From contig NC_043013.1 of the NCBI RefSeq assembly GCF_006345805.1, forward strand, positions 13,950,001 through 14,014,000: a DNA stretch of 64,000 nt, in the 5' to 3' direction. The notes under the pieces were generated by a model, which was not told the DNA's origin, searched no databases, and worked only from the letters and a program-made list of their open reading frames with translations. The stretch comes from Octopus sinensis (lineage: Eukaryota). Below, one piece after another: positions 1-64,000 of this stretch; the stretch's first letter is position 1; every line of letters begins with the position of its first letter. The position numbers were made by a program, and so were the translations under genes.

Positions 1-475
1 TGCACTGGGGTAATAGCATAGGATGGTGTTGAGTGATGGCTAGAATGTTTTTGTGTATCTCTTTTGCCATGTTCAACATGGCTAAAAAAGATTTTCCTGC
101 TTAGGGAGCAGTTTTTGTCTGGAGGTGTGGTTGCACTGTTGGATAGGGTTGTAGTTTCCACTTTTGTTGTTGTTGTTTTTGTGTCTTCCTGAAAAGACTG
201 GACCAGCATTACTGCAGCATGGTGTGTTTTCTATTTTTATTGTTATTCAGGTTTGTGTGTTGGCTTGAGGCCCCGTTTCTGTTTGTGCGTCGGGTCCCTG
301 GAAGATGAGTGAAGGGACAGTCACTCAGTAGACATGTTCTCTCACGTTGGGAATACCGGCAGATTTTGGGACTCCGAGTTGTGTGTGTTTTGAATTTCGA
401 TTTACTATTTGGTGGTGTTGATGTTATTGTGGGATGCGTGCTTTGGCCTTGGCCGGTAGTGCGTCTAGTGCCGGG

Positions 476-476
<1 letters not shown>
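1..476 (-). mobile_element. LINE ORF1 (gag-like) fragment with CCCH-type zinc finger, 5'-truncated at a (TA)n tract
   Basis: Minus-strand reading ...[27 protein letters not shown]... = C-x8-C-x4-C-x3-H. It is embedded in low-complexity T/S/P/N-rich sequence typical of LINE ORF1 C-termini. Clade assignment (CR1/L2 group) is inference. Confidence 0.5.
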
Positions 477-540
<64 letters not shown>

Positions 541-587
541 GTATATATATGTATATATATATATGTATATATATGTATATATATATG

Positions 588-622
<35 letters not shown>

Positions 623-673
623 GTATATATATATATATGTATTTATATATATATGTATATATATATATATGTG

Positions 674-704
<31 letters not shown>

Positions 705-751
705 GTATATATATATATGTATATATATATATGTATATATATATGTATATA

Positions 752-798
<47 letters not shown>

Positions 799-860
799 GT
801 ATATATATATATATGTATATATGTATATATATATATGTATATATATATGTATATATATAC

Positions 861-937
<77 letters not shown>

Positions 938-1074
938 TATATACATATTATATATACACATATATATAAATACATATATATAACATATATATATATTATA
1001 CATATATATATATATATATACATATATATACATTATATATATATATATACATATATATATATACATATATATAC

Positions 1075-1123
<49 letters not shown>

Positions 1124-1168
1124 CATATATATATACATATATATATATACATATGTATATATATATAT
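477..1168. repeat. Compound (TA)n microsatellite with TATG variants in the left half and TACA variants in the right half
   Basis: Seen directly; it generates the spurious IY-rich ORFs in the track. Confidence 0.98.
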
Positions 1169-2140
1169 AGGGTTTAGCAAAGGGAGATTTTATCGTTATA
1201 TGCTTTTATGAGTTTTGGTTTATCATGGTTTTTTTAGGTAATTCGTGGTATTTTGTCTATTTTAGGTGTTGGTTATTTTTTTACATTGTTTCATTCATAA
1301 TTTTTGAGTGGTGTTCGTTTTGCCACGTGAATAACCGGGTGGTGGACTAGCGTTGCTTGGAATGTGAATGGAATAGTGTAGTAGTGAGGTAGGCATAGAG
1401 AATGGGATTGGGTTACTGCAAGTTGTTTGTTAGAGATGCTAAGGTGAGTTAAAGCTCATAAATGTATATAATGTTTTTTGTGGGTGTGTAAGTATTGTTG
1501 TATATGTCGAGTTTAGTGAGTATGTATAGGCGTATATGTGAGGGAGTATATGTATCTTTTGTGTGTTAGTGTTTTGCGTGTGAGTGTGTGTTTTGTGTGT
1601 GAATGTGTATATGGGTTTGTTATTTAGGTTTTGGGATGTATGTGTTAATTTGCCTGTGTGGGGAGGGAGTGGGTTTTGGTGTATATTGAGGTTTATAAGT
1701 TAGTATAGGTATGTGTATAAGTCGTGAGTCTGTGGTTTACGTGTGTGTATTTGTGTGTGAATGTTTAGGTTAGGGGGTTTACTTTATAGGTTTGTTATAG
1801 AGTTTAGCAAAGGGAGATTTTATCGTTATATGTTTTTAAGAGTTTTGTTTTATTATGGTTTTTTTTTTAGGGAATTCGTGGTAATTTGTCTATATTTTCG
1901 ATATGGATTATATATAGGTTATATATGGATTATATACTTATATTTTTTCATTTATACTTTAATTATTTAAAATTATTATTTTTATATTTTAAAATTTTGA
2001 TTTTTTAGATTGGAAGTCCACCTGAAGATTGTCGATCAAGACAAGAAACGATTGTAGTGGCGGTTTTTTTTGACTATTTATTAAATTTTATGTATTGATT
2101 AAGTCTTTCCTTGTTTGTTTTGCAAAATAGTGGTTTTGTC
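1169..2140 (+). mobile_element. Penelope-like pseudo-LTR region with partial tandem repeat and hammerhead motif
   Basis: Imperfect ~95-bp direct repeat (gtttagcaaagggagattttatcgttatatg...) at ~1171-1262 and ~1802-1896, G/T-rich strand, and a hammerhead at 2018-2060. The link to PLEs is from established knowledge that PLE pLTRs carry minimal hammerheads. Confidence 0.55.
2018..2060 (+). ncRNA. Minimal type I hammerhead ribozyme
   Basis: ccac-CTGAAGA-ttgtc/gatcaa/gacaa-GAAA-c gatt g-TA-gtgg. Stem I ccac:gtgg, 5-bp stem II, complete core, GUA cleavage triplet at 2054-2056. ACGAUUGU is self-complementary with G.U pairs. Confidence 0.8.
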
Positions 2141-2149
2141 TCTAATAAT

Positions 2150-2302
2150 ATTTTATATATATATACATATATATATATACATATATATATACATATATAT
2201 ATATACATATATATACATATATATATATACATATATATATATACAATATATATATACATATATATATTATATATACATATATATATACATATATATATAT
2301 AC

Positions 2303-2342
<40 letters not shown>

Positions 2343-2386
2343 ATATATATATAAATACATATATATAAATACATATATATATATAC

Positions 2387-2431
<45 letters not shown>

Positions 2432-2481
2432 CACATATATATACATATATATATACACATATATATACATATTATATATAC

Positions 2482-2512
<31 letters not shown>

Positions 2513-2525
2513 CATATATATATAC

Positions 2526-2566
<41 letters not shown>

Positions 2567-2684
2567 ACATATATATATATATACATAATATATACATATA
2601 TATATATATATATACATATATATATACCTATATATATATACATATATATATATACATACATATACATATATATATTATATACAT

Positions 2685-2735
<51 letters not shown>

Positions 2736-2782
2736 CATATATATACATATATATACATATATATATACATATATATATATTC
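2150..2782. repeat. Compound (TA)n/(TACA) microsatellite
   Basis: Seen directly. Confidence 0.98.
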
Positions 2783-2849
2783 TATATTATTTTTTTGTTG
2801 TCCAGTTCCTTTGGTTTGTGTCTGTCTTCGTTTCTCAATGAGAAATGTG

Positions 2850-3545
2850 TCATGCATGTGCGAGCCTACAGAATTAAAGAGACACATACAGTGTTTCATT
2901 CACCGCATGCAGTTCTCAGGTTACAGCCATAAAGAAAGGATCAGAGTACACAAAGGAGCCATGAAGAAATTTGATAATATATTATGTAATGATAGGAATG
3001 GGATTTGCCCACTCTATAGGAACAAGTCATGGAACACTATAGAAAGGACAAAAAAGAAAATAGGGAAGGCCAACTCTTGGTATGATAGCCATAAATACCA
3101 GAGTGTCATGTTCGTTGACACCACCCCTGGAGGTGAACTGGCGTACTGCTTTAGAAGGACCCTAGATAAACTTAAACTAAGAATTAAGGTTGTTGAAAAG
3201 CCAGGCAACCCTATCAAATCTATAATTGGTAGAACCTATCCTTTTAGTAGAACCCCCTGTACAGATAACTATTGCACTGTATGTAGATTTAGCCCACAAA
3301 CAAACTGTAAAGCCAGAAATGTAGCCTATAGTATAAGATGTATAGAGGGACGATGCAGTAACAAGACAATAACATGAGTAGGGGAAACGGCAAGAAGCAT
3401 AGGAGAGCTATAATAGAAAATAGAAAATAAACCTAGCCTGAATAGAAAACTAGAATGGAGCAATAGCACACACCACAACATATGACGATAGAGGATTCCG
3501 AAAACATAATAAATACACAGATAAATAAACAAATAGAAATGAATA
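2850..3545 (+). mobile_element. Penelope-like element 3' ORF fragment (RT thumb, Zn-finger linker, GIY-YIG endonuclease), Neptune-like, decayed
   Basis: ORF 2811-3377: [12 protein letters not shown]...PLYR...W...WY...[13 protein letters not shown]...IKVVEKPG...YPF...CTDNYCTVC...[13 protein letters not shown]. After a stop it continues [10 protein letters not shown], the YIG half of GIY-YIG. Confidence 0.85.
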
Positions 3546-3678
3546 ATTATATATATGTATATATATCTATGTATATATGTATTTATATGTATGTATATAT
3601 ATATGTATATATGTATGTATATGTATGTATATATATGTATATATATATGTATATGTATGTGTGTATATGTATGATGTG

Positions 3679-3722
<44 letters not shown>

Positions 3723-4040
3723 TATTTTCGATTAGATTTATTTTTATTATTACTAATATTGTTGTTATACACACATACAAGCATATGCAATGATAATAAT
3801 GGGTGGATGTAAACACATGAACAAAATTAGAACAAAAGCAACAATAACAAAAACAAAATACAAATTACATGAATGTATATAAACAGAAGATACAAATATT
3901 ACAGGCATCCCCCCCACACACACTAAATAAACATAGACGCATATAGAGATATAAGCATGCGCAAATGAAGACATACAATAGAAACACGAAATGGCTGACG
4001 GTTAGTAACGAGAGACACAAATACGAAAGAAGAAAACAAA

Positions 4041-4085
4041 GGACCACTGATGCGGTCACAGGAGTGTGACGAAAGAACTCTGGCC
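4041..4085 (+). ncRNA. Variant hammerhead ribozyme motif in the presumptive 3' pLTR of the PLE
   Basis: ggacca-CTGATGCG-gtcaca/ggag/tgtgac-GAAA-gaac-TC-tggcc. Stem II is 6 bp and stem I is cca:tgg plus gg:cc. The core deviates from CUGANGA (CUGAUGCG), so it may be inactive. Confidence 0.55.
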
Positions 4086-4266
4086 GAAATAAGATTAAGA
4101 TTAATGTAAAAAATAAATATCACTGAAGCAAAATAACACCAAATATATAGTGCGTGTGTTTTTATTGGCTAAACTGGCAATATGACCATTCCGAAATATA
4201 ACAATATCTGTTTCAACACACGACTTCACATAAAAATTCTTGCACAACAAATATTTAAACGTATAT

Positions 4267-4342
<76 letters not shown>

Positions 4343-4429
4343 CATATATTATATACATATATACATATATATATATATACATATATACATACATATATAT
4401 ATTATTTATATATATATTTCTGCTGCATC

Positions 4430-4577
4430 CAACAAGTAATGTGGGGAGGAAGTTCTGCTAGGTTCCTGACAGGCAAAGAACATTTGTATAGGTTTTCTGG
4501 GCAGAGAACACTGATAGGGTTAGTGGTGTGTGTAAACTTCTTACATAGAAATGGGTTGATAAGGTAATCGAGGTAGT
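4430..4577 (+). mobile_element. RTE-clade LINE endonuclease fragment running into the gap
   Basis: Frameshifted ARFLTGKEH... and ...KWVDKVIEV; homologous to the minus-strand copy at 7760-7830. Confidence 0.7.
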
Positions 4578-4677
4578 NNNNNNNNNNNNNNNNNNNNNNN
4601 NNNNNNNNNNNNNNNNNNNNNNNNNNNNNNNNNNNNNNNNNNNNNNNNNNNNNNNNNNNNNNNNNNNNNNNNNNNNN
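4578..4677. other. Assembly gap (100 N)
   Basis: Run of N. Confidence 1.
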
Positions 4678-6705
4678 ATAGCTTACACTTGGTGCATCTT
4701 ATAGAGTTTCTCTACCTACACCTTTTCTACAGATCGAGCAGGGCCATCTACCTGAAGGCGTTTGTGATTGGTCTCCTTCCTACTTATTAGGACTTTGGTT
4801 TTGGCTAGGTTGATTCTAAGCCCTTTGATTCTAAACCTTGTTTCCATACCTGAAACTTCTCCTCTAGTTCTGATAGAGACTGCACAATTAGAGCAAGGTC
4901 ATCAGCATAGAGGAGCTCCCAGGGGCATCCTGTCTTGAATTCCTCCGTTTATTGCCTGGAGGACTATGATAAATAGGAGGGGACTGAGGACTGAACCTTG
5001 GTGGACCCCAACCTCCAACCCGAATCTACCCTGATTCTTCACTGTACTCGGTGCCAACCCTCACCTTACTAGCAGCGTCTCTGTACATGCTTGTACAGCT
5101 TTCACTAACCATTCATCTATCCCTAGTTTCCTCATTGACCACCAGATGAGGGATCGGGGACCCTGTCGAAGGCTTTCTCCATATCAACAAAAGCCAGGTA
5201 TAGGGGCTTGTCTTTGGCTAGGTATTTCTCTTGCAGCTGTCTTATCATGAAAATAGCATCAGTAGTACTTTTCCCTGGCACGAACCCAAACTGCATCTGA
5301 TCTAGGCTAACTCTCTCTCTAATTAGTTGGGCTATAACCCTCTCCGTAACCTTCATTACCTGATCCAGCAGCTTGAACCCCTGTAGCTATTTGTATCTAG
5401 GGCGTCACCTTTACCTTTGTAGCAGCTGACTATTATGCTGCTACAAACCAGTCATTGGGAATGACTCCTTCGTGTATCACCTGGTTAACTATACGGGTGA
5501 CTAGGCTATAGCCGACACTACCAGATATTTTGAGCATCTCTGCAGTATTCCTGATGGGCCTGGGGCTTTCCCTGTTTTCATGCTTTTAATTGCCTTATCT
5601 CGGATTGCTGGTCCCTCTGTTGGGTCAGACTCTCTTTATCCCATTCATTTCCTCATTCAGCAACCTTTCATAGTGGCTTCTCCAAACTCTCTCTTTGCAT
5701 CCTCATTTAGCGCAGGAGGGCCGTCATCCGTGCGAACACATTTTTCTCCTACCACGTCACGATTCTCTCTCACACACTGTCTTGCTATACGAAATACCTC
5801 AAGTCTTTCATCCTCACGGCGCAGGACATTGGCAAATTTTTTCCTATCTGCTTCCCCCTCTGGCTAAATAAACCTGCCTCCTAGCTTCCCTTCTTGCAGT
5901 CTGATACACTTCCCTGCTACCACGCCTTCCTTCCAGTCCTTCCAAGCCTGTTTCTTTTGTCTAATAGCCCTGTCAACAGTATTGTTCCACCACCACGTTA
6001 TTTTGGGTCTTGTGGGGACTTTGCACCAGCCACAGATCTGGTCAGTGGCTTTCAGCAGGTTTGTCCCTTAGAAGCGCCCAGTTATCTTCTACCCCATGTG
6101 TAGCTATGCCCCCTTCTATTTCGTCGAAGGCTTCAAGTAACATGTCTCTAAATCTCTGTCCATTAGCAGGATCTTTAAGCTTCCAGACCCTTCTTCTCCA
6201 TGTTTGTCGTCTTCTAGTCGTCCTCTTAGTCCTGATCCTAAGTCACTGACTACCATTCTATGTGTGTGGGTACATTCTTCTCTTCGCCTGGGAAGGTTTT
6301 GGCATTCATAAGCAGCCATCTTTCCCTTTTTCTGGCAAGGATGTAGTCGATTTGGCTAGTATGCTGGCCCGAACGGTAGGTGACCAGGTGGCTTGTTGGT
6401 TTCCTGAAGTAGTGTTGCAAACCATAAGACTATTCGCATCACAGAACTCCAGCAGCCTGGTTCCCTCCTCATTGTGAGAACCATAACCATAGCCTCCATG
6501 AACGCCATAGAAGCCCTCAGCATATCGTCCAACATGCCCATTGAAGTTACCAGCCACAAATAGAAGGTCCCTGTTGTTCGTCAATGAGGTGGTCTGCAGT
6601 AGGGTGTCATAGAAACGGTCTTTCTGCCCATCGGGTAACCCTGGCTGAGGGGCATAGGCCGATATAATAGTTGCTAAACTATGATGGAGCACTAATCTAA
6701 TCTTC
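4678..6705 (-). mobile_element. RTE-clade LINE, APE endonuclease plus RT, frameshifted
   Basis: ATIISAYAPQPG...FNGHVG...GVHGGYGYG...NEEGTRLLEFC (6306-6692); QFGFVPGKSTTDAIF...LAFVDMEKAFDRVP (5132-5356); QGSVLSPLLFIIVL and ELLYADDL near 4890-5000. Confidence 0.92.
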
Positions 6706-6721
6706 GTATATTCATATATAT

Positions 6722-7100
6722 ATCACCATCACCATCATCATTTAACGTCTGTTGTCCATGGGTCGGATGGTTTGACTGGCTGGCAGGCTAGAAGGCTGAT
6801 TTGGCATGATTTCTACAGCAGGATGCCCTTCCTAACACCAACTGCACCAAGAGTGTAATGGGAGCTTTTATGTGCCACTAGAATGGGTGCCATTTGCATG
6901 ACAATGGTATTTACCATGACTGTGATTTTGCTTGGGTTGATGGATCTTCTTCTCATACATGACATAATGCCAAAGGTCTTAGTCATTGCCTCTGTGAGCG
7001 CAAATACTTGAAAGTAACACAGCCACTTTGCCTCTGTGAGCTCAACACCCGAAAGGAACTCCCCTCCATGAGGTCCAACACTTGAAAGGTGCTCTTTACA
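6722..7100 (-). mobile_element. RTE-3'-tail-type SINE/LINE end with (TGA)n tail
   Basis: catcatcatttaacgtc...ggatgcccttcctaacaccaac; same family as 37790-38235. Confidence 0.65.
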
Positions 7101-7309
7101 TGCCACCAGCACAAGTGCCTGTTACATGACTCTAGCATCAGTCATGACTTTGAACTCACTTGGCTTGATGAGTCTTGTCAAGCACACATAATCGCCAAAG
7201 TCTCAGCCAGTGTCATTGCCTCTGTGAGGCTCAAGTTCGAAATTCATGTTTTGCTACCTCGTCCCATGTCTTCCTGGATCTACTTCTACCACAGGTTCCC
7301 TCCATAGTT

Positions 7310-7832
7310 AGAGATCAGCACTATGTGCTGATCTCTGAGGGGTTTTGTATTCAAGAACAACCATGCATCATACTGTCTGGTGAGAATGAAATCGATCTGG
7401 CTAGTAAAATCATCTGATTGATAGGTGATCAGGTGGTTGGCTGGCTTCCTGAAGTTGGTGTTGCAGATCAGTAAGTCATTTGCATCACAGTACTCTAATA
7501 GCCTTGTTCCCTCTTCATTTTGGACATCAGTTGCACAGCATAGAAGATAATAGGGTGCCATTTGACATGCCCATTGAAATCCCCAACCACGAAGACAAAA
7601 CCATAGTCCCTCGTCTTTAAAGTAGCCTGCAGAAGAATGTAGTAAAAGTGGTCCTTCTGTTCATTTGGCAGGCCTGCTTGTGGGGCATAGGCAGAGATAA
7701 TTGTAGCTATGCTATTCTGTAAGACTTGCCTGAGCTTAAGTATTCTATCGCACACTCAGACTACCTCTATGACCTTATCCACCCATTTCTCTGCAAGAAA
7801 TATTCCCACACCACCTACTCCATCACTGTTAC
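7310..7832 (-). mobile_element. Second RTE endonuclease fragment
   Basis: GVGGVGIFLAEKWVDKVIEV...CDRILKLR...ATIISAYAPQAG...GDFNGHV...NEEGTRLLEYCDANDLLICNTNFRK. Confidence 0.88.
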
Positions 7833-7843
7833 CTTCTCAGAAA

Positions 7844-7883
<40 letters not shown>

Positions 7884-7884
<1 letters not shown>

Positions 7885-8033
7885 ATGGGTTTCTTTCAGC
7901 TTCTGTCGACCAAATCTACTTGCAAGATTTTGATCAATCCAAGGCTATAGTAGAAAATACTTGCCCAAGGTGCCACACAGTGGGACTGAACCCAGAACGA
8001 TGTGGTTGGGAAGCAAGCTTCTTACCACGGAGC
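7884..8033 (-). mobile_element. tRNA-derived SINE family B (head half)
   Basis: Reverse complement of ...gtggtaagaagcttgcttcccaaccac...gttcagtcccactgtgtggcaccttgggcaagt... with A/B-box-like head. Confidence 0.8.
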
Positions 8034-9499
8034 CATTCATATTATTTAATCTCATACTCTACCATTTGAGGCAGATTGTTGTTTTATCTTGTACCAAATA
8101 CATTAATAAATAAGTTTTACTGGTTTTTGATATTTACTTCAAATTTGGGACATCTCCTCCACCCTCCACCATCACCACAACTGCCAATCACAAACTGAAA
8201 GGAAGTACAATGCCCAGCAGCAAGTCAAAAATATTTCAGGATTTCATACTTTTGATGAAAATTTATTTGTAACTGAAGGTAAATAAAATAAAAAAGAAAA
8301 GACAAATATGATAGCTTGTATATATTAAATACAAAATAACAAACAATTGTTCTTTATTTTCAGATGAAAAACATTGATACATCTCTAGCATGGATAAAAG
8401 AGAATCTCATGAAAACAAAGCCATAAGGAGATTGTTCCTGGAGAAGACTTACCTGAATCTGATAAAACATTTTCTTCCTAAATTTTTGATAATTCCCTCG
8501 ACTACATACAACCATATAACCATATAATTAACATTTATTACACTTAAAGTATCAGCTAGTTGATAATAATAACAAACCATTGTGACATACAAATGAATTC
8601 TAAAATAAAAACTTTAAGGTATAAACCAAATATTTTGGTCCAGTAAATAATCCAGAATTTTAACATAATATATTAACATAAATTTGCTTAGAATCTGGTA
8701 AATGCAAGATAACACTTTCATATTAGGAACAGAGTCTAACCAAATTATCGAGAATTCCCTCTATCTACTGTATGCAACCATATAACTATATAATTAACAT
8801 TTACTACTCTTAAAGTCTCAATTACTTACTAAATCATAATAAACCATAGGCAACGGCAACACTAACCTCAGGAATGGATGTTGTTGTTGTTGTTAATGGT
8901 TTTGGGACAGAAATAATCTGACAAAATAAGAATAAATTCTAAAATTGTGCCAACCCAACCAATGTTTTAATGTAATGTATTAAATGTATTTTACTAACAG
9001 TCAAGTAAATGTAAGAACTTGAAGTATGAAATAGAGATATGATACTTCCAAATTAGTGTTGGAGAATAGGAATTACTGAATTTAAATCGACCAGTGGATG
9101 AACTGCTGCAAAGGGAAATGACAGGAACATCACAATATATAACAGATAACAGATATTTCACTCTATGTTTGTTACAGGTTCTAAAATGTTAACAACATTC
9201 AGAATTCTTAATTTACTTTTATTCTATTAGCAATATTCAGAAAACTTTTTCATTTTTATTGCCCCAAAATATTAACAATTTTCAAAAAACTTGTTACTTT
9301 TATACTTCTAAAATATCAAATAATATTCAGAAATCTAACTTTATGTTTATTATTCTAATTAACTTCAATGGAATAAAAATTTTAATAAAAATATCAATAC
9401 ATCTATTTGTTTATTTTTCTGCATGCAAACCTATACACAACTCTACACACACACACATACACACATACAAAGCACACACACACACACACCCACATCCTT

Positions 9500-9850
9500 A
9501 CACATTGTCCAGTCTTTCCTTTCCCTACTTTCCGTGGTGCATACAACATTTGGCATCCCCCACCCTTATCCCCCATTTGCTACATCTACCCTTCAGCTGT
9601 GCCCAGTCTTCACAATTGTCACCTACTTCCTCTTGATGATTCCTCGACTGTAATTCTCCATTGCACCCTTGAAATCCTCTCCCACCCACAGTCCTTGTTC
9701 TTCTCTTTTAGTCACCTTGAGGGTCCACCTAAACACCTCATCACTACCATTTTCATCTCATTCCACCTCCCCACCTTCTCTTATAAAATAAGTAAACATG
9801 TAGCTCATCTAGTATTTTCTGCTGTGGCCCTTTCTCTCAGCATTTAACCC
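9500..9850 (-). mobile_element. Highly decayed RTE-type RT C-terminal remnant
   Basis: Only patchy similarity (EMKMV.RC..., G...RK..W) by eye. Confidence 0.35.
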
Positions 9851-9922
9851 CTCATATCCGAATGTAAACCACACTCTCTTGGGTTCATTGTCTTGCAAGT
9901 TGCATTGTATCATAGATATGAA

Positions 9923-10151
9923 GGCAGCGAGCTGGCAGAGACGTTAGTATGCCGGGCGAAATGCGTAGCAGTGTTTTGTCTGCTGCTACGTTCTGAGTTC
10001 AAATTCCACCGAGGTCGACTTTGCCTTTCATCCTTTCGGGGTCAATTAAATAAGTTCCAGTTACGCACTGGGGTCGATATAATGGACTTAATCCGTTTGT
10101 CTGTCCTTGTTTGTCCTCTCTGGGTTTAGCCCCTTGTGAGTAGTAAAGAAA
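9923..10151 (+). mobile_element. tRNA-derived SINE family A, full length
   Basis: ggcagcgagctggcagagacgttag...gagttcaaattccaccgaggtcgactttgcctttcatcctttcgggg...ctggggtcgat...gtagtaaagaaat. B-box GAGTTCAAAT; at least 6 copies in the window. Confidence 0.9.
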
Positions 10152-10879
10152 TATACACTGTATCATAACTAGTGCTAGTGGTACAGAAATGCACCCAGTA
10201 TGTGAAGTAAAATGGTTGGCATTACGAAGGACATAAAACAACCTGCCAAGATAAACACTGGAGTAGGATTGTATACGGTAATATCTCACTTTACGAAGAC
10301 ACGCTTTATGAGACTCCAGGTTTATGAACTGAATTTTTCAAGTACAAAATCCAAATTTTGAATGAAGTGCAGAAGTTTCTACTACCATAACAAACACTTC
10401 TGTGTGTTACCAAGAAATTTTGAGAGCAAATGAAAGCTTCTTTTAAATAAACAACTCTGGACTTGTTTTTAAAAGGAACTCTACAAGTCCGTCTATGAGT
10501 GCTTGTGAATCGGCAATCGCGTCTACAAGTGATGGTGTGTGTAAATCTAATGTGAGTGAAAGTAATTCAGAAAACGATTATAATATATTTTTCATTATAA
10601 ATGATCTTGACTTTTGTTTTTACATAAAAAATCCTTTACATTCTACAGTTGCTTTAGTGCCATTTAGTTACGAGTATTGTAAATTTTATGGGTAAAGTAT
10701 TTTTCTGGGAATGAATTATGTTTTATAACATTGCTACTATGGGAAATTATTGCTCTGCTTTACAAGTTTTCACTTTACGAGCGGTCTCCAGGAACAAATT
10801 AACTTGAATATCGAGGCATTATTATATATGTGTGTGTTTGTGTGTATGTGCGTGTGTGTGTGTGTGTGTGTACACTGTA

Positions 10880-11325
10880 TCCTTACTTGTGGATATATGA
10901 TTTTAACAAAGTAGGAGTAAGCGATGTATTTAGAGACGTAGCTTCCGACTACCAACATGTGAGACTCCAATGACTTCTTTTTCTTCAACGAGACACTCTT
11001 TATAAGAATTTGATGAGTCCACCTTTAAATCCCAGAGGGGTGTTAATGTCTAACACCACAACATGTGTGTGTGGTGTGTGTGTGTGTGTGTGTTTTTCAG
11101 AGTAGTCAGACTTGTTCATCACTACTGTAGCATTTCCTTTGTCCGCTGGAAGTATTATGATAGAATTGTCACTCTGTAGTCTTTTCATAGTGAACTTTTC
11201 TTCTTTACTGATGTTTGGTTCAGGAAGTTTTGCTTTTTCAAGTACCTGTTTTGCTTTCCACCTTAGTTCATCTCCCTGAGCTTTTGGTATCTTTATGGCT
11301 TCAATAGGGGCTATTATGTCCAAGT
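10880..11325 (-). mobile_element. Penelope-like RT N-terminal fragment
   Basis: NISKEEKFTMKRLQSDNSIIILPADKGNATVVMNKSDY (11000-11323); the PADKGNATVV motif is characteristic of PLE RTs. Confidence 0.85.
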
Positions 11326-11499
11326 ATGCAATATGCTTGGTGGTTGCCGCAAAGCAAGTGGTGTTGGTGGTGCTAGTGATGCTAGTGGTGCTACTGGTGC
11401 TAGTGTTGCTTCTGGTGCTGGTGGTGATTGTGGTGTCGGGACGCTGGTGATGTTGGTGGTGTTGGTGGTGCTAATGGTGCTGGTGGGGCTACTGTTTAG

Positions 11500-11670
11500 A
11501 TGGATAGGATTTTTCTAATGATGTTAGCAGTACTTGTCAGCACAATCTTTTGGATTTCTCTGAGGCATGGTTCTTCTGGGATCTTATCTAGATGTTTCTG
11601 ACATCCCTTTTTTATCAACAGGTTCAGATGATCAGAGGCTAGTTGAGAAAGAGGCATAGAACACTGCATC
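11500..11670 (-). mobile_element. R4/Dong-clade LINE C-terminal fragment
   Basis: LIKKGCQKHLDKIPEEPCLREIQKIVLTSTANIIRKILS; near-identical in motif to 16035-16229. Confidence 0.75.
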
Positions 11671-12035
11671 TTAATACCAATATCAATAAATTCTAGCTTA
11701 ACTACTATGTAATTCGCCCAAATCACTAATCCACCATCCTTCAGTCCGCTGATGATGTCGGATCAGTGATGGTGGACTTGTACTTGATTGGAAATTTTAT
11801 CAACACTGATAAAACGAAAGAGATTATATTACTTCTCAAAAACAAGTTAAAAATCGACAAAAAAAAAGAAGAAAAAAAACAATCAAATAGAAGGGAAACA
11901 ACCCTTCATCAAAATTGTATTAAATAAGGAGTATTTTCCCTTGGATAGAATTTTTTTTTTTGTTTAACAAATATTTATCATTGTAAGAAAGCAAAATATA
12001 TTTTTAATGACATGTTTGGTTATTATCTAAATTAG

Positions 12036-12330
12036 GTGTCGGCAAACTAAATCAGGTCTCAGGCCATTGGGCCACTTCTAGGCCACCTCGCGGACCGCAC
12101 TCCCTCCCAACCTGATAAAATAACACAAATAAAATAACAAATAACACACAAAATCAATGATAATAAATGTAAATTGAACCTTTCTTAAGAGTTGCTGTAA
12201 TCACAATCTGAAACGATTAATGTGAAGGCTGGTGATTCTTTGAAACAGATAGAGAGTCAATGTCCGGCTTCATGGAAGAGGAGGCCAGGAGTATCTGGAA
12301 AGTAGGATGCTGTTCTGGCTACGGAGAAGA
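12036..12330 (-). mobile_element. hAT (Charlie/Buster-like) transposon 3' end
   Basis: Terminal taggtgtcggcaaact...ggccac...gcggaccgca, plus minus-strand ...PDIDSL...NHQPSH* resembling hAT transposase C-termini. Confidence 0.5.
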
Positions 12331-12486
12331 CAGCCGCTGACTGGCTCTGTTAAATTTGCCGTCGATTCAATAAATCCCAGCAGGTCACGAGAAATGTGCC
12401 GCTGGACGCACCTACTGGAAATCAAGACAAGACGCCGAGGGCCGCGCAGAAATTGCTCGCGAGCAAAACATTGCTCACGCCTGATC

Positions 12487-13793
12487 TATTGGGTTGGCAA
12501 CTAAGTTCCCGCCGTTTTTTTATTATTATTATTATTTTGGAATTTATTGCGTTTTTAAATTTTGGAATCTATTTTTTTCGAGAATTCTATTTTTGAATCA
12601 TTTTGGAATCTATATTGGTTGTTTTTTTGTTTTGTTTTTCTACTTAATTTTAGTTAATTTTTGTTTATTTTCAGATCAATAAAATGGAATGTCAAGTTAA
12701 GACAAGTTAAGAAAAACGAGCATTTTCGACACCACCTTTTGCTTTTAATTAAGGTTCTAAGATCGCAAAAGCCGCTCGCGACATTTGTGCTGTGTGTAGA
12801 GAAGGTGCCATAGTTGAAAGAATCGCTCGTGATTGGTATGCCAAGTTCAAAAATGGAAATTTTGATCTCAAAGACGCACCTCGTTCTGGCAATCCAGTTG
12901 AGTTCGATGAAGAGCGATTAAACCAACTTTTGCACGAAAATTCTCGTCAAACAAGGGAGTGCTCCCACACTGTAATAGAGAAACATCTTCACTCGATGGG
13001 AAAGGTTCAGAAGTATGGAGCATGGGTTCTGCATGCTTTAAGTGACAACAACAAAAGTCAACGACTCACAATCTCCGCTGGTTTGCTTGCTCGTCACCGC
13101 TCAACTCATGGACACAAGCAACGATTTCTTTACCGAATCGTTACTGGCGACGAAAAATGGTGCCTGTACATCAATATGAAGCAGTGTAAGGAATGGCTTA
13201 GACCAGGTAAACAAGCGACACCGCGCGTGAAACAAGATCTTCATCCGCGTTAAACGATGTTGTGCTTATGGTGGAAGTGGGAACTGATTATCCATTACGA
13301 ATTGCTTGATCGGAACCAAACGGTCAACGCGAAACTCTATGTTCAACAGATGGAACTACCTCAACACGGCTATTCAAGAGAAAAGACCTAATCGGCAGCA
13401 TGGAGTTTTTCTGCTGCACGAAAACGCCCGCCCTCATATCGCCAATATGACCAAGGAAGCCATTCAAGCACATGGCTGGAAAGTGCTGCCACACCCGCTG
13501 TACTCTCCTGATTTGGCACCAACGGATTTCCACCTCTTTCAATCTCTTTCAAATGCTATGCGCGGAGTTTTGCTCAATACTGATGCAGAATTGAGAGTTT
13601 GGTTGGATCATTTTTCGAGTCGAAATCGGGTGATTTCTACCAACGAGGTATTGAAAATTTTGTTGAACGTTGGGAAGAAGTTGTAAACAACAAGGGTGAA
13701 TACATTATTAATTAATTAGTTGTTAATTTTTATTAAACCTTTAAAAAAATTTAAATTTAAAAAACCGGTGGCAACTTAGTTGCCAACCCAATA
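12487..13793 (+). mobile_element. Full-length mariner (DD34D) transposon, transposase disrupted
   Basis: TIRs TA-ttgggttggcaactaagttcccgcc (12487) and ggtggcaacttagttgccaacccaa-TA (13793). Motifs DAPRSG.P, WV.H.L, IVTGDEKW, LLHENARPH, HPLYSPDLAPTDFHLF. Confidence 0.95.
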
Positions 13794-13904
13794 CATAAAT
13801 GCAGACAGACAGAAAGATAGAGAGACAGAAAAACACATCCATCCATCCATCCATGCATACATACATACATGCACACACACATTCTCACACATGCATACAT
13901 ATGT

Positions 13905-14090
13905 TATATTTGTTTCTAACACTGGACTGCGGCCATGGTGGAGCACCACCTTGAAGGGTATGGTCGAACAAATAAATCCCGGGACTTCATTTTTAAGCCC
14001 GGTACTTATACTATCAGCCCCTTGGCTGAACTGCTAAGTTAGGGTACGTAAACAAACCAGCACCGGGTGACAAACGCAAGCATACGCACA
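13905..14090 (-). mobile_element. SINE family B, 3' half
   Basis: Reverse complement of ...ggtggtgctccaccatggccgcagtccagtgttagaaacaaat. Confidence 0.8.
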
Positions 14091-14147
14091 TAGTTATTGA
14101 ATACATGCATATACACACATATATAAACTCATACACACACGCACACG

Positions 14148-14186
<39 letters not shown>

Positions 14187-14290
14187 GCACATACACACGC
14201 ACATACACATATACATATAAGAATGAGTAGGTAAACGAAGGAAAAGTGCACTCAACACATTTGGTGTGATATTATTATTTAAAACGGGAA

Positions 14291-14503
14291 GGCGGCGAGC
14301 TGGCAGAAACGTTAGCACGCCGGGCTTGACAGTATTTCGTCTGTCTTTACGTTCTGAGTTCAAATTCCGCCGAGGTCGACTTTACCTTTCATCCTTTCGG
14401 GCCGATAAATTAAGTACCAGTTGCGTACTGGGGTCTATCTAATCGACTGGCACTATCCCCCAAAATTTCGGGCCTTGTTCCTAGAGTAGAAAAGATTATT
14501 ATT
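14291..14503 (+). mobile_element. SINE family A with (TTA)n tail
   Basis: ggcggcgagctggcagaaacgttagcacgccgggc...gagttcaaattccgccgagg...gtagaaaagattattatt. Confidence 0.9.
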
Positions 14504-15790
14504 CTAACGCTGGAGATGTATTACGGTGTCAGCTGATCACTACCAGTGAACTAAAGTAACACCCCTTATTTTTCGAGCACCATCCGGAGTATTCGAGTGG
14601 CTCCAAGCAGTGCTGTTTTCTACAAGTACTCCACCCTTATTGCAGCCCCTATTTGTTCCATTTACTTCTCAAGACAAGGACTCCGACAATTATTGGTACT
14701 ACTACCACCGTTTTCAGCGACCACAACTGCTTAACATCTGAAGTTAACTTGTTATATCTATCGACTTTTCTTTCTTCCTTATCGAATACCTTGTTGTCAG
14801 CAGGGTATGCTATATTTATGATCCAGCATCGTTTGCTTTCTTTCTCAGTTAACACTATATTTGGTTGCCTATTCTCTATCTCATGGTTGCACTGAATCTT
14901 AAAGTCCCATAGAATCTTTGCATTATCATTTCCGATGATGCCTTCGGGTTTATGTTCGTACTACTTTTTTTTGCTCTGTCAAGTCCATACGTGTTGCAAA
15001 GTGTCCAATGGACAGTCCTTACTATATTGTCATGACGTCTATTATATTCTTTCTGGGCTAGTGGTGTACATTTACTGGTAATATGCTATACGGTTTCACT
15101 ATTTTGTCCACAAATTCTACACTTATCACTTTCTGTATTTGATGTAATTGGTCCTTGATGCTTGCTCTTGGGCAGCACAGATTAAAGCCTCCGTTTCCGT
15201 TTTAAATCACTTTTAGTCATCCATAACCATCTTTTTTCTCTCCGTGTCTTATCTTCAACATCCCAATGAAATTGTCCATGCATTCTTTTCTTTATCCATC
15301 TATTTCCAGTTTCATTCATTCTCAAATCCTTCTACAGTGCTTTATCTTTGCAATCTTCCATCCTATGCAAGCCTGAGCTTCTTGCTTCCAATAATAGCGG
15401 TTCTGTGACATTTTTTTCATTCCATGCTATGTTTTTTTTCTGCTCTAATGCTGTGTTCGCACCCAATCAGTCCTCTTCCCTCTCTTTTTCTTGGTACATA
15501 CAGTCTGTCTGTGTTACTTTTTGGGTGGAGTGTCCCATATTTAGTCAGCAACTTTCTTCTCTTTCTGTCTAAGCTGTTTAATTCGTCTACTGTCCATACG
15601 ATTACCCCTGCTCAATATCTAAAGAGTTAAACCACCCAGGTGTTGATGGCTTCAATCTTATTCCGTCCGTTTAATTTCGACTTAAGGATCAATCTTAGTC
15701 TGCGCAAGTACTCTACCTTAAATTTTTCCGTCATTTCTTTCTCCATCAATTTATCCATATCCAATATCCAATATCCCTTTTTTCCGCAGA
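14504..15790 (-). mobile_element. R4/Dong-clade LINE (restriction-like endonuclease type), 5'-truncated
   Basis: EYLRRLRLILKSKLNGRNKIEAINTW (15627-15790); ILWDFKIQCNHEIENRQPNIV; CWIINIAYPADNKVFDKEERKVDRY...WSLKTVVVVPIIVG (14649-14935). Confidence 0.88.
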
Positions 15791-15922
15791 GGTTGGCTTT
15801 GCCTTCCATCCTTTCGGAGTCGATAAATCACCACTTGCGTACTGGGGTCGATGTAATCGACTCGATCCCTTCCCCTAAATTTGAGGCCTTGTGCTTCCAG
15901 TAGAAAGGATTATTATTATTAT
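15790..15922 (+). mobile_element. SINE family A, 3' half with (TTA)n tail
   Basis: gaggttggctttgccttccatcctttcggagtcgat...ctggggtcgatgtaatcgac...gtagaaaggattattatt. Confidence 0.85.
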
Positions 15923-16432
15923 TTTTACTTTTAATTTGCATGTTTGTCACAGCCACTTGCATCTTGGGGCGAGCGACGGATAAGATATGTTACAGTATGA
16001 CTGAAAGTTTGTGGAGGGAGGTAGTTAAATATCTTCATGTTATACAACACAGACATTTAAGTGGGTAGGTTTTTCTAAGGATATGGGTAGTACTTGTCAG
16101 CACAATCGTTTTGGTTTCTCTGAGACATGGTTCTCTTGAGAGCTTATCTAAATGTTTCTGACATCCCTTTTTTATCATACCTAAGGAACCTACAATAACA
16201 GGAACAATTCTCGTTTTAAGATGCCACATCTTTTGTATTTCAATTTCCAGGTCCTTATATTTACTTAGTTTGTATTTTGTATTTCAATTTCCAGGTCCTT
16301 ATATTTACTTAGTTTGTCAAATTCTTTGACAGATGTATTTTTAGCAGAAAAAACATTTACATCTATTAGTGTACAAGTTTTTTCTTCTCTGTCTTTAATA
16401 ATTATGCCTGGTCGATTAGCCTGGATCGTTCT
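15923..16432 (-). mobile_element. R4/Dong-clade LINE 3' fragment with internal ~44-bp tandem duplication
   Basis: ANRPGIIIKDREEKTCTLIDV...KLSKYKDLEIEIQ (duplicated 16233-16314)...WHLKTRIVPVIVGSLGMIKKG; flanked by TAA runs at both ends. Confidence 0.85.
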
Positions 16433-16433
16433 G

Positions 16434-16479
<46 letters not shown>

Positions 16480-16481
<2 letters not shown>

Positions 16482-16679
16482 TATGTCAATTTTTGCCACA
16501 ATGGCAGCATAGGGAGATGGGGATGAGTAGATTACATCGACCCCAGTGTTCAACTGGTACTTATTTTATCGACTCCGAAAAGATGAAAGGCAAAGTTGAC
16601 CTCGGCGGAATTTGAACTCAGAACGTAGCGACAGACGAAATACCATTAAGCGTGCTATCAATTCTGCCAGCTCACCACC

Positions 16680-16680
<1 letters not shown>
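16480..16680 (-). mobile_element. SINE family A
   Basis: Reverse complement reads ggtgagctggcagaattgatagcacgc...gagttcaaattccgccgagg... Confidence 0.88.
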
Positions 16681-16727
<47 letters not shown>

Positions 16728-16730
16728 GTA

Positions 16731-16778
<48 letters not shown>

Positions 16779-16814
16779 GTAATAATAATAGTAATAGTAA
16801 TAATAATAATAATA

Positions 16815-16855
<41 letters not shown>
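16681..16855. repeat. (AAT)n/(AGT) microsatellite
   Basis: Seen directly; source of the poly-N/I/Y ORFs. Confidence 0.98.
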
Positions 16856-17179
16856 TGTCAATAACGAATATATCTTTGTTTTTTCTTACTGCATGATTAT
16901 GTCTATTTTTCTGTTTTGATTCTCTTCTTTGTATTAAATACGTTAATACTAACTTCACTTCTTTCCTAAAGAAAGCGTCTATATGGTGTTGACTTACATA
17001 TGTTTCTTTAACATCGATATCACACATTTTATTTCTTCATTCTTTAAACAAGTCTGGTTTCCATGCCGACCTGTTTACAGTTTACTGCATTTCACATTTA
17101 AAACAACAATAACAACAAAAATAGATTCTCCTTTCGCTTCTTTATTACATAAAGAATCTGGACAAGTAGGTACTACACA

Positions 17180-17660
17180 GACTGAACGAACGTCAAATGA
17201 CACGTCGCATTGAAACTTGTTATTTACTATCACAACATAAAAGTGAACCATTTTTGCATCGTGTTGCTACCTGTGATGAAAAATGGATTCTTTTCAACAA
17301 TAGCAAGCGTTCTGCACGGTGGTTGGATAGAGACGAAGTGCCAAAACATAATCCAAAAAAGAATATTTATCGAAAATATCTAATGGTCTGTTTGGTGGAC
17401 CAGCGCTGGCATCATCCTCTACAGATTCATGGTAAGTCAATTACAGCGGATGTATACATCAACCAGTTGGATGAAATGATGAGCAAACTTGCAATTAAAC
17501 AACTGAGATTGGTCAACAGATACAGGCCAATTCTCTTGCAATACCAAGTTCGACCACATGTTGCAGAAAGAACGCTATTCAAGTTACAGGAACTGAACTA
17601 GGAAGTACTCTGTCATCCACCATATTCATCAGATCTTTCATCACACGGGTGGAAATATAC
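17180..17660 (+). mobile_element. Mariner transposase fragment
   Basis: FLHRVATCDEKWILFNN...W; later ILLQ..VRPH and HPPYSSDL motifs, disrupted. Confidence 0.85.
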
Positions 17661-17749
17661 TAAAAATAGAAGTTAAAAATGCGCCACTGAGAATAGTTAA
17701 AATATATTCTTCTTATTATATTTAAAGATTTAACCGGTTTCACCACTGA

Positions 17750-18733
17750 TTTTCAAGAAGTTGAAATAGAAATATGAGGCTTATGTCGCGCTTGTCTCGG
17801 TTTTGATGCTGTGATGAAACCACCACTCTCCACTTTGCCACTGGTCGGAATGTTTCGTCTCGCCGTGTTTTGCAAACGCTTCAGAACCACCAAGCAAAAA
17901 TATCTGTTAACAGTTTGTCCAGGAGGAACAAATTCTGTGTGGACAATTCTTTTCGAATCGGTCAAACAAATCATTATCGTGTCTTGAATTTGGACTCCAC
18001 TTGACTCATTTTGGCGGCGGGGTGTGGTGATATCGAATGCTTCCATCGACTTGATTGCTGCATCATTTCCGGTTGTGGCTATAGCACCAGCTTTCGTCAC
18101 TAGTGATGACCTTAAAAAAAAAAAAAGAAAAACAGAAAAAAGAAAGGTTCGGATCAAACTCCAACTCATTTTTCATTTCACGAAACGCATTTATTCGTGA
18201 CTGTTTTTGAACTTTCGTGTGCAAGTGAGGCACAAATTTCGCTGTTACTCTTCATTCGCATTCCTCGCTCAAAATTCGTTGGAAGAAGTTCCAGGACACA
18301 CCAGTTATATCAACACGTTCGTCAAGTGTTCGGTGACGGTCCTCCAAGATCAGTTCATGAAATTTCGTGATGTTTTCCTCCTAAAGCGTGAAAACCACTC
18401 GTAACTTGTATTTTGCTCCTCATGGCAGAATCCTTGTAAGCTGTTTGAAGCATGACAACTGTTTCGGCTGCCCCGTTTTCCCAAGCAGAAAATAACCAGA
18501 ATTTCACGGAAGCACGCTGTTCCTTCGTTTCATCCATCGCAATAATCTACGAACAGGGGAAAGCATCGCAAATCAAAGACGCGCCACGTGACAGTACGAC
18601 TCCTGACGATAACACTAGCCGGCACACTGATACCCGAGGGACGCATCAAGTGGCTTCTACTGGCGGAAGCTTAAACTACAACGGGCTTGTCCCGCAGAGA
18701 ACGTTTCCGGTTACTTTTCGGTACCCCTTCGTA
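17750..18733 (-). mobile_element. Mariner (irritans/HsMar2-like) element, 5' TIR present, internally deleted
   Basis: TIR tacgaaggggtaccgaaaagtaaccggaa ending at 18733; EQRASVKF...AAETVVMLQTAYKDSAM; IVHTEFVPPGQTVN..Y.L.VLKRL. Confidence 0.85.
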
Positions 18734-18789
18734 TTGGTGTTGACAAATAGTTATGTGTCCCCTAATATTATGATGGTGCTTCTCTCATG

Positions 18790-19800
18790 AGCGGAGAAAT
18801 CGCTGGTGTTCAAGCGAAATTGCATGTCACAGCCCCATCTGCAACTTGTGTTAGCATCCACCAACTGAATCTGACTGGAGTTTACTTCTTAACAAAAATG
18901 TAAAGGCTATCGGGGAATGTTTCGTCATACAGCAGCAACTTTACCTGTTTATGGATCGATTCAGAGTTTATCTATCGATTCAGAGGACTTACAGGAAAAA
19001 ACAGGAGAACATCCAGTAGATCTTATCCAATATAGGATGGGTCAGTCAGCAGGTACCGTGCTATGCTGTTCATTATGAATTTTCATTTATTATAAACGTT
19101 CTCTCTCATTTCAGTGGGTTTATCAAATCATAGGAGAGGCAAATTAAAGGCAAGTGCTTCCATTACATTTGTCTATGAAAGTTTGCGCTTTCTTCTCCTT
19201 TAAACAAATTTTAATAAATCAAATCTTATACTTTTTAGCAAATATCATCATATTCCTGTGACATCACATACACATTGATACGCTTATATCCATTGCATTG
19301 AACTTCTTGATGTCAAACGAAACTAACCTTTTCTGGCCACCAATTAAATAACAGATCAGGGAAGTTATTATGCTCAACTAGCTGACTCGAGAGAAGCCTA
19401 ATCTGCAAGGCAATCTTAACAGCATTTGGAGGCCTCAGCGGCTAGTGTTAACGTGTTGGAAGCCGGCTGAAAATTCAAACCACAATTCCTATATTGAACC
19501 AGGTTTGCTTAGAGTTCCGACACCGATTTTCGGCATACAATGGTGATATCATGATGAACCATTCTTATCTTAATCCCTAAATTCCCAGATTCTGAATATT
19601 GTTTGTAACAGATTCATAGCAGATACATTTCAACTCAATTTGGACACCCTGAACACAGAATGCCACTGTACAAACAGTCTCATTGTGTGAACTTATAACA
19701 GATACTGCTAACTTTTTATCTATTTTTGACTTTTCAATCACATTGAGAAGTTGACTTTAAATTTGATCAATTAATTTAAGACTGAAATTATTATCTATGT
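18790..19800. mobile_element. Decayed hAT transposase remnants (plus at ~18790-18880; minus at ~19300-19800)
   Basis: SGEIAGVQAKL...P.A...HQLNL resembles the hAT GVQ...P.A..HC..H.LNL motif. Weaker similar motif (FQPASNTLTLAAEAS) on the minus strand. Confidence 0.4.
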
Positions 19801-21634
19801 AAAATCTTTGCCCGTATTTTTTTTAAAACTAAAACTGTCATTGCTCCAGAACATTAATCCTCTAAAATTCGATCTCTGATCACATTTTCTTTATACAAAT
19901 ATTCGAACGAAATATTAACCGTATCGATCTCACCAATCCACAAAGGCTTGAAAACATCACGTCGATCCCCACTCCCATCTCCCCTCTTCACCAAACTATA
20001 AACAAAGAATCCAATATTAATCTAAAACTTAACCAATGAAAACAAAAGGAACATTTTTACGACATGTATGGTCAATATTGCAATTTATGTTTTTCACACC
20101 GAAAACTATTTCAACCTTTCGATAACCTGAAAGAAATTGTTGAGCTGCTGAGTTTCTGAGCGAATGTCTATTAAATTTCGTTTTTCGTATAACCGATTTC
20201 CTATTTTCGTTTAACCTGTACTTCACCCTGCAAATAAGTTGCTGAGGGCAAAATATCGCCCAAAGAGAACATAAAATTCTTATTTTAATTTCACTCTATA
20301 ATCCTTGATAAAGTCAGTTTAGATCAGCCAGCTTAAATAGTTTCTGAGAGACCAGAGGTAAAACTCAAATTAACAATCATGTTACCTAATATTTTTGGTG
20401 CATTCTTACATTGGAATAGACGTACAATAATTCCCGTAAACTGTTTACCATATTCTTCAGAAAAGTTTTCGCTGTTGCTTTCCTCAATTTGTTTTTTTCT
20501 CTCTTTTTCTTTTTTTAGTTTGAATAACAAATCATTTCACTTTTTAAGAGAAATCAATCGAATGCAATTATTTTATTTCATATATTATTTAGCTGATGGG
20601 TAAGAAGCGTTAAAGATTCGGTTGACTGCTTCAGGTATTTAGTTAAAACCTGTTACGTTTTCAGATCAAATGTTGTCCAAGTTAATTTAGTATTTAATTC
20701 TTTAAAGGTCGATAAAATAATGCCCCAGTGCTCCATTGGTACTCAGGTAAATTCAATAATCTTATAAACCTTAAAACGAAAAATATTAGCAAACTTCAAC
20801 ATTAACAAACTTAAAACGAAAAACATTAGCAACAAACATAAATTAACAAAAGATTTATCTGAATTAAATTGACTTTATTGATAAAGAAACACACATTTTA
20901 TCTTATATTTATAGATATAGATAATTATTATTAGCAAACGTGATCCGTTGAAGTCTTGCTCACATTTCATTGAGAAGTAAATAATTTTCAAGTAAATTCC
21001 ATTAAAGTTCAGACCAGTTCTTTAGTAGGCACTTAGTGTTAGTATATGAAAAGGTGGTACATGTAGAAGATACCATACATAAACGTGAACAAACCAGAAC
21101 CGAGTGAGCATCCACCTGGGCCTCGGTTACAAGGTTGTGATATGGATTTGGTTTGAAGGAAAAAGTTGAATAAGCTGTCAAATCATTAATTTCTTTTTCT
21201 GCAATATAAAAAAGAAAACGAAATCACAATAAATATAACAATATAAATGAAATTATTTCTCTTCATTGACAAGGTACAAGGGAAACGAATAGATGTGGTC
21301 TATTGATTCGATAGATCGATGTTATTAATGTTCCGTTTGGACATCTTTTAGGTTAGTGTGAGTAGGGAGTGAGTTTCTGAGTGTTGCATAATCTAGAAAG
21401 GAAGGATTGGGAATAATAATTGATGTGGGATCTGGCTGGTGAAATAACATGTATGACAGAAGGATTAGGGGTATGTAGCTGGTTATCTCGGAGGTAGAGT
21501 TGTTCTCGTATTACCAGCGAGATGTACTGAGGTATTTCTGAGCAAGTTAGTAATGAAGCGTGTTGTGATTTTTAATGACAGTGAGGATTAATATTAACCT
21601 ATCTACCAGATTTTAAATGAAGATGATGTATTAA

Positions 21635-22632
21635 ACAGTTCCCGGATTAGTTCTGTGGCGCGCCAACAGATGGCAGCACACGGTTGAGTGCGCAGTGAGA
21701 GCTAGCAGTGATGGTGATGAGGCAGTGGGATGAGTGATATTGCTGCGTTTACTTTGCAAGATGTGAAGTATTTGATATTGTAAGCTGCAATCTGCGATTT
21801 CGTGATGGGCAGGAGGTTGGAACAAAGAGCCAACGAGAAATTTTGCGTTAAATTTGGTACGACTTCTACAGAGACATTGAGTATGCTTTGGCAAAATTAC
21901 GGTAACGAGGCAATTGATTTTACGCATTGTTACGAGTGGCAGGTGCTCTTCAAATGCAAAAGAACATCCCTAGAAGACGAAGAGCGATCTGGAATATCTA
22001 CCACGGGCGTCACCCCAGGAGATGTGGAGAAAATTCCTCAGCTTGGGAATGAAGATCGTCGGAGGACAATCAACGACATTGCTGATGTTGTTGGTCTGTC
22101 GTGTGGATTCGTGCAGACAATCTTAACATCTGAACTGAACATCCGGCGTGTCTCTACCAAGTTTGTCTCGCCTGCTGAACACTCAGTAGAAAGAACATTG
22201 CGTCAATGTCTGTCAAGATGTCAGTCAGCCTGCCGCTGGTGACTGATCCTTCATGTCATGGATCATTATTGGTAATGAGATTTCGGTCTACAGGTACGAC
22301 CCTGAGATGAAGCAGCAATTGTCACAATGGAAAAGCCCTTCATCTCCACGACCTAAGACAGGATGACAGAACCGCAGTTCAATCAAGAGCGTGCTGATCG
22401 TTTTTTTTTCAACATCTGCATTATTGTTCATCGAGAGTTCATCCCCCAGAGCCACACAGTGAATTGGCAGTTCTTACTGCGACGTTTTGAGAAAGGACAT
22501 TCGGCGAAACGACCGGTTCTGCAGATCGCGAAGAACTGGATTCTTCATGGCCACAATGCACTCTGCCACTGAATTCTCACTCATGAATTTTTCGCCAAAA
22601 ACAACACAGTATCGCTTCTACATCAGCCCTAA
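21635..22632 (+). mobile_element. Mariner element, decayed
   Basis: EQRANEKFCVKFG...ETLSML...SLEDEERSG...DRRRTINDIADVVGLS...LNIRRVSTKFVSP; then YDPEMKQQLSQW, EFIPQSHTVN, WILHGHNA. Confidence 0.88.
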
Positions 22633-23029
22633 AAGATGAACAAGAAACAGAAACAAAGAACGCAAAAAATAATCAATAAAAATTGGTCTTACTGGTAAGA
22701 AAATAATAAGAGTCGAAAATGCTTATACCACATCCTACAGAGTTAATCTTCTCTAATGCATGTGACTGCTTGAAATCATTCCAAAGTTCTGAAATGGAAT
22801 AAAAATAAAAATAGTTTTCTAGTTCACTCGTGGATGTGATATCATTAATGATTTCTTTAATATCAATCAAGAAATCCTTATCTCTTTAATGAATCGACTT
22901 CCCTAATTATATAAGATGGTTTATATAAGAAATCATTATTTCTGTAAGAGAGAATTTGATGACGTATGTAGAATGTGTTAACCATTTTAAATATTGTATG
23001 CTGTTTTGATATATAAAAAAACAACAACA

Positions 23030-23700
23030 ATAAACAAATCTGTCGTACACGCGACATCAGGCGTTCGAAGTCACGCCACAAGTTATCAACGCTTGGGCAT
23101 TGAACGAGTTTGTGCAAAACACTTGTGTCATTTGTACTCGTCTCAAGCAGACTTCAATTGACAACGTTTTCACGTAGCGTATATAGTTATACAGTTATAC
23201 CGAGCTGGTAGTGTCTACTGGTAGCATAGCCAGGCCAAGAATATTTGGAAATTATCTCTGGGCTCCGGCTCGCAGGTAGAACAGACCACGCCATCTCTCT
23301 TTTCTACCACAGACAATCTGTAGAACACCAAACTGGAGTTTCTGTATTGATTGACGGGTAGAGGGCAGTGAGCGTCTGATTACAATCTAGATGTGTCAGA
23401 AAATCTGTCTTAGTCTACGCTTGGTCCTGCTTGACAGTAACTCTTCCAAAGAGACGAGCTGCGGAAAAGGCGTCTAAGAAACTGCGACCACACTTACTGA
23501 GCACTAACCAAACCCTGGAGATATCGCCAGTCACGATATGCCAAGTTCTCCATGTAGTGTGCGTTGACAGTAAATAGAACGCTTGACCAGTAGAATATGT
23601 GAATTCCAAAGAAAATGGAAAAACAGGCGGTAATATATGATGGAGATGTAAGCATTCGCCACCTCTGTAGCCCCTTTCAAGGATAACTTCCTTTCTGAGT
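23030..23700 (-). mobile_element. Tx1/L1-clade LINE ORF2 3' remnant
   Basis: Patchy ...RS..CQ..LHG.LG..., ...AF.QLVSL... and terminal VLHKLVQCPSVDNLW (degenerate CCHC region). Confidence 0.55.
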
Positions 23701-24184
23701 AAAGTTGGTCAACCTGCTCGTTCCAGTTCTACTCCACTTGGAGTTTTGGACCAAAGCAGACCAATGCAGAGAATGGTGAAAATTTTTTCTTCGAAAAATG
23801 TCTCAGAAACTTTTAAAGAGTCTCAAAATATCGTTAAAATAAAAGATTTTAAAAAGCTGAAAAATAAAAACCACTCAAAAGATTTTCTTATCATAATTCA
23901 CAAAATCTCGAAAAATCTCAAAGAATCTCAAAAGTTTATTTTGAGAATTGTCAAAAATGTTAATGTTTTAAAGTTTCATATGCTTCAAAAAAGATTCTGC
24001 ACATAAGACATAGATTGGGAGATAGACAGATAGGTAGGTAGTTAGATAGAGGGGGAGGTAGATAGATAAAGAGACAGACAGATAGATGGGTAGATTAATA
24101 TATATATAAATATATATGTTAAATAAAATTAGATAACATAGCCAGGGTAGTGTGAAATTTCGAAGACATTTATAAAGAGAGGTA

Positions 24185-24232
24185 ATCTTACAGCTGTTTC
24201 AGGGATATAAAAGATATCCCATCATCAGAGAC
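24185..24232 (-). ncRNA. Minimal type I hammerhead ribozyme with palindromic loop 3
   Basis: Minus strand gtct-CTGATGA-t gggatat/ctttt/atatccc t-GAAA-cagctg-TA-agat. 7-bp stem II, perfect palindrome ACAGCTGT, GUA triplet; lies in pyrimidine-rich pLTR-like sequence (24100-24340). Confidence 0.85.
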
Positions 24233-24479
24233 AATATGAGAGACTTAAGTAGAAGGAAATAGTAGAGTTGAATAGAAGTGATTTTGGAAAAGAAAAAATA
24301 TAAGAAGTATAAAGGGAAGTATGAGGATAAAAAGTATATGTTGGATGTTCCGTAGCACTTACATAGCCTTACCTGTCTTCTGGACCATGATATTGAAGAG
24401 GAGACCAGATCTTTTGATAACGTTCTTTATGTTCTTTTGGTCTCACCAAGTCCAACAGTGACCATCACCTCATAACAGT

Positions 24480-26190
24480 TGGTTGTTCTTTGCGACGGTT
24501 CACAGCAAAAGTCTGTCTGTCCTCAGTTTCTAACTGCCTGTCCGCGAAATCTTCCCCTATTCAGCTAAGAGTGAGTACTAAGCTACGTTGTGGGGCTGCT
24601 GCTTATACCACTAGGGCGTTCACCAACTTGCTCTCTGAGTCCCGAAATGTCATCCTCAAAATAAACCTTAGAAATGCCTCCAATTCCATCAGTCTGGACG
24701 TCAACCTCCGTGCAGTATGGGAGAATTCCATACAACCGTATCCCTTTGTTTAGCAAGCCTATCTCTCCTTTGGTGATCACCTCACACCATCTGCCTCTTG
24801 AGTGCAACAGAGTGACCCACTTGGTTCTGCTCTATTCGTACAGGGTATTGACGATGTTACCAAAATGATAGCCGACCGAGACTTAAGTGTCTGGTACTTC
24901 GATGACGCTTGATTGGGAGGCTCTCCTGATAAGATACTTGCAACTGCGAGGACAATGATTGAGGAACTTGGTTGTAGGAATTTTGGATTAACAGCTCCAA
25001 ATGTGAGCTCCAGCTCCTCAAACATCCAGCTTCGCATGAACAGATTATTAAACTATTTGTTGATTGCTCCTCCCTCTATCACGGCCCCTCCTTCATCAGC
25101 ATGGTGCTCCCTCAGAACCTCAATAACTGACCTAGTTTTCGAGTCCATCTTTCGATCCAACATGGCTAACGCCGAACAACTTTTTAAAAATCTAGAGGTT
25201 ATTGAGCCCCACCAAGGTTTTTCTGATACTTAGAAATTACTTGTCAATTCCTAAGCTGTTGTATTTTCTGAGAGTTAGTGCTCGTCTCTATCTCTTCCCT
25301 ATTTACATTCCTCCATCCACGCTTGCCCCTCCCTTTAAGTAAGCAACATCCTCTCCTTTCCAGCATGGATTAATTCCAACAGGGAGATGGACGAAGATCT
25401 GTGACAGTGGAGGGAGATGGGTTTGTCAGTTCCTGTTACAGTTAAGGATAGACGGAAGCAGAGAGCATTTGGCAATCTGCGTCAATCAGGTGTCACTTTC
25501 AACTCTCTCTTTGCTCATTCAAGATGTCGCCTGCTTTCAACTACTGCAAAATTCTCGGGGGACTAGAATGATGTCCTACCTGTGACCAATATTGGACATC
25601 TACTCAGTCTGGATGAATTCTGCATCTCAGAGTGGGAACTGACGTCTGTAGGGACTGAGGTGCCGCTGTGGTAGGCCCCTTGACCCCACAGACTTTCACG
25701 GTCTGTCTTGCCACCTAAATGCTGGACGCTTTGCTCGTCACACCGACCTAAACTTAATCATTAAGAAGGCCCTAACTCGGATTAATAGCCCCTCAGTTCT
25801 GGAGCCGTTGGGGTTATCCAGAAGTTATAGAAAGATACCAGATGGTCTTACTCTTTGTTTCTGGGTTAGAGGTAGATGCCTATCTTGGACGTCACAGTCT
25901 GTGATTCTTTGGTTCCCTCCTACATTCTGGGAGAGTCACTGTTTTCGTAGCCGAACGGAACAAAATTCTGAAGTATCGGGATTTGGCAGTGAACTCTCTC
26001 TTTCAGCCTGTGGCGTTTGAGACGTTTGGAGGGACTGGGTCACTAACAGCGAAGTTCTTGTCATCGTTGGCAACTCACCTCACTGAACTACAAGGCGATG
26101 TCCGTGAGAGTACTTGGTTTTTCTAACGCCTTAGCCTCGCCATCGCCCGTGATAATGCCGCAAGAGTGTTGACTCGCTTCAGTAGGTTCC
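24480..26190 (+). mobile_element. CRE-clade non-LTR retrotransposon (RT plus Zn finger plus restriction-like endonuclease), decayed and internally deleted
   Basis: RRFTAKV...SPIQL.V.TKL.C.AA...ILKINLRNA.NSI; GVQQSDPLGSALF; WYFDDA.LGG; CRCGRPLDPTDFHGLSCHLNAGRFARH; EP.GL...KIPDGLT...W..G; AERNKILKY...FQPVAFETFG...QRLSLAIAR.NAA. Confidence 0.88.
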
Positions 26191-27299
26191 GTTGAACCTT
26201 GTGACGAGCGACCAATTGACGCTCTTGGTGCTGCACTTGTGTGTCTTCTTCTCTCTCGTTTTTCCTTTCTCCCTTTTACTTTTTTCCGTTTCTTTCTTTT
26301 CTTTTTCTTTTGTAAAAACTTCTATTCTGAAAGAATCATGACCACAGTTTAGGATTTGTATTTTAATGTGGTTTTGTATTATTCATATATTATGTACGTA
26401 TGTGTTACAATGTATGACTAATCCAAAATAAATAAACATTACATTTCTTGTTTCCGTCCATACTTTCCCTCCATAGTATGGAAGTTTGAAGTATACACAT
26501 TCTTTCTTTCTTTCGATCGTCGCTCATGTGGCTGTTGTTGTTTTTGTGGTCACTGTGGTGGTTGATGTAGTTGTTATAGTGGTTGCTAGTGTTGCCTCTG
26601 TTGTTGCTGTTCTAGCTTTTGTTGTAGTAGTCGAAATGGTTGTTGGTGTAGTTGCTGCTGTTGTTATTGTTGTTGTAGCCACCGTCGACATTATCGTCAC
26701 TGATCGTCGGCCGTCGTTGTATCTGTGGTTGTTGCTGTGTTGTTGTTGTAGTTGATGGTTCTTTTCGTGCCCTCGTCATGCTCGTGTGCTTTGAGTGTTT
26801 CACTCTTTGTCTTTGAACTTAGGTCTGTATCCTCTCAAGTACAGCACCTTAATTTTACCAATGTGCTATCGGATCATCAACACAAATTAGACTAAACAAG
26901 GAAACATTCTTCATTGAAAAGTAAAGTACAAGCCCAACTTAACCATCCCAACATACTGATATAGAGAAATTCACACCAAGGGAAGGAAAAAAATTTAAGC
27001 GATTATCTCCCTTACACCGGAAGAAATCACTCATTACCTCCCCTTATTTAGAACTCTTTTGAACATAAACATAACGATAACCCTGTTCAACATAAACATA
27101 ACGTCGCAAGAAATTTGAAAAGCTAAACGCGAAACCGGTCTTTCTTCTAACTACGTCATTATAAGAGAAAAAAATTTTTTTAATATTCTTCAGACATATT
27201 GACGCAAATATATATTTTTTACATTTAAGCCTTCTGTAGTTTTTTCACTTTTTACTATTTTCTATATATTCAACCAGGTGCTTTCACAAAACCAACTTT

Positions 27300-27770
27300 C
27301 TTATCTATATATATATATATTATATATATATTATAATATATATATCTATATATATATATATATGTATGTATATGTATATATATATGTATATATATATATG
27401 TATATATATATATGTATATATGGTATTATATATATATGTATATAATATATATGTATATATATAATATATGTATATATATATATATGTATATATATATATG
27501 TATATATATATATGTAATATATATATGTATATATATGTATATATATATATATATATGTAAATATATATATATATATGTATATATGTATATATATTAGTAT
27601 ATATATATATGATATATATATATATGTATAGATATATGTATATAGATATATATATATATATGATATATATCTATATATATATATATATATATATATATGT
27701 AAATATAATATATGTATATATATATATAAGTATATTATATATATATATATATATATATAATATATTATAC

Positions 27771-27852
<82 letters not shown>

Positions 27853-27890
27853 ATATATATATTCTATATATATATATATATACATATATA
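27300..27890. repeat. Compound (TA)n microsatellite
   Basis: Seen directly. Confidence 0.98.
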
Positions 27891-30800
27891 TGTAGTGCGC
27901 AGTAACCCACAAATGGCCAGCTTCACCCAGATGTGAGACGGGCAGCAGCTGAACAGCAATCTTTTTTGTGCATGGCACAAAAAATTGTTCCAGCTGACCT
28001 GGCTACAAGCAGCAAAGCGGAACCACCACCACATAAGGCCACCACCAACAGAGACAGGATGGCCACCACAGACACCACACCAACACACACACCACAAAAA
28101 TATTTCTACTGAACGTAGGAAGGCTGCTGCGCGGAAACTGTAAAAGGAAAATCTCATTCCTGAGAGACCTTGTGACATGCAATCAAGCTATATGCATGGC
28201 ACTCACAGAAACGCATCTTGAACCCGGTATAGGCGATGCAGAAATACACATGCCGCAATATGCAGTCATTCGCACAGATAGAAAAGGGAGGAGCCATGGC
28301 GGAGTTGCAATGTACATCCGAGATGACCTCACGCCCCAGGTCCTGTTGTCATATTCAAACTCAGTGTGTGAAACTCAAATTGTACACATAAGACAACTGA
28401 ACATCGTCATATGCACTACATATCGCCCACCAGATGCCCCAAATCACTCAGGCATGTTTGAAGACTGCCTAACAAAAATAGGAGAAGTCCTCACCAACCT
28501 TGAACAACACAACAGTGTATTCTTCATGGGTGACTTTAACCTCCCCAATGTGGAATGGCCTGGGGGGCAGATGCTCCCAGGGATGACACACCATCAGCAG
28601 GCACATGTAGAGTCGCTGCTCCATCTCACAAATGCCTCTTTCATGAAGCAAATAGTTCTGCAACCAACAAGGGAAGATAATATACTGGACTCTGCTTCAC
28701 AAACAATATGGATATTATCCATAATGTTAATGTGATGCCGACAATGATCTCGGATCACAACATAATAGAGCTGTCTATGTATGGAACAAAACCCCCCGTA
28801 GACACACAGCCTATACGAAGCATCCGCCATCTCTCCAACTTGAACTTTCATAGAGCAAACTGGAAGTTGATTGAGAAAGAGATCCTCAAACAGGATTGGC
28901 CTAAATGTCTCTCCGCACCGGACATATGAAACACAAATACTTCATGTCCATAATACAAGCCATATGTAACAAATATGTCCCAGAGTGCAGGGCCAGCACA
29001 CACAAAAACAAAAACAGGATCCCTAGAGAAAGGAAGATTCTTATGAGACGACGGACAAGGATTGCGAACCGCCTGAGCAAGCACACCAAAAGTGGTGAGA
29101 AGTCTCGGCTCGAGAGAATGCTAATGGAAACTGAGAAAAGTCTGCATCAGTCCCATGAAAAGGAGAGAGCAGATAAAGAAGCTTGGGTAATAGAGAATAT
29201 AAAATCAAACCCTAAAGCTTTCTTTAAGTTTGCCAAAGAGACAGCCACAGTGCACCAGAGAATAGGACCTCTCTTCCAAAAAGATGGCTCTCCCACAGGA
29301 AATCCCACGAAGATAAGTGAAATACTGAACGAACAATTCCCAAGTGTGTTCACTACACCTCTAGGACACAGGCAAGTAAACAATCCAGAAGAATTCTTTG
29401 CCACTTTACTGCGGCCAAAGAGGCAAAATTGAGTACATCAACATCGAAGATGATGATATCACACTAGCCATAGATGAGATTGACACAAACTCAGCTGCTG
29501 GACCTGATGGATTCCAGCGATCCTTCTCAAATCGTGCAAACGAGCCCTGCAAAACCGCTACAGCTTCTTTTTCAGAGCTTTCTTGCAAGTGGTAAGCTCC
29601 AGTCAAATTGAAAGAGGGGAATATGCCCTATCCATAAGGGAGGTAGTAGAGCAGATGCTAAAAATTATAGGCCTATCTCTCTGACCTCACACATCAGCAA
29701 AGTCATGGAACGAATAGTCCGTAAGAAACTAATCATGTTCCTTGAAGAAAATGACTTGCTGTCTGACACCCAGCATGGATTTCGACCAGGTAGAAGCTGC
29801 CTAACACAGCTCCTGCAACACTATGACTGGGTGTTGAAACAGCTACTAAATGGCTCAAATGTGGATGTAATATATCTCGACTTTGCAAAAGCCTTTGATA
29901 AGGTCGACCATGGTATGATCTGTCACAAACTGCGTGGTCTCGGCATAGGCGGAAAACTTGAAGAGTGGCTGCACAACTTCCTAAAAGACAGAAAACAGGC
30001 AGTTGTGAGCAATGGAACCACCTCCAAGGAAACACAAATAACAAGCGGTGTCCCACGGGGCACTGTCTTGGGGCCACTGATGTTCATAGTGGCCCTTTCA
30101 GACATGCCTTCAGTTGCTACGATGACCACCCTTGCTAGCTATGCAGATGACACAAAAGTCTCCCACACAATACAAAACCCTGAAAATGTTGCGCATCTGC
30201 AACAGGAGTTGGACACAATATACAGGTGGGCTGAGGACAACAACATGCAGTTTAATGCAGGTAAGTTCCAGGCCCTGCGCTACTGGCACACACAGGTAAA
30301 CGACATGCAGACTGGATACACTGGCCCAGGAAGAACTGCAATCCATGAGTCAAAATCAGTGCATGACCTGGGCATTGACATGAGCAATGATGCATCTTTT
30401 CAAGTGCATATTGCTAATTTGGTGATAAAATGCAGACGGCTAGCTGGATGGATTCTCCGAACTTTCAGAACAAGAGAGAAGGAGACACTGATGGTCCTAT
30501 GGAAAACATTCGTCCTCAGCCGCTTGGACTACTGCTCCCAATTGTGGTCACCACACAATATAAAACTAACAGCAGAACTCGAAGCAATTCAGAGAAGCTA
30601 CACAAAGAAAATCGTCTCAATGCAAAATATCAGCTACTGGGAAAGACTGAAAGTATTAAACCTCTTCTCGTTAGAGATATGCGGTGATATACATCTGGAA
30701 AATCCTGGAGGGCCTTGTCCCAAACTTTGGCATTCAAAGTTACACCAACTGCAGAACGGGGCGCCACTGCATGGTGCCAAGGATTCCAACATCACCATCA

Positions 30801-31113
30801 AAGTACAGGTCCAGATACTGCAACAGCTTGGGTTTCAGAGGACCACTGCTCTTTAACATCCTCCCTAAATGCCTGAGAGACTTACATGGTGTGGATGTGA
30901 GTTTCTTTAAAACTAAACTGGATCTCTTCTTGTCGGGAGTCCCAGATGAACCTACCTCACGACAGGAGACGCAGATGCGGGCAGCAGTATCGAACTCCCT
31001 TGTTGATAAAGTGCCACGTATCAGAGGTGGATTCACAAATTAGTGTAGCTCATTCAGCGGTGGTGACCCAGCATGGCCACGGCCTTTGGGCTAAAACATT
31101 TTTAAGGATTTAA

Positions 31114-31116
<3 letters not shown>
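27891..31116 (+). mobile_element. CR1/L2-group LINE, near-complete ORF2 (APE plus RT) with 3' tail, several frameshifts
   Basis: IFLLNV...ALTETHL...IRTDRKGRSHGGVAMYI...YRPP...MGDFNLP...PTREDNILD...SDHN (APE); QHGFRPGRSCLTQLL...VIYLDFAKAFDKVDH...SGVPRGTVLGPLMF...YADDTK (RT, ORF 29705-30856); 3' stem-loop tail cccagcatggccacggcctttgggctaaaac then aaggattt repeats. (TA)n on both sides. Confidence 0.93.
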
Positions 31117-31156
<40 letters not shown>

Positions 31157-31193
31157 ATATGTATATATGTATATATATATGTATATATATATG

Positions 31194-31224
<31 letters not shown>

Positions 31225-31357
31225 GTATATATATATGTATGTATATATGTATATATATATATGTAATATATATATATATATATGTTATGTATATTTGTAT
31301 ATATATATGTATATGTATTATATATATGTATATATATATATATGTATATATATGTAT

Positions 31358-31392
<35 letters not shown>

Positions 31393-31419
31393 GTATATTA
31401 TATATATATATTATATATG

Positions 31420-31474
<55 letters not shown>

Positions 31475-31616
31475 GTATATATATATATATGTATATAATA
31501 TATGTATATATATATATATGTATATATATATGTATATATATGTAATATATATATGTATTATATATATATATATATATTATATATATATATATATACATAA
31601 TATATATATATATATA

Positions 31617-31649
<33 letters not shown>

Positions 31650-31657
31650 AATACATA

Positions 31658-31689
<32 letters not shown>

Positions 31690-31841
31690 CATATATATTA
31701 TATATACATATATATATATACATATATATATAATATATACATATATATATACATATATACATATATATATATACATATATTATACATATATATATACATA
31801 TATATATACAAATATACATACATATATACATATATACATAC

Positions 31842-31873
<32 letters not shown>

Positions 31874-31971
31874 ATACATATATACATACATATATATACA
31901 TATATACATACATATATATATATTATATACATATATACATACATATATATATACATATATACATACATATA
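31117..31971. repeat. Compound (TA)n microsatellite, TATG-type left and TACA-type right
   Basis: Seen directly. Confidence 0.98.
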
Positions 31972-32445
31972 TAAATATCGGTACATAGTTGTGCCATTTA
32001 TTTACTAATTTGTGTATTTTTCCCTCACGGGCTACTTTTTACTGGAAGGCAATACTTTGTATTGCATTACTGATATTTTGAAACTTCTTCACCGTTTCTC
32101 GTACTGTTAGCGTTACGCATTTCAGTCGTGTGTGTTAGTATTAATGTGGTAACATCGTAGATTTCGTCTTGGTATATGCTTGGCTGATGAAGATAAAACA
32201 AAATATGGGTGAGAGACATATCTTGTAAAATCTGAAACCTGCAGGTCCCACATTATCCTTTTCCGGGTGTTTCATCTTTCAGATGTTCTCCCTGGAGGTA
32301 AGACGGTTTTTTTTCTCTAATTTGTTGCACACACGCATTTTTGCTAATACATACGCGGTGAAGCTACACATTAGCGTTGTATTTTTACGTTCGCTATTTC
32401 CAGTAAATATCGGTACTTAGTTGTGCCATTTATTTACTAATTTGT
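31972..32445 (+). mobile_element. ORF-less 432-bp retro-unit with 42-bp terminal direct repeat, hammerhead and intron-like signals (solo PLE pLTR / retrozyme-like)
   Basis: taaatatcggtac(a/t)tagttgtgccatttatttactaatttgt at 31972-32013 and 32404-32445; hammerhead 32181-32250; GAG|GTAAGA at 32297/8 and tttccAG at 32403. Confidence 0.7.
32181..32250 (+). ncRNA. Type I hammerhead ribozyme with long interrupted stem II
   Basis: tgg-CTGATGA-agat aaa acaa a atatg/ggtgagaga/catat c ttgt aaa atct-GAAA-cc tgca gg-TC-cca. Full core, GUC triplet at 32245-32247, 10-nt palindrome ACCTGCAGGT; stem I extendable (atg:cat). Confidence 0.88.
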
Positions 32446-32465
32446 ATATATATAATATATATATA

Positions 32466-32519
<54 letters not shown>

Positions 32520-32534
32520 GTATATATATATATG

Positions 32535-32590
<56 letters not shown>

Positions 32591-32596
32591 ATATAT

Positions 32597-35045
32597 ACTA
32601 CGCAGTGGCGCCCGGTTCTGGCATTTGTGTGACTCTCGATGCCAAAGTTTGGGACAAGTCCTTCCAGGATCATCCAGATATATATTATGGCATATCTTTC
32701 TCGCCTACGCTCCAGGGAATAGAGCTTTAATCTCTTGAGTCTTTCCCAGTAGCTTATATGCTGCACAGAGGCTATCTTCTTCGTGTAGCTTCGTTGGATC
32801 GCCTCAAGTTTTGTGATCAACTTGACACTGGATGGTGACCATAGCTGAGAGCAATAGTCAAAGTGGCTTAGGACAAGTGTCTTCCAGAGGACCGTCATGG
32901 TTTCTTGTTCTCTTGTTCTAAAGGTTCTAAGAATCCATCCGGCCAGCCGTCTACATTTCATTGCCAGTTTAGCAGCATGTACATGAAAGGTCGCGTCATC
33001 ACTCATGTGAATACCCAGGTCACGCACTGATTGTGCCTCTGGGATTGCAATCCCTCCGGGTCCAGTGTATTCATTGGGTATTGCATTCAGTTTTGCATGC
33101 TGATAGCATAAAGCTTGAAACTTTTCAGCATTGAACTGCATGCTATTCTTTTCAGCCCACTTGTATATTTTGTCCAGCTCACATTGCAGGTGCTTAGTGT
33201 CTTCAGGGTTCTGTATTGCCTGTGAAATTTTTGTACCATCTGTATAACTTGTGGTCGTGGCTCTCTGCGTGGCTGAGGGCATGTCTGAGAGGGCCATTAT
33301 GAACTGTAGTGGTCCCAAAACAGTGCCCTGAGGAACACCGCTCACTATTTGCGTGTTAATGGAAGTGGCCCCATTGGCTACTACCACCTGACTTCTATTC
33401 TTCAGAAAGTCATGAAGCCATTCTCCCAATTTTCCAAATATGCCAAGATCACGCAGTTTGTGACATATCATTCCATGATCGACTTTATCAAAGGCCTTTG
33501 CAAAGTCGAGATATATCACTTCCACATTTGAGTGGTTGAGCAGTCGTTTCAGCACCCAGTCATAGTGTTGTAGGAGCTGAGTTAAGCAGCTTCTTCCTGG
33601 TCGGAAACCATGTTGGGTGTCAGGCAGCAAGCCATTTTCTTCGAGGAAGGTGATTAGTTTCCTTCTGACTATTCGTTCCATGACCTTGCTGATGTGTGAG
33701 GTCAGAGAGATAGGTCTGTAGTTCTTGGCCTCCGCTCTGCTACCTCCTTTATGAATAGGGCATATTTTACCTTCCTTCAGTTTTCTTGGAAGTTTGCCAG
33801 TTGCAAGGAAGCTCTGAAAGAGAGACTGCAGTGGTCTTGCTAGGACTCTCTTACATACTTTTAGAAGGATTGCCGGGAATCCATCGGGGCCAGTAGCTGA
33901 GTTTGTTTTCATCTCATCTATAGCCTTTATAACATCGTCTTCCTTTATATTGATGTAATCAATTATCGCCGCCTCTGACACCATATCTGCAGTGGTGAAG
34001 AAGTCAGTTGGATTGCTGATTTAGAAATGCCCAAGGGTTGGGGTGAAAACACTCTTGAATTGCTCATTTAGTATTTCACTTACCCTCATTGGATTTCCTG
34101 TCTGTGTGCCATCCCTTTCAAGGAGTGGCCCTATCCTACAGTGCACCGTAGCTGTTTCTTTGGCATACCTGTAGAAAGCTCTGGGTTAGATTTTATGTTG
34201 TCTATAGCCCAGGCTTCTTTGTCTGCTCTTTCCTTTTCATGGGAGAGTTGCAGACATTTTTCAATTTCCAACAGTTTCATTTTCAGGCGGGACTTTTCAT
34301 TGCTTTCAATTTGTTTGTTTAGGCGATTTGAGATTTTTGTACGCCGACTCATTAGAATTTTCCTCTCTCTGGGGATTTTGTTCTTGTGTACAGTGGCCTT
34401 TCTCTCTGGGACACATTTGTAGCATATGGCTTGCATTACAGACATGAATTGTTGAAGTTTCATGTCGATGTCTGGCGAGGAGAGACATTTAGGCCAGTTT
34501 TGTTTGAGGATCTCTTTCTCAATTTGTTTCCAGTTTGCCTTATTGAAGTTCAAGCTGGAAAGATTCTGAGAGTTTCTTGAAGGCTGCATGTCCATGCTTT
34601 CCTTTGGCCCGTACATGGTCAGCTCTACCATGTTGTGATCCGAGAGTAGTGTCGGTGTCACTTTCACATTATGGATGAGATCCATATTATTTGTGAAGCA
34701 GAGATCCAGTGTGTTACCTGCCCCGGTTGGTTGGAGTATTACTTGTTCCATGTACATAGTGTTGATGAGGTTCAGGAGGGACCTCGCCTGTCCTCGTTCA
34801 CATCGTGTCATTCCTGGGAGAGAAAGGCCTTCGGGCCATCTGACATTGGGTAGATTGAAGTCTCCCATGGGAAGTACACTTATGTGTTGTTCTAGTGGGA
34901 CTAGAACTTCTATTTTTATAACGCAGTCTTCAAACTTGCCCATATGGCTTGGGGCATCTGGAGGGCGATATGTAGCACACACAACTACACCAAGTTGCCT
35001 TACATGTACAATTAGTGTGTCACCCACCGAGTTTGAGTTGAGTAT
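32597..35045 (-). mobile_element. CR1/L2-group LINE, 5'- and 3'-truncated, long open RT reading frame
   Basis: ORF 34131-35027 (APE: YRPP, MGDFNLP, NTLDLCFTNN, SDHN) and ORF 32437-33984 (RT: KNYRPISLTS, QHGFRPGRSC, YLDFAKAFDKV, SGVPQGTVLGP). I see one frameshift (~34175) and one stop (~34020) between them. Paralogue of 27891-31116. Confidence 0.93.
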
Positions 35046-35346
35046 TTTTAACGCCTCCCACCCCCACCCCCAGAAGTAGAGGTAGGCTGGATTGTAGCCA
35101 TACTTCTATACAAGAGGGTGGACAAGTTACAATTGATCGAAATTACAAGAGACGGGCTAACAATTCCAGTCTGTTATATATTTTGAGTATTGTTATCACT
35201 AGCGATATCAAGATATAACTTTGTATTTTGTATTTTATGTGTAGATGTATATATATAGATGTACATGTAATATGTACACATATATATACACATATATACA
35301 TGCACTAGCACTATGACCCGGCAACGACGGGTCTTTAATGCTAGTA
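35046..35346 (-). mobile_element. Non-autonomous Helitron/Helentron-like element, 5' 300 bp only
   Basis: Starts TACTAGC-attaaagacccgtcgttgccgggtc (hairpin); same start as 52210 and 62979. Confidence 0.7.
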
Positions 35347-35354
35347 TATATATA

Positions 35355-35510
35355 TATGTCTGACTTTCAGTTTCTGTCTACCAAATTCACTCACAAGGCT
35401 TTGGTCTGCCTGAGGCTATAGTAGAAGACAATCACCCAAGATGCAACGCCGTGAGACTGAATCCGGAACCGTTTGGTAGGGAAGCAAGCTTCTTACCCCA
35501 CAGCCACAGG
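35355..35510 (-). mobile_element. SINE family B head half (part of the inverted duplication)
   Basis: Reverse complement matches 52045-52200. Confidence 0.8.
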
Positions 35511-37789
35511 AGAAATAGAACTCAATGCATGGAAAAGAGCAAAAAAAAGAAACAAAGTTATCCTGATGGCCCAGAGTATCGTCCATGACTGTGACATGCA
35601 CAAAACCTTGAACCCTTGAGTCACTTGCGTAAATTTTCTGCCGTCGAAATACACACAAACACACGCACATATACACACACTACATACTCCCATACACACA
35701 CACACAGTCCACGCACTCACATATACTGAAGCTCAGCAAAGTGAAGTAGAAAGCTAATTAAGATGGAGGTTAAGAATTGCAAAGACTGAATATAAATAAG
35801 AGAAAGAGAGAGTAGAGGAAAGAGAGAGAGAGTGAGTAAGTGAGAGAGAGAGAGAAAGTGGTGGTTGAGGGCATTTTAGAAATCAGATATGATGGGAGGA
35901 AAATTTTGTGGAAATACATAAGAAAACTAGACACGCCTTATATTGTACATAGACAAACACATGCACGCACGCATACACACACACACACACACAAGCATGT
36001 GTGCGTGAGCGTGTGTGTGTACGTGTGCGTGTGTGCGTATAGACGGGCAGACAAGTACCACACATATCCGTGTCTGTATGTCTGTCTGAATATGTACATC
36101 TATATGAGTGTGTGTGTTTATGTATGTGTGTATGGAGAGAAGGCACCTAACGGAAAGAGCATATGAGGAAAGATGGAAGGATGTAGTAAGGAAGTTGGGA
36201 GCGAATGTCCCTACATAACTCATCCAGGGTAAAAAGAAAAGGTGTAGCTGTTGGAACTTAAAGTAATATCAAAATTTTAAAAAAATATTACATAAGTCAT
36301 TTTAATATATTTTTATTAAAAAAAAACTCGCTAAATAAACTCTTTTAAATGTTTGTAGTGTCCTGTGTTGTCCCTTCTATGTTTGATTGTATAATCGTAA
36401 TAAAGAGAATTACTACAGTGATATATCTATTCTTTCTATTTACAGTACCATTTACATCCGTTACAGTACTATTAGTTGGTTTCACACTATTACTTCTGCT
36501 TCATCCATTTTCATTTCTGGCTCAATTTTTCCAGGTATGATATTTACTGTCTTTATTTCAGTTGTTGCTGTTGTTGTTGGTGGTGGTATTACTATTATTA
36601 TTATTATTATTGTTATTGTTATTATTGTTGTTGTTGTTGTTATTATTATCATTATTAAATGGACTAATCCCTCCAAATTTCAAGCCATGTGCCTATAGTA
36701 GAAAGGTTGTTATTATTAAGGGCAGAGACCTGGCTGAATTGTTAGCACACTGGGCAAAATGCTTAGCAGCATATTTAGAAATATTTGATACGATGTGATA
36801 TCGAAACTATGATATTTGCTGTTTTATCACATGAAATGATATTCATTCTCCATTCTAAACTATTTGATATTCTCTTTGATTTTCTGGTCCTGAATGTCTT
36901 ATAATCATTCTGCACCAATTTACAAACATGAACTTCAAATTCCTGCTGCTGCCAGACCAGTTTACTGGTATCTTGCACAATGCAGTATTAATAAACTTGA
37001 TATCTTCTAAAATATAAATTGAAATATGAAATAGAATTTATTCTTACGTATGCATTGACTGTGGATACTAGCTCATAATTTTCACATTATATGCATATAA
37101 GCCATGGGCTGGTGGTCTATTCACCTTTAATTTGATTTGGGTACATGATATTAATAAGTCATAATAATAACAAAACATCGATGTTTATCACTCCTGAATG
37201 GGATCTGGGGTGAGTTATCTCACCTTCCCGTGATTTTCAGGTGTTTTAACAGTTGACACCTTGAGGAAGTAATCTCTACTAGGCCAAGTGAAGTCCTACT
37301 GGCAAATACACAAAGCATGTACTTTAAGTATGTGTACTTACTTGTACTTGTGGCGACATTCACCCTGGGCGGGTTGAGTGGGCTTCTTCTACCACCCTCA
37401 AGGCATTGTATTCGCCATTGAGAATTCATGTAAGAAGTTTTGTAGGAATATGTGGATTTGACAAGCGGTCCCCAACAATCCCGCATGTAGAGACATCCTG
37501 TTTGCCGCAGATTGTCCGCAGACGCAGGGGCAGAACGACCGAGGAGCTGCCGGTTGTCGAAACAGACACTCCGAGGGTTTTCACCAGAGCCCCGTCTGCT
37601 GGGTTGTGGCCCTAATACTACTCGGTGTCAGACCAATCCGCCTTGGGTGGCCCTACCAGGAACCGAATTTTCCAACGGCATAGCTCTGACACTACCCGTT
37701 GGTGATCTGTTCTTGTAAGGGTACATACATTGAGTCCTGGGGTAAATAATTACCTTGGGAGCCACCATCTGAAATGATAAATATACATC

Positions 37790-38235
37790 ATGATCATCAT
37801 CGTTTAACGTCCGTTTTCCATGATAGCATGGGTTGGACGGTTCAACTGGGGTCTGGGAAGCCAGAAGGCTGCGCCAGGCCCAGTTGATCTGGCAGTGTTT
37901 CTACAGCTGGATGCCCTTCCTAACGCCAACCACTCCGAGAGTGTAGTGGGTGCTTTTTATGTGCCACCTGCACAGGTGCCAGATGAGGCTGGCAAATGGC
38001 CACGATTGGATGGTGGCTTTTTCGTGCCACCGGTACGGGGGCCAGACGAGGCTGGCAACGGCCACAATCGGATGGTGCTTTTTATGTGCCACCGGCACGG
38101 AGGCCAGTCGGGGCGGTGCTGGCAACGGCCACGTTCGGATGGTTCTCTTACGTGCCACCGGCACTGGTATCTCAGCTACAATTTCCATTGATGTTGAAAG
38201 ATTTCGATTTTGATTTTCACTTGCCTCAACAGGTC
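37790..38235 (-). mobile_element. RTE-tail-type SINE with internal ~60-bp repeats (gtgccaccggcac...ggcaacggccac)
   Basis: catcatcgtttaacgtccgttttccatg...ggatgcccttcctaacgccaaccac...ttgcctcaacaggtcttcac. Confidence 0.75.
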
Positions 38236-39034
38236 TTCACAAGTAGGGTTTGTACAAATTATATAATTTGTATATGTCACTATATTTAGTTAGAAATTTA
38301 TGAGTCGGACAATTTATCAGAAAATTGCAACCAAAAAATATTTTTCAGAAAGATAAACTGAAAACTTTAATCATCTCTAATATAAATTGGACATGGGCAA
38401 TCGTTGTGTTATTTCTTGTCTTGAGGTTCACAACCAAATGGCTGGATGGATTCGCATGAAAAATGGCACACGTGGAGATGGGTGCATAGATTGGAATGCA
38501 GTTTGTATTTTTTTCCTAACCCCCATACTTACCGAGAAAATCGATTAAAAATTTTTCTGATGAATTCCCCTCTTTCTTCTGCCATTAAAAACAACCAGTT
38601 GCTTAGAAGCTGTTTTCTGAAGGGGTGGGGTCAGGAAATTTTCATACAGCTGGAGGCTCCAATTGAAACAGGGGACCCAAAACTATAAGCTTGAAAAACG
38701 CTGTTATAGATTATGCCTAACCAAAAACGATCATAGCCACATCATCCAAACAGACTGGGTGAAACTGGGCTTAGCTGCTAGTTTCATATAAACTTCTTTG
38801 AGATCATCTCTAGTTCCAGGTGTAGAAGCAAAACCTGGCATCAAATGACAGAGGTGATGAAAGGCAAAATTAATCTTAGTAGGATTTGAAGACAGAATGT
38901 AAACAGCTCGAAGAAATTATACTGCAAAGCATTTTACCGACAATCTAACAAATGTGCCAGCTCATCACTACTCAAAGCAATGATCCATATTAGGATTATG
39001 ACATTAAGAGACTCAATATAATCAAGCATTCTTT

Positions 39035-39400
39035 TACTTGTTTCAGTCATTAGACTGTGGCCATGCTGGGGCATCACCACCTTAAAGATTAATCAACTGA
39101 ATCAACCCCAATACTTGTTTTTTAAAGCCTGGTACTTATTCTATTGGTTTATTTTGCTGAACTGCTAAGTTACAGGGACATAAACACACCAACATCGATT
39201 GTCAAGCAGTGGTTGGGGACAATCCCCAACAAAGATGTACACACAAATACATAACCTTTTCAGTTTCTGTCTACCATACGAACTCCCAAAGTTTTGGTTG
39301 GCCTGAGGCAATAGGGGACACTCACCTAAGATGTCATGCAGAGGGATTGAACTAAGAACCATGTGGTTGGGAAGCTATATTCTTACTACAGCCATTCTTT
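39035..39400 (-). mobile_element. SINE family B, near full length
   Basis: Head (gaatatagcttcccaaccac...) through tail (...ccccagcatggccacagtctaatgactgaaacaagtaaaag) on the minus strand. Confidence 0.82.
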
Positions 39401-39471
39401 GCTTATGTATTATTGAAAACAAAACAATAAAAGTAGTAAATCTAGAAATTCTAGATCATTCTTAAGCTTAC

Positions 39472-39880
39472 CATTGAACAGCAAGATGTGGAGGCATGTT
39501 ACCATTTGAATCTGCAAAATGGGTATCAAGGCCAGGCTTCAAGAACATCTCTACCACAACAAACCAAATGCAGAGATCCATTTCCATGATTATTCATCAC
39601 ATTGACGTCAGGTTTAGACAGCTGTAACACTCCTACTATCTTGCTGTGTCCACCTTGACAGGCTGAATGCAGAGATGTCATTCTCCGGTTATTCATCACA
39701 CCAGGTTTAAACTTTGACATATTCACGGTGCCAATGCATTAACATGTTACATGCAAAAATGTGTTGCCGTGCTTGGTCACTGCATTGACGTCACAATTAG
39801 ATTGCAGTAACAGCTGTGTCACAGTATACAACCTCACAGGCCAGATATAGGGGAGGTCTACTACAAAAATCTTGATTTTT
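39472..39880 (-). pseudogene. Ankyrin-repeat exon, pseudogenised (about 4-5 repeats)
   Basis: Acceptor ttgacctctttcttttacAG (39881-39900) and donor GTaagc (39471). Peptide KNQDFCSRPPLYLAC / VTQLLLQSNCDVNAVTKHGNTFLHVTC* / MNNRRMTSLHSACQGGHSKIV...PDVNVMNNHGNGSLHLVC / DSNGNMPPHLAVQ; at least 2 frameshifts and a stop. Confidence 0.85.
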
Positions 39881-40140
39881 CTGTAAAAGAAAGAGGTCAA
39901 CATTTTAGCATTCAGTTTACTCTCAAATGTTATATGCTTATTTATTTGCATGGTTTTGAATTAACCATGCATTATCTTGTAGCTCTGAGATTGAATATGT
40001 GTTTACTTTTACATATTGTTTACATATTCGTTTTCTCCATACTTGTTAACACCCATCAGGCTGGTTTATTATCGTTTTTGTTCCCGGGAAAAGATCTTTA
40101 TATAGACCAAGTTTTGTATATTTGGAATCTACATGATAAA

Positions 40141-40530
40141 ACAGTATCGCCTGGCGTTACTCGGGTTTGTTTCGGCCCTTTAGAATTGGAATTTTTGAAA
40201 AGTAAAAATTTTGCATTATGTAGCTTGTTATTCTCTTTAAGTGAACATTTTTCTGGTTGAAATACACTGAAAAATGGTGACACAGCAGTCAAAAAATCGT
40301 AAAAAAATAGAGCTTTTCATAGAAAAAATGCACCTTTTTGATGTAAATAATTTTTGGTGTTTACATGGTCTGATTTGAATTTTTTCTTCTACGGAACGAA
40401 GAGCAAGCCTTCTTCTATCATACTCTCAATTTTGGTCAATTTGCGCTGTAGGGTCTCGGAGGAGATAGTGTTAGTTGAAGGCTACCAAACCTGCCATACA
40501 CAGACAACTTCAGCTTTATATATATAGCGA
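40141..40530 (+). mobile_element. Non-autonomous Helitron/Helentron-like element (second family)
   Basis: 5' hairpin cagtatcgcctggcgttactcggg and 3' cagacaacttcagctttatatatatag; same terminal architecture as 52210-53342. Confidence 0.6.
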
Positions 40531-41329
40531 TAACAATATAAAAGATGTAGAAAATAAGGTATGAGAGTGGAGTTGAAGCTGGATCATGTCAATGAGTGAT
40601 GTTATGCTAACCATTCAGGTAGTACTCTGTATGTGGTCTTGGATACCTGTATGTGTAGCAGCAGTAGTACCATCCCATATCTAGGATGGAACTACTGTGA
40701 TCCTCACTTCAGTTTTGATTATTGCAGATTTGACCATATCAATGCGTATGTAGTGTATGCCTAGCATTGAGGTTAAACTAGAAAAACTAAGCTGAATGAA
40801 TGTTCTGGGCTGTTTATCTACCTACATGAAATCATACATTTACACGTACCTAAACCTACTTACCTAGCTACTATCTATCTATCTATCTGTCTGTCTGTTG
40901 CCTGTCTTCCGTCCGTCTGTCTGTCTATCTATCTATCTATCTATCTATCCATACTTCTATCTGTTTGTCAGTCTGTCTAATATGTGCACTAGATAAATAA
41001 CAGACATGTTATGTATGTATGAAACTGGTTTGCACACACACACCACCACGTCTACTCTGCTAAAATACTTTTCTCAAACACGTCTGCTCTGCAACAAACC
41101 AATTCTTTTTTCTGTATATACATAAACCTTATATTAAAGTTCTCATACATATATATCCATCATTAGAAATTAACATTAAATATTTCAACATCAAGTTATA
41201 AATTTTCAAGGGAAGTAACTGCAATTTTTAAAACAATGTTTATCTTAGAGTTGATTCCCCTGTGTAACTGTCCCCCTTTCTTAATTCCAACTCTGTTTAT
41301 GTTGGAAGGTAAGATTCATTTTTGAATGG

Positions 41330-41969
41330 TGGTGGTGATGGCGTTGTTGTTATTGTTGTTGTTGTTGTTGTTGGTAGTGGTGGTGTTGGTGTTGGTGGTG
41401 GTGTCGGTGGTGGTGGTGGTGGTGGCGGTGGTGGTGGTGGTGGTGGTGGTTTCGATGATATTTAGGATAATGATAATTATCAAGATAATAAAGATAACGT
41501 TACACATCAACACTCTCCGCCTCCTCCTCCTCATCATCATCATCATCATTATCACCACCATCATCAGTAACCAAAAGAACACGCACACACACACACACAC
41601 ACCGCTGCCTTCACCATTGTCGCACACTTTTCTTCATTTCGAACACTCTTAACCACTATTACCACTACTACCACCACCGCCACTACTATCCCTACCACCA
41701 TCAACAACAACAACACAAACACTGACACTGCCACCACTATATCCACCATCTCTGCCACCGTCATCAATATTATTACCATCACCACGTACACCACCACCGC
41801 TACCACCATCGCCACCACCACCAACAACAACAACAATACCATCTCATCCATCGTTACCAACACCACTGTCACCACCACCATCACCTCCACCGCCTCTCCT
41901 GATACTATCATCACCATCGCCAACAACATCAACACTATCATAACTACCACCGCCACCACCACTACCATC
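41330..41969 (+). repeat. Direct duplication of GGT/ACC-rich block, copy 1 (partner 44232-44832)
   Basis: Shared unique core ttcgatgatatttaggataatgataattatcaag...gtcgcacacttttcttcatttcgaacactc... Confidence 0.95.
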
Positions 41970-41989
41970 AAAGAGGGGGGTCTTTGTGT

Positions 41990-42130
41990 GTTGGTGTCTT
42001 AATGTTCTTGTAACTCAGCGGTTCAGCAAAGAGTTCGATAGAATAAAAAGTACTGGGGTTAATTAGACTAAAAATTCTCCAAGGTGGTGCCCCAGCATGG
42101 CCGCAGTCTCATGATTGAAACAAATAAAAG
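41990..42130 (+). mobile_element. SINE family B, 3' part
   Basis: ...aaggtggtgccccagcatggccgcagtctcatgattgaaacaaat. Confidence 0.78.
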
Positions 42131-42739
42131 GTTAAAAAAAAAGATAAGACATTATCTAGTATGTCCCTCTTTTCCTTTTTAATCTCATCTATGAGATTTG
42201 AGGGAGTTTAACTATCATTTCTAACATGTCGAATGACTACGTAGAGGCCACTCTCGGTGACGTAGGTTGAAAGCGTCATTCATAGACGTCTGTTGATAGA
42301 TGAGAAGAATAAATTAGTGAAAAAATTGCAGAAAATATTTTTTTTTCAGAGACGTTTGAGACGGGAAGAGGCCATTTGATGCCAAAGTGGTCGAAAGAAC
42401 TCTTAATTAACGAACGTAACTGCACTTGAAACATTCTCCACTGGAACTATATTTAACATCAAAACAATTAACAAAGAGAGACTTAGAGCAAATATTGCAT
42501 GGCTCTCTGTTTTAAAATTGATGGCAGAAAGAAAGGGAGAGATAAAGAGAGAAAAAGGAGACTTTGAGAGAGTGTGTGGGGGGGGGATGTACTCGGTAAC
42601 CAGAGATTCTTATTTACGTAAGAATCATATTCTCATTAGCTCTTTAACAGTTGACAAGTCTTGTTGTTGTAGGTATTGCCGTCGTCGTCGTAATCGTCGT
42701 CGCCGCTGGTGTTGTTTCTACCGAAGGCTGAGCTGCAGT

Positions 42740-44110
42740 CTTTGAATGTATTGGGCCGGGAGCGCGTGTCACACAGTTCCGAGCAGATATATATGTGTGC
42801 GGCTTTCCAGCAGCACTTTGCCCGACTGTTTGGAACGAGCGATGTATCAGAGACGACAGTAGACGTCAGTTCTTGCCTCGATGGTCTGTCACATTTCTCA
42901 GCAAATGACACGAAATACTGTGAGAAGCTGCAAAAAAGCTGTCGAAATATCAAAAATAGATGATCAATTGCACAAGGCATAAATCATACGGTTTAGAAAT
43001 AGTCTGCCTTACAAATTCTACAGGTTCCATGTCAAACTTCTTTGGTGACTCCTAAGCTGCCGTCTACTGCAACTGACAGTTGAACGGGAGAATTCCTAGT
43101 ATTGCTAGCTGGGAAGTGATAACGCTGCCAAGAAATGATTGGCAAAGGGATCATCGTAGACAATCAGGCAATGCCTCTGTTAGACATAGACTTTAAGATT
43201 TGGGCTAATGAATTAGCGAAAAGTTTAGCAGAATGTCGTTGGTGGTCTGGTCAGTGAAGCGCAAACGTATTCTACACAACATACGGTGGGTTGGGAACAA
43301 AATGGGCTTCAGTGGCGCTCTGATCAATTTGGATTAATCAAAAGCTTTTGATAGGGTCAACCATCGATACTTGGAAGCCGTTCTTAAATTGGCCCGGTTC
43401 AGACGTGTTTTCAGAGATCGGGTCGCTGCATAATGCACAGCAGCATTTGCTCGTGGTCAAAGTAAACGGCTACCACTTCGAACAGTTTTGCATCGCACAT
43501 CCGGTCCGATAGGGCTTCTCTCCTTTTGCCTCTTCTGTACATGCTAGTTCTTGAGCTCCAACTGTGAAAGCTGGAACAGTTGAGTGAAAGGAGGAATCCC
43601 TTTCGAACTGGAGGGTCGTATTGACGTGTGCCACAAGACATCACCGATATTCATAGTGCAGACCAACCAAACCAGGATGCTCATATAGTCCTGAATATAA
43701 AGGTTGGAGTGGCATGGCTGGAATACCTTTTGATCATTGGCTTGCATGATCAGGATTGAACTACACCAGCTACAAAAATACTACAACAACACTATCTCAC
43801 CACCATCACTACCACCATACATACATACCACCACAGTCGTCCATACCACTACTACCATCGCCATCCATTCCACCCCTACCTTCAATACCACTACCACCAG
43901 GGTCGTATTGACGTGTGCCACAAGACATAAGCGATATTCATAGCGCAGACCAACCAAACCAGGATGCTCAACCACTTATCGCCGTTTGTATCTCAGCTAA
44001 ATTTAAGAGCTTTCGGCAGCATTCAGCACCTTTCACCGAGTGCTGCGACAGGCCATCCACCATTTTCAGATCACCACCCACTGTGAAGAGTTAAGGAAAG
44101 CGCCCATGGA
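42740..44110 (+). mobile_element. Tx1/L1-clade LINE RT remnant, interrupted
   Basis: MCAAFQQHFARLFG...; LLDIDFKIWA; ALINLD*SKAFDRVNHRYL; VKVNG...VR*G.SP. Many stops. Confidence 0.75.
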
Positions 44111-44231
44111 AAGCTGCAGATGTTGTCTGGGAGGGTGTGTTGGCAGTGGCAACGGCAGTGGTAGTGGCAGTGGCGGCGGGGAAGGAGATGGTGGTGGAGC
44201 GGGAGACGGCAGCGGTGGCGGCGGCGGTGGT

Positions 44232-44832
44232 GGTGCTGGTGATGGCGTTGTTGTTATTGTTGTTGTTGTTGGTGGTGGTGGTGGTGGGGTCGGTGGTGGT
44301 GGCGGTGGTGGTGGTTTCGATGATATTTAGGATAATGATAATTATCAAGATAATAAAGATAACGTTACACATCAACACTCTCCGCCTCCTCCTCCTCCTC
44401 ATCATCATCATCATTATCACCACCATCATCAGTAACCAAAAGAACACGCACACACACACACACACACCGCTGCCTTCACCATTGTCGCACACTTTTCTTC
44501 ATTTCGAACACTCTTAACCACTATTACCACTACTACCACCACCGCCACTACTATCCCTACCACCATCAACAACAACACAAACACTGACACTGCCACCACT
44601 ATATCCACCATCTCTGCCACCGTCATCAATATTATTACCATCACCAAGTACACCACCACCGCTACCACCATCGCCACCACCACCACCAGCAACAACAATA
44701 CCATCTCATCCATCGTTACCAACACCACTGTCACCACCACCATCACCTCCACCGCCTCTCCTGATACTATCATCACCATCGCCAACAACATCAACACTAT
44801 CATAACTACCACCGCCACCACCACTACCATCA
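44232..44832 (+). repeat. Direct duplication of GGT/ACC-rich block, copy 2
   Basis: See 41330-41969. Confidence 0.95.
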
Positions 44833-46019
44833 TTATCATCATTATCGTCATCACCCCCAACACAACTACTTCTAAGGAGACTTCAGCCAACGAAGGAACC
44901 CTTACATCAGAGGTTTCCAACCGGGGTGTCGTGACACCCTGGGGAGTGTGCTATAGACAGTAGTTACGGGCGCCTCGAGGTTTTTTAATTTAAATAACAA
45001 TTAACAAAAAGCAAATGTTAATACGGGTATCGGGTGGATCGAGGAGTCAGGGTGACCAGGTCAGAGACGTGTTGGTGACCTTTGATGTATGTAATCATTT
45101 AACTTGCTAAAAATGGGTGACAAGGAGCCCTCAAAAACCTCAGTACTGCTTTCTTTTAATGGTTAGGGGGGGGAACATGTAGTCCTGAATATAAAGGTTG
45201 GAGTGGCATGGCTGGAATACCTTTTGATCATTGGCTTGAATGATCGGGGTTGAACTATACCATCTACAAGAATACTACAATATTATCTCACCACCATTGC
45301 TACCACCATACATACATACCACCACAGTCGTCCATACCACTACTACCATCGCCATCCACTCCACCACTACCATCAATACTACTACCACCAGCACCATCCA
45401 TATAACTACAACCTCCACCATCCATCCATACCATCACCACCACCATCCATACATTCCCCAACATCCAAACCACCACAGACTCACACCACCATCAACACCA
45501 GCCATATTACCACCACCATCCATCCATATACCCCCCAACATCCATACTACCATCCACACAACCACCACCCATACAACCACCACCATCATCAATACTGCCA
45601 CCACCATCCTTACCACTACCCATACCCTTACTCCCGCCATTCATACCACCACCACCCATACCACCAGCACTACAATCATCCATACAATCACCACCACCAT
45701 CTATACCAACATCCATACTACCGCTACCACTACAACACTGCCACTGATGGTGTTGTAGTCGCTCCTGCAACACTATCGTCGGTACTACAATAACAAAACC
45801 ACCCGCCTCTTGAACACTACCACCACTACAACCACCAAAACCGCCACAATGCAATTGTTACAACAACACCACCACCACTACCACTTTAACACTACAAGTA
45901 CTACCAATTTTTTACCAATACACCACCATTAATACCATCACCATTAATACCATCACCATTAATACCATCACCATTAATACCACCACCACCACCGCTACAA
46001 ACCAGCATACAACTATTAT

Positions 46020-46200
46020 TTCTTGTGTCGGTCATTTGACTGTGGTCATGCTGGAGCACTGCTTTGAATGGTTTTAGTCGAGCAAATCGACGCTAGGGCT
46101 TTTTTTTAAACCTAGTACTTATTCTATAGGTCTCTTTTGCCAAACTGCTAGTTACGGTGTTGTAAACACACTAACACCGATGGTGGACATACACACACAT
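46020..46200 (-). mobile_element. SINE family B, 3' half
   Basis: Reverse complement ends gctccagcatgaccacagtcaaatgaccgacacaag. Confidence 0.8.
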
Positions 46201-46267
46201 ACATGTATGTATGTTTGTATGTATGTATGTATATATATATATGTGTGTATATATATATGAATGTATA

Positions 46268-46329
<62 letters not shown>

Positions 46330-46345
<16 letters not shown>

Positions 46346-47025
46346 ATAAACAGGGTACAAGACAAACACACAAGGAAAAATCCCCTTCATCAGCTGTCCC
46401 TAGTTCAACACCAGCGTGTTTTTTCGTTGTTAAAAAAAGGTCCGTTCCATGCTTGTTTTTACGTTTTCGTTTCTCGTTGAGTTCTACGTCTATTTGTGGT
46501 GTCCTGTACTCACGTATATATATTTATATATGCATGTATATATACATGTAGATGTAGGTACGTACATATATGTATGTATGTATGCATATATTTTATTTAT
46601 TACACTATTGTATGACTGAGCGCCCTCGCGTCGATTCGATTCGATTCGTTTCGTTTCGTTTCGTTTCGTTTCGTTTCTTCTTCTCTAAGCAAGTTTATAT
46701 ATATATATATATATTGTTATTATTTTTTTATATTTTTTTTACGTATTTTTGAATTTTTTTTTTTTTTTCGAGTAACATCGTCCGTTTTTTCCGTCACCGT
46801 GTTGTATACTTTCGAGGTTTTCTTCCAAGGAATCTAATGCGACTGGCTTAGATTTCCCTTGGCGGGCTGCCCAGATTGGAGCAATCTCAAGATTAATCAG
46901 CCGAAATTGCGAAGATGATCTGGTTCTTGACTGATGACTGAGAGCTTCGAAAGTCCCGTCTGTGTGTTTTTTTGTCGTCTTCAAAATGTTTCACGTTCTT
47001 GTCCCTGTTTGTGTTTTTTTTTAAC

Positions 47026-47074
<49 letters not shown>

Positions 47075-47380
47075 TAAATTAGGGTATCTACGAGATACCA
47101 CCTAGCTGAAAACAGCAGCCATGAACCGACTCTAAAACCACCTTAAGTTTTCATATAGCAACATGGAGAAAAGACAAAGAGACAAGATGAAACTAGTAAA
47201 AAATTATTGGATAATTCTAGATCCCGGATTTCTGACTTTGCATTTAGAAATGCTTTGCCTCGTCAATAGAATACACTCAGATGTTGTGATTTCAGTCACT
47301 TATAAAACATAAAGACCGGATAACTGGCTTTATGAATCCTAAGGCTCAAGAATTTTTTTTTTTAATGTTGCGTTTGAACT
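46330..47380. mobile_element. Cluster of PLE pLTR-like fragments separated by microsatellites
   Basis: Half-hammerhead (CTGATGA plus stem II, minus, ~46370-46395), (TTTCG)n, and a full variant hammerhead at 47214-47272. Confidence 0.45.
47214..47272 (-). ncRNA. Variant type I hammerhead ribozyme (UUGACGA core)
   Basis: Minus strand attcta-TTGACGA-ggc aaa gcattt/ct/aaatgc aaa gtc-a-GAAA-tccggga-TC-tagaat. 6-bp stem I, near-palindromic ATCC-G-GGAT, AUC triplet; C3U change and one extra A before GAAA. Confidence 0.7.
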
Positions 47381-47402
47381 GTTTAAGGTTTAATACTTGT
47401 AA

Positions 47403-47640
47403 GAAGGTGCATGGCTCAGTGATTAGATCGTTGGGCTCACAATCATGAGCTACAGAGTTCAATTCTCAGACCGGATTGTGTATTGTGTTCGTGAGAAAGA
47501 CACTTTATTTCACGTTGTTCCAGTTCACTCAGCTGTAGAAATTAGTTGCGACGTCACTGGTGCCAAGCTGTATTGGCCTTTGCCTTTCCATTAGGTAACA
47601 TCGATGGTTTGGAGATGGGAGGCTGGTATGCATGGACAAC
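47403..47640 (+). mobile_element. tRNA-derived SINE family C
   Basis: ggtgcatggctcagtgattagatcg...gagttcaattctcagaccgg (A/B boxes) followed by ...gacactttatttcacgttg... Confidence 0.7.
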
Positions 47641-48438
47641 TGCTGATCTTGCACGGACTTTTGTCTCGGAAGGGAACTTTCTAGGTGCAATCTCATGGTT
47701 ATGCATGATCGAAGTGGGGGCCTTTTTTCCAATTTACTTTTACCTGTAAGAAAGACATGAATAGAAAGAAGATTTCTGAGGGATTTTGTTCTTGGATGGA
47801 AGGACTAGGAATAATGGTTAGTATGGTATCGCAGATAGTTGGATGCCACAAAGGCGACGAGAAGTAGAAAGACGATTGGATTGCTCCTAGGAACAGAGAT
47901 TATGATAGTAGCGACAGGAAAGAAAGATGAGAGCATGCCAGAGGATAGAGTGTGTCCGTTAGTGATTAATTACCAATCAAGTGAGTGGTTCTACTCTGAA
48001 TGTGATACAAAATGTCCCAGAACGTGGAAGCAGTATTCCATTATTGCTATCGCTTCAGCCTAGCAGCGTCTCGACATTACCAGATACACTAAGTTTCCAT
48101 CTTAAAATTCCGACTGTCATCAACTTTCAACTGGGCTTGAACACACAACCATTATTTCTACAAGCAGGATTTCAACGATCTTAACCATTTGGGCTCAATT
48201 TCTACTGGATAGGAAAAATGAAAGTAGATTTTTTAGTTCTGCACTGAAACGATTGTGTGTAGTTGCTGTGAGATGCCGACAATTTGGTACGATTGATTGG
48301 ACAGTGAATTTGTTTTGGCGGCAGTACTTCCGGCACAAGAAGCAAACGCACGCACAAGTAGAAATGTACATATACAAATATAAAGGGTGAAAGAGAGAGG
48401 GGGAGAGAAATAAAGAAAGACGGAAAGAAAGAAAGCGA

Positions 48439-48479
<41 letters not shown>

Positions 48480-48484
<5 letters not shown>

Positions 48485-48605
48485 GGTTTGAAATTTTGGC
48501 ACAAGGACATCAATGTTCAATTTTTATTAATTTTATCGATCCTGAAAGGATAAAAAGCTAAGTCAACCCTGGCGGCATTTGAACTTAGAACGTAAAGACG
48601 GACAA
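48480..48605 (-). mobile_element. SINE family A fragment
   Basis: Reverse complement tctttacgttctaagttcaaatgccgccagggttgac... Confidence 0.75.
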
Positions 48606-48622
48606 TGATGATGATGATGATC

Positions 48623-48654
<32 letters not shown>

Positions 48655-48670
48655 CATCATCATGATGATC

Positions 48671-48723
<53 letters not shown>

Positions 48724-49085
48724 CATGATGATGATCATGATGATGATCATGATGATGATGATGATGATGCCCTGATGCAGTACCAGGTAGTGGCTCTCGC
48801 GGCTTTTGATGTATCTTAACTGATTGGAAGTGTTATCATGTACATTGTTTTGTCTTGGTATAAACGATGGGCTACAGCAAATATTCCGCTCAATACCACA
48901 GATTTGCTTGTCAGTTGTTTGACCTTAACCAGTTGAGCATGTCCCTAAGTGGCTGACGATATGTGCATCTCTGATCACGATCAGAAGTTGCGGGGGAGCA
49001 TCATAACCATGTGTTGAGGGGAATTCTTTGAGGCTTGAATAATTCACATTTGGAAACATGGGTGTTTCGTTCAACATCCTTAAAC
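48606..49085 (-). repeat. (GAT)n tract (48606-48770) abutting an unclassified interspersed repeat (48771-49085)
   Basis: The microsatellite is seen directly. The adjoining sequence ends ...gtactgcatcagggc-(CAT)n on the minus strand, suggesting a retroposon tail. Confidence 0.55.
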
Positions 49086-49327
49086 AAGCCTTATTCAAAA
49101 ATTCTATATATCTAGAGAAATTACTTGGTTCATCTTGATTACCTCCCTTCCATTACTTTTTAATATATCTCATTGACTCCCGATATATGTGCTAAATTAT
49201 TAATTTTTTTCTTTTTTTTTCCACAGTTAGTAAATATTATGTATAACATTTTCTTTTAATTCAACTCATTAAAAAATCACCATTTACTAGCTAATTATGA
49301 TTATATATTAATAGAAATGGATATATA

Positions 49328-49414
<87 letters not shown>

Positions 49415-49734
49415 AACATGAAATGATTTCTATATAAGATACTAATATTTATTGAAATCCTTTAGAAAATTATCTAAGAATATTTACTTAAATTTATAAT
49501 GTTGGCAAATGAAATAGAGATAAGAATGTGCGTTGTCCGTTTGATTGGAAAATTCTATAAGCAGCTGAAGATTGCTCGACATTTTAAAACTGATGTAATA
49601 CTTACAGTGTTTAATAAAATGAAGTAGCATGAAACAATTGTACTACTCTACCTCGGATATAATTGTTGCTTATTTTGATGATATATATATAGTAAAAGAT
49701 AAAAGATGTATATATATATATATATATATATATA

Positions 49735-49890
49735 CTTTTACTTGTTTCAGCCATTTAACTGTGACATACTGGGGCACCGCCTTGAATGGGTTTTAGTCGA
49801 ACAAATCCACACACGACTTATTTCTTAAGCCTAGTACTAATTCTATCGGTCTCTTTTGCCGAATCACTAAGTTACGGGAGCGTAAACAAA
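49735..49890 (-). mobile_element. SINE family B, 3' part
   Basis: Reverse complement ...aaggcggtgccccagtatgtcacagttaaatggctgaaacaagtaaaag. Confidence 0.8.
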
Positions 49891-50800
49891 CCTTACTCTA
49901 AGAAATAGACTGACGATTCACTAACAACAAATTCGAGACTCCAGTACAAGACAGATTCCACTGAGTGGACATATAGACATATGTGAAAAAGATAAGTCCC
50001 CTAAACTCTAGGTCTTCCCACTCTACCTGTGTTCAGTGAATACCACAGATGAAGCACGGATAAATAAAGAAAACACTTTCATACAGAAGTACAAACCCAG
50101 ACTTAATAAATTTTAACAATGTACATATACAAATAACTATTCACACACAAAACTCATTCTGCCACTTAACATGATGAACCTATACAGCTAACAATCTAAA
50201 CTTTAACCGCTGGACTACATAGAAACGACTCCTGTCTACTCTCCTACCAGACATTAAATTTGGAATGTCTTGATTGTAACTAAATACGTTCACTCAACCG
50301 TGTCGGCCTTAATTTTAGGCACAAAATATACTGCCGCGTGACATTGACGCACGGACGTAGCGGGAATCGTACAGAAGGTTCTAAACTTAATCACATGTTC
50401 ATTCTCTACAAAAACATTCAGAACATTGTCTGTTTAGTACTATCACTAAACTTGTTCAGTCAGCTGTGTCAGCCTTAACTTATCATTTGATACTAACATT
50501 CGGACGTAGCGGGGAACCTACAAATATATCTAAGACCAGTCATGTGACTATCTTCTATCTTCTATCTTCAAACCCTTTTCAAAACATATACTAATTTGAG
50601 CCATGAACTCCCTATAAAAACAGGGCAAGCTCCAAACACTAGTCAGAAGCAAAACAGCAGCGATATAAGCAACGTCTTTCTATTTCAAATTTTTGAAAAT
50701 CAGTGAAAACTGTGAAACCGGTTAAATCTTTAAATATAATAATAAAAAATATTTTAACTATTCTCAGTGTATTTTCAACTTCTATTATTTCCAATATATA

Positions 50801-51165
50801 TGGGCGCAGGAGTGGCTGTGTAGTAAGTAGCCACATGGTTCCGGCTTCAGTCTACTATAGCCCCAGGCCGACCAATGTCTTGTGAGAGGATTTGGGAGAC
50901 GGAAACTGACAGAAACCAGTCGTATATATATATGTGAGTGTGTGTGTGTGTATTTGTGTCTGTGTTTGTCCCCCACCATCATTTGACAACCGATATTGTT
51001 GTGTTTACGTCTCCGTAACTTAGCGGTTCGGCAAAAGAGGCCGATAGAATAAGTACTAGGCTTACACAGAATAAATCCTGAGGTCGATTTGCTCGACTAA
51101 AGGCGGAGCTCCAGCATGGCGACAGTAAAATGGCTGAAATAAAACAATAAAACAATAAAAGAATA
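50801..51165 (+). mobile_element. SINE family B, near full length
   Basis: gggcgcaggagtggctgtgtagtaag...ctccagcatggcgacagtaaaatggctgaaataaaacaataaaacaat. Confidence 0.88.
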
Positions 51166-51181
51166 TATATATATATATATA

Positions 51182-51365
51182 GCCGTATTTCGTCTGCCGT
51201 TACGTTCTGGGTTCAAATTCTGCCTGGGTCGACTTTGCCTTTCATCCTTTCGGGGTCGATAAATTAAGTACCAGCTACGCACTGGGGTCGATGTAATCGA
51301 CTTAATCTAATTGTATGTCCTTGTTTGTCCCCTCTTTGTTTAGTCCCTTGTGGGTAGTAAAGAAA
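51182..51365 (+). mobile_element. SINE family A, 5'-truncated
   Basis: gtatttcgtctgccgttacgttctgggttcaaattc...gtagtaaagaaat. Confidence 0.88.
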
Positions 51366-51380
51366 TATATGTATATATAT

Positions 51381-51414
<34 letters not shown>

Positions 51415-51416
51415 AT

Positions 51417-51847
51417 ATACACACACACTACGTAAACACACACACTCATATATATGTACACATTCAGACAGACATACAGACACGCGTATGTGTGATACTT
51501 CTCTGCCCGTCTATACACACACATGCTTGTGTGTGTGCGTGTATGCGTGCGTGCATGTGTTTGTCTATGTACAATATAAGGCGTGTCTAGTTTTCTTATG
51601 TATTTCCACAAAATTTTCCTCCCATCATATCTGATTTCTAAAATGCCCTCAACCACCACTTTCTCTCTCTCTCTCACTTACTCACTCTCTCTCTCTTTCC
51701 TCCACTCTCTCTTTCTCTTATTTCTATTCAGTCTTTGCAATTCTTAACCTCCATCTTAATTAGCTTTCTACTTCACTTTGCTGAGCTTCAGTATATGTGA
51801 GTGCGTGGACTGTGTGTGTGTATGGGAGTATGTAGTGTGTGTATATG

Positions 51848-51900
<53 letters not shown>

Positions 51901-52505
51901 TGTGTATTTCGACGGCAGAAAATTTACGCAAGTGACTCAAGGGTTCAAGGTTTTGTGCATGTCACAGTCATGGACGATACTCTGGGCCATCAGGATAACT
52001 TTGTTTCTTTTTTCTGCTCTTTTCCATGCATTGAGTTCTATTTTTCCTGTGGCTGTGGGGTAAGAAGCTTGCTTCCCTACCAAACGGTTCCGGATTCAGT
52101 CTCACGGTGTTGCATCTTGGGTGATTGTCTTCTACTATAACCTCAGGCAGACCAAAGCCTTGTGAGTGAATTTGGTAGACAGAAACTGAAAGTCAGACAT
52201 ATATATATATACTAGCATTAAAGACCCGTCGTTGCCGGGTCTAGTGCTAGTGCATGTATATATGTGTATATATATGTGTACATATTACATGTACATCTAT
52301 ATATATACATCTACACATAAAATACAAAATACAAAGTTATATCTTGATATCGCTAGTGATAACAATACTCAAAATATATAACAGACTGGAATTGTTAGCC
52401 CGTCTCTTGTAATTTCGATCAATTGTAACTTGTCCACCCTCTTGTATAGAAGTGTAGCTACAATCAAGCCTACCTCTACTTCTTGGGGGGGGGAGGCGTT
52501 AAAAA
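51417..52505 (+). repeat. Inverted segmental duplication, copy 2
   Basis: See 35046-36132. Confidence 0.95.
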
Positions 52506-53342
52506 ATTTTTTCCTACGTCCCAGATATAAATGTAAGTATGTAATATATTTCCACTTTGCAAGTTCGAGTCGAGTACTCCCTTGCACGCTCCGTTGACTC
52601 GAACCTTGCTTCTATTGTGGCGAATTTACCTTTCATAGTCGCACCAAGACACTTTTCGAAGGTGCTTTCCTCCATGTGTACAAATCTGCTGTTTTCTCTA
52701 CATTGTATACTTTATAGACAATAGCATTTTCTTTGATTTACTTTTATCCATCTGGACTATTACATTTCTGCACGCAAATTTATTTTTTAATTTATTCGCA
52801 TTCATGTGAAACCACTTATTCAAGTTCAAGTCATTGATGCAATTTTATACCAATTACTATTTTTACTTTTTTTAAAGTTACGATTATATTATACTTTTTT
52901 AATTATTTTAATTATTACTTACTACATATAATTCAATAGTTATTATTATTTTTATTGTAAAGTGAAAGTATCTGATATAATAGAGAAATGTTTTTGTTTC
53001 ACTTTAACACGTAATACTGAAATAGTGGCGAAGAGTATGATATTGCTATGGGCTCGCTCTAGGCAAGAAGGTGAACATTTCTTTTGCCCATGAAACTACA
53101 TGTGTAAAATTTGAATGAAAATTGATTGTGTAGTTCTCAAGTTTTAGGGAATCATAGTGGAGAAGATATGATATAGCTGTGGGCTCGCCCTAGGCAAAAG
53201 GTTAAAAATATTTTTGCCGACGACACTCCCCGGACCCTGAGCAAGGCGTGTGTAAAATTTGAATGAAATTGGTTGTGTAGTTCTCAAGTATTAGGGAAAC
53301 ACACAGACAGACAAACATTCTCAGTTTTATATATATAAAGAT
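52210..53342 (+). mobile_element. Complete non-autonomous Helitron/Helentron-like element (~1.13 kb) with two internal ~140-bp tandem units
   Basis: 5' TACTAGC...gacccgtcgttgccgggtc hairpin; internal units (gctatgggctcgc...gtgtaaaatttgaatgaaa...gtagttctcaag) at ~53045 and ~53175; 3' cagacagacaaacattctcagttttatatatataaagat. Architecture as in Lep1/HINE-type elements (established knowledge). Confidence 0.7.
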
Positions 53343-56300
53343 ATATATAAAGATATCAAAGAGGGTGCCGAAAGAGATGAAAGAAGAGTCCCGAAAGAGA
53401 TCAAAGAGGAGTCCCGAAAGAGATCAAAGAAGAGTCCCGAAAGAGATCAAAGAAAGTGCCGAAAAAGATCAAAGCGGGTGCCGAAAGAGATCAAAGACGA
53501 GTCCCGAACGAGATCAAAGAGGGTGCCGAAATAGATAAAAGATGGTCCCGAAAGAGATCAAAGAGGGTGCCGAAAAAGATCAAAGAGGGTGCCGAACAAG
53601 ATCAAAGAGGAGTGCCGAAAGAGATCAAAGATGGTCCCGAAAGAGATCAAAGAGGGTGCCGAAAAAGATCAAAGAGGATGCCGAAAGAGATCAAAGAGGG
53701 TGTCGAAAGAAATCAAAGAGGGTGCCGAAAAAGATCAAAGAGGAGTCCCGAACGAGATCAAAGAGGGTGCCGAAAGAGATGAAAGAGGGTGCCGAACAAG
53801 ATCAAAGGGGGTGCCGAAAGAGATCAAAGAGGGTGTCGAAAGAAATCAAAGAGGGTGCCGAAAAAGATCAAAGAGGGTGCCGAACAGATCAAGAGAGAGT
53901 GCCGAAAGAGATCAAAGATGGTCCCGAAAGAGATCAAAGAGGGTGCCGAAAAAGATCAAAGAGGATGCCGAAAGAGATCAAAGAGGGTGTCGAAAGAAAT
54001 CAAAGAGGGTGCCGAAAAAGATCAAAGAGGAGTCCCGAACGAGATCAAAGAGGGTGCCGAAAGAGATGAAAGAGGGTGCCGAACAAGATCAAAGAGGGTG
54101 CCGAAAGAGATCAAAGAGGGTGCCGAAAAAGATCAAAGATGGTGCCGAAAAAGATCAAAGCGGGTGCCGAAAGAGATCAAAGAGGGTCCCGAAAGAGATC
54201 AAAGAGGAGTCCCGAACGAGATCAAAGAGGGTGCCGAAAGAGATAAAAGAGGGTGCCGAAAGAGATCAAAGACAGTCCCGAAAGAGATCAAAGAGGGTGC
54301 TGAAAAAGATCAAAGAGGGTGCCGAAAAAGATCAAAGATGGTGCCGAAAAAGATCAAAGCGGGTGCCGAAAGAGATCAAAGAGGGTAACGAAAAAGATCA
54401 AAGAGGGTGCCGAAAGAGATCAAAGAGGAGTGCCGGACGAGATCAAAGAGGGTGCCGAAAGAGATAAAAGAGGGTACCGAACAAGATCAAAGAGGGTACC
54501 GAAAGAGATAAAAGACGGTCCCGAAAGAGATCAAAGAGGGTAACGAAAAATATCAAAGAGGGTGCCGAAAGAGATCAAAGAGGAGTGCCGAACGAGATCA
54601 AAGAGGGGCCGAAGAGATAAAAGAGGGTACCGAACAAGATCAAAGAGGGTACCGAAAGAGATAAAAGACGGTCCCGAAAGAGATCAAAGAGGGTGCCGAA
54701 AAGATCAAAGAGGGTGCCGAAAAAGATCAAAGTGGGGTGCCGAAAGAGATCAAAGAGGGTAACGAAAAAGATCAAAGAGGGTGCCGAAAGAGATCAAAGA
54801 GGAGTCCCGAACGAGATCAAGAGGGTGCCGAAAGAGATAAAAGAGGGTACCGAACAAGATCAAAGAGGGTACCGAAAGAGATAAAAGACGGTCCCGAAAG
54901 AGATCAAAGAGGGTGCCGAAAAAGATCAAAGAGGGTGCCGAAAAAGATCAAAGTGGGTGCCGAAAGAGATCAAAGAGGGTAACGAAAAAGATCAAAGAGG
55001 GTGCCGAAAGAGATCAAAGAGGAGTCCCGAACGAGATCAAAGAGGGTGCCGAAAGAGATAAAAGAGCAGTGCCGACAAAGATCAAAGAGGGTGGCGAAAA
55101 AGATCAAAGAGTGCCGACAAAGATCAAAGACGGTGCCGACAGAGATCAAAGACGGTGTCGACAGAGATTAAAGAGTGTGCCGACAAAGATCAAAGACGGT
55201 GCCGACAGAGATCAAAGAGGAGTGTCGACAAAGATCAAAGAGGGTGTCGAAAAAGTTCAAAGAGAAGTGCCGACAAAGATCAAAGAGGGTTCCGACAAAG
55301 ATCAAAGAGGGTGCCGAAAGAGATCAAGAGGGTGCCGAAAAAGATCAAAGACGGTGCCGAAAGAGATCAAAGAGGAGTGCCGACAAAGATCAAATAGGGT
55401 GCCGAAAAAGATCAAATAGGGTGCCGAAAAAGATCAAAGAGGGTGCCGAAAGAGATCAAAGAGGGTGCCGACAAAGATCAAAAGAGGGGTGCCGACAAAG
55501 ATCAAAGAGGGTACTGAAAAAGATCAAATAAGGTGCCGAAAAAGATCGAAGAGGGTGCCGAAAGAGATCAAAGATGGTGCCGAAAAAGATCAAATAGTGT
55601 GCCGAAAGGGATCAGAGGAGTTCCGACAAAGATCAAATAGGGTGCAGAAAAAGATCAAATATGGTGCCGAAAAAGATCAAATAGGGTGCCGAAAAAGATC
55701 AAAGAGGGTGCCGAAAGAGATCAAAGAGGAGTGCCGACAGAGATCAAAGAGGAGTGCCGACAAAGATCAAAGAGGAGTGCCGACAAAGATCAAAGAGGGA
55801 GCTGAAAGAGATCAAAGAGCAGTGCCGACAAAGATCAAAGAGGGTGGCGAAAAAGATCTGAAAGGAGTGCCGACAAAGATCAAAGACGGTGCCGACAGAG
55901 ATCAAAGACGGTGTCGACAGAGATTAAAGAGTGTGCCGACAAAGATCGATGACGGTGCCGAAAAAGATCAAAGACGGTGCCGACAGAGATCAAAGAGGAG
56001 TGCCGAAAAGTTCAAAGAGGGTGCCGAAAGAGATCAAAGAGGAGTGCTGACAGAGATCAAAGAGGAGTGTCGACAAAGATCAAAGAGGAGTTCTGACAAA
56101 GATCAAAGACGGTGCCGACAGAGATCAAAGACGGTGTCGACAGAGATCAAAGTCGGTGCCGACAGAGATCAAAGAGGAGTGCCGACAAAGATCAAAGAGT
56201 GTGCCGAAAGAGATCAAAGAAGAGTGCCGACAAAGATCAAAGAGGGTGCCGAAAAAGTTCAAAGAGGGTGCCGAAAGTGATCAAAGAGGAGTGCCGACAA

Positions 56301-58770
56301 AGATCAAATAGTGTGCCGAAAGAGATCAAAGAGGAGTGCCGACAAAGATCAAATAGTGTGCCGAAAAAGATCAAATAGGGTGCCGAAAAAGATCAAATAG
56401 GGTGCCGAAAGAGATCAAAGAGGAGTGCCGACAAAGATCAAATAGGGTGCCGAAAAAGATCAAATAGGGTGCCGAAAAAGATCAAAGAGGGTGCCGAAAG
56501 AGATCAAAGAGGAGTGCCGACAGAGATCAAAGAGGAGTGCCGACAGAGATCAAAGAGGAGTGCCGACAGAGATCAAAGAGGAGTGCCGACAAAGATCAAA
56601 GAGGGTGCCGAAAAAGATCTGAAAGGAGTGCCGACAAAGATCAAAGACGGTGCCGACAAAGATCAAAGGACGGTGTCGACATAGATTAAAGAGTGTGCCA
56701 ACAAAGATCAATGACGGTGCCGAAAAAGATCAAAGACGGTGCCGACAGAGATCAAAGAGGATTGCCGACAAAGATCAAAGGGGGTGCCGAAAAAGATCAA
56801 AGAGGGTGCCGAAAAAGATCAAAGAGGGTGCCGAAAGAGATCAAAGAGGGTGCCGAAAAAGATCAAAGAGGGTGCCGAAAGAGATCAAAGAAGAGTGCCG
56901 ACAAAGATCAAAGAGGGTGCCGAAAAAGTTCAAAGAGGGTGCCGAAAGAGATCAAATAGTGTGCCGAAAGAGATCAAAGAGGAGTGCCGACAAAGGTCAA
57001 ATAGGGTGCCGAAAAAGATCAAATAGGATGCCGAAAGAGATCAAAGAGGGTGCCGAAAAAGATCAAAGAGGTGCCGAAAGAGATCAAAGAAGATTGCCGA
57101 CAAAGTTCAAAGAGGGTGCCGAAAAAGTTCAAAGAGGTGCCGAAAGAGATCAGAGGAGTGCTGACAGAGATCAAAGAGGAGTGTCGACAAGATCAAAGAG
57201 GAGTTCTGACAAAGATCAAAGACGGTGCCGACAGAGATCAAAGACGGTGTGTCGACAGAGATCAAAGTCGGTGCCGACAGAGATCAAAGAGGAGTGCCGA
57301 CAAGATCAAAGAGTGTGCCGAAAAGATCAAAGAAGAGTGCCGACAAAGATCAAAGAGGGTGGCCGAAAAAGTTCAAAGAGGGTGCCGAAGAGATCAAAGA
57401 GGAGTGCCGACAAGATCAAATAGTGTGCCGAAAGAGATCAAAGGAGTGCCGACAAAGATCAAATAGTGTGCCGAAAAAGATCAAATAGGGTGCCGAAAAG
57501 ATCAAATAGGGTGCCGAAAGAGATCAAAGAGGAGTGCCGACAAAGATCAAATAGGGTGCCGAAAAAGATCAAATAGGGTGCCGAAAAAGATCAAAGAGGG
57601 TGCCGAAAGAGATCAAAGAGGAGTGCCGACAGAGATCAAAGAGGAGTGCCGACAGAGATCAAGAGGAGTGCCGACAAGATCAAAGAGGGTGCCGACAAAG
57701 ATCAAGAGGGTGCCGAAAAAGATCTGAAAGGAGTGCCGACAAGATCAAAGACGGTGCCGACAAAGATCAAAGGACGGTGTCGACATAGATTAAAGAGTGT
57801 GCCAACAAAGATCAATGACGGTGCCGAAAAAGATCAAAGACGGTGCCGACAGAGATCAAAGAGGATTGCCGACAAAGATCAAAGGGGGTGCCGAAAAAGA
57901 TCAAAAGAGGGTGCCGAAAAGATCAAAGAGGGTGCCGAAAGAGATCAAAGAGGTGCCGAAAAAGATCAAAGAGGGTGCCGAAAGAGATCAAAGATGGTGC
58001 CGAAAAAGATCAAAGAGGGTGCCGAAAAAGTTCAAAGAGGGTGCCGAAAAGATCAAATAGTGTGCCGAAAGAGATCAAAGAGGAGTGCCGACAAAGATCA
58101 AATAGGGTGCCGAAAAAGATCAAATAGGATGCCGAAGAGATCAAAGAGGTGCCGAAAAAGATCAAGAGGGTGGCCGAAAGAGATCAAAGAAGATTGCCGA
58201 CAAAGTTCAAAGAGGGTGCCGAAAAAGTTCAAAGAGGGTGCCGAAAGTGATCAAAGAGGAGTGCCGACAGAGATCAAAGAGGAGTGCCGACAAAGATCAA
58301 AGAGGGTTTCGAAAAAGATCAAAGAGGAGTGCCGACAGAGATCAAAGAGGAGTGCCGACAAAGATCAAAGAGGGTGCCGAAAGAGATCAAAGAGGTTGCC
58401 GAAAAAGATCAAAGAGGGTGCCGAAAGAGATCAAAGAAGAGTGCCGACAAAGATCAAAGAGGGTGCCGAAAAAGTTCAAAGAGGGTGCCGAAAGAGATCA
58501 AAGAGTGCTGACAAAGATCAAATAGTGTGCCGAAAGAGATCAAAGATCAAAGAGGGTGCCGAAAAAGTTCAAAGAGGGTGCCGAAAAAGATCAAAGAGGA
58601 TGCCGAAAGAGATCAAAGTTTGGAATGTGTGAAATGTCAGAGATCAAAGACGGTGCCGACAGAGATCAAAGACGGTGCCGACAGAGATCAGATAGTGTGC
58701 CGACAAAGATCAAAGACGGTGCCGACAGAGATCAAAGACGATGCCGACAGAGATCAAATAGTGTTCCGAC

Positions 58771-58852
58771 AAACCGGTACAAACCGGATCAAACCGGTTC
58801 AAACCAGATCAAACCGGTTCAAACTGGATCAAGCCTGATCTAACCGGTTCAA
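58771..58852 (+). repeat. 10-bp minisatellite (caaaccggtt / caaaccggat) nested in the satellite
   Basis: Seen directly; about 8 units. Confidence 0.95.
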
Positions 58853-59002
58853 ATGTCTGGAATGTCTGGAATGTCAGGAATGTCAGGAATGTCAGGAATG
58901 TCTGGAATGTCATGAATGTCATGAATGTCAGGAATGTCTGGAATGTCAGGAATGTCTGGAATGTCAGGAATGTCTGGAATGTCAGGAATGTCAGGAATGT
59001 CA
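58853..59002 (+). repeat. 9-bp minisatellite AATGTC(A/T)GG nested in the satellite
   Basis: Seen directly; gives the MSGMSG/NVRNVW pseudo-ORFs. Confidence 0.95.
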
Positions 59003-59669
59003 GAGCTCAAAGACGGTGCCTACAGAGATCAAAGATGGTGCCGACAGAGATCAAAGATGGTGTCGACAAAGATCAAAGACAGTGCCTACAGAGATCAAAG
59101 AATGTGCCGATAGAGATCAAAGAGTGTGCCGACAAAGATCAAAGAATGTGCCGAAAAAGATCAAAGAGAAGTCCCGAACGAGATCCTAGGTAAATATTCT
59201 CAATAAGTTATTTATTTTACCCAATATTCTCATAATTTGTTTGCAGCTAGGGTGTTAGAAGAATAATTTGTTTTCCTTATTAATTTTGCTGATCACCAAT
59301 AGTTTCCCAATTGACCTAGGAGAGAAAGGTGGTATCAAAAGTGAAAGTAGAGTAGACAGGGAAAGAAAGGGAGGGGAGAAGAGAGAGAAAGTGGACGAGG
59401 AAAAAGAAGAGAAAGACATCAATGACCCATGTATTATGTATTTAATTTGGGTTTTTAATTATTTACACTCTTATTGCTACTTATTACTGTCCTGATCGTT
59501 TTGTCTTTTCATAGCATCACCCGCTACTTTATTTGTGTTACTGTTTCATATATATTAATATAGATAGACAAATAGATAGATAGACAGAAAGAGAGAGAGA
59601 GTGAGAGAGAGAGAGATACGCATATACACATACATACATGGCTGCAGTCCTCGGACTGAAACCAAAGTT

Positions 59670-59716
<47 letters not shown>

Positions 59717-59889
59717 TATAAAATGAGATAGGGGTTGAAAATTCAACCCACCATGGGATAACATATATCCAATATACTGCTAGAGAGGTACCCAACAAGA
59801 CTAATACATAAATGTTAAAAATTGCCATGCAATTAATTCATCTACTGTATTATGTGGGCAAAGGTAAAAATATTACCGTAAATTAATAC

Positions 59890-60220
59890 TACAAAATTAG
59901 AAAATGGAGAAACATACTTAATCAATCAAACATCAACCATCAGATGATACCCAATCAATACTTTATTACACCATTACATAACAGCAAAGGCACTATACAA
60001 AATATATTGTAAATATAATTAGACAAGGAAATAGAAATATAAAATATAAATATAATATATTTTATATTTTATATTTCTATTTCCTTGTCTAATTATATTT
60101 ACAATATATTTTGTATAATGCCTTTGCTGTTATGTAATGGTGTAATAAAGAATTGATTGGGTATCATCTGATGGTTGATGTTTGATTGATTTAAGTATGT
60201 TTCTCCATTTTCTAATTTTG

Positions 60221-60222
<2 letters not shown>
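59890..60222. repeat. Fold-back inverted repeat, ~160-bp arms, ~10-nt loop
   Basis: tacaaaattagaaaatggagaaac...gaaatataaaatataaa | tataatatat | tttatattttatatttc...gtttctccattttctaattttgta. I count 2 mismatches and 1 indel. Confidence 0.95.
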
Positions 60223-60297
<75 letters not shown>

Positions 60298-62763
60298 GAT
60301 TAAACTAGAAATGTAAAGGCAAACAGACTAACAAGACTTGACAAGGCTGTATAATATAGGTCCATAATAGAAGATTTAGATAGACATTTACTGCTGTTTC
60401 TAGATCGTCCCAGCTACTGGAACATCATATCGAGCGAGGGGTCCATAAGGGTGAGTATTCTTTCGAAAAGAGATAGGTTTAACATACGTAACAGTGAATC
60501 AAGGGGAAACTATTTCTAGCTGCTTTAGAAAGGGAGTCAGAAAGTCATATTTTCAAATGCAGTTCCAAACGGAATTTTTGTGCCATACAATTTTTAGTAC
60601 CCAGAGGGCATACCTTGATTTCAGTCACACCGACGAAAAGTCCTCTTAATTGTGTTAAAGTTCGTTTTTAACCTAAAATATAATTTCCTTCAATAGAAAT
60701 ATTAATATTTCGAAATCTCTCTAAAGGAGACTACGGCAGTGGTACTGGATATTAATAATTATCACCAAGTTAACATGGTAGTCCCGGAAAATAGGATGAA
60801 TGCTGCCGTTGATTAGCTCCCAGAGGCCATCGCCTCTAGCTAGCTATGTAACACACGAACCAATGTCCATTATAACCAGTGTCCATTATAATTTCCTTCA
60901 TTTTCTGCAATGTTCTCCAAGGCCTCTCTTCCAAAATTCACTTCTCCGTGACGAAAAGTACTCCTCTACTATGGTTCTGACCTCGTCGACAAAAATTCAT
61001 ATTTTTTTCCATCCAAAAAACAGCATGCATGTTCTATACGAATTTAAATCGATTTCAATTAGTTTTAATACTGAATTCAATAAACAGCCTGTCAATACCT
61101 CAAGGAAAATATTTGGAATACATTGATATACGAGTAGTGTATTGTACATAAAGATGTCATTTGTTTTAGGATTACTTCTCAAAATACTTTGTTCCGCAAG
61201 TTACAAACCTGATGGGGGAATATGAATGGCTGTTCCATAGAAGCTGTTATTCCTCAACATATTAAAGAAGGCTGTTCTTTGCAGGTACAAAGGTACATAA
61301 TTATTTCCTATGTATATGTCTGTGCATAGTTACAAGTAAGCATTTCCTTTGCAGTAGGCATAAGTAGATTTTCCTATATAATTATGTAAATTCACTCCAT
61401 CATCCTATTTATTCTAGAAACATTAGGTGATTTTAATAGGAACAGCATAACTTGATATTATATAGAGAACATCACTAATATTCATAAACGTCAAAATAGC
61501 ACAAGGAATATTACATGATATAATACACATTATAGTATAAATGTAGATACCATTGCCGTCAAGATTTTCCTAAAGCTACCCAGTAAACATTAATTCGTAA
61601 GCCATAGTTATCATATTTCATAAGAAGAGATTTCTATATTATCACAACCAATATCAATCGAAGAAAACCTTCCAGTACGAGTCAACTTATGTAATTGCTA
61701 AATCCTTCATATCTGCTGTCTCAAACTTATGCGCTTCTTCTAATCATAAGACTCTACAAACAAAAGCTATCGGATGTAGACGGATAATTCGTTAAAAGAA
61801 AATGGCAATACATGAATACATACTAATATTGGGGATGACTCCGCATCACGTTACTATCGAATATGTATCCGCAGCTTAAACACTTATCGATAATTTTTTT
61901 AAATCGTTTGTTTCATTAAAAACTATGCAATCTCTAATACTTACTCACGTCTAGGTGTGATCGTTTTCTCTCTGGAAGTATATTAGACTTTGAAGAACTT
62001 AGTCAATAGTTAAGTCGTTAACAACATGTAGAACGTCCATTGCTATGTTCAGAGAAAGACTTAAAAATAAAGGAGTAAATTCGTTTATTTCGTATATAAA
62101 GGATGCATCGTCAACTGAAAAATACTGAATAAAAAATATTCTTGTCATTTGCATGAAATACCATTACGCATTTCCACATTTTTTGCTGAAGTCTGTTTTA
62201 GACATGAAAATAATGTTATATCCACACGCCTTCACTGCGTGTAGATGAAGTGCGTCTTCTACATACAAAAGGCGTAGTTTTCGACAACTAACAGAATACC
62301 CGACACCCGGGTTGAACCAGTGTGGTTGGAAAGCAAGCTATCACTCCAAATTGTTTATTTGCTTTCTATAAGTGAAACCTAATCTGTTAATTCAGACTTA
62401 GTTCCTTTGAATATCTGATACTGACGAATAGATAGCTACTTCGAAATGTATTCAACCATTAACTCATAAGAAAACCCTCCGAAGTGACCACCCGATGGCT
62501 TCTAAAGAACTATTTGGTCTTGGCAAGTCCTTTAAGACGCGATCACGTACATTTTAGTGTTGTATAGGAAAATGTGGGGCTTCTCTTCCTCCACGAGGAC
62601 CGCGCCCCCTTACAATCCCAGTGTATGTAATCTAAAAATAGATGAAAAACTCAGAAAGGATGTCTTCCTCGTCAGACTAATTCTTTTTTTAGTTCCATAA
62701 TATCGTAACCAATAAAACAACAACAACAACAACAACATAATAATAATAATAATAATAATAATG

Positions 62764-62772
<9 letters not shown>

Positions 62773-62807
<35 letters not shown>

Positions 62808-62934
62808 TTCACTTGTGATGAAATTTACCATGGTGAAATTACCGCGGTGGAATTTACTGGTAACCTATATATATAGGTTACCAGTAAATTCCACCGCGGT
62901 AAATTTCACCATGGTAAATTTCATCACAAGTGAA

Positions 62935-62968
<34 letters not shown>
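62773..62968. repeat. Loop-less palindrome centred at 62870/62871, built of nested palindromic subunits, with (AAT)n/(ATT)n outer arms
   Basis: ...ggtaacctatat|atataggttacc...; one 1-nt indel between the arms. Confidence 0.95.
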
Positions 62969-62976
<8 letters not shown>

Positions 62977-62978
62977 TA

Positions 62979-63500
62979 TACTATCATTAAAGACCCGTCG
63001 TTGCCGGGTCATAGTGCTAGTGCATGCATATATGTGTATATATATATGTGTACATATTACATGTACATCTATATATATATACATCTACACATAAAATACA
63101 AAATACAAAGTTATATCTTGATATCGCTAGTGATAACAATACTCAAAATATATAACAGACTGGAATTGTTTCGATCAATTGTATTCTTGTCCTCCCTCTT
63201 GTATAGAAGTCTGGGGGGGGCATTTTAAACTTTTATCCGGGACGTCCTACGCCCCAGATATAAAGGTAAAAATAAAATATTTCCACTTTGCAAGGTTCGA
63301 GTCGAGTACTCCCTTGCATGCTCCGTTGACTTGAACCTTGCTTCTATTGTGGCGAATTTACCACCTCTGGTTAGATACTTGATATCTTTCATAGTCGCAC
63401 CAAGACACTTTTCAATGGTGCTTTCCTTCAGGTGTTCAAATCGTTTTCTTCTTCTCTACATTGTATACTTTATAGGCAATAGTCTTTTCTTTAATTTAAT
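62979..63500 (+). mobile_element. Third copy of the 52210 Helitron-like family, 5' portion
   Basis: tactatcattaaagacccgtcgttgccgggtc... colinear with 52210-52730 apart from indels, then diverges. Confidence 0.75.
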
Positions 63501-64000
63501 TTTTTATTTCGTTTGGTGGTGTTATCCTAGATTCACCGTCTTTGTCGGTGATCAATCCGAAATAGGTTTGTATTTCTTCCATTTTAATTTTAATGAGTTC
63601 GCCGCCCGCCGACGGCTGCAGCGAAATTCATTTTTGGACTTTCTTCTATCGAAGGCATTCTACCAAAAATGCTTCCGTGTAAACGGTGAAAATATTGTCA
63701 ATTTCCCAAACAGGGATACAATTAATTTTTAAACAATAACCAAAGCTCCCAAAGGGAGCTTTCGTTATTGTTTAAAAGGTGAGGGTTACGGTTTACAATT
63801 ATTTAACAAATGCAACACAACAACGCTTCCCTTACGAGGAACCAACAAACGTGATAACAATAGTTAAACAGAAATAATAATAACAACAAACCTTACGGTA
63901 AACAAAAATGCAGTACTCTGTTGAAGCTATAGGCCTTTATGGATCAGAAATAAACCAACAGCGGTACTCAGTAGAAGCATCTTTCGTACAGCCAAACTTC

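What the first reader, a model, noticed from the sequence alone, without database searches (positions are those of the whole stretch)
35046..52505. Inverted 1.09-kb duplication that reads as the footprint of a ~16-kb inversion made by staggered breaks
Seen: X(rc) at 35046-36132 and X at 51417-52505. The left copy continues into unique sequence at 36133 but is cut mid-Helitron against the LINE 5' end at 35045. The right copy continues into the rest of the Helitron but starts abruptly in a TA run. Established: staggered-break inversions leave inverted duplications at both breakpoints. Inference: the ancestral order was LINE | TA-run...M...X-Helitron. Re-inverting 35046-51416 puts a TA run at the LINE's 5' end, matching the TA-flanked sister LINE. 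The ankyrin exon lies inside the inverted segment.
Basis: partly seen in the sequence, partly recalled or inferred. Interest (0 to 1): 0.7.

Follow-up and report, generated by a model that had tools for sequence, protein, structure and literature searches.

The report
Inverted 1.1-kb duplication, cephalopod repeat DNA
A 1.1-kb stretch (the tail of a Helitron transposon plus the host DNA next to it) really is present twice, in opposite orientation and 15 kb apart, in repeat-rich cephalopod DNA; it is an ordinary break-repair scar that may mark a small inversion, but the window alone cannot show that the inversion happened.

Summary
X' (35045/6-~36132) and X (~51421-52505) are inverted copies: 1021 of 1133 aligned columns match, and the indels lie in microsatellites and a G run. 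X is not a transposon copy. It is the last 294 bp of a non-autonomous Helitron (hairpin + CTAG + T) plus ~790 bp of host flank. A third Helitron copy (62981-63503) shares only the Helitron part and runs straight across X's outer edge, so the right arm is in its original context there. The left arm ends against a LINE truncated at both ends; the right arm starts at a (TA)n tract. The anatomy fits an inversion with breakpoint duplication (staggered breaks). It fits equally an inverted duplication made without inversion, for example LINE- or TA-tract-associated break repair. The species is absent from every searchable collection, so the outgroup test could not be run. Arm divergence is 0.8% in the centre and 8-10% at both edges. 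This suggests gene conversion, in which case the spacer could also flip by recombination. Verdict: real, ordinary in kind, mechanism unresolved. Interest is low.

The parts
35045..36132 (-). Left arm X' (reverse complement of X). Its outer end abuts LINE B; its inner end runs into sequence that has no other copy in the window.
51421..52505 (+). Right arm X. Its inner end abuts the (AT)n run; its outer end continues into the rest of the Helitron.
35045..35344 (+). Helitron 3'-terminal ~300 bp in the left arm (element on + strand). Ends in a hairpin GACCCG-GCAACGA-CGGGTC, spacer TTTAATG, CTAG at 35341-35344, followed by T(A)n.
52212..52745 (-). Helitron piece at the right arm (element on - strand, last base 52212). 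52212-52505 lies inside X; 52506-~52745 is the continuation shared with copy 3. Its 5' end was not determined.
62981..63503 (-). Third Helitron copy (C3). Same 3' terminus (ATAG variant) in a different flank ((TTA)n/(TA)n). About 99% identical to the arms over the last ~240 bp and 81-85% identical further in.
51541..52453 (+). Nearly identical centre of the arms (0.80% substitutions; equals L 35102-35976): the putative gene-conversion tract. It is bounded on the inner side by the 36-bp L-only indel.
32598..35044 (-). LINE B: APE endonuclease + RT. 5'-truncated inside the EN domain at ~35037-35044 and lacking the last ~346 bp present in LINE A. One frameshift and no stops in 773 codons.
27900..31116 (+). 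LINE A: an older, longer, independent copy of the same LINE group (75% identical to LINE B, at least 4 frame changes). Its 3' end carries an (ATTTAAGG)-type tail and is followed by a TA tract. The 5' limit is approximate.
51365..51420 (.). (AT)n run directly abutting the inner end of the right arm. To its left lies a 5'-truncated SINE (51181-51361) that is itself flanked by TA on both sides.
32450..32597 (.). TA-rich tract abutting the truncated 3' end of LINE B. It is part of a ~1.5-kb TA-rich zone (31117-32597).
36133..51364 (.). Spacer M between the arms. Non-coding repeat-rich DNA: microsatellites, SINE pieces, an internal direct duplication and no Pfam domain above threshold.
39471..39960 (-). 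Ankyrin-like fragment. About 4 degenerate repeats spread over three frames with a stop. Ank_2 scores 23.5 bits against a cut-off of 27.3. No homolog found.
35364..35497 (+). SINE-like repeat piece inside X (R equivalent ~52062-52195). Other copies at 7893-8026 and 39258-39386 (75-78%). It ends before the Helitron terminus.

Best explanation
X is a locus-specific inverted segmental duplication left by repair of chromosome breaks. It is neither a mobile element nor a functional unit. SHOWN: the duplicated unit is the last 294 bp of a non-autonomous Helitron plus ~790 bp of the host DNA beyond its 3' end. The right arm keeps its original neighbour on the outer side, because the Helitron continues there. 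The left arm's outer end is joined to a LINE that is truncated at both ends. The right arm's inner end is joined to a (TA)n tract. INFERRED, most likely history: two breaks about 17 kb apart, one in a fragile (TA)n tract and one inside or beside the Helitron with single-strand nicks ~1.1 kb apart. The 5' overhangs were filled in and the ends were rejoined in the opposite order. My version differs in that LINE B was captured at, or inserted into, the left junction rather than sitting there beforehand. Afterwards the two arms exchanged sequence by gene conversion (centre 0.8%, edges 8-10% diverged). Arms that convert each other can also cross over, so the spacer may have flipped again since, or may be polymorphic, and its present orientation says little about the founding event. 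The locus has no evident function.
For: Duplication and its limits. Helitron 3' end (hairpin dG -11.9 kcal/mol, z -4.5; CTAG then T; same last base in three copies, one of them in a different flank). Helitron continuity across X's outer edge in R and C3. LINE identity and double truncation. No remainder of the Helitron on the far side of LINE B. The right arm starts exactly at a TA run, and LINE B's truncated 3' end also sits at a TA run; a random point lies at a TA run about 3% of the time (35 runs, 1.5 kb of 64 kb). The two junctions the inversion model predicts to be new are the two with repair-like features, while R-outer is shown to be ancestral and L-inner is clean. Size and one-sidedness match documented staggered-break duplications: PMC1885836. 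LINEs at inversion or inverted-duplication junctions are documented: 10.1101/2024.12.14.628481. Heterogeneous divergence (Fisher p = 4e-8; CpG changed 4/6 in the inner edge vs 2/19 in the centre) and the same switch point near 52453 in the R-C3 comparison. LINE B is too intact to be as old as the arm edges.
Against: The inversion itself is not observed: no outgroup, other haplotype or split element shows the ancestral order. An inverted duplication without inversion predicts the same four junctions. The TA-run coincidence is only about p = 0.03 per junction, and TA tracts could equally act as a priming site or a polymerase barrier in a duplication-only model. The higher divergence at the arm edges could come from error-prone repair synthesis or fast-mutating CA/CpG-rich sequence rather than from gene conversion. 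The C3 identity step could reflect Helitron subfamily chimerism. Genome-wide copy number of the 790-bp 'host' part is unknown.
Confidence: 0.45

Rival explanations
1. Inverted duplication without inversion. A break at the left site (at the edge of the TA tract, possibly made during LINE B integration) was resected. The 3' end folded back or switched template to the TA-run|X boundary 15 kb away and copied 1.09 kb of X. The new end was then joined to the LINE cDNA. The spacer never changed orientation.
For: LINE B sits exactly at the junction and is truncated at both ends. Self-complementary (TA)n at the right arm's inner edge is a natural fold-back priming site or polymerase barrier. LINE insertions accompanied by inverted duplication of nearby genomic DNA are described experimentally and in tumours (10.1101/2024.12.14.628481). 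LINE B's low decay fits the 0.8% divergence of the arm centre.
Against: It needs resection or intrastrand pairing over ~15-17 kb, whereas the documented cases involve small hairpins. There is no TA repeat or filler at the left arm's inner junction, where the primer should have been. The 8-10% divergence at the arm edges needs a separate explanation.
Confidence: 0.3
2. LINE B was already in place with a TA run at its 5' end. One break fell precisely at the LINE/TA boundary and a 1.09-kb staggered break flanked X. The segment was inverted and X was duplicated.
For: Same anatomy as the best explanation. LINE A is flanked by TA tracts, so this LINE group may prefer TA targets. The size is within the published range.
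Against: It requires a break exactly at a LINE's truncated 5' end. LINE A and LINE B are independent copies with different ends, so the 'matching flank' argument carries little weight. LINE B's missing 3' end needs a further event. LINE B shows 0 stops in 773 codons, which is unlikely (P 0.01-0.035) if it predates a duplication as old as the arm edges suggest.
Confidence: 0.12
3. Helitron 3' read-through (transduction). The Helitron at the right arm missed its terminator, carried 790 bp of downstream host DNA and transposed to the left site in the opposite orientation. LINE B later removed its 5' part.
For: X begins inside a Helitron and extends past its canonical 3' end into the flank, which is what end-bypass transduction produces (Helitron biology from my own knowledge).
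Against: X's inner end has no CTRR or hairpin. The left copy lacks all of the Helitron except its last ~300 bp. The model needs an extra LINE insertion plus a deletion. The uneven divergence is not explained.
Confidence: 0.06
4. X is a high-copy composite repeat, and the two arms are independent insertions that happen to lie 16 kb apart.
For: The window is saturated with repeats. Parts of X (the Helitron end and the SINE piece) are repeated in the window.
Against: Within 64 kb the ~650 bp of X outside the SINE piece and the Helitron end has no third copy. C3 shares only the Helitron part. The composite order SINE piece-(TA)n-Helitron end is identical base for base in both arms. Edges more diverged than the centre are not expected for independent insertions.
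Confidence: 0.05
5. 35045-52505 is one large DNA transposon or virus-like element, with X as its 1.09-kb terminal inverted repeats.
For: Its size (17.5 kb) and long inverted ends resemble Maverick/Polinton-type elements (from my own knowledge).
Against: No ORF longer than 172 aa and no Pfam domain in the interior. No target-site duplication (GAGTTGAGTA vs TTTTTTCCTA). The right 'TIR' continues without a break into more Helitron, as copy 3 shows.
Confidence: 0.01

Closest known systems
Inversions with inverted duplications at their breakpoints (staggered-break model; Ranz et al. 2007, PMC1885836)
   Same: Inverted copies of a locus-specific sequence bracket a segment. The duplication is one-sided and its size (1.09 kb) is within the reported 46 bp-1.9 kb. 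One copy keeps its original outer neighbour.
   Different: Here the inversion is not demonstrated. The bracketed segment is only ~15 kb, against the much larger cytologically defined inversions in flies (relative size from my own knowledge). A LINE sits at one junction. Part of the duplicated unit is a transposon end. The arms are far more alike in the centre (99.2%) than the ~88% average in Drosophila.
LINE-integration-associated inversions and inverted duplications (bioRxiv 10.1101/2024.12.14.628481)
   Same: [quoted passage not shown]
   Different: Those are somatic or experimental human L1 events with inverted pieces of about 1-3 kb lying next to the insertion. Here the template lies 15 kb away, the LINE has no tail or TSD left to examine, and the event is germline in a cephalopod.
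Inverted low-copy repeats kept alike by gene conversion and mediating recurrent inversion by NAHR (own knowledge; not checked in a paper here)
   Same: The arms are nearly identical in the centre and diverged at both edges. The longest uninterrupted identity is ~210 bp.
   Different: The arms are short (1.1 kb) compared with classic cases (10 kb or more). Neither conversion nor flipping is directly shown.
Non-autonomous Helitron
   Same: A 3' hairpin, a 7-nt spacer and CTAG followed by host T. The same terminus occurs in different flanks. Insertion is at (TA)n.
   Different: The 5' end (TC) was not located and the window holds no Rep/helicase. X contains only the last 294 bp plus host flank, so X itself is not a Helitron.

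Membership tests
Staggered-break inversion with breakpoint duplication | Inverted copies of an otherwise non-repeated sequence at the two ends of a segment | tested here: met
   within the window only two copies of the non-Helitron, non-SINE part of X exist. Genome-wide uniqueness was not testable.
Staggered-break inversion with breakpoint duplication | The segment between the copies is inverted relative to an outgroup or ancestral arrangement | not testable with these tools
   The species and close relatives are absent: exact look-ups failed; the best LINE relatives are 60-75% identical; there is no homolog of the ankyrin-like piece; there is no DNA match in metagenome contigs.
Staggered-break inversion with breakpoint duplication | Each copy keeps ancestral contiguity on one side only (R outer, L inner) | tested here: inconclusive
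   R outer contiguity is shown by copy 3. L inner contiguity cannot be checked without an outgroup.
Staggered-break inversion with breakpoint duplication | A single copy of X in the ancestral state | not testable with these tools
   No outgroup sequence is available.
Helitron (for the repeat H inside X) | 3' end CTRR preceded by a short hairpin, followed by host T | tested here: met
   GACCCG-GCAACGA-CGGGTC, TTTAATG, CTAG|T. The DNA fold scores z -4.5.
Helitron (for the repeat H inside X) | The same terminus in several copies with different flanks | tested here: met
   L/R versus C3.
Helitron (for the repeat H inside X) | 5' terminus TC after host A | tested here: inconclusive
   The 5' end was not located. 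R-C3 similarity ends at R ~52745 and C3 is cut by the window end.
Helitron (for the repeat H inside X) | Rep/helicase protein (autonomous elements) | tested here: not met
   The segments scanned showed no such domain, which is consistent with a non-autonomous copy.
APE-type non-LTR retrotransposon (LINE B) | Endonuclease and reverse-transcriptase domains on one strand | tested here: met
   Exo_endo_phos_2 6e-09, RVT_1 1.8e-27; relatives in Argonauta hians.
APE-type non-LTR retrotransposon (LINE B) | Intact 3' end with tail and target-site duplication (canonical TPRT insertion) | tested here: not met
   homology to LINE A stops ~346 bp before LINE A's 3' end, at a TA run. No TSD can be defined.
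Large DNA transposon or virus-like element with long TIRs | Target-site duplication, internal genes, and arms that are true element termini | tested here: not met
LINE-associated inversion or inverted duplication | A LINE at the junction with an inverted copy of nearby DNA | tested here: met
LINE-associated inversion or inverted duplication | TPRT signature (tail at the primary end; TSD-like overlap of the breakpoints) | tested here: not met
   LINE B's 3' end is missing, so the signature is absent or was erased.

The most novel reading that the evidence does not exclude
A single germline event in a cephalopod in which a LINE cDNA, primed at a break in a fragile (TA)n tract, bridged to a distant end that had been staggered by 1.1 kb. 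That one step would have produced the LINE insertion, a 15-kb inversion and the inverted duplication. It would be a natural, evolutionarily fixed counterpart of the LINE-1-induced inversions so far documented in human cells and tumours.
Probability: 0.15. Interest if true: 0.45.

Novelty: new member of a known kind. Interest (0 to 1): 0.2.

Why it matters
If the inversion were confirmed, this would be a clean small example outside insects of the staggered-break signature. It might also link retrotransposition and TA-microsatellite fragility to structural change in cephalopod genomes, which are known for heavy rearrangement and high repeat content. As it stands it is one of many small structural scars in non-coding repeat DNA. 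No gene is affected, and the 'ankyrin exon' is not credible. For the scan there are two practical lessons. An inverted duplicate pair alone cannot distinguish an inversion from an inverted duplication. Uneven arm divergence warns that such arms may still be recombining.

Tried and rejected
(1) Large transposon or virus-like element with 1-kb TIRs: rejected. There are no ORFs or domains, no TSD, and the Helitron continues past the 'TIR'.
(2) LINE B simply inserted into a longer left copy: the expected remainder of the Helitron is absent beyond LINE B. The idea survives only with an extra deletion.
(3) LINE A and LINE B as an old inverted duplicate with shared ends: rejected. They have different 5' and 3' extents and different levels of decay.
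(4) The H terminus as part of the neighbouring SINE-like repeat: rejected by comparison with two other copies of that repeat.
(5) Using the SINE left of the right arm's TA run to date that junction through a TSD: uninformative, because it is flanked by TA on both sides.
(6) Reaching the same locus in other assemblies or species: exact look-ups of two LINE B ORFs failed. The homology search with the LINE RT showed that the species is absent from the collection. The search with the ankyrin-like fragment found nothing. An exact scan of metagenome contigs with the Helitron terminus found nothing.
(7) RT template-switch capture of an X transcript: considered and set aside. A 1.09-kb RNA ending at ...GTTAAAAA has no support, and X contains T runs that would stop Pol III.
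(8) Rfam scan of the window: nothing.

Full report
OBSERVATION. The repeat finder reports three collinear inverted blocks. BLASTN gives 35045-35706 vs 52505-51851 (96.7%), 35651-36006 vs 51865-51515 (96.4%) and 36030-36131 vs 51523-51421 (91%). In a gapped alignment 1021 of 1133 columns match, with 24 substitutions. The gaps are a 36-bp CA/CG block only in the left copy, a 41-bp (TG)n block only in the right copy, a 5-bp G-run difference and single-base indels. The outer edge is sharp: '...GGCGTTAAAAA|' at 35045/6 and at 52505. The inner edge fades into a TA/CA microsatellite and is good to about 5 bp.

WHAT X IS MADE OF. A third partial copy (C3, 62981-63503) aligns with both arms, but only from one fixed point onwards. 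Read on the opposite strand, that point is a canonical Helitron 3' end: hairpin GACCCG-GCAACGA-CGGGTC, seven bases, CTAG, then host T inside a (TA)n run. The hairpin region folds with dG -11.9 kcal/mol and z = -4.5. The last base of the element is 35344 in the left arm, 52212 in the right arm and 62981 in C3. C3 sits in a different flank, so this is a true element terminus. It is also distinct from the adjacent SINE-like repeat, whose two other copies in the window end before it. X is therefore the last 294 bp of a Helitron plus ~790 bp of host DNA beyond its 3' end; that flank includes a SINE piece and three microsatellites. Two independent insertions of one transposon cannot produce this. 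In both the right arm and C3 the Helitron continues without a break across X's outer edge to about 52745 / 63503, so the right arm is in its original context on that side.

THE JUNCTIONS. Left outer: X' abuts a minus-strand LINE (Exo_endo_phos_2 and RVT_1; best named relatives in Argonauta hians). This LINE B is cut off inside its endonuclease domain at ~35037-35044. Unusually, it also lacks the last ~346 bp that LINE A retains, ending instead in a TA tract at ~32598. The remainder of the Helitron (52506-53348) is not found beyond LINE B or anywhere else in the window except C3. Right inner: X starts directly at an (AT)n run (51365-51419), and left of that run is a 5'-truncated SINE flanked by TA on both sides. 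Left inner: X' passes into sequence with no other copy in the window, with no filler and no TA run. Perfect (TA)>=8 runs number 35 and cover 1.5 kb of the 64 kb, so a random point touches one about 3% of the time. Two rearrangement junctions at TA runs is therefore mildly non-random and points to TA-tract fragility. That link between TA tracts and fragility is an inference from general knowledge.

THE SPACER. The region 36133-51364 has no ORF above 172 aa. It has no Pfam domain except a sub-threshold ankyrin signal. That signal comes from 39471-39960 (-), where about four degenerate ankyrin repeats are spread over three reading frames with a stop. A search of 5.8 billion proteins returned nothing at E <= 1e-3. 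It is a decayed fragment, not an exon. A large transposon or virus-like element with X as TIRs is excluded: there are no genes, no TSD, and the Helitron continues past the 'TIR'.

TIMING CLUES. Divergence between the arms is very uneven. It is 9.6% in the inner 115 bp, 0.80% in the central 872 bp and 7.8% in the outer 51 bp (Fisher p = 4e-8). CpG sites have changed at 4 of 6 positions in the inner edge but only 2 of 19 in the centre. The inner switch coincides with the 36-bp indel. The right arm and C3 show the same kind of step: about 99% identity over the last ~240 bp of the Helitron, then 81-85%, switching at the same place near 52453. The simplest reading is gene conversion homogenising the middle of an older duplication, but error-prone repair synthesis near the junctions and Helitron subfamily chimerism are not excluded. 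LINE B has one frameshift and no stop in 773 codons, whereas LINE A needs at least four frame changes. If LINE B were as old as the arm edges imply (4-4.8% per lineage), the chance of zero stops is 0.01-0.035. Either LINE B arrived at or after the duplication, or the duplication is as young as its centre.

Ranz et al. (PMC1885836) found inverted duplications of ancestrally unique sequence at 17 of 29 Drosophila inversions. The duplications ranged from 46 bp to ~1.9 kb, and in 12 of 18 cases only one breakpoint was duplicated. They explained these by staggered breaks, fill-in and end joining. X fits that pattern. The two junctions the model calls new (LINE|X' and TA|X) are the two that look like repair junctions, and the one 'old' junction that can be checked (right outer) is old. 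That is real but indirect support. Against the details: LINE A is not a sister with matching ends, TA runs are common, a break exactly at a pre-existing LINE's truncated end is a coincidence, and LINE B looks too young and is truncated at both ends. A version in which LINE B was captured at the junction, or inserted there later, fits better. LINE integration is now known to generate inversions and inverted duplications of nearby DNA with the LINE at the junction (10.1101/2024.12.14.628481).

WHY THE INVERSION CANNOT BE CALLED. The same paper shows that an inverted duplication can arise without any inversion, by fold-back or template-switch priming from a resected end. Here the self-complementary (TA)n at the right arm's inner edge would be a natural priming site. 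That model predicts the same four junctions and differs only in the ancestral orientation of the spacer. No element in the window is split across the breakpoints. No outgroup could be reached: exact look-ups failed, the collection's closest LINE relatives are 60-75% identical, the ankyrin route found nothing, and the Helitron terminus has no match in metagenome contigs. If the arms do undergo conversion, crossovers between them would flip the spacer, so even the present orientation is weak evidence.

VERDICT. My estimates are:
- Inversion with breakpoint duplication at the origin: about 0.5 in all. The best-explanation confidence of 0.45 and the rival confidences were each set separately and are not meant to add up.
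- Inverted duplication without inversion: about 0.3.
- Helitron read-through transduction: about 0.06.
- High-copy composite repeat: about 0.05.
- Large TIR element: about 0.01.

The feature is a new instance of known kinds of structural scar in non-coding, repeat-rich cephalopod DNA, and its interest is low. The organism call (cephalopod, octopod-like) rests and on my recollection of octopus-type SINE sequences. The species was not identified.

Noticed in passing
53349-59185: A ~5.4-kb satellite of a 22-bp unit (AAAGAGATCAAAGAGGGTGCCG) with a 133-bp higher-order period. It is followed by 11-bp and 9-bp arrays (~58760-59000) and then more 22-bp units. It starts ~850 bp beyond the Helitron piece attached to the right arm and may be internal to that Helitron.
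   Followed up: partly
59886-60226 and ~62808-62935: Two near-perfect palindromes (341 bp at 96.8%, and ~128 bp). Each is embedded in a TA or TAA/TTA microsatellite and looks foldback- or MITE-like. The second lies directly upstream of Helitron copy C3.
   Followed up: no
41363-41970 vs 44228-44832; 43682-43900 vs 45176-45391: A direct duplication inside the spacer (96.2% and 91.8% identity) in CCA/GGT-rich low-complexity DNA. Its similarity level is close to that of the arms, suggesting several duplication events in this neighbourhood.
   Followed up: no
27900-35044: Two LINEs of one group lie tail to tail (A on +, B on -; 75% identical) across a ~1.5-kb TA-rich tract. That tract also holds a ~450-bp piece bounded by 40-bp direct repeats (~31972-32013 and ~32404-32445).
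   Followed up: partly
R ~52453/52454 (L ~35102, C3 ~63211): Identity among the three Helitron copies drops from ~99% to 81-92% at the same position, where the three copies carry three different bases. On the element strand the young block begins ...TCTATACAAG. This could be a conversion-tract limit or the 5' end of a short, young Helitron module.
   Followed up: partly
12753-13683, 17170-17598, 21784-22239, 6309-6722: Mariner-type transposase remnants (HTH_48, DDE_3, Transposase_1) and another LINE endonuclease remnant. The window appears to contain no intact host gene.
   Followed up: partly
37949-38164: A 62-bp tandem repeat (3.4 copies, GC-rich) inside the spacer that resembles part of a SINE. 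Not characterised.
   Followed up: no
400-4400, 27300-27900, 31117-32597: Very long TA/TATG-type microsatellite zones. Several transposon ends (LINE A 3' end, Helitron 3' ends, SINEs) and rearrangement junctions sit at TA runs, which suggests either a preferred insertion target or fragility.
   Followed up: partly
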